64,000 nucleotides of DNA from NCBI GenBank assembly GCA_965644295.1, contig CBFFRP010000565.1:35953-99952 (forward strand). The letters run 5' to 3'. This DNA is from Paraphysomonas bandaiensis. Taxonomy: Eukaryota > Protista > Chrysophyceae. The notes under the pieces were generated by a model. That model saw only the letters and a list, made by a program, of their open reading frames with translations, searched no databases and had not been told where the DNA came from. Positions 1-64,000 of the stretch are shown here, piece by piece. The position numbers and the translations under genes were made by a program. Positions within the stretch are counted from its first letter, which is position 1; every line of letters starts with the position of its first letter.

Positions 1-1273
1 AGAAAAGTATTTTGGAAGGAAGCGTAAAATATTACCTTACCTTCGTGCTCAACTATATACAAGACCGATAGAGAGGTGTGATCCAGAGGCTAGAAACGAG
101 GTTAAACACTGTATTTATTGCCATTCTGCCTGATACGTCTCTGTTATTAGGTTTGCCGACGGTCTAACAAAGTTTTAGTGGGCCCAGGCACTTATGATGT
201 GGGTGACTACTGGAACCCAAAGTCATACAGCACAGTCGGGCCTCCAGTAAGGTATTGTGGGCAGACATTGTCATACAACTCTAATTTGAATCAGGCCTTC
301 TTCATTTATGGAGACGAAGTCAAAGCGCGACTTACACGACTTCTATGGAATACGGAGCAAGGAATACAACAAGAGTCCTCCCGTCTCGTCGGCTCCAACT
401 TGCCACACTCAGTCGTTGTTTCCGACATCTTCTGCTAGTATGACGCACTCACCTTCAGATATGCCAAAAGGAATTGGACCTCTGCCTTCTACACCAGTTG
501 ATCGAAACAAGCGACGTACGCACTCCGCTGGAGAAGCTCGTCCACGTAGTCCGGGGATGGTATTTAACAAGTCTTCACTTGAACCTTGCGGGCTCAGCGC
601 AGACGTTCATTTTGTTCGGATGAAGCAATCGAATGGCTCGAATTTTATTGTACCAGTACGTGTTTCATTTAGATACTTGTTTTGATGACACTCTAATTAT
701 ACCCCGCATCAGGTTTCTAAACGAGATGAGGAAAAACTGCAGTGTATACACGATGCTAAACCAATAGACACGTGGGCGCAGCCGAACACACCTAAGAAAG
801 ATTTGGTCGTGGCTTCTTCTCCTGCGCCTGGTGTATATGCGAACAAGTGGTCCTTTAATGAGTCAAGTGCTGTTGATGTGACGGATTCTTCAGAACAACC
901 AGTGAACTCACCAGTAGTATCAGAAGGTGCAGCGAGCCGGCAAGCCAGGTCTAAAGGAGCCACGGTAACTGGAAGGCTACCGACTCCGAATTTTTCCCGA
1001 AATAGCACTAAAGAGCACACGGGTCCCAGTGTGCCAACACGAACCCTTTCATATGAGCAGCTTCGTAATGAGAAAAAGTTCGCGAGCTTCGTTAACCCTA
1101 ACCCTAAAGTTCCTACGAAAGTTTCACTGTGTGTTTCCGAAAGAGCCGTAGTTTCCCCTGGTAATAAGACTTCTCTTGATGTTGCAGGAGAAGATAGAGA
1201 TGACATCATAAGCAAAGCATCACAGCGTTCTTTGGATATATTAATGAATTTTGAACTCGGAGAAGGGCATTAG
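1..1273 (+). CDS. 3' part of a spliced gene for a low-complexity protein with SHIPPO/PG-rich (PGPGxY-like) repeats, possibly axonemal (ODF3/STPG-like)
   Basis: Exons approx. 151-251, 295-654 and 712-1273 join through GT-AG introns into ...VGPGTYDVGDYW...VRPSSFMETKSKR...PAPGVYA...; stop at 1273; the 5' end is outside the window. Confidence 0.5.
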
Positions 1274-1927
1274 CGTTGGGTAAACATGTGGTGTATATGT
1301 ATGTTCATGTCTATACAATATGTAACGCGTCAGATTAAGTTGTTAGTATTGATGTATGGATGTCAGCAGCCATTGTTGGTGACATTTCGAGGTACAGGAT
1401 GTTTATGTCTATATGTGAATATGTAAATAATATTAATACATGTCTTTTCCTTTTAACATTATTTGACTTAGTTAAAAATATATTGTGAATAGAAGACGGT
1501 ACTGTTGTTATAATTCTACACAACCTATGGCACGCACCTTATATATATAACTTAATAGGCTTCCCACTTAGTTCATGTAAAATATAATTATATACTACAT
1601 TCTATATATTGTTGTCTAGTTGTAAATCCGGTATACCTTTTCAGACATAGCCATAAGTTCGACCCATTGAATCTTATACTATTTTATACAGTCAGTATTC
1701 ATTTACATACTACGTTTAGTTTTAAACATATCATTAGTGTTTACGTGCAGTACAAGTAATACTATTCACTTGAACATTATCAGTTACTAATAACTGCGCT
1801 ATTTTCATGAATGTAGAAATTTTCTCGAAACATATCTAGTTTGATAGTTTGTAGCATGACCAGTACATCAATACTACTGATACTACATTTATTGTAATTA
1901 GCTAGTGCCGTGTGTAATTGTATATAG

Positions 1928-2048
1928 CAGAGCTAGGGAACAATATATTGCAACATATTATGAACTAGCTTGGTAGCAACGGCATTGATGAAATTTTTTG
2001 CCCCTCGATCAATAAATATAGTTTACTATGTATTCTTCCCTGGCCCAG
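1928..2048. mobile_element. 121-bp hAT-family MITE
   Basis: Imperfect TIRs cagagctagggaacaatat / tattcttccctggcccag; flanking 8-mers gtatatag / gtatgtag (7/8 TSD match); TIR resembles that of the 16584 element. Confidence 0.7.
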
Positions 2049-4889
2049 GTATGTAGTATATGTTATATGTCAGGGCTTGGTAACTATTAATGGTAGTGCC
2101 ATTATAATTGCCTGGACCTATTTCATACATTGTTATATGCTGTTTGCAAATTTCATATACTTATTTACTTCTCCATCATTTGGAATGAATAATATCAATG
2201 ATTCTATTTCGCACACAGCGACGATAGTCATCATTGATGAAAGAATTTCTTTATTTTATGCTGATAAGAGCCCAATGGCCCCAACCATTCCTAAAAATGT
2301 ATTTTGTTAATAAGAATCATATTTCAGCTAGAAAATAATTATACAACAGTAAAGAACGATGATGTGGCAGTGTAATTTACGGAGAGTCTTCTTCCCAGTA
2401 AATTCGGAAAATTCTCTGTGTCAAATTGGTTCGTTCTGCAATGATACAAGGTGAGAATGCACGTCTTGGTGTGTGAATCATATATACAGGGTGGATTCGA
2501 AATAAACGACAGTCCGATGAATGCTATGCTAAGTTAAGCTAGTTAGCTAGCTAGATGCTCTAGATTGATTCATATGAACACTAATATAAAATGCTATCTT
2601 GAAATACATGGGCGTTGCTTATTCTAATTTACTTGTAAAGTTATACATAAATTACCAAAAAAAAATCATGATTTTTACAATATATATATATCGAATAGAG
2701 AAATGACACAATTTTGAAAATAGCATATCTATACGAAATAATCGAATTAAAACGTCATCCACAGCGCAAACAAAACACAATGACATAACACTGACTATCC
2801 TGCGGTAATATTTATATCTTTCGATACATATATCGCGTAAATAGATATATATAAGTACAACTAAGCCAATATCAGATATATGTATTCCCGATACAAAAAA
2901 AAATCAAGAAAATTGAATGAAAATGATAAAAATGATAGTGCTAAATAAGCTATCTTGATCCGACTTCCCGTTGCTTATTTGAATTTTCTCCGATTTCTAC
3001 ATATCACCAAAAATTACGTCAAATATATGCTATACGCACAGACAGGTATATAGATACAAGCATCACACAGACCTTTATACTGCCTCCTTACAATTCCTTC
3101 TTTTGGTACTGATCCCACTACCACTACTGGACTCTATTTCATCTTCTGGTAGCCATTCCTCATAAATGAAGAACGATTAGATGGTCATAAGTCGATGTAA
3201 CCGCCAAACCTGTTGAAATATCGAAAAAGTCGATTTAAGTTGAGTTTATGATACGCATTGCAATAATTAGTGTAGTAGATGTAAAGAGAACATGTTTGCA
3301 ATGACATTTAATAAAATTTTATCAATTACAGATCAAAAAATGTTGAATGAAACGGTTACATTATACATAATATATGTGCTATACAATACAAAGGTGTTAT
3401 TGACTAATTAAAGTACTTACAATCGACAATCAACCGACTTCTGTCACGTTTTCCAGTAAAAATAGATGCAGAATATACTGCACCAGTGTCTGTCAAGTCC
3501 TGATTGCATAGAAATAAATGAGGAATAACAATATGTATTATTATGTATATATACTACCTTCATATATTATCGCAACTGGTACTGCAGGATTGTTCGAACA
3601 CCGTCATTATCGACCTCTGAACCTCATACATCCCTCTGCCGCTGTAAGTGAACTGTACAACAACCTAGCTGATATTAGGGTTCTTCACCAAAGCACCAAT
3701 CTCACTCCTGCGGTACAACTTCATTAGCACTTGTACCGTCGTTGCTACATAGCAAATATACCTTTATCACCGTTATCATCTTATATAGGTAAAACTTCAG
3801 TGTCATATCGAAAAATAGAGGTGAAAGGTGGGAAGTTCTTTGCTGTGGGAACAGTAGCCCTCTCTGATGCAGCTCAACGAATTGATAGACTGACAGCACT
3901 GAGCCTTTATACTTCACTACTTCGGGGTCTCTCCTCCCACTCATCGGCTATGGTGCCTATGAGTGTCAATGACTTTATTGTTGAGGCGAAAGCGGACAAC
4001 ACAAGACTAAGATATTAACTCCAGGACCAACTCGATAGCCTGCTGTCACTCATTGACAAGTTCTGTGGTCTCTGTTGTCACAGAGACCCAGAGCGAAGGC
4101 ATGATATAGGCACTTCCTGCCGCTTCCGTTAATCCTGCAGATAACTTGTTCTCCCTCGCCTTGAGAGCTTCTTCTGCATACCAACTTCCATCCACCCCTC
4201 CACAGTTCTTCCGTACGCGGTTGCCACAACGGTTATTGAAATAGGTGTGATATTACGTCTGTATTCAACGTATATTACAAGGCAGAGTCAAAATCTATGC
4301 AACGCCGTTACCTCGACATAACACCTCCGATGACATCAAACTCACACCAAAACGCTATTAGAGGGATACCAAATAAATGAATAGACAGATATCTGATGGC
4401 AGATCTCATTCGCAGTCATATCAGCTGCGTGTGTGTGCTGCTCTGTGCTGATGTGAACAGAGACCGTCGAAGAAGTCTGAATATGCTGACTGCACAGCGC
4501 CTTTCGGCCCCTCTCCAGATCCAATAAATTACTCTGATCGCTGTTCCTCAGTCCTTGAGGATTCAGAGAGGAGTCTCGTCCCTCCTTCCTCTTGCTGTGT
4601 GCTCATCTCTGTGATTCTCATCCGATGGATATGAGTGCTCTCTCTTCCCTCTTGTTAGGCCTAATATAGGGTTATGAGATATGCATATGGTCACATGAAC
4701 TTACGCTGATCTCGTGTGTTGTTATTGTGGGGGTGAGAGCATCGTATGAGGGGTGTGCATGATGTGTGTGTGATGCTTGTCTTAAGAGGGAGGCATCATG
4801 ATCACTTCACTATCAAAATCATAAAATGATGAAAAAAAGTCAAAAAAAGTATTTTTGAAAAAAAAACTGAAATCTATCTAGGCCACTAA

Positions 4890-7098
4890 TTATAGTGGAG
4901 ACAAAAGACAAAACGACAAAAGACATTTTTTTTCATCAGAATTGTTTTTGTCGGGTGCAAATGGAGCTGAAGTTATAGTGCACACAGAAAGACAAAAGAC
5001 AAAACAGCGATTTTTTTTAGAATTTTGAATTCTGCTCATTCTCTGCTCGCTAGATCTCACTGAATATACTGCGAAGCAAAGCATTAAGACTGACACAAGT
5101 CACAAGTGACTGTGTAAAGTTGATAGCATGATATTTCATGTGTGAGTGCATTGTCCCGAAAGTTGTCTGTGCAGGACATCCTTGATCAAACAGCTCATGA
5201 AGCAATCTCCAGCGTCCAGTGAGGATCGCATAATTTCAAGAAGAAATGTCTACGAACGGATTGGCTACGATAACACACCATGGGGACTCCTTCTGAGGAA
5301 TACAAGGATAAGAGATCCCACAACTTGTGAAGGTATGACTTTTGGTATTGTATTATATACCATGTTACACTGCATCAGGCAAGAAATTCAGAACGCGTTT
5401 TCGAATTACGTATCAAATGTTTCAAGCACGATGCTTTTTATTGCCTTGATTAGCATCATCATCACATTTATATAAACACGCTCAGCCTCTGCGAGTGCAC
5501 CTGATTTGAATGATAGTAAGATAAGGCGCACAATCCTGATACGCACGACGTGGTGACGGACACCTTGAAAGAGCTGGGTTGAAAGAGCTGGGTGTTACTG
5601 CCCTTAACTTCCTATACAGCATCAGATATGGCACTTAAACTCTCCTGTAATATTCTTGCTCTTGTTTCGAAGTCCAGGTTATAGATAGATCGCATGCACT
5701 GACATCATTATAATCTTCCACATCAGACGAAAGACGGATGATGACTTGGAGTGTTTGATGAACTCCTTTTGATAGTTGACTCATCATTGTGGTTTCTCTA
5801 TAATTTTGTAATATAACGATATCTATACATATGACTGCCAATATCATAATTGATACTTAAGATAGAAGTGAGTTTCTGTTAACCCAATATTGAAGTTGAA
5901 TGTGTATATTTAGTTTATTACAATATGTTGCCAATATGTTATATGTACAACACACACTACATTTCAGTTGTTTGTGTAGTTAGATCCCATTCAATATATC
6001 TGTGATTACATGCAAGATTAAATGCATCTTACAGTTAGATCATGTGATAATTATTAGTCAATTGTAATAAACAAAGTTGTGAATTTAAAACTGACACTGA
6101 CAAACGTCATTATAACTAACGTGTATAATATAGTAACAACATATGTATAAAACAAACAGAACTTGCATGGATAACAGACAATCAATCGGACCAAGATAAT
6201 TACCATTGGTTGGCGTTGCTGTTAGTGTCATTGTCCTCGCCTTCGAGAGTTGTGCCAGCTCTCTTCTTATCCTTTCAGCTTCTTTACAATTCCAGGAGAG
6301 CTCCACCGTCTTGACGAGCAACTCTCTCATCTGCACGCCTGACGGTATTGTTTCGTCCTGCATCAACAAATATTACTATTGAATAACATTATAAGATATA
6401 TATACCTTATTCAAAAGGATAACAAAATCTGGAGTGAACTCATTAATGACTGACTTCCTTCTTTATTTCCAGTGTTGTTTATTTCTTCCAAATAGTTTCA
6501 GAGTTGATTCCAAAGAGTTCCTTATTGTATGTATGTATGTATGTATGTATGTATGTATGTATGTATGTATGTTTAAATCAACACACACTCTTCACCTTTC
6601 ACAATCTGATAATAGTTATGGTTCCTGCCGGAATATACTCGGTCAGGGATACGGTTTCATTGATGTAGATGTCAGTGCTTTCATTGTTGACAGGAGTGCG
6701 GCGTGTCGTAAGAAGTTTCACAGACATGTTTCTCCAGGCTCTGTAATCGTCGTGGTCTTGACACCATGGGTCTCCATGCCTGCCAAAGCATTGGCAAGCT
6801 TCTGCCAGTGCTTGAGACTATAAATCATTGCGCCCGGTGCTGTTCATCAGTGTGTATAACTATTAATGAAGCTCTATCGTGTAAAAATGTCTTCCACTCT
6901 CGATTTCTGTCCTTGAAGACAAAAAGACATAAATTTGCTTGCTCATATTTATGTCTTTCTGTCGGCCGAAGACAGAAAGACATTTTGTCTTTCGACGGAT
7001 TTTTGTCTTTTGTCCTCCTATAACTTCAGCTTTTCATGCTCAGAAGACTTTTTTCGGCAAAAATGTCTTCTGTCTTTTTGTCTTTTGTCTCACTATAA
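4890..7098. mobile_element. Putative non-autonomous DNA transposon (~2.2 kb) with long, internally repetitive TIRs
   Basis: The left end ttatagtggagacaaaagacaaaacgacaaaagacattttt...gctgaagttatag is mirrored at about 7000-7098 (ctataacttcagc...aaaaatgtcttctgtctttttgtcttttgtctcactataa); no intact ORF inside. Confidence 0.6.
6526..6572. repeat. (TGTA)n microsatellite
   Basis: About 11-12 perfect tgta units. Confidence 0.95.
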
Positions 7099-7269
7099 CG
7101 AATCCTAAACATGCGGATTTTCCTTCTTGGCGAGATGAACTCAAGAAAAAGTATCCCCTTTCGGTGGATTGAATAGATAATCATGAAGGACAAACCATTT
7201 TCTATCGTAGTACGTTCGGAAGAATACTTATTAAGACCCATCTCCGTGATGATTGAACGAAGGCATGTG

Positions 7270-7700
7270 ACTCGATGGGTATGATGTAAAGCCGTTGGCT
7301 TTTATAACACCCTTTGATACGTTTAATGACATAATAATGATACTTATAACAACGTATGTAGTATGCGTAGCTGGTTTAATAAGAAACGGATGTCTATGAG
7401 AAGAGTATTATTATGAGAAGACACATGAAGCAGACTACTAGGGTTTGCCCTCGAGCGCACGATTTCGGAGTTTGACACGGGGCCGACGGTTATGCACACG
7501 ATATCTCTTGCCTGTGTTATCGGGTGGTAGAAGTCTGGGGTGTTTGCGAGTGGGGGCAGAAGGAACTGAGTCTTGATCCAGGCAGAGGCGCCTCCCGTTA
7601 AGTTATTTGGACTGATAGGATATCCTATATCCTTCAATCAGTCGGTGTTATAGCGACTAGGGTTAGGAAGCATTGTGCGGTACTTCCTGTGTGATATTCG
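7270..7700 (-). repeat. Dispersed repeat, copy 1 (related to 17730-18030), probably a decayed retroelement end
   Basis: The reverse complement shares the blocks gcttcctaaccc..cgctataacaccgact, aaatcgtg..tcgaggg.aaa..ctagtagtct and atgtcattaaacgt.t.aaagggtgttataaa with 17730-18030. Confidence 0.65.
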
Positions 7701-9474
7701 GTATCCGCTCATCGGTATGAGCAACCCTTTATGGGGATTATAGAGCTCTAGAAACTCTTGCCCAACTCATTGGGCTCGGATATTCCTAGATTTTCTATTA
7801 CCACACTCCATCGATTTTTGTCGGGGATCGTATAAACTGGTAAGAGGGGCTTTAGGCCTTAGGTGTAAGGATGGCATGTAGGTACATATATGTAATTTTC
7901 ATTGCGATTGTGGCCCACACTTGGTTTTGTATTCATGCAGCTAACGGTTGGAATGTGATTGTATATACCATGAAATGAGCTTGTGGGCAAGTATAAAATC
8001 AGGGGTTTTAATTTTTGTAAAAACTGTGAATTATTTTAAAAGATATGGACATACAGGTTGGTCGTTTATAAACTGTAAATGCATCAGCTTCAGCTAACGA
8101 GCAAGTTGCGTATACCGTATACTCTAGTATAGGATTTGTGTGACGCGACGTGTATTGGCGTTTTATGATGGCTATTAGTAGTAGTATGTAGATACTGGTA
8201 AAAGGAAACGTGCTGTTGGTGTGTCCTATAGGACCTAAATATTAATAAAAATAATTATTAACACTATACTATTGCATTCAAGCACTTTTAGAACCATTCT
8301 ACAACAACTCTTAAAAGTCTAGTAAAATCTACTAGAATTTCCAAAATTTCTGAAAATTTCCCACGTTTGCATATTGTTTACTTACGGTATACAGGATGCG
8401 AGGCCATTGGAACCAACACCAGTAGCTACTAAAAACTTCAACAATCGGTCGAAACTGGGAAACGCAAGTGAATGTAAATCAATCTTGATGGCACTGCCTA
8501 GAAATGCATCGAACGAGCCAACTGGTAGAGATGTGGTGGATATGGTCATGACTCCAATATTGCCAAATTCAGCACGAAATGATATTTGATATCACCATAA
8601 ATTCAACTCACACTTCTCCAACTTTTGGTTCCAAACAGGGAATCATAACTGAGTTAGAATAGTGCAGCCGCATATACACCCTATAAAGGATGATGTGCTC
8701 GGATTGTTGTAATTTGTTGTGTGGTATTATTGTGTACGATCTCTTTCACACAATGACCTCCTGTTTCGATGTGTAATCCGTAAGTCACCAAGCATAATAA
8801 CATTGATGCACAATTTAAATAATAATACAACTTCTTATTTACTACGTTTAGCTTCACCATGATAGCTTTGAGCTGATTGAATGCGATGAGGACTCTCTAG
8901 GTTGTCATGATACAGATGCCCTACCGCTCTCTGTATATAACGTGCATGGTGATCACATGAAATGTTGTTGCAAAGGTATTGGGTATACAAGGGAAGATTT
9001 TAGCGCTGATGCAGCAATAGAAAGGTTTTACACGGCAGTCAGAGTGCTAATCATTGGGAAGGGTTACACCACAATACGCACGAATGATACTTCCGAGAGG
9101 TGTGAGGCATACTCGCTCCCTTCTGCAGTGACGTGTCAATGGAGTTATACTTACATTCGGGATAAACATTCAAAAATGTACTCGGTAGAATAACCCCTGC
9201 CACAAATGGGAATGGCTGCTCTGTACACTACAGACACTGTACAGACATATTTATTAATTGCCATATTATTATAATTTCCGGGAACTGGGCACATATTAAC
9301 TATTAATGGGCTATTAATGGTTACATGTTACCTGACCAAGGTATATGTATGTAGCAGTTCCGCGGCACCGTATATGCAACAGAATCAATGCTCAGTACGC
9401 CCTTGCTCAAGGTACTTTTTCGATAATATCCACTTTTGACATAATTGGACGGTTTAGCTGAACGTTGTATACAC

Positions 9475-10870
9475 CAGAGTTCGGTAACAATATCTTGTAT
9501 TGCAATATATATTGTAAAATATATTGATTGGAGGACTGGTCAAATATTCCATCAATATTGTTTCTGTTAATATGTAGCTGACAATATATTGCAATATGTT
9601 GCAATCAATATTATGATAGCCATATACACCAAACTTCTTAACTGTAGGGTGCAAAATATAATTCCATGTATATAAATATCCGGAAAGAAAGAAATGTGGC
9701 AACATCGGGCGATTGAGTATCATCCCTGTGGGTTTCAGTGAACATGTCATCTTTATCCATCATGCGTGCAACAGACAGCAGGTAGATAGACCGCGCCTAA
9801 TTTCACCAACACTCAACAGTGCTTATTATATCCTTTTACATTCTTATAATTCTGTCCTATCTAAAAACCCGTATAACTTAACCTGTTTTTCCATAGCTAT
9901 TCTAGAGATGGGTTTCTAGCCATAAATAGCTAGTTTCCACTTCCAGAAATATCCCTACAGCTACCTCTTATTATCCTACTATCTACTCCATATTGTGTCG
10001 TACAATGCCTACACACTACTAGTACAGTCAGTTCTCGATATTGTCAATGGATTGTACCATAGGGTTACAATTTCCAATTTCTTACCATACCTCATTGACG
10101 ATATCGAGAACTGCCTGTACCATAATACTGTACGGGTTGCCATAAATGTCCGTTACGTTCGTATGTACGGATAGTCCCGGTACAATCCAACCCCGTATCT
10201 GGCCTTAATACTCGTATCCTTTAACCTTGACCTAATCATCTTCTACCTCTTATCTCATGTTACTACCTATACTACTTCATCTTGGCCCTCATATCACAAC
10301 AACCTAATAATCCACCATTTCCACTACACCCAAGATTGCTACAGAAAAAAGCCTACTTTTGATGTTGTTTTCTAGTTTTATGTATCGCCAGCTCTGTTGA
10401 GTTTTGCTGCTTGTGAGTAATTAAAAGATGTAGTTTCTAAGATATTTGAATATAACCGTTACTCAAAGAATGTAGTTTGTACTTCCAATACATGTGAATG
10501 CCTGTTCAGTGCAGCAAAACTAATTATATCTTTGTGGCGCAAACGTATGCATCCTACCACACTACGTAATATTCTGTTGTTTCTAAAAGCTAAGCAACAG
10601 TTGTGGCCGGATTTAAGCATACTTCAATTAATATTGGATGAATATGGCGATGTTGACGTCACCGATGATGGCTCAGTGGATGAGTATGAGGAAATTTTAA
10701 TTATTAAGAAGTAGTGGGTTTGATTACCAATTATCAAGTGAGCTTATAATACAAGTACTAATAATTGAATTTAAAGATGTGTCTACTTACTGATTAAAGA
10801 TACTAAAATATTGCAATAATGTGATCAAAATATTACACCATTCGTTGATATTCGTTACAATTATATGCTC
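9475..10870 (+). mobile_element. Degenerate hAT element carrying the transposase C-terminal dimerisation region; opposite orientation to the 16584 element
   Basis: TIR-like cagagttcggtaacaatatc at 9475; 9475-9640 matches the reverse complement of 17200-17382; about 10478-10714 encodes CTSNTCECLFSAAKLIISLWRKRMHPTTLRNILLFLK (hAT ERxFS-type motif). Right end is uncertain. Confidence 0.7.
10025..10117. mobile_element. 93-bp Tc1/mariner(pogo)-type MITE nested in the hAT remnant
   Basis: TIRs cagtcagttctcgatattgtcaatg / cattgacgatatcgagaactgcctg, flanked by TA on both sides. Confidence 0.75.
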
Positions 10871-11165
10871 TCAACTACCAATCACTATTATCAGATCTTA
10901 GATAGGCACGATCTTATACAGTCAATATAGTTCAGTTCACTACGTAATTCATATCATATATTCATGTATTAATGTAATACTGTATTCTTCAAGTAAATGT
11001 CATGTTTCTAATACCTTAGAAATACAGCTCTTAATTGCTTACAAACAGACAAAACTCAACAGAAAAGAATAATACAGACCTAGTGAAGCATGGACTTAGT
11101 AACTTTCTCAGAATACACCAGGTTTCTCGTATGGGTGATGCAGATATTCTTGTGCAGATCTACGT

Positions 11166-11232
11166 TCAAACGAAGAAGTATGCATTGCATAGTTTATTCA
11201 AACGAAGAAGTATGCATTGTATAGTTTATTCG
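11166..11232. repeat. 32-bp tandem duplication
   Basis: ttcaaacgaagaagtatgcattg(c/t)atagttta occurs twice. Confidence 0.9.
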
Positions 11233-11527
11233 AAACTATCTCTACGCTAAGGAACGCCCTCGGAATGGGAAATGGGTGATATATCATGACCTTCATAGCA
11301 ACAAACACAAACAAGTAAAGCAAGTAAAAACAATATTGAGGAGGACACCGACAGTGCCCACTATATATCTAACATTTACATAATTGGAGAAGGTAATCCA
11401 CATATTCCTTTGTGCAGATTGTCTAAGTTCTCATATGATCGATTCTATATGGAAGAACATAAAAATATATATGTAATACATCAGATATTGATGTCGCAAA
11501 TTTAACTATTTTGTTCCGCTGTGTCGT

Positions 11528-13609
11528 CTATGACACGACGCAGCAGGTAGGTGATGGTGTTATAATTTTAATAGGGCCCTGAAGAATATTTAAGTGACAG
11601 ATTCCGGTAATATTAACACAGACCTTTAGCTCTTCATACTGCATAAAAGTCACAACTTCCTCCAAAAATGCATTGGGACGAATGTAGTCCCACTTAGCAA
11701 AAATCTCATGATCAGCATCTGTTAACTCCAACTTCTTCGCATTTACACCATCTCCGAACGTTCCAATTTCACTTTGTGAAGCCACATTTAGGTCCTTCCT
11801 CGGCACACAGGGAGGGGGAACGAGGTCATAACGGAATTCATCCCAATTCACGTCGTCAAAGTACGGATGCGACATCACTTCGCCGGGACCATCTGCCCCT
11901 AGTCTCGCTCTACCATCTTTGACGAGCAGTTTGCTGCAAAAGTCCTGAGTGGTGGCATCGAATATTTCAGGGTCAAAAAAAGGGTCCATTTCTTGAACAG
12001 CAAGATCTATAGCTTTCTCTTTGTTCTTTTTCCCAAGCCCACCCCAGTTTCTCGCCACTTCAGTACGGAACGGGCAGATGCCCGTGAGGAACTCGTACAG
12101 CACGCACCCAAAGGAGAACCAGTCAACTGACAGGTTGTAGCGAATGCGGTAACCAGCCTCGTCCCGACGAAGCATCTCCGGAGCCCAGTACCCTCGGGTA
12201 CCGCACGCACCTGTGAGGAAATTACAGTCAATCAATAAGTGAGGAATCTAAACTACTTGCACACCTGTAAGTCCATTTCGTGGCGCTCTTACGGCTAAAC
12301 CCATATCCGACAGTTTTGTTCGCCCCTTCGCATCCATCAGGATGTTGTCCGGCTTCAGATCCCGAAAGACGACATTAATGTCATGCAGCGCTTTCAGGCC
12401 CAGCAGGGTGCGGGCGATATAATACTTTGCCTCTCGCTTAGAAAACATACCCTTACGATACAGATGATATCCAAGATCCCCACCGACCATAAGATCAAGA
12501 ATAAGAAAGAGCTCTGTCTGAGACATGAATGCGTACTTTAAACACACTACAAATGGGCTGTCCAACATAAGCAGGATGTTGCGCTCAGTCATACAAAGTG
12601 TCTCAGACCTCTTTAGCTTCACTCGCTTCCTGTCTAGGACCTTCATGGCGTACAACTGCCCGGTTTGGCACTTTTTACAACCATTTACCACACCAAAGCC
12701 CCCCCTGCCCAGGACACGAAATAGAGTAAAATCGTGCTCTGTTACTGGCTTCTCTGATAATACAAGGAAGTTGAAGTATTTGCGATATATGGGAGAGTTT
12801 TTGAAGGACTCCCAATGCTTGTCCTTGAGGTAAGCGAATACGACATTGTCTACCTTGTCAAAAAAAGAATTGGGGAGAACTTCATCAGGTGAATTTTCCA
12901 GTCCTGCAGTGGAATTATCTTTATTTAACGTCGTCAAAATTTCTTCTACGATAGGGCCTTTAATGCCGATAGCATTTCCAAATTGTCCATCAGAGTCGAT
13001 GTATTTGGGCCAGTTCACTTGTCCATTCCAAACGGGGGTTGTCCTCGTAGTACTTGGGGGAATATCCGCACGTGACGTCCGTCCCATAGACGAGGGATAA
13101 AGGTAGTGTCGCATGGCAGCACGAGCCGCTTCGACACGTCTAAATGGAGGAGAGATCTGAATGAACCAGTATTTCAGTGAAAAACAAAAACGTTATCATA
13201 TTACACAGGTATGCAACACATAATTAATAAATCAACACTTATATTCATGTATATAGAACTGGATGCCGCCAACTAGAATAAAATTGTTAGCAACTCACCC
13301 TAAATTTAGCAATATCATATATGAAATTTCCATACACTTTGTCACCACAATCCTTTAAGTACTTTACAAACTGTAACAAAGATCATAATAAAACTTAACG
13401 GATTAGAACTTTACCAAGTACAACCCAAGACAAGTGGAGCATATTCCCTCCAACTCCAAGAGAGACGCATTCTTCTTTCGAAGTTTATTTACATGAGCAT
13501 CCACCTCCTCAAGAGCGGGGAATTTCCACTCCTTGGATGGTTTCGGAGCGGCGTCATGCATAGCATTAATGAACTGCGCATCTTCGATTGCATCTTGCAG
13601 GTCGTCCAT
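11528..13609 (-). CDS. GRK: G protein-coupled receptor kinase (GRK family: N-terminal helix, RGS-homology domain, AGC kinase, C-terminal CaaX)
   Basis: Exons 13609-13415, 13370-13299, 13156-12265, 12210-11624 and 11578-11528 splice in frame. N-terminus MDDLQDAIEDAQFINAM resembles GRK2 MADLEAVLADVSYLMAM; kinase motifs FRVLGRGGFGVV, YAMKVLDRKRVK, RDLKPDN, SDMGLA, CGTRGYWAPE; ends TCCVVS. Confidence 0.9.
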
Positions 13610-14282
13610 TCGCTTAAATCGCTCTTTATATTATAATTTTAACAGGAATGACTAGAGTTGTCGCGTCCCATCTAACCAATCACTCCACTCACACCCCAAA
13701 TATAACCTAACGATATTACAATTACTGCATACGACACTCTGCGATTCTTTGTATTGGCAAGCCGTTAGCATTCTTTGATGTGCGAGAAATCACATACTTC
13801 ACATGCCATACTCCCATGCCTGCGTCTCAATCCCATCTCGATCTGTTCCTCGCAAAAACACACACCCCATCCTATACATGCCTATGCCTCTTGTATTCGT
13901 ATTCCATGGTATTCTAAAATCAAAAGCATAAAATCCTGCACACTCTGCCTGTACAAAACTGCTGTACATATCGTCGTACGCCATACATACAGTAGTCCAT
14001 TGTTAATTTTTTAACTGTCAAAAACCCAAGTTTTTTTTTCGTATACAGCAGTATACTCTTTGTACAGTATGTCCAATGTGAGGGTTTTCGTTATAAAATT
14101 CCCACTTTTTGTGTGGACGAACAGAATACGGAATACATCTGGCGGACATGACAGGGCACACATTCCGCCAGTAGAGATACTGGATATGTGGCTGGCACTC
14201 TACATGAAAAACAGCTGCTGACGGTTAACAGCTTTTGCTACTATAAATGTGTTTCCACTTCTAGTCCGTACCACTCTGGAGA

Positions 14283-16181
14283 ATGAGAAGCACATATATA
14301 ATGAGGCTATTCCTTCTGGCGTCCCTCACAATGGTTTTCTCCATTAGCCATGCTGAACTTTCAAAAGAAAGACATCTTACCCATGCATCCAAATATCCTT
14401 ATCTCCCTAACTTATACTTTGTGGGTGCATCCAAATGTGGAACATCGTCACTTGCACGGCTGTTAGTCCAACATCCATTAGTAGCTAGTGTTGGGAATGC
14501 CGTATATCGTGCTAAAGGGGAATCGCGTGTTTTTGATCGGAAGAATTTAACTGTGAGTCAAATGAAGCGCTTGCAGAGGGACCGTTTGAATGTTCAATTT
14601 TCAATGAAGGACGAAGAGAGTGCTCGTGATATCCGCAATCGTGGAGTAATTATGCATTACACTCCGCATTACATAATGAGCACAAGTATAATGCAAAAAC
14701 TCTGCCGAGTTGTCACTCTCGAAGGAGAGAAATGTAAAGAAAAGCGTTTTCTTGTGATGCTACGGAACCCCGTATACCGTACCATTTCTAGCTGGTGGTA
14801 CAAGGGTGATTGTTTTAAGAATAAAAAATGCGAAAAATTTGAGCCCCTCGTAGAGAATGGCATGAAGTATGCGAAAAAGTTGGACTCCTGTTTTGCCTCT
14901 AATGGTGTTGACTTTGAGCGCTTTCTAATTAAAGTAAGGCGGCAGCGAGATCCAGACTGGTACCGTTCTCTTTTGAAGAAGTGCCCATTGTCTACTCTCA
15001 ATGGATTTTGGGGACCATTTGGTAATCCGTACTTGGCACATGTCGGAAAAAGCCTTTATGTTCACCAACTTGTGCGCTTGTTTGCTAAAGTTCCGCGTAA
15101 TCAGACCTATATTATGATTCTAGAAAACTATGCTGAAAATCCAGTGCGAGAGATGGAGTATCTTTTCGACTGGCTGAGGGTTCCTCTCTACGGAGAGCGT
15201 GATGGATTCAAAAACGCAGAGCACCTATACAATCTCATCCAACTCCTGCAGAGCAATGTCCACCCCGTTCCAGCAAAGGTCAAGGAAAAAGAAGTATTAC
15301 CAATGATAAATAGGATGGATAAGTTTTTTAGACCGTATAATGCACTTCTTGAAGTGCTTTTGGACGACCCTTATAAACCTGTTAGACACTCCCTGGGTGC
15401 TGGGTTTAAGAGTGGCGATTGGAACACCGTTAAAGAAGTAGTATACCGTACACAAGATTCATCTCGACTTCCTGTCCCATTACGCTTCTCGAAAAGTGGT
15501 GTGGTCGCAATGCCTCCGTCTGCCATGTATTATTATGTGCACATTCCGGTACTCAGTGGCAAACATGCAATCAGAAATCTCATGACGGACCTCCAATCCA
15601 AACATGACTACGGGGTATTCAAGACTTTGTCGGCATCTCTAAGCGACAGAGATGACTACAGTATCTTTCTATCAGGGCGACCCAATATGGTAATCTGCTT
15701 GTCCGATCCTGTGGAGTTTGTTGTAGCACAGTACCAAGTCTGCGCTGAGAAGCATGCTCCACTCAATTTTACCCTTTCTGAATATTTGCAAGCTTTTACG
15801 GGGGAAAGTCAAAATGCAGAGTTTCGGTGTCCAAGCCCGGTGAATGGACAGACACATATCTTAAGAGGAATCGATATTGAGGAGCTCTGGTTCGTAGCAG
15901 TATCAGGAATGCTCAATGAGGCCCTCTGTCTTTTGTATTTTCAAATTCTGGGAAAATTTCCATCCAAATGCTTGTGTGGTGCTACTGAACCAGCATCGCT
16001 GCGGGCATTACATTCTACATCCAATACAAGCCATTTTAGTATTTCTGATGTTGACCTGATTAATATTGGCAAAATTGTCGGTTCTGATCAAGCGCTGTAC
16101 GATTTCGCTAAAGTAGAAATGATTAAACGATTGCGAATAGCTGAGAATGAAAGTGGACAAAAAGTGATATGTAACTTGTAG
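14283..16181 (+). CDS. Secretory-pathway PAPS-dependent sulfotransferase (HS3ST/NDST-like domain) with a second, degenerate sulfotransferase-like domain
   Basis: 632-aa intronless ORF with a hydrophobic N-terminus; 5'-PSB motif VGASKCGTSSL; 3'-PB motif MLRNPVYRTISSW; FFRPYNALL; the C-terminal domain has YVHIPVLSG and LSDPVEFVVAQY. Confidence 0.8.
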   Translation: MRSTYIMRLFLLASLTMVFSISHAELSKERHLTHASKYPYLPNLYFVGASKCGTSSLARLLVQHPLVASVGNAVYRAKGESRVFDRKNLTVSQMKRLQRDRLNVQFSMKDEESARDIRNRGVIMHYTPHYIMSTSIMQKLCRVVTLEGEKCKEKRFLVMLRNPVYRTISSWWYKGDCFKNKKCEKFEPLVENGMKYAKKLDSCFASNGVDFERFLIKVRRQRDPDWYRSLLKKCPLSTLNGFWGPFGNPYLAHVGKSLYVHQLVRLFAKVPRNQTYIMILENYAENPVREMEYLFDWLRVPLYGERDGFKNAEHLYNLIQLLQSNVHPVPAKVKEKEVLPMINRMDKFFRPYNALLEVLLDDPYKPVRHSLGAGFKSGDWNTVKEVVYRTQDSSRLPVPLRFSKSGVVAMPPSAMYYYVHIPVLSGKHAIRNLMTDLQSKHDYGVFKTLSASLSDRDDYSIFLSGRPNMVICLSDPVEFVVAQYQVCAEKHAPLNFTLSEYLQAFTGESQNAEFRCPSPVNGQTHILRGIDIEELWFVAVSGMLNEALCLLYFQILGKFPSKCLCGATEPASLRALHSTSNTSHFSISDVDLINIGKIVGSDQALYDFAKVEMIKRLRIAENESGQKVICNL

Positions 16182-16583
16182 TTGCTGTTTTTTATGTAGT
16201 GTTATAGTGAAAACTGTTACTAGTTGCAGTGAAGTAAAGTACAGGTACCCATGCGCACTGTTGGTGTCGAAAGAGTACGGTTCTTACAAGCTGTTTGTCT
16301 GGGTATTTCAATGTGAAGAATCGCGAATCATAAAGGAGAAGAATTCAACTCATGGGATACAACCCGGTTTAATACACCGTTTTTTATGTGCAAGCATAGC
16401 ATTCAGAATGTCTGATGATCATATGTTGTTGCTGTTGTACTGGCCAGTGATAAGGAACAATATTACAACTTATTATTCTATACTACATTCCACGCTTGTG
16501 TAACACGTAACATTTAATTGAATTGTTATTGAACTAATTGGTATAAAAAAATGCAATTATGTAACACCTTAAGCTGTATAGAT

Positions 16584-17382
16584 CAGGGATAGGGAACAAT
16601 ATATTGCAATATTATTGTTAGATAGCGTTCCATCAATAGTATTGATGGATTTTTTAAACCGGTCCTACAATACAATTACAATATATTGCAATATATTGTC
16701 AATGTATTGCGATATATTAGTTTGACTAATCAGTAGGTAAACACATCCGTAGATTTCATTTTTAGTATTAGTCATTAAGATCACATGACAACCAAACCAA
16801 CTGCTGCTTATAGCTACTAAAAATCCACCTCGTCCTCATCCTCAGAGTCATCATCGGTGAGGTCAACATCACCATATTCATCCACAGAATTAATTGAAAT
16901 ATGCTAGTATCCGGCCATAACTTCCGAATAGCTTTCTAAAACAACAGCATATTAAGTAGGATGGATACTTTTGCGCAACACTGATATAATATGTTTAGCT
17001 GTGCTGAACAGACGTTCCCATGTATTGGAAGTACATACCAAGGCCAGGCAACCGTTAATGACTCGTGGATCTGTACGTTTCTTAATTTTTTGAGCTGACT
17101 GAAGATTTTTAGTCGCATAGTCAACATCAGCTTCATTATCCTTTGTAATGTTGTAATCAATTTCTCGGTTATTTATATCCATTTTGCACCCTACAGTTGA
17201 GAATCTTCTCTTATATGACTATCATAATATTGATTGCAATATATTGCAATAGTATTGTGAGCTCTTTTAGCAGAAACACTATTGATGGAATATTTGACCA
17301 GTCCACCAATCAATATATTTTACAATACATTGCAATATATTGTACAATGTATTGCAATACAATATATTGTTCCCTATCCCTG
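16584..17382 (-). mobile_element. 799-bp non-autonomous hAT transposon with intact ends
   Basis: Perfect 23-bp TIRs cagggatagggaacaatatattg; perfect 8-bp TSD gtatagat (16576-16583 and 17383-17390); internal minus-strand remnant CTSNTWERLFSTAKHIISVLRKSIHPT (hAT dimerisation domain); subterminal caatatattgcaat repeats. Confidence 0.93.
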
Positions 17383-17729
17383 GTATAGATGTATAGACAC
17401 CCATTTTCTGTTAGAATAGAAGAACTTGGATATATTAATCATACTTGTGTGGCAGTATACTCATTAACCTTAGCACGCAAGAATAATAGCATGACAAAGG
17501 TCAAAGTGAGAACATCCACAACGATCATCGTGATACACAGCAGATGCTGATTGTAGATATTCAACGGCTTCAAAATATTCAAGTATAGTAGTGTGAAAGA
17601 TGTTGTGCATCCGTTGCTATATTCGTATATCAGGGTCCGTAACGATGAGCAAGCACATGGAGCTGTTCAAAACCACCTAAAAACTTCTCATACCGATGTG
17701 TGGACCACGAATATTGCACAGGCAGTGCC

Positions 17730-18030
17730 AATCAATGCTTCCTAACCCAAAACGCTATAACACCGACTACCATATGAATATAGGCGTGAACCAACGGATT
17801 TCAATCTCGTAGACCAACGAAATCGTGTTTTCGAGGGTAAATTCTAGTAGTCTACTGTCTTGCTCTCCTAATAATAATCTGTATAGTCATCAATCTCATC
17901 AAAACCAGAGCTACATATACCCTACATATACTATTATATCGTTATTGCAATATAGTTATCAAAATTATAATGATGTCATTAAACGTGTTAAAGGGTGTTA
18001 TAAAGCCCACAGCTTTACAACCAATCGGCG
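17730..18030 (+). repeat. Dispersed repeat, copy 2 (related to 7270-7700)
   Basis: Shares several 20-40 bp blocks with the reverse complement of 7270-7700. Confidence 0.6.
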
Positions 18031-19215
18031 TTTGTAACTAACCGGGCTATGGGATCTAAGATAAAAGGATGATGTATTATGCAAGATTAAGAGAATAGTT
18101 TGCTTAAAGATAATAATCAAAAGGGAAGGAAAGCAAACTGCCAACACTATATTGCTGCATGATAATAATGTTTGTGAGAGGTTGTTTAGCAGAGCTAATA
18201 AGATTGTTATGACTGATTTTTGCTAGCGAATGCCACCTATAGGCACCATAAGAAGTTGATGTTTTTGTTTTCTGTGTGAAAATCATATTTGGGATGAGGT
18301 CCTATAATTCAGAAAATGCTATATTCTAAAAGTATTAACATAAGGTTATAGTTAGTTCAGTATTGACTGATTTATGTTAAGAGAGATATAGTGAAATTAT
18401 GATGTTGTAGCACTGTGATTTAGGAACCACGTCATTCACCAGCATCAACACTCTGTTCTACAAAAATCGTATCTTTAACAGCTACTATATTTTCAGTTTC
18501 TTTGTATACTTGTAATAACTACTCCTATAGTGTAGTCATGTATAGCTTCAAGTACGCACGTAGAAGCTGGTTGTAGTTCAATAAAAAGTCTGCAATAGAA
18601 TTAAAAGGTAATTATTACTTATTACCAATTAATTGCAATGCCAACACTTGGACGCTTGATTAATATAATAGCAATTATTGTTGTTGTAACTGTATTGTAC
18701 ACAATACTGTTCTTGGAATAGCGAACATCATGGTCCCGAGCCACATCGTACAAGGATCTTGATGTCATCAGCATTCGGAGCCCTACTAGACCTTTCAGTC
18801 AGAACATCTAAAACTTTGCTATCTATCTATATGTGAGAAACGGTTTTCGCACACATCACTAAAATACAGATGTACGTATATTAGCATATTCTCAAAACTT
18901 CTCATTGCTTTGTGAGCATGGACCTAAAAATAATGGTACTTCAGCATATATATACTTTGCAATTAAAGCATTAAAACTACATCAATATTAATACATGAAA
19001 ATTTCAACGTCACTTAGGTGTAACAAATCAGAATTCAAGTTGACATCCAATATTCAATATAAATATAGGAAACAGTGCCATAACGATGAGAGTAATCCTC
19101 GCTGTTATGTACTTCCGCGTTGTAGTATATTTACTTCAATAGAGTCGCCTTGTTGCCATTAGTATTTTTCGAAACCATTAGGACAGGTTGATGCCCACCT
19201 TCGGCCTACTAGCTA

Positions 19216-20789
19216 CTAAAATAAGTTTTGCGGGCATGGAAGGAAGTGAAAATTGAGGTAAGGGCTGGTAGGCTGTATATACTCTTCTGGAGGAGAATGA
19301 AAGGGGTAGCCGAACAATTGAGGTGAATTCACAGCGCTAAAATATCGGCCACTCTTGCCATTGTTTCCAGATTTCAGAGATGAAAGAGCTTGCAGCTCTG
19401 GGGATGGTGAGTGCGTGGGACTAAAAATACAACTTGAACTCGTGCTACCGCTTCCACTAACGCTAGGTGACAAGTGGGAACCTGACGAGGGTGGGGAGTA
19501 TGATGAGTGAGAAGGCATAACCCTTGTTACCTCACCAGTATATTGTGACGGCTTGGTGCGACAGAGAAGTTTCTGAGACCCATGCTCACACTCAGTGTGG
19601 TTCATATGGGCAGAATGCATTTGAAGCTTCCTTACGGGTGCAGAGCTCCGGTGGAATTTGAACAAGGAATCACTCTCCCCTTCAGCCGCGCCAGTGCTGA
19701 CATCGCAGCGAGAGGTGCCGCAACTAGAGTTAGATATAAGTCCATCCATGTATTTGGTTGCGGGACAATGGTGGGGAGGTATCTGCTGTGATTGGTACTC
19801 ATGATACTGAGGGAGGTACGCAACTGTACTGGAATGGAGTTGTCGCGAGCGTCTGGAGGATACAGGCATTACCTTGTCAATATCTGAGACTACAGGAATT
19901 GGGTAGCGGTGTCGCGTATGGTGTAGCGTGTCATATGTTGCTAAATGCGTGTGAGAATCACAAGAGGGTAAAGACGAGTGAATTTCATTTCCGTTGATGT
20001 CAAGCTTTTGCATCCATATACGCGTCTTAAAAATGGAAAATAGGTCACGGACAAGCTCACGGAAATCTACACGGCTAAAACAGATATATCAGGAATTTAT
20101 ATTGCTATATCAAAGCTATACCTGCTAGCTAGGTATGAAAAAGTTAATTTATTTCGATGATTTTGAAACGTAGCATCCACTACACGGATTTGTAATTGCC
20201 GACGAGAGGTGAGCTCTGAGCATATTTTAAGAGCCCGATCTTCATCTCGGATTTTAGTCGACATATTCTTTATTTCGGCCACGGTGGCTCTACCCGCTAA
20301 TATCAGAAGACTTTCTCTTTCGTTAGCATCGTAGTGTAGTAAACTCTCAATCGAATGCACAGTCATATCACAAACAATACCTACTGCAAATTTATGACAA
20401 TTGATTACAGTAATCGTCAATTCATGTACCGATTTCATTCCCATGATCTCCTTCAAGTCTTACGTAGTCGCCTACTACAAAATCTTCAGTGCAGGTGGCA
20501 CTTTTTTTACAAAGATATCTGCTTCGTTTACACTCCACCTGAAATACATGCATACCATAACCACAAGCAGACACCATGACGACCTCATCACCTCGTACAT
20601 ACGATCTTCTTTGGGTTTAAATTGTGAAGATATGACTTCGCTGTCATGTCTAGCGGAATTATATGAAGGCAAAAGCTTGAGTGTATCTGTGATGTGATCC
20701 GTCAGTCGTGAGGCCGAAATGTCGCACAGGCTCAGGTCAGCAGCTGTGAAGGGATAAGGAGAAGGCCCCTGATATCGATGATCCATCAT
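19216..20789 (-). CDS. PSP1 C-terminal domain protein (PSP1/RicT-YaaT family) with a disordered Ser/Pro/His-rich tail
   Basis: Spliced minus-strand exons give ...QIRVVDATFQNHRNKLTFSYLAS|RVDFRELVRDLFSIFKTRIWMQK, the PSP1 signature; start and early exon boundaries are approximate. Confidence 0.8.
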
Positions 20790-21504
20790 AACACCCCTTC
20801 ACAGTTGACAGAGTTCGAGTGAAGTTGCGAGCCCAATGTAAGGGTGTGACCTGTTCTAACACAGATTTATACAGCTGTCAGAGGTCAGTACGCAATTAAT
20901 CCAGTGCAGTACAGTGATGTATGTTGAGGGTGCGCCGTGTTAGGTGCGTATGTGCAAAGGGAAAAATATATCTGTGTGCGTCAGTGGCAGACCATATTCA
21001 CACACTCACCCATAAGGAGCATCCCATCCGTGCTTTGCAAAAAACTGCATCTAGACGTTGTACGATCGTACGTCGCAGTGGATTTGCATGCGAAAGTCCA
21101 GACACGAAAAACATTTTTCTCGACTTTTTTCAGCGGTCCGAAAAAACCTTGAGGTTTTTCGCAAACCACGGACGCGCCTATAGAGAGATGGTATAGAGTA
21201 TGGGATTTTGGTGTCGTAATACACTGTATTTGAAGTTGAAGGTGCCGTATACAAGAGTACGACTGCTGCTGTGTATAACTGGGCGTCGTTGTTAATGGCG
21301 CTATAGAGAGAGAGCAGAGTGACATCCCAGTCCCAGTTGGAGCTACCTCGATGCAATCTCCTACAAGGATAGCACATATGTGATGAATTCATTAGTTGTA
21401 GTCATTTCCGAATGGATCATATCAGTGATATGATAACTATACAGCTGAACAGTAACTGTACGTAGCCTATCTCATAGAGCTGTTGCTTCTGTCATAGAAG
21501 AACA

Positions 21505-24500
21505 ATGAGTGTAGAGTACATATGCTATATGTGCAGGAGGGTATTTACAGCCACTTTGAACTTTTTTGCCTGTAGAAATACCGCAGGGGGTCACTACATG
21601 AAATCTCTCACATTGGCGCACCAGCATTTGAACAAAAAGAGTTTAATCAGTTTATTTGACTGGATAATTCCAGGCCGACCCAGTCATGTCGTCATGAAAC
21701 GACGAATATCACAATACAAGCAGCTATCCGTATTTGGTAAATTATGGGATGCATGGCAAATATTTCTCTCTGTGCTCGCATGTGGATTGTATATAGCGGA
21801 GAGCTACTCCACAGGCTACACCGAGCACCAATTTTATACCTGGCATGACGTAATCGTGACCCAGTTTTTCATGCTAGATTTTATATTTAACTGGTTCACT
21901 GCAATCAATACAAAAATATTTTTTCAGAGCTTGATGACTATTGTAGATGTGTTAACGATATTTCCTGTGTACATCAGTCTTGCCACGGGAAGTGATGTTA
22001 ATCTTTCAATATTTCGCTTCATTCGCATATTGCGTTTAGTTCGCGTCCTGCGCACCTTTCGTCTCTTGGGAAGCCTTAGTGGGCTGAAACGGCAATTAAT
22101 CACCTTATCATTGACTTTGATCAGCTTAGTCTTCATGGCAGCGGGTGTGGTAAATGTTCTCGAGAACGACGTGCAGCAGCTGTATTTTGATTGTCAATAT
22201 ATAAACAAGAACACGAACTATCGCCCCTCTTGCGATAGTTATACTGATACTTTTGACATGGACACGTGTGACTGTCGGGAGAAGAATTGTGTACCTGTAT
22301 ATAATCGTTATGATGAGAGATATGAGCCCACTCGCATACAGTGCACAAGTCTACCATTCTTCAATTGTATATATTTCATCATAGTAACAATATCTACAGT
22401 AGGGTATGGTGATATATCTCCTACCTCATCCCATTCTAGAGGCGTAGTTCTATTGTTTATTATAACATCTGCAGTGGTTATACCTATGCAGCTGAAACAG
22501 CTTACTCATCTCCTATCATCGAGCTCTATATTCAGAAGTTCTTATGATGTGCAAAACTCCGAGGAGCATGTTGTGTTATGTGGGCACGTTAATAATCGAT
22601 CCAAACTTGAAAAATTCTTTTTGGAATTTTTCCATCCTGACCGCAAAATGCCATCATCTCCACACTTTCATGTTGTACTACTGTGTCCTGAAGACCCGAG
22701 TGAGGAAGTACGATCCCTCCTCGTATCTCCCAAATTCGACTCACGCGCAAGTTACCTTATAGGTTCGGCACTGTCTGTGGAGGACCTGCAGCGTGCCCGA
22801 GTAGATGTCGCAAGTGCCGTGTTTTTTTTGTGTAATATTGAAGCGAAGGAGGAGGCAGCCCTTTGCGATGGTACCACTATTGTACTCCGTACTCTGGCAG
22901 TCAGTGACTTTAACCCTGACACCCAACTCCTAGTTGAGGTAGTGCACTCTAAAGACAGTGATATACTGAAGAATAACGATGTTGATGTGGTACTGTGTGT
23001 GGATGAATTCAAAACAGTGATGTTGGCAAGAAATGCTGTTTGCCCTGGCTTAAGCACACTCATTAGCAATATTTTCCGAACATATGGTCGCCATCACAAT
23101 CCCAACTCCAGCAACCAACACTGGCTCGCAGAATATAACTATGGCCAGTGTATGGATATCTATTATATTCCCTTACCGGGACTTTTCTTGGAGGCATTTA
23201 ATTTCGATTGGGGAATGGTTGCGGAGAGTCTGTATATCGAATACCACTGCATGTTGCTTGGAGTATTTAGTAACACTGACGGAGAAATTAATCTCAACCC
23301 AATAAATGTTGAATTCAAAGATCCCAAGACTAAGAAAGTGTTCTACGGTATCTTATTGGGACCATCCCAGGATGTAGCGACTCGGATTACCAAAGCTATA
23401 CACGAGTATTCGTCAATTGCGCGAATGGTAAATAGTATGCTTGAGGCAGAGTCATGTTTTGGAGTGCGGGTAGTTCCGAAGCAACACGGGGTCATAAATC
23501 GATCGCAGAGCTCTCATAAGTATTTCACAAATAAATCCGGTCCCACGGACAAGCCAGTGTTACAGGACATCATGCTGTTCAATAAGCTTCAGCGTATTGC
23601 GCGGAAGAGCACTAAACCGGGCTATGTTAAGAGTGTAGAGGACATATCAGGATCAGTCAAAGCTCCGACAAAAGGTAGGAAAATCAATGCGAGGGAAGCG
23701 AAGGCCATTGTATGCTATGGTGGCAATGCGTTGAAAGGAGGTCAAGCAAATACTCCCGTCCCTGACCCTGTTTGGGATGACAGAAGAAGCATGAATGTAA
23801 AAGCAAGCGACATCGGTCAGGTGAACCATGCTCTACATATGACCGACCATATTATCGTCTTCGGTTGTCGGGACAACTTTTCGTCATTCGTGGAATATGC
23901 TGATATGCCTGTCGTGCGTGAAATGAACGGCTTTATTCGACCAATACTATACGTTGGCTCCGAATTACCGACAAAGTGGAAAATGCTTAAAATGAAGCAC
24001 AAAGATTTATATTTTTTAGAAGGCGATATTTCACTAAAAAGCACCTTATCGCGCACGAATGTGGGACATGCGTATAGCGTCGTCATGCTGACACAGCGCC
24101 GGGAGGAGTTGGAATTCGAAGAGAGTGAAAATCTCGACTTCGAAATGCTCTTTTTGTATCTCAAAATTGCTTCGTGTATTCCGTCCAACGTTCACTTCAC
24201 AGTAGAACTGACAAGTGGACAGAACATGAGTGTCCTGAACTCTGTAACAGTTAAAAAGGAGAGAAGAGATGACAATTCTACGCCTCACTACGGCCCTGGA
24301 AACGACATGGATACTGGGGATACTCTATCATTTGAAGAAAGACTAATGCTCGAGGGTATGCTTGATGACAGCAGAGGTGAGTAAAGCATAAATTGTTAAG
24401 GTGAGAGTCTTTAGTGTTGCGTTGGTTATATAGATCGAGATGTTATGTTGAAACAGCTGCGCACTGTGTACAACTCATCCCGCTCACGCAACGATCCTCA

Positions 24501-25581
24501 TATAAAGCGTGGGCAATTCTTTTCTCAATATGTACGAAACCTGACGCCAGCGTCATCACGGCAATCCAGCGCAAGGCAACTTCTGAAGACAATGCCGGGA
24601 CGCAGATTGAGCTCTGTCCAGTATAGAAGCTCTGTAAAGTCTGAGGTATGCAGTGTGCGTGGCGGTCGAGAAGGCTTACTATGTCGAATGCGTAGTTATG
24701 TTTTGTGATGTTTGATTGGCGAATTTTATTTTGTAGATTCCGATATTTGGCAGCACTGACTGGGATGGACAAGATAACTATACGAATTTTGCAATATATG
24801 CCGCAGGCCGGACGTTTGTTCCAGATGTAGTAGATAATATATTGACGCAGGTGTGTAGAGAGGATCCTTGGTTTTGTTAATACTTGTATCTTAATGCTAG
24901 CATCTATTGTATTGGTGATGTATATATGTTACTGAAAATTGTATGTATATTGTTTGCGACATTGCACCACAGTGTTTTTCTTATCGCGCCCATTGTAGAG
25001 TTTTTTCTCATCACTGACGTCAAACATATGCGAGGGGCTCGTATGTGGTCAAGAAAATCAGGGGATATTTCTAATTCCCTTACCGAGAACTTTCACTTAC
25101 AGATACTTTAGTGATGTATATCGCGCCTGTATCTCGCGATGCGTAAGTCTCCTGCGAGTACAACTGTCTTCTGTTGACATATGCTTCAGGTGTTGGTCAT
25201 TGGGCTATACCGTGCTGCCTCGTTGTCAGAACAGTCATTTATGCCTTTCGTGTACACCTGTCCTCCTCCTCGAACTGTTTTGAATACTTTTGACAAGCTT
25301 TACGTGTATGGCACCCCTGCTAATATTAAAAACTGTGAAAGGGTTCTCTCACTGCCATTCGGAAAAATGGGAAATATGGTTACCCTTGGTATGCAAACTG
25401 CGCACAAGTTGTACGATCATATAATACCAAATGTGTGACCTCTACGTAATAATTGTTTTGTCTGTATTTAGGAACGGATGAGTCTATCATGAGGCGTCGC
25501 AGAAGCGTATCCACTCCGACATCCGTAAAATCACCGCAAAATATATTTTGCCCTTCCAATGAATTATCTACACAAGTGTGA
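21505..25581 (+). CDS. Slo/BK-type potassium channel (6TM pore module plus two RCK domains)
   Basis: S4 FRFIRILRLVRVLRTFR; pore TISTVGYGD; RCK1 HVVLCGH...FFLEFFHPD...CPGLSTLISN; RCK2 HIIVFG, RYAAGR, IGLYR, FVYTCPP; several short 3' exons; stop at 25581; start uncertain. Confidence 0.9.
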
Positions 25582-26045
25582 CCTTCGTACGATATTGTTT
25601 CTGTATCGCATAAGTCGCCTTGGACTTTTTCTTGTACTGTGTTCGTCTATGCGGTGACGCCCATTATTATTTTGTTTTCATGTGTGCTGCGCATGACTCT
25701 GTCGTGATATTCATGCAGTATGTGCACTAATTTATACTTTGGTTTATTATTTTCTGGTGTAATTTTCAGTTGTTACATGCATGATGTAAAATAGAGTGGT
25801 TGTCATATTATTAATGCCAAAATAGTTTGTATAATTGGTAATTATGATTGATTTTTCGCTATTTGTATTCAGAACCAATTATAGTTAGCCATTTTCGAAT
25901 CTCATGCAACATGCGTTCACCTCTACTTAGATATATATATCATAGCCGATATCAGCTTCATCAATCTCTGTATCGTTGCTATCACTGTCTGAACGGGGAT
26001 TTATTCTAACAACATTTTTCTCATGTCTTGTGAAATTAAACGGGA

Positions 26046-28030
26046 CTAGAGAATGCCTTATTATTAGCAATGGGCGTTTCAGAGTCGAACTAATTTAGCA
26101 TTGCAATTTAACTAACTAGTGCTTAACCATCAACAAAGTCGGGCTCGCATATTTCGTGGTGTTCTGGGGGATAAGTACCGGAGATATTTCTCCTGAAACT
26201 AACGGAAGCCACATATATATAGTTAGCAGATATTGTTCTGCCCACTCATAGCCAAATGCTTGTGTGGTACAAGGGACAATATAAGTGTCACTTGTGTAGA
26301 CAGCTTTGGGCCTTGACGTATAAACAGGCATTCGGGAATGGGTCCACCTCAAGGGCATCCGGGGTATTGGGCTACCTGCTGAAGTCAAGCATCCGGGAAT
26401 AGGCCCACCTCAAAGGCATCGGGGTATTGAGAGCTTACTGCAGAAGTCAAGCATCCGGGCTGTTCACCTTGAGTACAGAGAGCGAAAGTGGTTGCATCTT
26501 ACACTTTGGTGATGCACAAGCAGCTTTCGTAGCGCTAAATAGTAGAATATCAGAGTTAAGCAATAGTTAGTTAAATTATAATGCTACATTGGTTCTGACA
26601 CTTACATGCCTACAATTGGACGCTACGAAAGCTGCTTGTTCGTCACCGAAAGCAGCAAGATGCTCTATCACTCAAAAACCGAACGCAGTGAGAAAGCAGA
26701 ATAATATATTGAAAGTCTTTTTATTTAGCAATAGGCGTTAAAAACTCGTTCCGATATAGTGGCTAGTTGAATGCTAGATCTACCAGTTAGACCTCTACCC
26801 ATAACTAATCAGCACAAATTCTATTATCCTACTATTTAGCGCTACAGAAGCTGCTTGTGCGTCGCCGCAAGCACCAAGGTGCAACCACTTCCGTTCTTAA
26901 TGTTGTTTGTGAGTTTCGCACTGCTCGTGTGTCTTAGGACTCACTGGCGCGTGTTGTCCGGGGGTCTCCCCTTGGGATAAGGTTCCGCCAGGCTCTGAGG
27001 TACAGGGTTCTGTATTAAGGTCCTGAGTGTACCGAGCACTAGATGTGTGTGCTGAGAGGTTGATGGTGTGGTGGAATGTGGCGGTGTCGCCGTGCACCGT
27101 CTGGGCGTCAGGCATAGGTGGAGTTGCCGGAGACAGTCCTTGGGATGTCAGTGACTCATGGATGTGATCTCCAAAAGCCGTCTCGAGTTGTGCAGTTGTG
27201 ATGGTACCCGTCCAGAATCTCTCCACCTGTGGAACGGAAGGATTCCAGGCCCTGCTGGAGAGCCGCTGTAGTACAGTGGTGGTCCATTGGGGTAGTTCCG
27301 GATTTCTCAGCTCTTCTTGAAGCGCGTTTTTGTGGCTGTGAAATGCAGACTCCCTTATCTGCGTTATGGCGTCATTTGTACAGTCTAGACACATATGCTT
27401 GAGTGAGTCTAGTCGAAATCCGCAGTCAGAACATGCGGCTTTAGCCAGGTCGAGTCCGTGTTTGGTTTTCGCCCGGTTTCTTCCTATGCTGAAAGATTTG
27501 TCCCATGTCAGTGCTGCATTGATTACTCGCTGGCGCAGGTGGGAACTCACTTTGTCCTTTGATGGTCCACCATCTGCTTGCGCCAGTTTGCGCGGAAGTA
27601 GTGCCCCACTGTCTGTCCAATATCCAGGAGCCCGGTCGGGATTGTGACCGTAGCGTTGGTCTCTGAGGGTAGTGTAGGCCTCCAGCGTCCGTTGATTGCG
27701 GAGGGATTGGAAATCCGTGAGCAGGGGGCTAGTGCGATACGGCCGTCGTTCCCCAGTTAGGCGCCAGTGCCATAAACCCTCGGTGAGTATTCGCTCAATG
27801 GCTTGGTCCACTTCTATGTTACAGACAGTGTAATTTTGTCGTCCGAGTAGTCTATCTACCTCAAGCCAGTCCTGAGCAAGCAGAATGTTGATATATATCT
27901 AACATCTTTCTGATGACTTCAGGACTTTTGAGTTACAAGCAGCTTTCCTGCCTTCGTAGCCTTAAATAGTAGGATATCAGGGGTATGCACTGTCTTGAAC
28001 GCTTATTGCTAATAATAAGGCATTCGCTAG
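26046..28030. mobile_element. Nested cluster of an unclassified ~500-bp repeat family (other copies at 45211-45727 and about 47125-47240)
   Basis: 26116-26560 is a diverged reverse complement of 45250-45727; 26715-26896 plus 27874-27935 match 45215-45420 in the same orientation; the ends ctagagaatgccttattattagcaat (26046) and attgctaataataaggcattcgctag (28030) are inverted. Confidence 0.7.
26897..27873 (-). pseudogene. Fragment of a non-LTR retrotransposon ORF2 C-terminus (CCHC zinc-binding region)
   Basis: GC-richer than its flanks; 304-aa ORF with CSDCGFRLDSLKHMCLDC (Cx2C..HxxxxC), typical of the region after RT; no RT or endonuclease core is present. Confidence 0.6.
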
Positions 28031-28361
28031 AGTTTACTGCATGGTATATTTATCCGGCTAAGGCCATCTACAACTCCAGATTCGAATAGGAAACCTTTCT
28101 CTTTCTGCTTAAGGCCCATGAAAATAGTATTGTATGCTCGCGGTCCCAAAGACAGCACGGGTATACTGGTTCCAACCGGCCTAATGTTCATTACGCATTC
28201 ATGGAATCAATCTTGCGCACAATTAAGAAGTTTATCAATCTAGGAGCAACTAGTTTACCACACACATAGTGCACTAGATAGTCAAATGTAAAAAAATGCC
28301 CCACATTATATATACCATTTAAGAAATATTTTAATTACAATAGCATAAAGGATTACAAAAA

Positions 28362-30050
<1,689 letters not shown>

Positions 30051-30316
30051 CTACACTAAAACACACCTAAAGAATATTCCGTTGAGTTTTTTCGATTCTT
30101 CTCTGTCGTTTCTCTGCCAAAATATCACGCAGTGTAGAAACAGAAGAGGGAATAGAATTCCAATTCCTGCCCTCGTACACAGCAACACTTGCAGCACCAG
30201 CAACTGTATTTACTACCGTATACGGGGTATACCCTTATCATACACGCTGTAGGTCGAATATCATGAAAAAATCATGAAAAAGTACCTTTTACTTTTAATT
30301 CCATCGTACGTCGTAT

Positions 30317-30394
30317 GGGCGTCCGTGTTTTTTTACTAAACTGTCCGGGTTTCTGCATGCAAACCCAGTTTTTTTTTGCAAACCACGGACGCCC
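30317..30394. mobile_element. 78-bp MITE-like inverted-repeat element upstream of polyubiquitin (related sequence at 21064-21178)
   Basis: Perfect 11-bp IR gggcgtccgtg / cacggacgccc; the right end tttgcaaaccacggacgc recurs as ttcgcaaaccacggacgc at about 21158-21175. Confidence 0.55.
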
Positions 30395-31763
30395 GCCCCT
30401 ACTCCGCTGTTATATCATTTTATGTCTGTATCCAGCCAGGCACAGGGCGGCTCAGCGTGTACAGCCCTGTCCCCATTACAAAGTGGAACCAGGCCGATCA
30501 TTCACGATAGATATGAACACTTCGAATGGATTTATACAACAGGAGTATGGCGCAAAGGGTGGATCATCTCATATGCCCTCTATGCGCTCTCTAATAGCAG
30601 TACGGTTACCTATTAGAGTTCCACCATCCCTAATTATGGTTGAGGGGAACCACATACGAATAAACGCAGTGCTTAATATAAGTGTAAATATACTGAAATC
30701 CAGCAACAATAAAACAAGCTCGTAAGATGCTTTGTGGTTTGGGGTGAACGAATGTAAGTATGATGTTATTCTTAAAAGAGTGGAAAGGATGGGATTGAGA
30801 AGATGCACGATGGGCATAAACCGTCTAAGTGTAATGTATTCTGGGTGGATTATGCAGCAATCCAGGAGCGCTTTCGTACAATCCCTCCTTGACAGGTAGT
30901 TAATCACTTTCCTGGGATGCCCAATATCGTCCGTAAGAATCGAATGGGTCAGAACTTGAACAAAATGTTTCCAGTATGGATCATGTCGATTCGAATGCAA
31001 TAAGTGATAGCGTATATTACCACATCAGAAGGAGTACGATTTAGATAGAATAGCTTTGATTCGACATTTTGATTCGGTTCCACAGCAATATGATCGGGTC
31101 CTTCGGCAGCAAATATATGATAGACCTGTCCCGCCAGTTAGATATCAGGTTTCTCCCTGGATTGTTGTGGCTATAAGTGCATGTAATTAGAATCTGTCTG
31201 TACAGGAATTCAAGAGTATGATAATAGAAATATATACCAAGCATTGCCCTCTCAAATTTGGTAAGATGTAACCTGTGTAGCAAGAGGTCATAGCGAAGCA
31301 TAAGTATTGATAGGTCATCCCTCCAGTTATTTATTGGTGGGTAACTCTTGAAGATAGACTTCTTCCCTCGTTTATCGTTTACTATATGTACACATCTATC
31401 ATATCGTCATGCCACTATAACCTTAGTTCGAAATCAGAATTTTCCCCTTACTTATCCCATATACGGAGTTGTATAAAAAGAGTGATACTAGTGTATCGAT
31501 ATAAGGATGTGATAATACCAGAATACATCAATACAGCGGATACAACCGAAGTGTCCCATTCTTCCCACTCAGATAAGATTATCATTAAAATTCTTTTCGG
31601 TAATTCAAGTGTACAAATAATGAAGCTACTTATGCACGACTTCCAATTACGTATCCAATACTACCACACTTGACCACATAACAGCCCTGTAAAATAAAAA
31701 GGGGCTCTGCTAATACGCACCAACATCCAGCAACAACTGCAAACGACACAAATCACGTTATCT

Positions 31764-33150
31764 TTAAATGTAAGACGCCCCAGCAGGACGACCGACTATA
31801 ACATCTAGCTCCGCAAAGGAATTTCTTTCATCTGCGGTAAGATTACTTGTATCTTCAATACTTTCTTCCGGGTAAAAGTCAAAGTTGGAAGTATCACCAT
31901 CGGCAAGGTACGTCGGGACGTATGGGGGAAGTATTAACATTTGTTCTGCAGCAATCCAGTCGATGCCACTGAAATATGCATTTTTCTTTAATGATTCCAA
32001 GCATGATTTATTTGTACATCCGAGTCGCCGAAAACGTCTGCTATTGAGAAACCCCTTTATTGCTGACTGAGTTGTGGCAGCGATTCCTGATGGAAACTTT
32101 ATGTCCCCACGAAGAATCTTTTTATATACACCAAAAGGGTTCTGGTCGTAAAATGGTGGATACCCAGCAACCATTTCGAAAAGAAGGATACCCATAGCCC
32201 ACCTGCAAAGGATTATAAATGACAACCACTTCTTCGTAACCACATGTACACTTACCAGTCTACTGCCCATCCGTAGCCGTTTCCCTGTATGATCTCAGGA
32301 GCCAGATACTCTGGTGTACCGCATAGAGTGAAAGTTCGATCCCTGACGAGCTTCGCAAACCCAAAATCTACCAGACGAATGTGACCGTATCGATCTATAT
32401 AACGACATTAGTGATTAGTTCAATGTATATGAGTTTAGGTACCTATCATGATATTCTCAGGCTTCAGATCGCGGTAGGCAATCTGTAGTGAGTGCATTTT
32501 GCTCAGCCCCGCGGCCACCTCAACCACATAAAACTTTGCAAGATCGTCGGAAAACTTTTCTTCCTTCCGAAGATGTGAAAACAGCTCTCCACCTTGAACA
32601 TACTCCATCATTAAGTATAAATTATTATCATCCTGAAATAAAGCCTCCCTACGTCAAAATTAAATTCAACGACTGAGGTAGAACAGCAGTTCACTTACAT
32701 TTTAACAATCTGCTGGCATCTCAATCGAGACAAAATTCTAATTTCATTCTTCACATGTTCCAGCTGTAGCAGAAGAATAAGACATACACATCATCATAGC
32801 ATTCATAGGCAGCATTACTTGTTGAAGACGAACAATCTTTGCTTTCTTCATTATCTTCAACGCATGGAAGGTATTGTTCTCGATATTTTTAACTAATCTA
32901 ACTCTTCCAAATGAACCTGTGCCTGTCCACTGCGTTACTCGAATAGTTATCATATTATGCACACGCACCTATAGTCTCCAGCATGTCCAGCTGCTGTAAT
33001 CCGAAACTGGCATCTAACAAGGGCTTGAGTGAGTAGTCAGCCGACTCCTCAATATCAGTCGGGTGAAGTTTATTAGTGCTCCAACTAAATAGCTGCATCC
33101 ACAGTGAGAATAAACGCCCTCACAACATGTTATCATATACTCACAGGCAT
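31764..33150 (-). CDS. cAMP-dependent protein kinase catalytic subunit-like (PKA-C/PRKX-like) kinase
   Basis: Multi-exon: [77 protein letters not shown]; probable first coding exon ATGCCT|gtgagt at 33150. Confidence 0.9.
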
Positions 33151-33554
33151 ACTGTTCGGCTCTATAAGTATTTCTAAATTAGATCTATGGACATGGTGGT
33201 TCGTGAGTTCAGAGTTGTTTCTATCCTATTAGCAGCAGTAAACTGGAACAGCAGTATTGACATGGAACCCTGTCTGCCTGTCTGCTGCATGTCATGTTCA
33301 TGTGCTGCTGTTCATCCCTACGATGTACTGCTGTACCTATGTACATATACACATATACATACATACTGAAATGTAACTGAAATTTTAGAAATTTCTTCAC
33401 CGTCTCTATAATTCCCCATTTTCTGAACTTAATATCCCCACTTTTGAGATTCAATGTTTTTACAGTTACAATTACACCTCCTTTATGTCCAGTCTTAACC
33501 ACCTGACTAACGGCTCACATAGACTGACTACATCAAACCTCATCGTGTGGACAG

Positions 33555-36500
33555 ATGTCAGGGTCAAATGGAGCACACTCAGATGATGAATCGGTTGTAT
33601 TTAACCCGGATGATTTTAATTCAGAGTTAGGGGATGAGGTCACTGCTAAATCAACTATAAATGAGGCTCGTCAGAAGGCACGGGAAGAGGCTAGTAGATT
33701 GATGGGGAATATGAAAGTGGGCACTACTGCTGTTCGTAAATCTGCTGCAAGTGTTAAGTCTAATGCAGTCGATGCCCGCAAGGCAGCTCAGTTGCAAGCA
33801 AACGAGTTGATGGGAAATATGAAAAGTGTAGCTCGCGAAGAGATTACTGCCAATAGTGCGAAAGTATCTGGTCGTATTAGCTCCAACATAACAGATGCAC
33901 GGAGTAAAGTCCGTCAGGAATCTAACAACCTAATGGGTGGTATGAAAGCGACTGGAAATGAAGTGTCTGCAGCGTATGATACGTATACTGCACAGGTCGA
34001 GGATACACAGAGAAAGGCTATCGAGGAAACCAATGACTTGATCCATGTAGCTCGCGAAGAGATTACTGCCAATAGTGCGAAAGTATCTGGTCGTGTTAGC
34101 TCCAACATAACAGATACACGGAGTAAAGTCCGTCAGGAATCTAACAACCTAATGGGTGGTATGAAAGCGACTGGAAATGAAGTGTCTGCAACGTATGATA
34201 CGTATACTGCACAGGTCGAGGATACACGGAGAAAGGTTACCGAGGAAACCAATGACTTGATTCATGTTGGCGACGAATTTATGACTTCTTCAGCCAATTC
34301 TGTAACTGAAATTGCTTCGAAACAAGCTCGGGATGCGAATTCTGTTGCCTCTGAATTCAATTCCAAAGTCAGCAGTGAAATGAGTGGATTGGAACGAAAA
34401 GCTGAAAACTTGCTGACGGATGCATCGACAGCGATTATTGGTAATATGTCTTCTCACCTATCAGACGTGAAGTCTGTCTTCAAAGATACCAAAAAAGTTG
34501 CCCGCCAGGAAATCGATGACGCTAAATCGGACACAGTGAAAGCTTTTAATAATGCTCGAAATGACACGTACTCACATATTGATGAGCTCAAAGGAAAAGC
34601 CTCTCAGGGGCGGGATCGGATAGAAGATGAGTTCAAAGCGTATGCAGGAAGTGAGTTATCACGTGTGACGGCATTTGCTGAGGATTTAACTGGAGAGAAA
34701 GTGTCGAAGCTATCGAAGAAAGATCTAAAGAAAGTTGCTCTTTCCACTCTCAAAACGGAGCTATCTAGTCTGGCTTCAGTTGCGAAATCTGCCATTATGC
34801 CGTCAGGATTTAATTACAGACAGTTGGACACTGAAGAAGAGCTATCGGCCGTTGAATTAGCTCGGTTAGATAAGAATAAATCTAGACTTCGAGAAGGTCG
34901 CTTCAAAGTTGGTGTTGATACATTCGAGAGCTGTCCATATGTATTTGTGCCTTCGTCTTATCTACAAAGCCCTACTTTTAACCTTGCAGATATATTCGAC
35001 ACGATTGATATCCCACTGCCTTCGATTTTATTTCGATTCTTTCAGACCGATGACCCAGTTAACTGGAATGTGAAACTACCACAAAGCCAACTGGGTTTGC
35101 AAGATATTGCGAAAGTGCAAACCAACAATCCGAAAAATAAAAAGATTTTTGGTCCATTATCTCACTACCAGAAAGTTCTCAAGGAAAATTGCCGTCGAAT
35201 GTTGTCAGCTGTGGCAGAGTCTTGCACTGAAGCCGGGGCTGCGTTTCGTATCAACGAGTCATGGTCTAGCGACGCTCCCATAGACGCAGTAGCGTCTTGG
35301 GTGTCAAACAACAACCGCTCTCGCGTGAACATTCTTGGGATTGCTTCGTCTAACGACTATCACCCTGATATATGGAAACAATTAGATGCCGGAGCTTCTG
35401 CCGATTTCGACGAGCTTGCTGAAGGAGGAAATGCAGATATTTCAGAAGTATTGATTGATCCCCAGCCTTTCTATGATGGCACCATTAAAGTTACAAGACA
35501 TCCAACTACGCAGCGTGTTGTTGGTTCTTTTCCGCATCCTAATTTAACACACCTAATTATTTCTGATAATCGGCCACTTTTAGAGCAGAAAATAGCTGAG
35601 GCGTTGCCATGGGGATTGATGTATGTGTATATATAGTGTCACCCAAAAAATGTTCATGTCAATTACAGAATGATTAATGGCTCACGCGCGGCTGCAGATT
35701 TGTTTGTGGAAGCAATACAGGACGGACTTCCAGTCATTGCATTTAAATATACAGGTTACACCGCTGACATAGCCTGCGAAATGTTGGAAAGGGCCGAGAA
35801 GTATCTGGATGAAAAGTCGTATAACTCTTCCACTAAGCCAGAGAGGCCATTTCGAAACGATATGCCCGTAGGATATAAGCCACCGAACTGGCTCCGCCCT
35901 TTTGATGAGTCATATATTTCTGACTGCGAAAAGGCTAACATATTGATTGACAATCTTCCTGATCGATTTGACTCTGGACAATTCTTTATTGTCGACATGT
36001 TCAGCACAACCGATGATGAACTGCAAGACAGGTTGACACAGACAATGGCGGTGGCTTTTGAAGGAGACAAAGAGCTAGGAGGATCTGCAGCCGAACATAA
36101 GAGGCTTACTTATGCGTGGCGAACTCGGCACTTGATGATATACAATGCGATGATATTTAAGCGATATTCAGATGTACTTCATGCACTAATGATTACTTTC
36201 ACTATGCTATCCACGTTTTCAGCTGTATTACACACTTATGCTGAGACTACTCCTGAGCTCTTTGGTTCATATCAAGATTTTGCATTGGGTATTTTACTTA
36301 AAGGCAACTTGCTACTCCCACTGATTACAACTGTTATACGTGGTGTTATATCGATTCTTAACCCGCAGATGAAGTATATATCACTCATAGGCGCTGCCAT
36401 ATTCATCGAGTCTGAGATATATTGCTATCGAGCCAAGGTTGGCAAGTACAATCCACGGCTTGTAGCAGCTCAAGGAGAGGGAGAGGTTAGCGCACGTGGG

Positions 36501-37441
36501 AATAACGTTGACGCCAGAGTAATTTTCTCATCCATACTGGATGCTATTTGGCAAGACCTTTCCGCCTCTGATGTACAGAACACTTCTTTGAAAACCCCAA
36601 GTGCAGAATCTGCTGTTGATGACGTAAATCAGAAGCTCCGGCAAAATCGACAAGAGCAAGAATTATTCACGACAGTTCTAGAGCAGTATGCACCACGAAA
36701 AGAAAGGAAAAAAGAAAGAGCAAAACATATCGACACAGGTGCACTTAAAAAAACTCTTGATTCTGGTGCAACATCATTGAGGAGGATGTCAACATTAAGT
36801 GGTGACATTGCCCCTCCACTACCTACACGAGTTGCAAGTGTTGTGCCAGAAGAAACCTCTGATTTTCCTGTCACACGCTCCTCGATATTAAGAGATGATG
36901 GGCTCAAGGCTCTTTCTGCTGATGAGTACGTTAACCTTCGTTTAATTCCAGAGCTTGCCTCATTGACCGGCAAAGCCTCCACACTAGCCTCGTCGACGTA
37001 CTTCGTTACAATAAGTGTGATTGTTCTATCAGTGTCTGCCTCTGCTCTTTCTACATTTGGGTACTCTTTATTTATCCCTGCTGTATTGAGTCTGTCTGGT
37101 GCTATTACAGCGTGGGGGTCTTATATGCAAACTGATCTCAGGTTGGTTAAAGTCAACGGCGCTCTTGCACAATTGAACCAGGTAATTTTGTGTGGTGCTA
37201 TGTAATTCATCTGCTAATAATTTTGCCGCAGTTAATAATTTGGTGGGACGGGCTTACCATGATAGAAAAACGTGTTCCCTCCAACAAAGAAATATTGATT
37301 CGAACTTGTGAAGCTGCTATTCAAGCACAAGCTGCTCCTGTAGGGGCGAAAAGTAATTCCGGGAATACCAAACAAGGAACTGAAGGTACTGATGGTGATG
37401 GTGAGAGTCAGGGTGATAAGGCAATGAAAACTAGAATGTAA
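33555..37441 (+). CDS. Membrane protein: helical repeat N-terminus + TRPM/LSDAT-type SLOG domain + two SLATT (DUF4231/SLATT_1-like) 2-TM domains
   Basis: Three exons (introns 35621-35668 and 37182-37231) give about 1260 aa. SLOG motifs VNILGIA, PHPNLTHLIISD, IMINGS, LPVIAFKYTGYTADIA. SLATT-A: AW..2TM..AAIFIESEIYCYRAKVGKY. SLATT-B: DDGLKALSADEYVNLRL..2TM..LIIWWDGLTMIEK..LIRTCEAAI. Confidence 0.78.
33828..34265 (+). repeat. In-frame 219-bp (73-aa) tandem duplication inside the SLOG-SLATT gene
   Basis: gtagctcgcgaagagattactgcc starts at both 33828 and 34047; the copies differ at only a few positions. Confidence 0.95.
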
Positions 37442-38077
37442 TGTTTATTGATAAAAAGTACGTTGGATGATTTGTGTTCACATTTTACATATTCGTTAGA
37501 TGATGTACTTGTGGATACGATGACCGAATTTTTTTTGCATAATATTAGTTATTTACTGTATATTTTAAGAGTATTCCATAAGATTTGTGTTAGTAAGTCC
37601 AATTGTAATGAATTGCTCAACCATGACTCCCTCGTCTATAAATTACATTGTGCAATGTTTCTATATGCCTTTATATCGCACGTCTCATTGTTGGTTGTAA
37701 TTGATTCAACTCGACGAAACATAACGCAACATATCAAATAGTATCGTGACCAGTGACCAGGATCCCTAAAATTAATCTTTTCTAATCTTGGATTTTAGGA
37801 GCGAACATAAAAGTGTCACAACAGTCGAATAGATTTCATTCATGGTCGGCTAGTACTGCATTCTAGCTATCGTATTAGTGCTTTATTACTTGATATTATT
37901 TATGTCATTTAAATCGAATACAGTTACAAATTATCGACAATTCTATGTGTATAAGTGTGTTGAGTTCTGCTATTTGAGAGCAATTGAAAGCTGTAGTTCA
38001 AAGGTATTTGACGTATGACTGTTAATGGAAGTATACAGAAGTGGCTAACTATATTATGGGAATTAGTATCATGATAG

Positions 38078-39320
38078 CAGGGCCAGTCAACAATATATTG
38101 CAATATATTGCAAGCAAAAATAAAAAATAATAATAATAATGATACTTTCAAGACCAATAATAATTATTAAATACATTGCAATAATATTGCAATGTATTGA
38201 TATATAGTGGGCGCTAAGAAGAAGAAATGAGCTCGATCGGTAGAAACTAGGTATTAGTAGAGGTTACAACATTTCTAGTACTCTAAGTGTTCAACTCTTT
38301 GTCACTGTCGTCCTCATTCTTATGATCGGACAGTCCATCATCGATGACATGTTGCACTGTCTTTGCGGTCCATAAGTGCTTGTTGAATCGAAGGAACAGC
38401 AGAAGTTCGAGGCGTCGTGGGGTCATTCCTTGTCGCAAGTGTGTCATGATAATCTTCGCTCCGCTGAACAAACGTTCCACAACGTTTGTTGTACTATATA
38501 TCTAAATATTATGTGCTTGTTGGTCGAACGGTATAGGGTATCAAGCTGCCGTCGTAACTTCTTGCTGGCTCTATGGCTTTTAAAAGCAGCAGCAGCGTTT
38601 CTTACATTTGTCACTTCGACAGTCCTATCCAGTGAATCAGCTTTTTCTGCATTCATTCAAAATCTCGCAACTGCTGCTCTCTCTTGACGAGTCAGAAATT
38701 CCTCGTATCCATTCTGAATCTTCACAATACAATTTTCGAAGGTAGGGTTTTGAATAATATCAGCATCTACGGAGAGGTGGGAAGCTGTGGCAGAGATGGA
38801 GAATCAACCCACTGAACTATAATTTCAAAGAAATAAGAAAAAACAGTTTCTTCGCCTGTTCACATGCATATAGATATGACGGCCGAATAGTTTGGTGTTA
38901 TAGTTTGGGCAGATATGGCGATCACTTTACTGGCACTTGCTTATTGACTGTTTAGACTGGCATATTCTATTACAGGTTATAAGAAAAGCATATTTGTATG
39001 GGGATGAAAGCATCTATTTAAGCAGTTTGGAGTTTACTATATGGTGAATAGCTTGACAGAGACAGACAGTACAATTTGTAATATTGAACACGAATAATTT
39101 TCTTCGTTGCAGCTAGTTATCATAATTGTTCGATGTTGTTACAGTGGACGAGTTGTTATAGGATTATGAAGAGTCGTTTATGATTAATCAAGTATATTTT
39201 CTATGACACACTGGCATGAGCAATATATATCAATATATTTCGAGGCCAAATTTGCTAAAATAACAATCAATATATTGTAGCAAGCAAAACTAAATAATTG
39301 CAGTATCTATATTGCAATCC
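38078..39320 (-). mobile_element. Decayed hAT transposon of a second subfamily, with a frameshifted transposase C-terminus
   Basis: TIR-like cagggccagtcaacaatatattgcaat at 38078; minus-strand remnants LSVDADIIQNPTFENCIVKIQNG..ERAAVARF and VERLFSGAKIIMTHLRQGMTPRRLELLLFLRFNKHLW; caatatatt repeats near 39220-39320. Confidence 0.75.
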
Positions 39321-40280
39321 AATAAAAAAACGAAGAGAGGAACGAGCGGGGCTCTTTTTTAACCCCAACGATTGGTAGTTGAGACAACATTAAATTAGCG
39401 ATTGACAATGTCAAGGTTTGACATTATATGAGAAGTATTAACTTAACAACAGAAGGTAACTTATACTCACTGCTGAGAATTATAAATTATAATCAATATC
39501 TCTTATCATTCATCAATATCATGTTGTCTCCACTACCACTCATTTCTCGTACGACGATCCTACATCGTCACTACAACTTGCATCGTCACTATATTCCGTT
39601 TTACCGCTATATACTTATCGTCATTCATTCTCACAATACGATTAACAAGACTACAACTGTATAATACAGTAATTTAAATACCTTATAACTACAGCTTTCA
39701 ATTGCTCTCATATAGCAGAACTCAACAGACAAGTGATATTTCTCATAATTTTCTTATATGTTACTTTTATGTTTCTAACTTGTACAATATAAGCATAGAG
39801 GGAAAGTATTGTTCCGTTATGTCAATTCCATTAAAGTAAATTGATAGTATAATGTGTGCACATCTCACTCATGTGAACCGTTAGTCGGCACTACCAGACC
39901 TATTTTCAGAGTACCGTTAAAATATGTCGTTTCCTATCAGTGGCTACAATAGTCTGCATCATTCAAATTTTCCCGTTAGCGTATAATACTCGCATTCTAT
40001 GAACTAGCTCTAAGTCTTCAATAGTTTTTCGTGTCAATTCAGAAACTGATTTCTGAATCTTGAGAAGTATGACGACATAAAATTAAAAATATACCCGCCG
40101 ATAGAGCGCACTTCAAACTGTTGAAACAATATGTCGACACAATAAAGTAGTCATATCTTGGAGGTTACTTTGTAACACATCGTCATACAGTCACAGCCAT
40201 ACTCAATCGTACAAACCGAATGTGCAAGAGTATTCACTGGTCTCTTTAGGAAATGTTCAACGCTATTATTTCACAAAACA

Positions 40281-41741
40281 CTATAACTCGCTACCGCCAA
40301 ATTTCAATTTTTTCATTTTTTTCTTAACGCGGGTTTTTGATGTCACTGAGCCATAACTTGTTGAATTTGACTTCGTTTCATGTTGTAAATAGCTTGGGTT
40401 CCTCTCATCATAGACGAGAGGAAGAAGTGGGTGGTTAATGTTAGTCATGGGTTCGAGGTCAGGAAGCCAGTCTTCGTAGCTCACTGCGTCTTCATATGTG
40501 AAGGGCCGGTGATGTCTTGTTGTGTTTCCCGGGAGGTCCGGTAGTACTCGGGCGGTATTGCTGACGTAGCTGAATGCTATCGCCATCCTGCGTTTACAAA
40601 TCGGTGTAAGCAAACGATATGTCATAGATGGGATGAACTGGAGTACCGTGGAGGCCGAGTGTTCGGCTGGACACGAGCAGTATGCCATGTCCATCCATGA
40701 TGAACAGTGCAGTCCCCGACCTCCAGGCTACCCGCAGATGAAATATCGTATCGATCAGATAGAATCATTTTTCGCTGTTCGTACCTCATATCGCTGGGGA
40801 ACCTGCACCATTACCCATTATCATAATTATTACAATCATAATAACCCATAGAAGCACACCAGTGTAAGAAGCTAACGTCTCGGTGAGACCCAGTTGCGAA
40901 AACGACTAAAGAGTCATTTAATTGGGCTGAAAGCGGTGTTAAAGGACACCAAAAAGTCAGATAACCATTAAACCCAGTGTCCAGGGGGACCATATTCAGA
41001 TCCTGCACGAATAGCACACTTGAAAATTCATTACACTAAAATAGCATCCAATGCATTCCTACACAATGCAACATACATTATGTACGGCAAACTTCCTCTA
41101 TTTGGTGCTGTAAAGAGAATTACCTGATGCCATCCCGTTTCTTGATTTAGAGTCCGATTGCTCTTCTGAAATATCGCCGTCTGATATAGACGGATCTGAG
41201 GATCTTGAAGAAGTCGCGCTGCCACTAATCCCATACGTTTCGAGGTCGCAAGTTTGTGCACTGCATCGTTCCATCGATGGGGATTAAGGGATTGATAGTA
41301 AGGAAATCCAACAGTCTTATCACTACCATCCCCTCTATACTTCGCGTTAGCAACCAACATACAACAATCTAGATATCTCATTCCTTTGTCAGTTACTTGG
41401 TGCACAGCAGATGTCGGTAAATATGTGGCATTAAAATCATCAAAGTTCCAGTGTCCACATCTCTCCTTGAAGCCATCACAGTTAACACCATGAACATCAT
41501 TCAGCCACTTGAAGGTCGCAGGGACATATTTAAGCCTTGCTCTTGCCTCCGCCTCATATATATTTCTAGTGATAGAGGCATCAGAGAGATCAGGCAGTAA
41601 GTTTCTTATAGTCAGCCAGCCGCGATGAAGGAAATTAATAACATCCCCTTCAGACACAACGGCAGTGTCCAGTGAAGCCACAGCCTCTAAAGATATCGTA
41701 CATAGATACAAGGGGCAGAAGAATAGGTGAAGAGATTTCAT
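40281..41741 (-). CDS. Phytanoyl-CoA dioxygenase (PhyH)-family Fe(II)/2-oxoglutarate dioxygenase with an N-terminal signal-like peptide
   Basis: Three exons; FLHRGWLTIRNLL; TGWHQ|DLNMVPLDT (HxD formed across an intron); LTFWCPL; LVFATGSH; a distal His in HHGWTWH. Confidence 0.8.
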
Positions 41742-42355
41742 CACTCCAACCAGCGGGTGGTTGAGAGATAGGCTGCTCTATGTCAACCTCTTTCAACTAA
41801 ACCACACACTGACCTGCTGTACATGCACCTGGTACCGATGCACTCCATGTACTCCATGTCCAGTACTGCTGTACATGCAACAGTACTGCAGCACTGTAGA
41901 TGCATGCATAAAAAATATGCGTTTCCGGACTTCTACGAGAAAGTCCATATCTAAAAAAACACCCATCTGATAACTGCAAACAAGATTATCGAGTTGAGAC
42001 ATGACATCCAATCATATGAATTTATGCAATTATAATTGGTGGAAATTAGGCAGTTGTTCGATATCTGGAAAAAAAAATTATGCAGAAATATGGTACAGTA
42101 GTAGCAGTACTCTGCGTATGTATGTATGTATGTACAGCAGTATATCTTCGACACAAAAAGAATATGCGTGAGCTGATCTGCCTGCATATATACACAGCAC
42201 AATAAAATAAGGCGCATGGCATGCTATGTCAGTGATGTTGTGACCATTAAGAGGAAGAAGAGCAATGATCAAGTCGAATAAAGCGTCAAGATACTCATGA
42301 TTTGCGTCTGGATCATAAGATAGTACTAACTAGAAGTGCATACAGTGTCTCTGAG

Positions 42356-44872
42356 ATGGCAACGTGGACACTGAACATGTTCCTGTTAGAGTGCAGAATA
42401 GTGGTGTCAACTGCTGTCGTTTTATTCCTTTGGTACAAACTCAGAATGCTGGATAGTATTCTGAAGCCGTACATTGAGAGCATGTTGTCCAGAAGAATGT
42501 GTCTGCGAGTTGAATGCAGCGACTTGCGGCTCGATATATTCAATGGGAGGTGTGAGATATTTGACGCGACTGTTTTTCATCCGCCTTATGACGAAGATTC
42601 GCGCTGGAATTTTGAATATTTGGCATATGCGGAAAAAGTGTCATTCTCATTTGACCCTGTGAAGTCATTGTATGCCTTTATCCGAAACCAATTCAAGCTC
42701 CTTGTATTTGACAGAATACTGGTCAGTAGCGTGGATGTTTACGTCGAAGGATATGAAGAGGCCGGGAAAAAGACAGTTCTTAACTTGAAACTTATTGGCG
42801 GTGAAGTTCCCAGATATATTCGAAAACGAAAACCCACCATGGTTGAGGTTCGAAATAAGGAGAGGGAGGATCGCCGGAGAGAGCGGGAGCGAAGGGCACT
42901 GGAAAAGTACACTAAACCTCCTGTCAGCAGAGATTCGACTCGACAATCGCTTCAGCGAAACCATCGTACCGAAGCTATTTCTGACCCTGATACAGTCGTA
43001 CGTAAAAACTCTCCTCGTACCACGAACAGTGCTACTGATGCCTCGGGAACACGAACATCCACTCTGCCACTCACTGAACTCCATAGTACTTCATTATCCA
43101 TCTCCCACACGCCAGCTAGTCCTCACTATGACGGACAGGTATGAACTTACAACCATATATTTAAGCGCGTGTGCCTGCTAAAGTATTCAAATAGGGAAGC
43201 TCTTCTGTGTTACAACCAAGTTCTGGGCCATCCTGGGCATCCACCGCCTCATTATTCAGGAGCAGCATCACATCAAAACTTCAGGAGTGGCATGCCGAGG
43301 TCTCTCTGTGTCTTCTTTATTTTTGCCTAATTTGTATCACATAGGTTAAGGATCAAGGGCTCATGACTACGATGAAATCGAAGACAGCGCTTGCATTCCA
43401 AGCAACCGTGAGCACAGTAGATGCAGTATACAAGGTAATACAGCTTGTAGTTTCTATATCCGAGCTTATTGACTTCAATCAGAGTGCAAAGAAACACATA
43501 GGAAATAGTTTCCAATTGAGAATTGCGATGCTTCATGAAAGGTGTGCACTGCATTGACACCTATATTGTCCTTTACATATGTTTTAGACTCCGGGGAGGA
43601 GAACCGATCGCGTTTCCTCACGAGTTCTTGATACAGGCGAATGCAATCATACTTAGCGACATTGAAGTTAATCTTTGGCACGCCTTGCCTCCCTCATTGC
43701 GGCAGTTTGAGAAGAGGTGGGTGTTACGGTCGAACTGTTCATATTCAGTTGATGTTTACATCTGGTGAAATGAGCCCTTCAAGAGTATATTGCTATGCAC
43801 ACGTTACTACCACCTATTGAACATTGTATGTGTGGTATAGGCCACTCCGTGTTCCAGAGGTTTCATTGCGGGATGTTAATGGACGTCAGATAATGGAGTT
43901 CACTGTGCGTCCTGGAGCACCTCCTGCGGTTGGAATTACACGTGTTGGACCCAACACAGTAGGGGCCCATCGCTATCCCACCACAAGTCATGCAGCGGCC
44001 GAAATCAATGCTGGTGGCACACGTGATGGAGGAGAGGGTGAACAGCCTGTACGATTGGTGAGCAGTGAAGATCTACGCAGACATCATGGACAGTTGGTTA
44101 GGGGAGACAACGGGGAAGTTGTTCCCTTCGACGTTGTGGACCCCAGCCTCCCCATTCCTTTGTCAACATCTACTTCGGATGGTAATGAAGAGTATATTGG
44201 TGGAATAGAGGCGACTTGGTCAGATGTTGGTAGCGAGGGGGAAGAATTCATTGCTGATAAGAACGTGCCCTGCGCTGGTCCTGTCAGTGACAGAAGTATT
44301 ATGCATGACGAACTTGTGGTGAATTCAAGAACAGCTTGTATCTCAGCAATAGTTGAATCGTCATCAGCAGAAGAATCTGCAGCAGTTATATCAAGCGAAA
44401 CCACACAGTCTCGAAGATTAAGCGGTAATTTTGGTGATAAGTTGAATGAGTGCGGTTATTCAAGTACTTTCCACTTTAACGAAATTGACATAGATGAATA
44501 CGCAGTCAAGTTATTAGATGAGCTCTCCGATCGCGTAGCATCATCATTCTGGGCAACTCTAGAGAGTGTTATAAAATATAGCAGTGATCTTGGTAGAGAA
44601 GAGTTCAGTGGTATTCCGCTTTGCGTTGTATTGTATAAGCTAGAACGGATATTGCTGTACGAACTACTGAAAGACAACACAGGTGAGCTGTTATTTAATC
44701 CATGTATCCTTCTGAGTCGTCCTCTCTAGGAAGACTTCTACAAGACGCCTGGAGTGATTTCAGCAGTGCATTCAAATTGGATGACTCAGATGATAGCGAT
44801 GAAGATGACGACAAGAACTTTATCGCGGCACAAACGCACGCTCAGCATCCCCTTTTTGCAGTTCATTTGTGA
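42356..44872 (+). CDS. Uncharacterised multi-exon protein with an N-terminal membrane anchor and a possible AsmA-like beta-rich domain
   Basis: Long ORFs 42302-43144 and 43824-44729 are linked by short exons; a hydrophobic segment IVVSTAVVLFLWY is followed by beta-rich ..LRLDIFNGRCEI..VDVYVEG..LNLKLI; acidic final exon stops at 44872. The family call is weak. Confidence 0.55.
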
Positions 44873-45210
44873 ATACTCCCCCACTTGCCATTGTAACACG
44901 TACACGTAAGTCTTATGTAGATGTCAGTAGCCTTGTACTTCTTTGGCATCTCTACGATGTATTTTTCTGTCGTATATATATTTAGTGTAGGTATTATACT
45001 ATACTTTGTACTATTGAGCCTCACTTGTGGGCAAAGACAGTAGGTGCACACACTGCTTCTTCTCGTAGGCTACAGATAACTTGTATTATATTATTTCTTG
45101 CTTTATATTGTTCTTTGTACACGAATAATGAACATAGAATGGTATGAGCTATTTCTGAGATATATAGGTGCTTCTCGCTTTTTTAAATAATTTTATAGCC
45201 CATAGGTGTA

Positions 45211-45727
45211 GTAGCGAATGTCTTGTTAATAGCAATAGGCGTTTGAGAGACAGAACTCATTTAGTGCTTAACTCTGATATCCTACTATTTAGCGCTATAA
45301 AAGCTGCTTGTGCGTCACCGCAAGCGCCAAGGTGCAGCCAGTTTCGCTCTATCACTCGAGGCAAATGCAGTAAGCAAGCAGAATGTTGATATGCCTGCTG
45401 ACTTAAGGACTTTAGAGTCCTTAAGGTGAACAGTCCGGATGCTTGACTTCAGTAGACAGCCCAATATCCCGGTTACCCTTCAAGTGAGCTCATTCTTGGA
45501 TACATGTTCATTAGTTAAGGCCCAAAGACGTCTACACAAGAGTGACACTTATATTTGTGTCCCTTCTACCACGGCTATGAGAGTGGGCAGAACGTTATCT
45601 GTTGTCTACGTTTACGGCTCACGTTCGTTTCCTGAAGAAATTTCTCCGGTACTTAACTCCCATGACACCACGAAAAGGTGCGAGTCCGACTTTGTTGAGG
45701 GCTGGGTTTGAAAAAACAAGACTAGTG
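45211..45727 (+). repeat. Most complete copy of the unclassified ~500-bp repeat family also seen at 26-28 kb
   Basis: Shared blocks atcctactatttagcgcta..aagctgcttgtgcgtc.ccgcaagc.ccaaggtgca and tctccggtactta..cc..acaccacgaaa..tgcgag.ccgactttgttga. Confidence 0.7.
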
Positions 45728-46079
45728 GCAATGGAAGTGTGGTAGCACAGCATTTATGAAAAAGGTTCGATAAATTACCTTGGTCTTTGTTGTCAGCTTT
45801 ACAGAATGCAGTGTTAATATATAGCACAATAAATCCCATGCCCTGATGTATGTAACATCTAGCAACGCGACGCCACACAACTCGGAGAGAAAGTTGCCAC
45901 AGATTTGCGAGCATTCAAACCCTTCAATGTTCAATCCGAAGCATAACTGAATGACTGGCTTGGGAATCGTTGCGAAGAAGTGATTAAATAGCGCTATATA
46001 CCGGGTAAATACGCACAAAGGTAAGTAAAAAGCTTTATTTTTCGCAAATTACCGTACTTCCTAATTATGACCCTTTGTC

Positions 46080-47750
46080 GACGCCTTCTATGTATTGCAC
46101 AATTAAGAAGAAGCGCAAGCTTGTGCGTTGCCGCGACCAGCCTAACAACTCGCGCGACGCAAAGCAAAACTGGACTCTCATCTAGTTACAACTGCATGCA
46201 CCGACAAGTGCCTAACTATATAACACGACTTTTAGTTAGCTGCATGGGCATACGACGAGTTGCGTGTTTAAGCCGGATCATACGCTCCTGCCCAAAATCT
46301 ACTTGTGCCCTACTAACACAAACAATTTGCAGTCGGTGTCTTCGGCATATGCCTCCTGTATATGCGGCAGATCTTTCGGGCCCTCTTCAAGGTGGTGTTC
46401 ACAGCAGCAGGTAGTCTGGAGGGGAGAGTAGAGTAGCTTTAGCGCCGGGTCCTCCCACGATCACGTGCAATTTTGCACTCTGACACATGAAATCTGTTAC
46501 AAATTCAAGCTGACTCCAGTGTCTTTCCTCCATTATGTGCACTCGTCCAGCCCATGCATCCACCTTGCACTCCTCTCCCAAGTGACTTACGCTAGTAGGA
46601 AACCGTGCACCTTCTCCGCTCGGATAGAAACCTACTAAGTAAGAAATAACATAAAGAGAAGAGAAGAAGGGCGCTTTACAGTGTAATTGCAATGTATTGT
46701 TGTACAATTCCTGAATCATTCATCCCATGCGCCTAGAAACTCTGTACACTAGAAACTACCAGCTTTTTTTATAGAACTGTTCAAAATATTCAGAAATAAA
46801 TATATTCCAAACATATATTTCAAATACTTTGTGTAACACAAATACCCACCTTCAGATAGGTGATAGTACATAAATCGGAATTCTATGTTTTTCAACTCCT
46901 ATTTTAAGTGGATTAAACTAAGAATTGTTGTTATTTTAACTGGGGATTTCACCTAGCTATTCTTATATTCTCCATATATTGTAGAAATATATCCTCTACG
47001 GGTTAGGGCTAGGTATTTCTAATTGTGCTATACAAGGGTTGTAGCACGTATGTTCGGTTCCATTGCACTGGAGGATTCCTATGGGCCCTCAACAAAGCCG
47101 GACTTGTACCATTTTGTGATTGTGGTGACACACGCAGCTTTCGTAGCGTTAAATAGTATTAGAGTAAAGCACCAGTTAGATAAATTGCATGCTGCTGTAA
47201 ATTACTTCTGACTCTTAAACATCTATTGCTAATAAATTATTCACTTCCTGGCCCAGAAATTAGATTATAACAAAACTTTGGCACAGGTACATTGGTAATT
47301 TTTATGTTATCCTGTCCTTAGTAGGCTTCCATCTAAGGTGAGAAATAGCACGGTTTCCCACTAGCGTAAGTTGCTCTGCAGAAGAGTGCAAGGTAGATGC
47401 GTGTGAGAAACGAGTGTATACAGTGGAGGGACGACTTCGGAGTCAGCTTAAATTTGTAGCAGATTTAGGTAAAAGTCTGTTTACTCTACTTTCCGCTCGC
47501 TTACCTTCTACAGTGAACATCACCTTGGGCCCTAGAAATTAGCCGCATATACAGATTACACGTACCTCAAGTTTTTTGTTGATTGGACAAGTTGCTTATT
47601 ATCGGGAATACTCATCGTATGCCAATGTTGCTAACTAAATCGTGGTGTATACTTTTACACTTGTCTGTACATGGCATAGTATCATATTGTTACGATTATT
47701 GTCCCGCGAGTAGTTTAGTTGTCAACGCACAAGCTTGTATTTCTTAATAA
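46080..47750. repeat. Pair of diverged inverted repeats (about 46080-46640 and 47315-47750)
   Basis: aaatctgttacaaattcaagctgactcc..ccaccttgcactc..cttacgctagtaggaaaccgtgc..cctactaag is mirrored by cttagtagg..gcacggtttcccactagcgtaag..gagtgcaaggt..ggagtcagcttaaatttgtagcagattt. Confidence 0.75.
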
Positions 47751-49598
47751 AAAGACGGTATTATACAAAACTGGTACAAATTTATATTGCTATAAAGTTT
47801 CTGTGTCACCACTTGTACTATATATATGATTTGCTATGCGGATTATGAAAAAGACGCAAATCTTTCTCGTCATAAACTTTGGCAGCAATCGAAGAGCAAA
47901 AATTGCTGCTATATTGCAGAGTCTTTGAAGGAGTAGGGTTGCCTTCACTGGAAACACACATGTAGGATTGACGGTTTAATAAACGTTATCAGAAAACATC
48001 TGGGACTGAGGTTGTAGATTCGATGTAGAAACTGTATCAGTGATCTCTAATATCTCCAGTGGGGTAACTATCAATGAACAAAGACACCGGATAAATTGAC
48101 GCATGCTGACCACCAGAATAAGATGACTGAAGTCCAAGTGAGCGCATCCTAATCGTCGACATGGATTTGCACATATATTGAGAATCAGCATGAGTAACAA
48201 AGCAGGGGACAGCAGTGATTCTATGCATAGCGCAGGTAATGGCATTGGCACTGAAACGGTGGTACTCGTGTGGTATTAGTGAGGTTATAAGTATACGTAA
48301 TGCAGGCGGTATCTAAGGTCAGCTGTTTGGTTACCCTATCTATAGGTGGGGTAAATAGGTATATCTAATATCAATACGTTGGCACTTATACGTACCTTAC
48401 AGGCTCCATATGTACAGAATTAGACGCACCGATGTATTTTGTAGAATGTGAAGTGAACTCTTGTGTAGGAAAGCGCTAGCAAAAGATTAAATCAATAAAT
48501 TCATTAGAGATCAGTTAGTGAATCTGCATCAATCATTTCTCAAAATTCATCTTTAAAATACCACAATTACGTGAATGAGAACAGTTAATTCAGATGCTGG
48601 GTTCAACATCAGTTATACTCGAATTTCCAACAGAACGCCCATTTAAAAACAATATAAATTCCGCATACTATACGATAAACTACAGCAATACTTGGCATAT
48701 TTACACTACGAGCTACGTTTTACGACAGCCCTTGAAACGTAAGTATCACTGAGAATCCCCTGCTTGATGAAATGCGTATCCATGAATATAAGCTATATTA
48801 TCTGCTCCATAGGAGTTTGCACTTATTGGTTCGTATGTATATTCAAGCTTAAAATATCTATTATTTTTATAAGTCTTCCTTGTCAGTAAAATATCTGTAC
48901 TTTTGTAAGAGCTCATTGTCATTCGTTAAGAATTACATTTGGCAACTGTTGAAACGTTTTCTACTACACAGAGAAACAGTTATATTACTGTAAAGGAAAT
49001 CAATTTTACATCAAACAGAAGAGAAAAGAGACAATGTAATCACATAGCGGTATCACTGACCTGTTCGGTGTAAAATATTCACGCATGACTGGTGGTTGGC
49101 TTCGTTGCGGCGTTGGAGCTATCAGTTGGTTTTCACGATGCAAATAATTGCGTGTGAGGCCACCAAAATAAGCTCGCTTCTCGTTGGCCATGATTCCACT
49201 GTGCGGATAATACAGGTGCGGTGTGTGCAATACAGGCACTAATTATGTATAGGATTATCCTTTAATGACTTTTGCTAAACAATACCACAGAAAATACGTG
49301 TTGTATAGCATTAAGCATGCATTGCAAATCCACCTATGAGATAAATACACGACAAAACTGGGCAACGAGGTGTTATCCTGACACGCCAAAATTTAGGCGT
49401 GCACAGACCACAACTAAATTTCCGCTACACTTGAACGTAAGTTGATGGAGTATATTCCTTGGACAAATACAGAAACAAAATGGAACAATGCTATACCAAA
49501 CAAAATAATCGTCTGATATATTAGTATACCAAAAGCACAGATCAACATTAACTATAATACAATATGCAATTCCACATACAAGAACAAAATATATACAT

Positions 49599-52500
49599 TC
49601 ACAGCATTGCAGTTTTTTGCTCAATGACTACAACTCTATTAATCAAATCTTGCACAAGCTTCTTCAATAACGCATTCTCCTCAGTTAATTTGGATATCAA
49701 AACCTCCATCTCCTCAAAAGAAACAGAATTCATAGACAACAATCGCCTAGATATTTGCTGATGATCACCAGTATAATATACATCTCCAATAACTGTCAAA
49801 CCACCAGTAATATGCAAACCACTTCCACTAATGGAAACACCACCAGAAACCTTCAAACCACCCGTCATTACAGTAGAACCACCAGTTACAGTGAAACCAT
49901 CAGTGAAAACACTAGAACCGCCAGTTACTGTCAATCCAGAATCTAATACGGATGAACCACCAGTAACCTTCAAACCACCCGTCATTACAGTAGAACCACC
50001 AGTAACTGTGAAACCATCAGTGAACACACTAGAACCACCAGTTACTGTCAATCCAGAATCTAATACGGATGAACCACCAGTAACCTTCAAACCACCCGTC
50101 ATTACAGTAGAACCACCAGTTACAGTGAAACCATCAGTGAAAACACTAGAACCGCCAGTTACTGTCAATCCAGCATCTAATACGGATGAACCACCAGTAA
50201 CCTTCAAACCACCCGTCATTACAGTAGAACCGCCAGTTACTGTCAATCCAGCATCTAATACGGATGAACCACCAGTAACCTTCAAACCACCGGTCATTAC
50301 AGTAGAGCCACCAGTAACTGTGAAACCATCAGTGAAAACACTAGAACCGCCAGTTACTGTCAATCCAGAATCTAATACGGATGAACCACCAGTAACCTTC
50401 AAACCACCGGTCATTACAGTAGAACCACCAGTTACAGTGAAACCATCAGTGAAAACACTAGAACCGCCAGTTACTGTCAATCCAGCATCTAATACGGATG
50501 AACCACCAGTAACCTTCAAACCACCGGTCATTACAGTAGAACCACCAGTAACTGTGAAACCATCAGTGAAAACACTAGAACCACCAGTTACTGTCAATCC
50601 AGAATCTAATACGGATGAACCACCAGTAACCTTCAAACCACCGGTCATTACAGTAGAACCACCAGTTACAGTGAAACCATCAGTGAAAACACTAGAACCA
50701 CCAGTTACTGTCAATCCAGCATCTAATACGGATGAACCACCAGTAACCTTCAAACCACCCGTCATTACAGTAGAACCGCCAGTTACTGTCAATCCAGAAT
50801 CTAATACGGATGAACCACCAGTAACCTTCAAACCACCGGTCATTACAGTAGAACCACCAGTTACAGTGAAACCATCAGTGAAAACACTAGAACCACCAGT
50901 TACTGTCAATCCAGAATCTAATACGGATGAACCACCAGTAACCTTCAAACCACCGGTCATTACAGTAGAACCACCAGTTACAGTGAAACCATCAGTGAAA
51001 ACACTAGAACCGCCAGTTACTGTCAATCCAGCATCTAATACGGATGAACCACCAGTAACCTTCAAACCACCCGTCATTACAGTAGAACCGCCAGTTACTG
51101 TCAATCCAGCATCTAATACGGATGAACCACCAGTAACCTTCAAACCACCGGTCATAACAGTAGAACCACCAGTTACAGTGAAACCATCAGTGAAAACACT
51201 AGAACCGCCAGTTACTGTCAATCCAGAATCTAATACGGATGAACCACCAGTAACCTTCAAACCACCGGTCATTACAGTAGAACCACCAGTTACAGTGAAA
51301 CCATCAGTGAAAACACTAGAACCGCCAGTTACTGTCAATCCAGAATCTAATACGGATGAACCACCAGTAACCTTCAAACCACCGGTCATAACAGTAGAAC
51401 CACCAGTTACAGTGAAACCATCAGTGAAAACACTAGAACCGCCAGCTACTGTCAACCCAGAATCTAATACGGATGAACCACCAGTAACCTTCAAACCACC
51501 GGTCATTACAGTAGAACCACCAGTTACAGTGAAACCATCAGTGAAAACACTAGAACCGCCAGTTACTGTCAATCCAGCATCTAATACGGATGAACCACCA
51601 GTAACCTTCAAACCACCCGTCATTACAGTAGAACCACCAGTTACTGTCAATCCAGCATCTAATACGGATGAACCACCAGTAACCTTCAAACCACCGGTCA
51701 TAACAGTAGAACCACCAGTTACAGTGAAACCATCAGTGAAAACACTAGAACCGCCAGTTACTGTCAATCCAGAATCTAATACGGATGAACCACCAGTAAC
51801 CTTCAAACCACCCGTCATTACAGTAGAACCGCCAGTTACTGTCAATCCAGCATCTAATACGGATGAACCACCAGTAACCTTCAAACCACCGGTCATAACA
51901 GTAGAACCACCAGTTACAGTGAAACCATCAGTGAAAACACTAGAACCACCAGTTACTGTCAATCCAGAATCTAATACGGATGAACCACCAGTAACCTTCA
52001 AACCACCCGTCATTACAGTAGAGCCACCAGTTACAGTGAAACCATCAGTGAAAACACTAGAACCACCAGTAACAGTAAAACCAGCATCTAATACGGATGA
52101 ACCACCAGTAACCTTCAAACCACCCGTCATTACAGTAGAACCACCAGTAACTGTGAAACCATCAGTGAAAACACTAGAACCGCCAGTTACTGTCAATCCA
52201 GAATCTAATACGGATGAACCACCAGTAACCTTCAAACCACCGGTCATTACAGTAGAACCACCAGTTACAGTGAAACCATCAGTGAAAACACTAGAACCGC
52301 CAGTTACTGTCAATCCAGCATCTAATACGGATGAACCACCAGTAACCTTCAAACCACCCGTCATTACAGTAGAGCCACCAGTTACTGTCAATCCAGCATC
52401 TAATACGGATGAACCACCAGTAACCTTCAAACCACCGGTCATCACAGTAGAACCACCAGTTACAGTGAAACCATCAGTGAAAACACTAGAACCACCAGTT

Positions 52501-55500
52501 ACTGTCAATCCAGAATCTAATACGGATGAACCACCAGTAACCTTCAAACCACCCGTCATTACAGTAGAGCCACCAGTTACAGTGAAACCATCAGTGAAAA
52601 CACTAGAACCACCAGTAACAGTAAAACCAGCATCTAATACGGATGAACCACCAGTAACCTTCAAACCACCGGTCATTACAGTAGAACCGCCAGTTACTGT
52701 CAATCCAGCATCTAATACGGATGAACCACCAGTAACCTTCAAACCACCCGTCATTACAGTAGAGCCACCAGTTACTGTCAATCCAGCATCTAATACGGAT
52801 GAACCACCAGTAACCTTCAAACCACCGGTCATAACAGTAGAACCACCAGTTACAGTGAAACCATCAGTGAAAACACTAGAACCGCCAGTTACTGTCAATC
52901 CAGCATCTAATACGGATGAACCACCAGTAACCTTCAAACCACCCGTCATTACAGTAGAACCGCCAGTTACTGTCAATCCAGCATCTAATACGGATGAACC
53001 ACCAGTAACCTTCAAACCACCCGTCATTACAGTAGAACCGCCAGTTACTGTCAATCCAGCATCTAATACGGATGAACCACCAGTAACCTTCAAACCACCC
53101 GTCATTACAGTAGAGCCACCAGTTACAGTGAAACCATCAGTGAAAACACTAGAACCACCAGTAACAGTAAAACCAGCATCTAATACGGATGAACCACCAG
53201 TAACCTTCAAACCACCCGTCATTACAGTAGAACCACCAGTTACTGTCAATCCAGAATCTAATACGGATGAACCACCAGTAACCTTCAAACCACCCGTCAT
53301 TACAGTAGAACCACCAGTTACAGTGAAACCATCAGTGAAAACACTAGAACCGCCAGTTACTGTCAATCCAGCATCTAATACGGATGAACCACCAGTAACC
53401 TTCAAACCACCCGTCATTACAGTAGAGCCACCAGTTACAGTGAAACCATCAGTGAAAACACTAGAACCACCAGTTACTGTCAATCCAGCATCTAATACGG
53501 ATGAACCACCAGTAACCTTCAAACCACCCGTCATTACAGTAGAGCCACCAGTAACTGTGAAACCATCAGTGAAAACACTAGAACCGCCAGTTACTGTCAA
53601 TCCAGCATCTAATACGGATGAACCACCAGTAACCTTCAAACCACCCGTCATTACAGTAGAGCCACCAGTAACTGTGAAACCATCAGTGAAAACACTAGAA
53701 CCGCCAGTTACTGTCAATCCAGCATCTAATACGGATGAACCACCAGTAACCTTCAAACCACCCGTCATTACAGTAGAACCACCAGTTACAGTGAAACCAT
53801 CAGTGAAAACACTAGAACCACCAGTTACTGTCAATCCAGCATCTAATACGGATGAACCACCAGTAACCTTCAAACCACCCGTCATTACAGTAGAACCACC
53901 AGTTACTGTCAATCCAGCATCTAATACGGATGAACCACCAGTAACCTTCAAACCACCCGTCATTACAGTAGAACCACCAGTTACAGTGAAACCATCAGTG
54001 AAAACACTAGAACCGCCAGTTACTGTCAATCCAGCATCTAATACGGATGAACCACCAGTAACCTTCAAACCACCCGTCATTACAGTAGAACCACCAGTTA
54101 CTGTCAATCCAGCATCTAATACGGATGAACCACCAGTAACCTTCAAACCACCCGTCATTACAGTAGAGCCACCAGTAACTGTGAAACCATCAGTGAATAC
54201 ACTAGAACCGCCAGTTACTGTCAATCCAGCATCTAATACGGATGAACCACCAGTAACCTTCAAACCACCCGTCATTACAGTAGAACCACCAGTTACTGTC
54301 AATCCAGAATCTAATACGGATGAACCACCAGTAACCTTCAAACCACCCGTCATTACAGTAGAACCACCAGTAACTGTGAAACCATCAGTGAAAACACTAG
54401 AACCGCCAGTTACTGTCAATCCAGCATCTAATACGGATGAACCACCAGTAACCTTCAAACCACCGGTCATTACAGTAGAGCCACCAGTAACTGTGAAACC
54501 ATCAGTGAAAACACTAGAACCGCCAGTTACTGTCAATCCAGTATCTAATACGGATGAACCACCAGTAACCTTCAAACCACCCGTCATTACAGTAGAACCA
54601 CCAGTAACTGTGAAACCATCAGTGAAAACACTAGAACCGCCAGTTACTGTCAATCCAGCATCTAATACGGATGAACCACCAGTAACCTTCAAACCACCCG
54701 TCATTACAGTAGAACCACCAGTTACTGTCAATCCAGCATCTAATACGGATGAACCACCAGTAACCTTCAAACCACCCGTCATTACAGTAGAGCCACCAGT
54801 AACTGTGAAACCATCAGTGAATACACTAGAACCGCCAGTTACTGTCAATCCAGCATCTAATACGGATGAACCACCAGTAACCTTCAAACCACCCGTCATT
54901 ACAGTAGAACCACCAGTTACTGTCAATCCAGCATCTAATACGGATGAACCACCAGTAACCTTCAAACCACCCGTCATTACAGTAGAACCACCAGTAACTG
55001 TGAAACCATCAGTGAAAACACTAGAACCGCCAGTTACTGTCAATCCAGCATCTAATACGGATGAACCACCAGTAACCTTCAAACCACCGGTCATTACAGT
55101 AGAGCCACCAGTAACTGTGAAACCATCAGTGAAAACACTAGAACCGCCAGTTACTGTCAATCCAGTATCTAATACGGATGAACCACCAGTAACCTTCAAA
55201 CCACCCGTCATTACAGTAGAACCACCAGTTACAGTGAAACCATCAGTGAAAACACTAGAACCGCCAGTTACTGTCAATCCAGCATCTAATACGGATGAAC
55301 CACCAGTAACCTTCAAACCACCCGTCATTACAGTAGAACCACCAGTTACTGTCAATCCAGCATCTAATACGGATGAACCACCAGTAACCTTCAAACCACC
55401 CGTCATTACAGTAGAACCACCAGTAACTGTGAAACCATCAGTGAAAACACTAGAACCGCCAGTTACTGTCAATCCAGCATCTAATACGGATGAACCACCA

Positions 55501-58500
55501 GTAACCTTCACACCACCGGTCATTACAGTAGAGCCACCAGTAACTGTGAAACCATCAGTGAAAACACTAGAACCGCCAGTTACTGTCAATCCAGCATCTA
55601 ATACGGATGAACCACCAGTAACCTTCAAACCACCCGTCATTACAGTAGAGCCACCAGTAACTGTGAAACCATCATTGAAAACACTAGAACCGCCAGTTAC
55701 TGTCAATCCAGCATCTAATACGGATGAACCACCAGTAACCTTCAAACCACCCGTCATTACAGTAGAACCACCAGTTACTGTCAATCCAGCATCTAATACG
55801 GATGAACCACCAGTAACCTTCAAACCACCCGTCATTACAGTAGAGCCACCAGTAACTGTGAAACCATCAGTGAATACACTAGAACCGCCAGTTACTGTCA
55901 ATCCAGCATCTAATACGGATGAACCACCAGTAACCTTCAAACCACCCGTCATTACAGTAGAACCACCAGTTACTGTCAATCCAGCATCTAATACGGATGA
56001 ACCACCAGTAACCTTCAAACCACCCGTCATTACAGTAGAACCACCAGTAACTGTGAAACCATCAGTGAAACAACTAGAACCGCCAGTTACTGTCAATCCA
56101 GCATCTAATACGGATGAACCACCAGTAACCTTCAAACCACCGGTCATTACAGTAGAGCCACCAGTAACTGTGAAACCATCAGTGAAAACACTAGAACCGC
56201 CAGTTACTGTCAATCCAGTATCTAATACGGATGAACCACCAGTAACCTTCAAACCACCCGTCATTACAGTAGAACCACCAGTTACAGTGAAACCATCAGT
56301 GAAAACACTAGAACCGCCAGTTACTGTCAATCCAGCATCTAATACGGATGAACCACCAGTAACCTTCAAACCACCCGTCATTACAGTAGAACCACCAGTT
56401 ACTGTCAATCCAGCATCTAATACGGATGAACCACCAGTAACCTTCAAACCACCGGTCATTACAGTAGAACCACCAGTAACTGTGAAACCATCAGTGAAAA
56501 CACTAGAACCGCCAGTTACTGTCAATCCAGCATCTAATACGGATGAACCACCAGTAACCTTCAAACCACCGGTCATTACAGTAGAGCCACCAGTTACAGT
56601 GAAACCATCAGTGAAAACACTAGAACCGCCAGTTACTGTCAATCCAGTATCTAATACGGATGAACCACCAATAACCTTCAAACCACCCGTCATTACAGTA
56701 GAACCACCAGTAACTGTGAAACCATCAGTGAAAACACTAGAACCGCCAGTTACTGTCAATCCAGCATCTAATACGGATGAACCACCAGTAACCTTCAAAC
56801 CACCCGTCATTACAGTAGAACCACCAGTTACTGTCAATCCAGCATCTAATACGGATGAACCACCAGTAACCTTCAAACCACCCGTCATTACAGTAGAGCC
56901 ACCAGTAACTGTGAAACCATCAGTGACAACACTAGAACCGCCAGTTACTGTCAATCCAGCATCTAATACGGATGAACCACCAGTAACCTTCAAACCACCC
57001 GTCATTACAGTAGAACCACCAGTTACTGTCAATCCAGCATCTAATACGGATGAACCACCAGTAACCTTCAAACCACCGGTCATTACAGTAGAACCACCAG
57101 TAACTGTGAAACCATCAGTGAAAACACTAGAACCGCCAGTTACTGTCAATCCAGCATCTAATACGGATGAACCACCAGTAACCTTCAAACCACCGGTCAT
57201 TACAGTAGAGCCACCAGTTACAGTGAAACCATCAGTGAAAACACTAGAACCGCCAGTTACTGTCAATCCAGTATCTAATACGGATGAACCACCAGTAACC
57301 TTCAAACCACCCGTCATTACAGTAGAACCACCAGTAACTGTGAAACCATCAGTGAAAACACTAGAACCGCCAGTTACTGTCAATCCAGCATCTAATACGG
57401 ATGAACCACCAGTAACCTTCAAACCACCCGTCATTACAGTAGAACCACCAGTTACAGTGAAACCATCAGTGAAAACACTAGTACCGCCAGTTACTGTCAA
57501 TCCAGAATCTAATACGGATGAACCACCAGTAACCTTCAAACCACCGGTCATTACAGTAGAGCCACCAGTTACAGTGAAACCATCGGTGAAAACACTAGAA
57601 CCGCCAGTTACTGTCAATCCAGAATCTAATACGGATGAACCACCAGTAACCTTCAAACCACCCGTCATTACAGTAGAACCACCAGTTACAGTGAAACCAT
57701 CAGTGAAAACACTAGAACCGCCAGTTACTGTCAATCCAGCATCTAATACGGATGAACCACCAGTAACCTTCAAACCACCCATCATTACAGTAGAACCACC
57801 AGTTACTGTCAATCCAGCATCTAATACGGATGAACCACCAGTAACCTTCAAACCACCGGTCATTACAGTAGAACCACCAGTTACAGTGAAACCATCAGTG
57901 AAAACACTAGAACCGCCAGTTACTGTCAATCCAGCATCTAATACGGATGAACCACCAGTAACCTTCAAACCACCCGTCATTACAGTAGAGCCACCAGTTA
58001 CTGTCAATCCAGCATCTAACACAGATGAACCACCAGTAACCTTCAAACCACCCGTCATTACAGTAGAACCACCAGTTACAGTGAAACCATCAGTGAAAAC
58101 ACTAGAACCGCCAGTTACTGTCAATCCAGCATCTAATACGGATGAACCACCAGTAACCTTCAAACCACCGGTCATTACAGTAGAACCACCAGTTACAGTG
58201 AAACCATCAGTGAAAACACTAGAACCGCCAGTTACTGTCAATCCAGCATCTAATACGGATGAACCACCAGTAACCTTCAAACCACCCGTCATTACAGTAG
58301 AGCCACCAGTTACTGTCAATCCAGCATCTAATACGGATGAACCACCAGTAACCTTCAAACCACCGGTCATTACAGTAGAACCACCAGTTACAGTGAAACC
58401 ATCAGTGAAAACACTAGAACCGCCAGTTACTGTCAATCCAGCATCTAATACGGATGAACCACCAGTAACCTTCAAACCACCCGTCATTACAGTAGAGCCA

Positions 58501-61500
58501 CCAGTTACTGTCAATCCAGCATCTAACACAGATGAACCACCAGTAACCTTCAAACCACCCGTCATTACAGTAGAACCACCAGTTACAGTGAAACCATCAG
58601 TGAAAACACTAGAACCGCCAGTTACTGTCAATCCAGCATCTAATACGGATGAACCACCAGTAACCTTCAAACCACCGGTCATTACAGTAGAACCACCAGT
58701 TACAGTGAAACCGTCAGTGAAAACACTAGAACCACCAGTTACTGTCAATCCAGCATCTAATACGGATGAACCACCAGTAACCTTCAAACCACCCGTCATT
58801 ACAGTAGAACCGCCAGTTACTGTCAATCCAGCATCTAATACGGATGAACCACCAGTAACCTTCAAACCACCGGTCATTACAGTAGAACCACCAGTTACAG
58901 TGAAACCGTCAGTGAAAACACTAGAACCACCAGTTACTGTCAATCCAGCATCTAATACGGATGAACCACCAGTAACCTTCAAACCACCCGTCATTACAGT
59001 AGAACCACCAGTTACTGTCAATCCAGAATCTAACACAGATGAACCACCAGTAACCTTCAAACCACCCGTCATTACAGTAGAGCCACCAGTTACAGTGAAA
59101 CCATCAGTGAAAACACTAGAACCGCCAGTTACTGTCAATCCAGCATCTAATACGGATGAACCACCAGTAACCTTCAAACCACCCATCATTACAGTAGAAC
59201 CACCAGTTACAGTGAAACCATCAGTGAAAACACTAGAACCGCCAGTTACTGTCAATCCAGCATCTAATACGGATGAACCACCAGTAACCTTCAAACCACC
59301 GGTCATTACAGTAGAACCACCAGTTACAGTGAAACCATCAGTGAAAACACTAGAACCGCCAGTTACTGTCAATCCAGCATCTAATACGGATGAACCACCA
59401 GTAACCTTCAAACCACCCGTCATTACAGTAGAACCACCAGTTACTGTCAATCCAGAATCTAACACAGATGAACCACCAGTAACCTTCAAACCACCCGTCA
59501 TTACAGTAGAGCCACCAGTTACAGTGAAACCATCAGTGAAAACACTAGAACCGCCAGTTACTGTCAATCCAGCATCTAATACGGATGAACCACCAGTAAC
59601 CTTCAAACCACCCATCATTACAGTAGAACCACCAGTTACAGTGAAACCATCAGTGAAAACACTAGAACCGCCAGTTACTGTCAATCCAGCATCTAATACG
59701 GATGAACCACCAGTAACCTTCAAACCACCCATCATTACAGTAGAACCACCAGTTACAGTGAAACCATCAGTGAAAACACTAGAACCGCCAGTTACTGTCA
59801 ATCCAGCATCTAATACGGATGAACCACCAGTAACCTTCAAACCACCCGTCATTACAGTAGAACCACCAGTTACTGTCAATCCAGAATCTAACACAGATGA
59901 ACCACCAGTAACCTTCAAACCACCCGTCATTACAGTAGAGCCACCAGTTACAGTGAAACCATCAGTGAAAACACTAGAACCGCCAGTTACTGTCAATCCA
60001 GCATCTAATACGGATGAACCACCAGTAACCTTCAAACCACCCATCATTACAGTAGAACCACCAGTTACAGTGAAACCATCAGTGAAAACACTAGAACCGC
60101 CAGTTACTGTCAATCCAGCATCTAATACGGATGAACCACCAGTAACCTTCAAACCACCGGTCATTACAGTAGAACCACCAGTTACAGTGAAACCGTCAGT
60201 GAAAACACTAGAACCACCAGTTACTGTCAATCCAGCATCTAATACGGATGAACCACCAGTAACCTTCAAACCACCCGTCATTACAGTAGAACCGCCAGTT
60301 ACTGTCAATCCAGCATCTAATACGGATGAACCACCAGTAACCTTCAAACCACCGGTCATTACAGTAGAACCACCAGTTACAGTGAAACCGTCAGTGAAAA
60401 CACTAGAACCACCAGTTACTGTCAATCCAGCATCTAATACGGATGAACCACCAGTAACCTTCAAACCACCCGTCATTACAGTAGAACCACCAGTTACTGT
60501 CAATCCAGAATCTAACACAGATGAACCACCAGTAACCTTCAAACCACCCGTCATTACAGTAGAGCCACCAGTTACAGTGAAACCATCAGTGAAAACACTA
60601 GAACCGCCAGTTACTGTCAATCCAGCATCTAATACGGATGAACCACCAGTAACCTTCAAACCACCCATCATTACAGTAGAACCACCAGTTACAGTGAAAC
60701 CATCAGTGAAAACACTAGAACCGCCAGTTACTGTCAATCCAGCATCTAATACGGATGAACCACCAGTAACCTTCAAACCACCGGTCATTACAGTAGAACC
60801 ACCAGTTACAGTGAAACCATCAGTGAAAACACTAGAACCGCCAGTTACTGTCAATCCAGCATCTAATACGGATGAACCACCAGTAACCTTCAAACCACCC
60901 GTCATTACAGTAGAACCACCAGTTACAGTGAAACCATCGGTGAAAACACTAGAACCGCCAGTTACTGTCAATCCAGCATCTAATACGGATGAACCACCAG
61001 TAACCTTCAAACCACCGGTCATTACAGTAGAACCACCAGTTACAGTGAAACCATCAGTGAAAACACTAGAACCACCAGTAACTGTGAAACCATCATCTAA
61101 TACGGATGAACCACCAGTAACCTTCAAACCACCCATCATTACAGTAGAACCACCAGTTACAGTGAAACCATCAGTGAAAACACTAGAACCGCCAGTTACT
61201 GTCAATCCAGCATCCAATACGGATGAACCACCAGTTACAGTGAAACCATCAGTGAAAACACTAGAACCGCCAGTTACTGTCAATCCAGCATCTAACACAG
61301 ATGAACCACCAGTAACCTTCAAACCACCGGTCATTACAGTAGAACCACCAGTTACAGTGAAACCATCAGTGAAAACACTAGAACCGCCAGTTACTGTCAA
61401 TCCAGCATCTAATACGGATGAACCACCAGTAACCTTCAAACCACCCGTCATTACAGTAGAACCACCAGTAACTGTGAAACCATCATCTAATACGGATGAA

Positions 61501-64000
61501 CCACCAGTAACCTTCAAACCACCGGTCATTACAGTAGAACCACCAGTTACAGTGAAACCATCAGTGAAAACACTAGAACCGCCAGTTACTGTCAATCCAG
61601 CATCTAATACGGATGAACCACCAGTAACCTTCAAACCACCCGTCATTACAGTAGAACCACCAGTTACAGTGAAACCATCAGTGAAAACACTAGAACCGCC
61701 AGTTACTGTCAATCCAGCATCTAATACGGATGAACCACCAGTAACCTTCAAACCACCCGTCATTACAGTAGAGCCACCAGTTACAGTGAAACCATCAGTG
61801 AAAACACTAGGAACCGCCAGTTACTGTCAATCCAGCATCTAATACGGATGAACCACCAGTAACCTTCAAACCACCGGTCATTACAGTAGAACCACCAGTT
61901 ACAGTGAAACCATCAGTGAAAACACTAGAACCGCCAGTTACTGTCAATCCAGCATCTAATACGGATGAACCACCAGTAACCTTCAAACCACCCGTCATTA
62001 CAGTAGAACCACCAGTTACTGTCAATCCAGCATCCAATACGGATGAACCACCAGTAACCTTCAAACCACCCGTCATTACAGTAGAACCACCAGTAACTGT
62101 GAAACCATCATCTAATACGGATGAACCACCAGTAACCTTCAAACCACCGGTCATTACAGTAGAGCCACCAGTTACAGTGAAACCATCAGTGAAAACACTA
62201 GAACCGCCAGTTACTGTCAATCCAGCATCTAATACGGATGAACCACCAGTAACCTTCAAACCACCCGTCATTACAGTAGAACCACCAGTAACTGTGAAAC
62301 CATCAGTGAAAACACTAGAACCGCCAGTTACTGTCAATCCAGCATCTAATACGGATGAACCACCAGTAACCTTCAAACCACCGGTCATTACAGTAGAACC
62401 ACCAGTTACAGTGAAACCATCATCTAATACGGATGAACCACCAGTAACCTTCAAACCACCCGTCATTACAGAAGAACCACCAGTTACAGTGAAACCATCA
62501 GTGAAAACACTAGAACCGCCAGTTACTGTCAATCCAGCATCTAATACGGATGAACCACCAGTAACCTTCAAACCACCGGTCATTACAGTAGAACCACCAG
62601 TTACAGTGAAACCATCAGTGAAAACACTAGAACCGCCAGTTACTGTCAATCCAGCATCTAATACGGATGAACCACCAGTAACCTTCAAACCACCGGTCAT
62701 TACAGTAGAACCACCAGTTACAGTGAAACCATCAGTGAAAACACTAGAACCGCCAGTTACTGTCAATCCAGCATCTAATACGGATGAACCACCAGTAACC
62801 TTCAAACCACCCGTCATTACAGTAGAACCACCAGTAACTGTGAAACCATCATCTAATACGGATGAACCACCAGTAACCTTCAAACCACCGGTCATTACAG
62901 TAGAACCACCAGTTACAGTGAAACCATCAGTGAAAACACTAGAACCGCCAGTTACTGTCAATCCAGCATCTAATACGGATGAACCACCAGTAACCTTCAA
63001 ACCACCGGTCATTACAGTAGAACCACCAGTTACAGTGAAACCATCAGTGAAAACACTAGAACCGCCAGTTACTGTCAATCCAGCATCTAATACGGATGAA
63101 CCACCAGTAACCTTCAAACCACCGGTCATTACAGTAGAACCACCAGTTACAGTGAAACCATCAGTGAAAACACTAGAACCGCCAGTTACTGTCAATCCAG
63201 CATCTAATACGGATGAACCACCGGTAACCTTCAAACCACCCGTCATTACAGTAGAACCACCAGTAACTGCGAAACCATCATCTAATGCGGATGAACCACC
63301 AGTGACCTGCCAAACCACCGGTCATTACAGTAGAACCACCAGTTACGAGTGAAACCATCGAGTGAAAACGCTAGAACCGCCAGTTACTGTCAATCCAGCA
63401 TCTAATGCGGATGAGCCACCGGTTAACCTTCAAACCGCCGGTCATTACAGTAGAACCACCAGTTACAGTGAAACCATCAGTGAAAACACTAGAACCGCCA
63501 GTTACTGTCAATCCAGCATCTAATACGGATGAACCACCAGTAACCTTCAAACCACCCGTCATTACAGTAGAACCACCAGTAACTGTGAAACCATCATCTA
63601 ATAGCGGATGAACCACCAGTAACCTTCAAACCACCGGTCATTACAGTAGAACCACCAGTTACAGTGAAACCATCAGTGAAAACACTAGAACCACCAGTAA
63701 CTGTGAAACCATCATCTAATACGGATGAACCACCAGTAACCTTCAAACCACCCGTCATTACAGTAGAACCACCAGTTACAGTGAAACCATCAGTGAAAAC
63801 ACTAGAACCGCCAGTTACTGTCAATCCAGCATCTAATACGGATGAACCACCAGTAACCTTCAAACCACCAGTCATTACAGTAGAACCACCAGTTACAGTG
63901 AAACCATCAGTGAAAACACTAGAACCGCCAGTTACAGTGAAACCAGCATCTAATACGGATGAACCACCAGTAACCTTCAAACCACCCGTCATTACAGTAG
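49599..64000 (-). CDS. Giant (>4,700 aa, N-terminus outside the window) G/T/V/S-rich 13-aa-repeat protein, predicted beta-helical fibre with a C-terminal coiled coil
   Basis: 4054-aa open frame 49599-61763 continues upstream past a few single-base indels (61810, 63300-63430, 63603). Units MTGGLKVTGGSSV / LDAGLTVTGGSSV / FTDGFTVTGGSTV. Unique C-terminus ...YYTGDHQQISRRLL...LTEENALLKKLVQDLINRVVVIEQK, then a stop. Confidence 0.85.
49840..64000. repeat. Coding minisatellite: 39-bp basic unit arranged in 117-bp and 78-bp higher-order repeats
   Basis: A continuous array of near-identical units over about 14.1 kb, running to the window end. Confidence 0.98.

Follow-up and report, generated by a model that had tools for sequence, protein, structure and literature searches.

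The closest described relatives of the gene analysed here are bacterial proteins in which a SLOG domain of the LSDAT type precedes two 2-TM modules; the Pfam families concerned, LSDAT_prok, DUF4231 and SLATT_1 (PF18171, PF14015, PF18181), go back to Burroughs et al. 2015, NAR, as cited in PMC13143021. The order of modules in these proteins is the same as in the algal protein, and their mechanism is likewise a predicted one, in which a ligand-sensing SLOG domain controls the 2-TM modules. The SLATT effector family is also shared with bacterial defence systems, namely the 2-TM effectors of CBASS, ThsH of Thoeris type VII and the SLATT partner of DRT10; in these, the enzyme that makes the signal shares an operon with the effector and the majority have a single SLATT module, whereas the algal protein has its sensor fused in cis and carries two. 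The mode proposed for SLATT defence effectors is that the ligand triggers oligomerisation and a breach of the membrane, and ThsH is activated by cADPR (bioRxiv 10.64898/2025.12.03.692087; PMC13276650). The MHR1/2 region of the TRPM channels (for example TRPM2, TRPM5, TRPM3, TRPM7, TRPM8) is the same LSDAT-type domain as the algal SLOG. Other marine algae have SLATT genes as well, for example EMIHUDRAFT_256646 of Gephyrocapsa huxleyi and MMETSP transcripts, all of them eukaryotic phytoplankton proteins with SLATT_1, and the expression of the haptophyte gene shifts in virus infection (bioRxiv 10.64898/2026.09.30.755861).

The joining of LSDAT to SLATT is already known from Pfam, from the 2015 literature and from eukaryotic database clusters, and the gene described here thus adds a member to a known design. 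It is a clean eukaryotic case: the gene is expressed, its structural model is confident, it has a single paralog, and its genome is rich in TIR proteins. It can be used to ask whether SLATT hairpins conduct ions and what LSDAT domains bind, and whether bacterial-style nucleotide signalling takes part in virus defence or stress in phytoplankton. It may also bear on what most TRPM MHR1/2 domains naturally bind, and on where that domain comes from.

The gene lies in a window of 64,000 nt (the whole stretch of DNA that was analysed) from Paraphysomonas bandaiensis, a marine stramenopile alga, in which it is an intact, expressed nuclear gene. Removal of two GT..AG introns, 48 and 50 nt long, joins three open reading frames (33555-35636, 35670-37205 and 37190-37441) into a spliced coding sequence of 3789 nt, and the frame is open across all 1262 codons; the first-pass annotation had proposed three exons and one protein of about 1260 aa, and the spliced product is 1262 aa long. 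The parts of the gene are as follows.

33555-35620, forward strand: exon 1, aa 1-688 and two bases of codon 689, with the start ATG at 33555.
35621-35668, forward strand: intron 1, 48 nt, GTATGT..CAG, cutting the SLOG domain within the IMINGS motif.
35669-37181, forward strand: exon 2, aa 689-1193.
37182-37231, forward strand: intron 2, 50 nt, GTAATT..CAG, cutting the SLATT_1 module ahead of its last helix.
37232-37441, forward strand: exon 3, aa 1194-1262, with the stop TAA at 37439-37441.

Both introns are missing from RNA. A single 3339-nt RNA contig of run X1, covering 34198-37600, lacks the two of them, and contigs of runs X4 and X5, the latter a polyA marine metatranscriptome, have one splice joint apiece; the joint 35620/35669 is seen in X1, X4 and X5, and the joint 37181/37232 (reported as 37178/37229, with the cut moved by +3) in X1 and X4. 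At the 5′ end, an X1 RNA contig begins at 33504 and has no ATG upstream of the assigned start. In the DNA-type run X18, one contig covers the same stretch unspliced and retains both introns; GT..AG introns that RNA lacks and DNA carries are those of a spliceosomal gene. The neighbouring gene encodes a protein kinase and is itself split by introns, and a paralog sits on another contig, so that the earlier statement that this is a eukaryotic gene with spliceosomal introns and not bacterial contamination is borne out. These observations, with the uninterrupted frame, speak equally against reading the locus as an artefact, whether as bacterial contamination, as a pseudogene or as a faulty gene model. 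Nothing turned up in favour of that reading, to which we give practically no credence; the loss of the introns in RNA and their retention in DNA already refute it. A resemblance to hAT transposases in the ORF at 38283-38480 (reverse strand) received no support from Pfam.

The encoded protein is divided, from its N-terminus, into the regions listed here; the assignments come from profiles, hydropathy, alignment to relatives and model helices.

33555-34844, forward strand: N-terminal domain, ~430 aa, of amphipathic-helix repeats, apolipoprotein/LEA-like (Pfam, hydrophobic periodicity).
33827-34267, forward strand: two tandem copies, 96% identical, of a 219-nt (73-aa) unit within the N-terminal domain (TRF and protein copies).
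34872-36107, forward strand: predicted cytosolic LSDAT-type SLOG domain, TRPM MHR1/2-like, aa ~440-835, interrupted by intron 1.
36102-36452, forward strand: first 2-TM module, DUF4231-like, aa ~834-950 (hydropathy, alignment to the relative P0115, model helices).
36453-36899, forward strand: predicted cytosolic linker, aa ~951-1099, partly helical and partly disordered (low pLDDT, model residues 212-263).
36900-37327, forward strand: second 2-TM module, SLATT_1, aa ~1100-1225 (hydropathy, P0115 alignment), interrupted by intron 2.

The two key domains are both split by introns, and Pfam scans of the exon pieces fail for that reason; the domains were consequently assigned through homology, profile searches and modelled structures. 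A Pfam check for LSDAT, DUF4231 and SLATT_1 stays below threshold on the gene's own pieces and gives clear matches on its relatives, and exon-by-exon scanning of this kind misses the LSDAT-SLATT family. With exon 2 alone, phmmer finds P0001 at E = 2e-122, and within a threshold of E <= 1e-3 its matches number 465 cluster representatives. This excludes a chance likeness, and some members of this 465-cluster family have clear LSDAT, DUF4231 and SLATT_1 matches. A homology search with residues 430-688 of exon 1 came back empty, though relatives clearly exist, and this is ascribed to a word-index limit. P0001 is an intronless relative, 44% identical, which reads PWGLIMVNGS and LNQLLVWWDG straight over the two junctions; it served as a contiguous stand-in for the spliced protein in the Pfam, folding and database searches. 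The MMETSP transcript P0151 is 43% identical. The paralog, on contig G000:C19 of the same genome, is 47% identical and has introns at both of the same positions, the one at the position of intron 1 being longer than 48 nt; it begins ~35 aa ahead of the core and keeps all conserved residues of the family. A SLOG domain of the TRPM/LSDAT type together with two SLATT hairpins is a well-supported prediction from sequence and modelling. The motif strings quoted in the first-pass annotation were all found in the spliced translation.

The SLOG region gave no match at E <= 1 to LSDAT_euk or LSDAT_prok when the exon-1 and exon-2 pieces, between which intron 1 cuts the domain, were scanned with Pfam. 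Among 38 relatives, seven match LSDAT_prok (best 2.8e-17, 63 bits) and five match LSDAT_euk (best 1.7e-10), and the gene's protein aligns with the LSDAT-positive region of P0115. Searched against PDB sequences, the A2 alignment profile, to which the two pieces of the gene contribute, gives 59 matches, 58 of them to TRPM channels with TRPM5 best at 1.2e-8; the single other match is the LOG-like 1rcu. The model has a Rossmann-like SLOG fold. The sequence contains VNILGIA (aa 591-597), HPNLTHLII (661-669) and IMINGS (689-694), the last spanning splice junction 1 and providing a glycine-rich loop (I-N-G-S, G693); PVIAFKYTGYTADIA follows at aa 710-724. The T/S-G-G-x-A-D motif appears as F-K-Y-T-G-Y-T-A-D (T717, G718), with Y replacing the second G, a variant common to P0001. 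The SLOG region is ~400 aa long, as against ~240 aa in stand-alone bacterial LSDAT clusters, and in this eukaryotic family it corresponds to the whole of TRPM MHR1/2, beyond the minimal bacterial core. Homologues, the SLOG profile and its TRPM hits among solved structures, and the structure models thus uphold the TRPM/LSDAT-type domain first claimed from motifs. A profile search for further SLOG loci in the same genome found none, and Pfam searches of that genome for LSDAT_euk and SLATT_1 were blank, with controls equally silent.

Because the SLOG superfamily takes in LOG phosphoribohydrolases, the protein could also be a membrane-anchored enzyme or scaffold, in which the SLOG would hydrolyse nucleotides in the manner of LOG or recruit partners while the helices serve as an anchor and form no pore. 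The match to 1rcu, and weak matches of the model to LOG-type clusters, agree with this; by far the best matches, however, are to the non-enzymatic TRPM MHR1/2 and LSDAT families, and conservation within the family is highest in the TM modules and the helices on either side of them (P906, P921, E938, R943, Y1109, R1113, N1185, WW1197-8, E1220), a degree of conservation not expected of a mere anchor. We regard this account as quite improbable.

The membrane part comprises four hydrophobic helices in two hairpins. In the first module, TM helices at ~858-878 and ~893-921 are followed by the IESEIYCYRAKVGKY helix (aa 936-950). Pfam DUF4231, a family of the SLATT clan, has no match on the first TM module of the gene itself in the exon-piece scan, but is found at the equivalent place in 17 of the 38 relatives (best P0115, with 37.6 bits where the cut-off is 24.7), and the module aligns with the DUF4231 region of that protein. 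The linker that follows, ~150 aa, is variable in alignment A3. In the second module, hydropathy places TM helices at ~1126-1150 and ~1152-1170; LSADEYVNLRL lies at aa 1104-1114, and WWDGLTMIEK...LIRTCEAAI at 1197-1224, right after junction 2. SLATT_1 reaches 12.1 bits (E = 0.21, profile positions 1-79 only) on the exon-2 piece, intron 2 cutting the domain; the cut-off of 26.3 bits is passed by P0151 (26.5), P0008 (30.1), P0096 (32.9), P0081 (41.2) and P0115 (53.3), and aa 1094-1258 align with the SLATT_1 region of P0115 (472-636) at E = 3.7e-16. The model displays the SLATT_1 pattern of helix, TM, TM and helix at pLDDT > 90, and that of the membrane half superposes on a bacterial DUF4231/SLATT_1 Atlas cluster with TM 0.83. 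The proposal that the SLOG is followed by a pair of 2-TM modules of DUF4231/SLATT_1 type accordingly stands, by way of homologues, profiles and structure models. The two modules show no significant likeness to one another in hhalign (probability 9%), and a Foldseek search of the PDB with the TM half gives no match at E <= 0.001, no solved structure being alike.

An identity as a TRPM ion channel was rejected. Unlike TRPM, the algal protein has two SLATT hairpins as its membrane part, and no six-helix TRP domain, TRP box or coiled coil; it shows no MHR3/4 ankyrin-like region, has no ion-channel Pfam match, and its TM model resembles no solved channel. The models are matched instead by bacterial proteins: Atlas clusters of Actinomycetota and Chloroflexota, ~606-640 aa, carry the full set of Pfam families (LSDAT_prok, DUF4231 and SLATT_1) and match the two models alike, in keeping with the claim that SLOG+SLATT+SLATT fusions occur in bacteria. 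From these the algal protein differs in being about twice as long, nuclear and interrupted by spliceosomal introns, in its linker between the TM modules and its extra 430-aa amphipathic N-terminus, and in a sequence too diverged for its own pieces to pass Pfam. The nearest Atlas clusters by features and shape are ~920-1080 aa and mostly haptophyte.

The explanation that we favour, with a little better than even confidence, is that the gene encodes an expressed three-part, four-helix membrane protein that is a putative SLOG-ligand-gated SLATT pore for a stress or infection signal or for cell death. Its parts are a lineage-specific amphipathic N-terminus, a cytosolic LSDAT SLOG and two SLATT hairpins, the DUF4231-like one first and SLATT_1 second, with all soluble parts predicted to face the cytosol. 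The SLOG would bind a small nucleotide-derived ligand, for which the best guess by analogy to TRPM2 and Thoeris is a molecule of the ADP-ribose family; binding may alter how the hairpins pack or oligomerise and render the membrane permeable to ions, giving a stress or infection signal and, at full activation, possibly cell death. The mode so proposed is that of the SLATT defence effectors, ligand-triggered oligomerisation and membrane breach, and a nucleotide-gated pore role in immunity or signalling is inferred. Several results weigh against it: Pfam stays below threshold on the gene's own exon pieces, the two TM modules are not alike in hhalign, the TM half resembles no solved structure, the gene neighbourhood shows no connection with an enzyme that makes signals, and the search for an ADP-ribosyl cyclase, with equally silent controls, was blank.

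The same architecture could instead serve a non-lethal ion channel or regulator, whose SLOG would be a sensor of metabolic nucleotides (ADPR, NAD or ATP, like that of TRPM2/TRPM4) in routine Ca2+ or other ion signalling during osmotic, oxidative or light stress, apart from immunity and death. Contigs of the transcript occur both in cultures that had met no challenge and in polyA metatranscriptomes from the ocean, and the two old paralogs keep both their intron positions and their conserved residues, which points to a stable long-term function and not to arms-race turnover; the nearest fold is that of TRPM channels, themselves physiological sensors, and the N-terminal domain resembles LEA proteins and apolipoproteins, which are tied to membrane and stress physiology. 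All SLATT proteins studied so far are nonetheless defence effectors, and the SLATT families of Pfam were defined out of conflict systems; such a physiological role is considered possible but somewhat unlikely.

In the same genome there are at least 11 TIR-domain ORFs, and their products are possible signal makers. A Pfam search of the genome for ADP-ribosyl cyclase was blank, the controls being equally silent; the absence of any such enzyme linked to the gene in its neighbourhood is what one expects of a eukaryote, and for the relatives P0143, P0150 and P0117 the genomic context consists of short contigs or nothing. A tentative and rather doubtful extension is a Thoeris-like pathway, in which an enzyme-type TIR protein, upon infection or damage, would make an ADP-ribose-derived signal that opens the SLOG-SLATT protein, while the eukaryotic family would in addition represent the source of the TRPM sensor head.

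The N-terminal third of the protein, the 430 aa of amphipathic repeats, is absent from the description in the first-pass annotation. It matches Pfam Apolipoprotein at E = 4.5e-10 and 40 bits (cut-off 90), and its hydrophobic periodicity peaks at 3.65 residues with a power of 216 against 37 for the next peak; it contains two Pro and neither Cys nor Trp. The domain was not found in the relatives examined, whether those from other algae or the paralog, and probably adds binding to membrane or lipid surfaces, or autoinhibition. One metatranscriptome contig is short of one 219-nt copy (33826 to 34046); an intron was rejected as the cause, the skipped segment having TG..CA ends and 49 shared letters, which indicates a difference in repeat copies or a collapse in assembly.

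The gene at window 33555-37441 (+) encodes a SLOG protein with two SLATT-type modules of two transmembrane (TM) helices each. Three open reading frames are called across it, and are joined as three exons by two short introns:

33555-35636 (+), ORF 1, by ORF calling
35670-37205 (+), ORF 2, by ORF calling
37190-37441 (+), ORF 3, by ORF calling
33555-35620 (+), exon 1, followed directly by a GTATGT donor
35621-35668 (+), intron 1, 48 nt, GTATGT donor and CAG acceptor ending at 35668
35669-37181 (+), exon 2, followed directly by a GTAATT donor
37182-37231 (+), intron 2, 50 nt, GTAATT donor and CAG acceptor ending at 37231
37232-37441 (+), exon 3, joined after intron 2

Conceptual splicing yields a 3789 nt stop-free frame encoding 1262 aa, and both joints are confirmed in RNA contigs, as the first-pass annotation had proposed in reading three exons and a protein of ~1260 aa; all motifs it quoted are found in the spliced translation. 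Among public sequencing runs aligned to 33400-37600, a 3339 nt contig of X1 (RNA-type, same organism) spans 34198-37600 with exactly the 48 and 50 nt introns absent; X4 (RNA-type) and X5, a polyA marine metatranscriptome, show one splice joint apiece, and a single contig of the DNA-type run X18 retains both intron stretches. Two A>G single-base differences from the window, at 34191 and 37423, are common to X1 and X18; since the DNA-type run carries both, RNA editing is ruled out and they are strain polymorphisms.

In the genome (62.5 Mb, 669 contigs) the window lies at C565:35953-99952, and the gene has one paralog, on contig C19, with 47% identity over aa 430-1238 and both introns at matching codons. 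P0001, the closest relative in the databases, is a 1029 aa contiguous ORF on a metagenome contig (44% identity over aa 430-1250), and its sequence runs uninterrupted across both splice junctions. RNA splicing, the paralog's same-position introns, the contiguity of P0001 and an intron-split neighbouring gene exclude bacterial contamination, a pseudogene or a wrong gene model. The contig of P0001 carries the intronless gene at 3001-6090 (+) and, ~1.7 kb off, a second ORF of 424 aa at 7802-9076 (-) whose C-terminus resembles SLATT_1 (E = 1.5e-4), so that a local duplication of the family is present on that contig.

Domain assignment is made through relatives, Pfam having been run on unspliced exon pieces; these give no LSDAT match, and the last 80 residues of exon 2 reach only E = 0.21 for SLATT_1 and E = 0.96 for DUF4231, which is expected because intron 1 splits the SLOG domain and intron 2 the SLATT_1 domain. 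The SLOG and SLATT profile matches anticipated from the sequence are thus found in relatives that align to the protein, and not in its own exon pieces. With exon 2 as query, phmmer returns 465 matches at E ≤ 1e-3 (41 at E ≤ 1e-30) among 1.84 billion cluster representatives. Among 38 long relatives, Pfam identifies SLATT_1 in 17 (best 3.6e-14), DUF4231 in 17 (3.2e-9), LSDAT_prok in seven (2.8e-17) and LSDAT_euk in five (1.7e-10), always in the order LSDAT, DUF4231, SLATT_1. The clearest case is P0115 (LSDAT_prok 64-154, DUF4231 273-378, SLATT_1 487-604), to which the spliced protein aligns at aa 674-1001 (P0115 93-416, E = 8e-21) and aa 1094-1258 (472-636, E = 3.7e-16). P0115 is a 669 aa product of a ~20 kb gene (L005 140-20028) in the NCBI eukaryotic assembly GCA_001247695.2; the architecture is therefore also present in an intron-rich eukaryote. 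The MMETSP transcript P0151 (43% identity) scores above the SLATT_1 Pfam cut-off, and language-model features of exon 2, like the structure matches, indicate the SLATT_1/DUF4231 families.

The TRPM/LSDAT-type character claimed for the SLOG domain is upheld by profile and by structure. A profile of the SLOG region, built from a family alignment that includes both pieces from the window, matches 58 TRPM-channel sequences and one LOG-like protein among all PDB sequences and nothing else (TRPM5 1.2e-8, TRPM2 chanzyme 1.5e-7, then TRPM8, 7, 4, 1 and 3). With P0001 as proxy, the AF2 model of residues 190-612 is confident (pLDDT 90.3, pTM 0.87), and its best 50 PDB matches by Foldseek are all TRPM channels (E 2e-10 to 3e-7). 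Compared with the ESM Atlas, the model retrieves TRPM clusters (TM 0.59 by query), bacterial proteins consisting of LSDAT_prok alone (TM 0.74 by target) and, with weaker matches, LOG enzymes; it also matches bacterial DUF4231-LSDAT_prok-SLATT_1 proteins, in agreement with the earlier statement that SLOG+SLATT+SLATT fusions occur in bacteria. Aligned residues number ~315 with TRPM and ~240 with bacterial LSDAT, an excess that partly reflects target length; the relatives' Pfam scores are split between LSDAT_prok and LSDAT_euk. The SLOG motifs first noticed sit on or beside predicted core strands, and the family-conserved residues H666, G693, T717-G718 and D798 are kept.

Hydropathy places four hydrophobic helices in two pairs (~858-878 and 893-921; ~1126-1150 and 1152-1170). 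The AF2 model of P0001 residues 600-1012 (pLDDT 84.3) features, in each module, a long helix running into TM1, TM2 and a conserved cytosolic helix, with a linker that is helical, then disordered. No solved structure resembling this model was found; in the Atlas it matches eukaryotic, mainly haptophyte, SLATT_1/DUF4231 clusters (TM 0.70-0.72) and a 266 aa bacterial DUF4231/SLATT_1 cluster (TM 0.83, rmsd 2.6 Å, 250 residues across both modules), consistent with the two SLATT-type modules originally described. The family's most conserved positions fall within and beside the TM helices (P906, P921, E938, R943, Y949, Y1109, R1113, P1159, N1185, W1197-W1198 and E1220), and the protein retains all of them. 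Similarity between the modules is not significant by hhalign, so the SLATT label of the first rests on the DUF4231 matches of relatives and on the placement of DUF4231 in the SLATT clan of Pfam. As the protein has no signal peptide and the loops between paired helices are short, its N-terminal domain, SLOG domain, linker and tail are all predicted to lie on the cytosolic side.

Residues 1 to ~430 make up a domain of their own, absent from the first-pass annotation. It lacks Cys and Trp, has two prolines, and its hydrophobicity follows a very strong period of 3.65 residues, the 11/3 pattern known from amphipathic helices of the apolipoprotein, LEA, perilipin and synuclein types; Pfam Apolipoprotein scores 40 bits, under its cut-off. 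The C19 paralog starts ~35 aa ahead of the core and the N-terminus of P0001 is Ser-rich and unrelated, which indicates that the domain is a lineage-specific addition. It contains a 219 nt tandem duplication (96% identical); in one contig of a polyA ocean metatranscriptome exactly one unit is missing (33826-34046), which leaves a single copy, through either natural copy-number variation in the sea or assembly collapse.

Definition of the LSDAT and SLATT families dates from 2015, as does the link between bacterial SLOG domains and TRPM channels (Burroughs et al., as cited in PMC13143021). Pfam models exist for both, and database clusters of eukaryotic proteins already carry the combination; the protein therefore belongs to a known, uncharacterised type, and its new feature is the amphipathic N-terminal domain. 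A literature search found no report describing or testing a eukaryotic LSDAT-SLATT protein. The gene is well documented, yet no new kind of system; it offers a useful and testable way into SLATT function, the ligands of LSDAT domains and nucleotide signalling in algae.

In Thoeris type I the ligands of SLOG domains are ADPR-derived signals, and in TRPM2 the MHR1/2 region binds ADPR. As effectors of CBASS and Thoeris type VII, SLATT proteins kill cells, and the proposed mode is oligomerisation followed by a breach of the membrane (bioRxiv 10.64898/2025.12.03.692087; PMC13276650); DRT10 also has a SLATT partner, and a haptophyte SLATT gene is altered in expression during virus infection (bioRxiv 10.64898/2026.09.30.755861). 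By analogy, a ligand would bind the cytosolic SLOG domain and may alter how the SLATT hairpins pack or oligomerise, and this rearrangement could permit ion passage. The protein may serve defence or cell death, or else routine signalling: the SLATT pedigree and a TIR-rich genome lean towards defence; steady expression, and paralogs that are old and conserved, lean somewhat towards a regulated, non-suicidal role. Profile searches of the genome recover only this gene and its C19 paralog, and no TRPM-like SLOG elsewhere. TIR proteins, for which a genome search had been suggested as potential signal-generating enzymes, are represented by 13 ORFs in a TIR_2 search, at least 11 above the Pfam cut-off and several within ORFs of 600-880 aa, for example:

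C280:32850-33173, strand not stated, Pfam TIR_2 domain
C111:17249-17572, strand not stated, Pfam TIR_2 domain
C25:44814-45227, strand not stated, Pfam TIR_2 domain

The TIR proteins may be a source of ADPR-type signals, but nothing ties them to the gene at 33555-37441.

The immediate upstream neighbour, on the opposite strand (31764-33098, -), is an intron-split Ser/Thr protein-kinase gene (Pfam Pkinase E = 3e-16 on one exon; AGC/PKA-like by motifs). Further along, 49599-64000 shows ~14 kb of constant extreme strand bias (GC skew about -0.34, AT skew about +0.32, GC 0.44-0.45), a composition that fits a single giant repetitive coding region on the minus strand.

Follow-up and report, generated by a model that had tools for sequence, protein, structure and literature searches.

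A giant 13-residue repeat gene of Paraphysomonas bandaiensis as a candidate component of stramenopile flagellar hair filaments

What does a coding array of hundreds of near-identical short repeats make in a chrysophyte, and where on the cell might its product be used? The window analyzed here is the whole stretch of 64,000 nucleotides from Paraphysomonas bandaiensis (contig CBFFRP010000565.1, positions 35,953 to 99,952), and its minus strand carries a tandem array of 39-bp units encoding 13-aa repeats (49836-64000) that continues past the window edge. The repeats can be read directly: a count from 63983 to 49898 gave 361 units, or approximately 363 with the terminal units, and TRF reported one single array (49839-64000). 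The roughly 360 consecutive units described in a first-pass annotation of the same sequence are therefore real, as a minimum for an array that runs off the window edge. The proposed consensus also agrees with the three main unit types observed, which follow each other mostly in ABC order, and no intron interrupts the repeats, as had been stated. The longest open frame (4,073 aa, 49599-61820, minus strand, with its stop codon at 49599-49601) has a repeat period of 13, secondary peaks at 6 and 7, and a Ser/Thr content of 33%. This pattern agrees with the hallmark used for S74/ICA fibers, namely brief strands of 6-7 residues that alternate and are joined by Gly turns ahead of the chaperone, and we infer that each 13-aa unit forms two short beta-strands. 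The frame contains one Cys and one Pro, so that the earlier "almost no Cys" stands and "no Pro" needs the qualification that the single Pro sits at a frameshift junction.

The relatives of this protein provide the main clue to its role. A first search with the last 139 aa against 7,982 candidates returned 10 proteins, all of them (10/10) fiber proteins, with E-values down to 8e-50. Six carry a Pfam S74 domain and six an EGF-like head; the only match lacking both is itself a piece of a protein that has them, and all three giant matches (2,250-2,701 aa) have head and S74 together. The architecture observed in this unnamed stramenopile family consists of a signal peptide, a mastigoneme-homologous head, the 13-residue repeat, and a phage-type Peptidase_S74 chaperone. 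The head of one member (P0002) is matched, with E-values from 1.6e-36 to 1.1e-21, by six chains of PDB 9UFE that bear the names tubular mastigoneme protein, OCM3, OCM5, and OCM6, and the S74-bearing ends match phage tail-fiber families, MYRF, and a phage long tail fiber. A spacing of 13 was the commonest motif spacing in 13 members, and the same 13-residue G-hydrophobic-x-V-T-G-G repeat is present in the window protein. The closest pure-repeat matches were P0005 (62%; repeats followed by an intact S74) and P0004 from Mallomonas (60%; a head with an open, near-perfect 13-period array), both over 112-117 aa.

A profile of the 10 members retrieved 206 proteins, and names were taken from the best 120 of these. 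Among the matches listed, head and S74 occur together in Paraphysomonas imperforata, Spumella, Dinobryon, four Phytophthora species, and Ochromonas danica and Chlorochromonas danica, labels which we take to denote one species (two proteins, 914 and 1,503 aa), and head and fiber without a preserved end occur in Mallomonas, Aphanomyces, Achlya, Plasmopara, and Triparma. The named members in this list are thus flagellated stramenopiles, namely chrysophytes, zoosporic oomycetes, and Triparma. No diatom or brown-algal fiber member was named among the best 120 of the 206 matches, a point against the filament reading given below, since terminal filaments have been described on Fucus sperm and diatom sperm bear them as well. 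In an exhaustive search, the best 150 of 233 matches comprised 26 proteins with head and S74, 18 with head only, 59 with S74 only, and 47 with neither. A quick IQ-TREE run on 58 heads (the window protein not among them; four rows lacking the anchor motif were dropped) placed 41 fiber-bearing heads on one branch against 17 OCM-like heads, with an SH-aLRT of 99. Metagenome scans for the N-terminus confirmed none of 178 stretches in one case and 4 of 112 in another; these 4 were weak repeat-only matches (E 1e-4 to 3e-4) and were rejected as low-complexity.

Because the head of the relatives is the mastigoneme OCM/Sig1 module, the flagellar hair is the place to which the relatives point among the several (hair, extrusome, stalk, or adhesin) that had been considered. 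Our leading reading, held tentatively and falling a little short of an even chance, is that the array forms the 3' end of a giant gene, of stramenopile type, for a filament on the tubular flagellar hair, most likely its long terminal filament, with a presumed mastigoneme head, encoded upstream of the window, that would anchor the thread. The protein is predicted to form a homotrimeric triple beta-helix thread of phage-like type. A trimeric, phage-like beta-helical fiber on a protist surface had been proposed at the outset, and the S74 chaperone of phage tail fibers carried by the relatives argues for it by analogy. In TLP-12, cryo-EM has been reported to reveal an O-glycosylated triple beta-helix of 12-residue repeats, each contributing two strands and 9.6 A (bioRxiv 10.1101/2025.09.30.679562). 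With this borrowed rise, 363 repeats would give a thread of at least about 350 nm, which backs the upper figure of the 170-350 nm estimated earlier. Tubular hairs are described as consisting of base, shaft, and terminal filaments; Ochromonas has between one and three of the last, together with lateral filaments in two sizes (PMC2108286), and in small ocean heterokonts a single terminal filament of 0.3-0.4 um is reported (PMC9310263). The predicted length resembles the latter, a match between a lower bound multiplied by a borrowed rise and a reported range. Complete relatives would mostly give only 32-170 nm; this counts against the reading, and short as well as long filaments could then come from paralogs of differing repeat number. 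Phytophthora Mas1 and Mas2 are described as shaft proteins (bioRxiv 10.64898/2026.09.11.750887), and an origin of the hairs from EGF-like glycoproteins has been discussed (PMC5756292).

A possible assembly route can be outlined. The secreted precursor would enter the ER, where the C-terminal coiled coil may set three chains in register, and the beta-helix would then zip from the C-terminus, with two strands and about 9.6 A per repeat. A host secretory protease might cut the coiled coil off at RRL, a step that would take the place of self-cleavage by the S74 chaperone found in relatives, and the OCM-type heads, in the window protein presumably encoded further upstream, would co-assemble with shaft subunits. 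Filament length would be set by repeat number, and the Ser/Thr residues may carry O-glycosylation. A bolder extension, which we regard as possible but rather unlikely, is that terminal filaments are domesticated phage tail fibers (a mastigoneme subunit joined to a triple beta-helix and an S74 chaperone), that the repeat numbers of paralogs serve as length rulers with the giant member making the long filament, and that self-cleavage was swapped for a host RRL site latent in SD-RRL-K.

The strongest competitor, a serious possibility even if we would not expect it to be correct, is a secreted trimeric beta-helix fiber used elsewhere on the cell, such as a glycocalyx fibril like TLP-12, a stalk, a scale, a prey-capture thread, or a lateral filament, for which the OCM head would be optional. 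The TLP-12 candidates are reported as ICA-capped alveolate (Amoebophrya) proteins of about 20,000 aa, with no flagellar link in the accessible text (bioRxiv 10.1101/2025.09.30.679562), and diatom wall proteins are described as typically carrying RXL, a potential site of proteolysis (PMC9650480). Within our own data, repeats of the same type stand behind other N-termini in some proteins (P0145, P0143), and no complete relative reaches more than half the length of the window array. The lateral filaments of two sizes on Ochromonas hairs likewise fit this competitor. Against this, the mastigoneme head is present in 9 of the best 13 representatives and in P0004, the closest head-bearing repeat match. 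Lateral filaments have been described for chrysophytes, whereas the family also occurs in oomycetes and Triparma.

The C-terminal tail of the window protein has an organization of its own. After the 361 counted units come two divergent ones (last repeats, 49752-49859), a short linker ending in S-RRL (49740-49751), and an amphipathic, coiled-coil helix (49605-49718) before the stop at 49599, all on the minus strand; this tapering end with its short heptad helix is as first claimed. The family profile aligns the divergent repeats to MYRF's triple-beta-helix stalk. The helix (residues 75-112 of a 113-aa AlphaFold model, pLDDT 95-98) is conserved, with its heptad pattern, in two relatives, P0182 and P0199. 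Other relatives run from the last repeat through SDxRLK and the S74 core to a coiled coil, whereas the window protein passes from S-RRL-L to the helix only. The S-RRL occupies the position of the S74 cleavage motif SDxRLK: Ser is kept, Ser also stands at the Lys position, and the Ser-Lys dyad (SDxRxK) and S74 core are absent, with no Pfam match and an S74 profile score of -7 bits versus 29-60 for 30 family sites. RxL itself lies within 72 of the 115 S74 sites counted. For MYRF, trimerization is reported to be driven mainly by the C-terminal coiled coil, and self-cleavage to require the Ser-Lys dyad (PMC8326128, PMC3742443, PMC11058221). The viral-fiber-style C-terminus seen by the first-pass annotation is thus not simply of that style: the tail occupies the place of S74 in relatives and lacks the catalytic core.

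In a shuffle test, an S74 register in the tail gave p=0.004 with the register fixed and p=0.11 as the best of any register; because of this result, and because the two relatives with RRL do not keep the S74 spacing, the apparent register was downgraded, and it weakly suggests that the tail is a relic of an S74 domain. P0182 and P0199 are short environmental proteins, fragments without a head, which counts against the hair reading, and have near-perfect repeats, an invariant RRL, and the helix. Since they keep RRL and helix at 43% identity, the RRL-helix tail is, on these alignments, a conserved subtype and not decay. Compared directly with PDB, Pfam, and PHROG, the window tail returned nothing of weight. 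An AlphaFold monomer of the last 233 aa reached a pLDDT of 43.5, and with this low-confidence model Foldseek gave no match at E<=0.001; the 113-aa model matched generic helices only (best Z 5.8), and the best ESM Atlas score of 0.81 serves as a lead only.

Contigs from four of 23 listed sequencing runs were compared with the flank of the gene. In run X9, whose RNA status is a guess, one colinear contig (49107-49877, depth 98) covers the coding tail and a 3' UTR (49107-49598, minus strand), with depth 0 over silent stretches such as 47298-48551. In the metatranscriptome X14, 49501-49877 is covered with no differences, and X10 had no contig across the coding tail. A further X9 contig of depth 6, a low-depth 3' extension overlapping the UTR contig, skips a 97-nt intron (48964-49060) that is GT-AG on the minus strand only. 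This is the only spliced joint, and it makes minus-strand transcription of the gene likely. The fibrous reading had been made dependent on such transcription, and the contig over the tail and the intron both speak for it; the contigs give no expression level. A spliced-on downstream S74 exon was considered and rejected, as the RNA contig is colinear through the stop and the window contains no S74 exon.

The reading frame across the array is broken, a point that escaped the first-pass annotation. Six units (starting at 63632, 63436, 63396, 63356, 63316, and 61833) contain single-base insertions within 61794-63632 on the minus strand, with stops in the shifted frames; five lie within 63316-63632. 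These breaks, together with the missing S74 core and catalytic Lys, might indicate a decaying, non-functional paralog with real frameshifts and a lost chaperone, which we consider improbable. All six are +1 insertions, five of them within about 320 bp, a pattern that fits long-read error where polishing of the repeat is impossible; they are probably sequencing errors. Four fall in consecutive units, and 12.2 kb are still open. Moreover, most differences between units are silent (258 synonymous versus 82 not), X9 covers the tail deeply, and the RRL-helix tail is kept in two relatives, all of which argue against decay.

An integrated viral fiber gene, from a giant virus or a Polinton-like element, could also explain why the C-terminal parts of relatives match phage tail-fiber families, and it is very improbable. 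A scan of 18 ORFs found eukaryotic neighbors on the downstream side of the gene (kinases, polyubiquitin, a sulfotransferase, and a BK channel), GC content does not jump at the border apart from the skew of the repeat, and the head of the family is of a secreted, eukaryotic kind. Protists and viruses had both been named as places to look for relatives; the former yielded a family spread across stramenopiles, and in two viral-contig scans none of 8 and none of 50 candidate stretches were confirmed. A recent viral origin thus finds no support, and on the downstream neighbors and these scans the locus is read as belonging to the host rather than to an inserted virus. Finally, a Pro/Val/Thr-rich plus-strand frame of 4,021 aa, open over 49777-61842, is scarcely credible as the gene: plus and minus frames share wobble positions, so that the silent-site excess shows coding constraint and not strand, but there is a single Met in the plus frame and nothing resembling a signal at its N-terminus, whereas the minus frame has the homologues, its conserved tail extends beyond the plus-frame start, and the spliced joint is on its side.

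If the flagellar-hair filament is the correct reading, the organelle concerned is the one by which ocean grazers, zoospores, and algal gametes reverse their thrust; its hairs serve golden algae and water molds in swimming, and the tripartite hair is a hallmark of stramenopiles. Shaft proteins of tubular mastigonemes are known; what is described here is a pan-stramenopile candidate family for the terminal filament, with a possible built-in length rule of about 1 nm per repeat. A phage fiber module would then have been reused by eukaryotes again, after MYRF and TLP-12. In addition, since the closest relatives exist only as fragments, the data suggest that short-read annotation misses giant members. 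In the literature searched, which was mainly open-access, no paper joins mastigoneme proteins with S74 or names a terminal-filament protein; an earlier description is possible.

Three known systems can be compared with the window protein. OCM1-6, Sig1, and PnMas1-3 (PDB 9UFE) share a homologous N-terminal module with its relatives, which nests beside OCM-like proteins in the tree. The matched 9UFE chains are shaft proteins of 209-748 aa without fiber or S74, no family member is one of these chains, and the N-terminus of the window protein itself lies outside the window. Phage tail fibers and spikes with Peptidase_S74/ICA (PF13884; PDB 6F45, 3GUD) and MYRF (PDB 7DC3) share beta-repeats, SDxRLK, the S74 core, and the coiled coil with the relatives, and the MYRF stalk aligns with the last repeats of the window protein through the family profile. 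Unlike them, the window protein keeps Ser and helix without Lys and core and has hundreds of near-identical repeats, and its relatives carry a secreted eukaryotic head. TLP-12, as far as its preprint describes it, is likewise a giant, Ser/Thr-rich eukaryotic tandem-repeat chain with two short strands per repeat and Gly turns, forming a three-chain triple beta-helix with a C-terminal ICA, which is here found in relatives only. It differs in its period (12 versus 13) and in its alveolate rather than stramenopile source; the window protein lacks the ICA core, and its relatives have a mastigoneme head. The 12-residue GSxxSx7 repeat was not seen here (no GSxxS match in the 4,073-aa frame, and tandem copies in 0 of 279 collected proteins), and the accessible preprint text does not mention stramenopile, Ochromonas, or chrysophyte (bioRxiv 10.1101/2025.09.30.679562). 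The window protein is not a TLP-12 member but probably works in the same way. Eukaryotic ICA-folded beta-fibers are thus a known kind, to which the family would add the fusion to a mastigoneme head, a distribution over the stramenopiles, a giant array of homogeneous repeats, and the swap to RRL.

Outside the fibre array, the minus strand of the window carries a polyubiquitin gene (28362-30050), containing seven 228-bp units with 99% identity, and an RGS and kinase gene with a GRK-like architecture (11528-13192), which is spread across two frames, probably because of an intron. A potassium channel of the BK/Slo type is located on the plus strand (21478-24384). On the same strand, a pair of neighbouring frames (33528-37205) encodes apolipoprotein-like helical repeats, including a 219-bp duplication, in the first frame and a weak match to SLATT_1/DUF4231 (E 0.12, under the cut-off) in the second; the pair may represent a SLOG-SLATT-type protein.

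Short interspersed repeats were found at 46500-46655 and 47180-47235, where contig depth was very high in both DNA and RNA runs. A GC-richer frame of 333 aa on the minus strand (26897-27898) had no match in Pfam, and its resemblance gives the impression of a retroelement remnant.

Among the collected relatives of the repeat protein, the length of the Phytophthora fragariae member varied from 2,074 to 2,528 aa between records (P0035 and P0040-P0048), reflecting either repeat number or assembly. Two proteins, P0145 (labelled as Picozoa) and P0221, have fibre repeats similar to those of the family and a secreted N-terminus of another kind. The mastigoneme head and fibre are present in P0065, P0077, P0078, and P0096, whose C-terminal tips differ from the Peptidase_S74 chaperone domain, that of P0065 weakly matching the phage protein family phrog_12102. 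These tips suggest tip swapping among members with a mastigoneme head, as with phage fibres.
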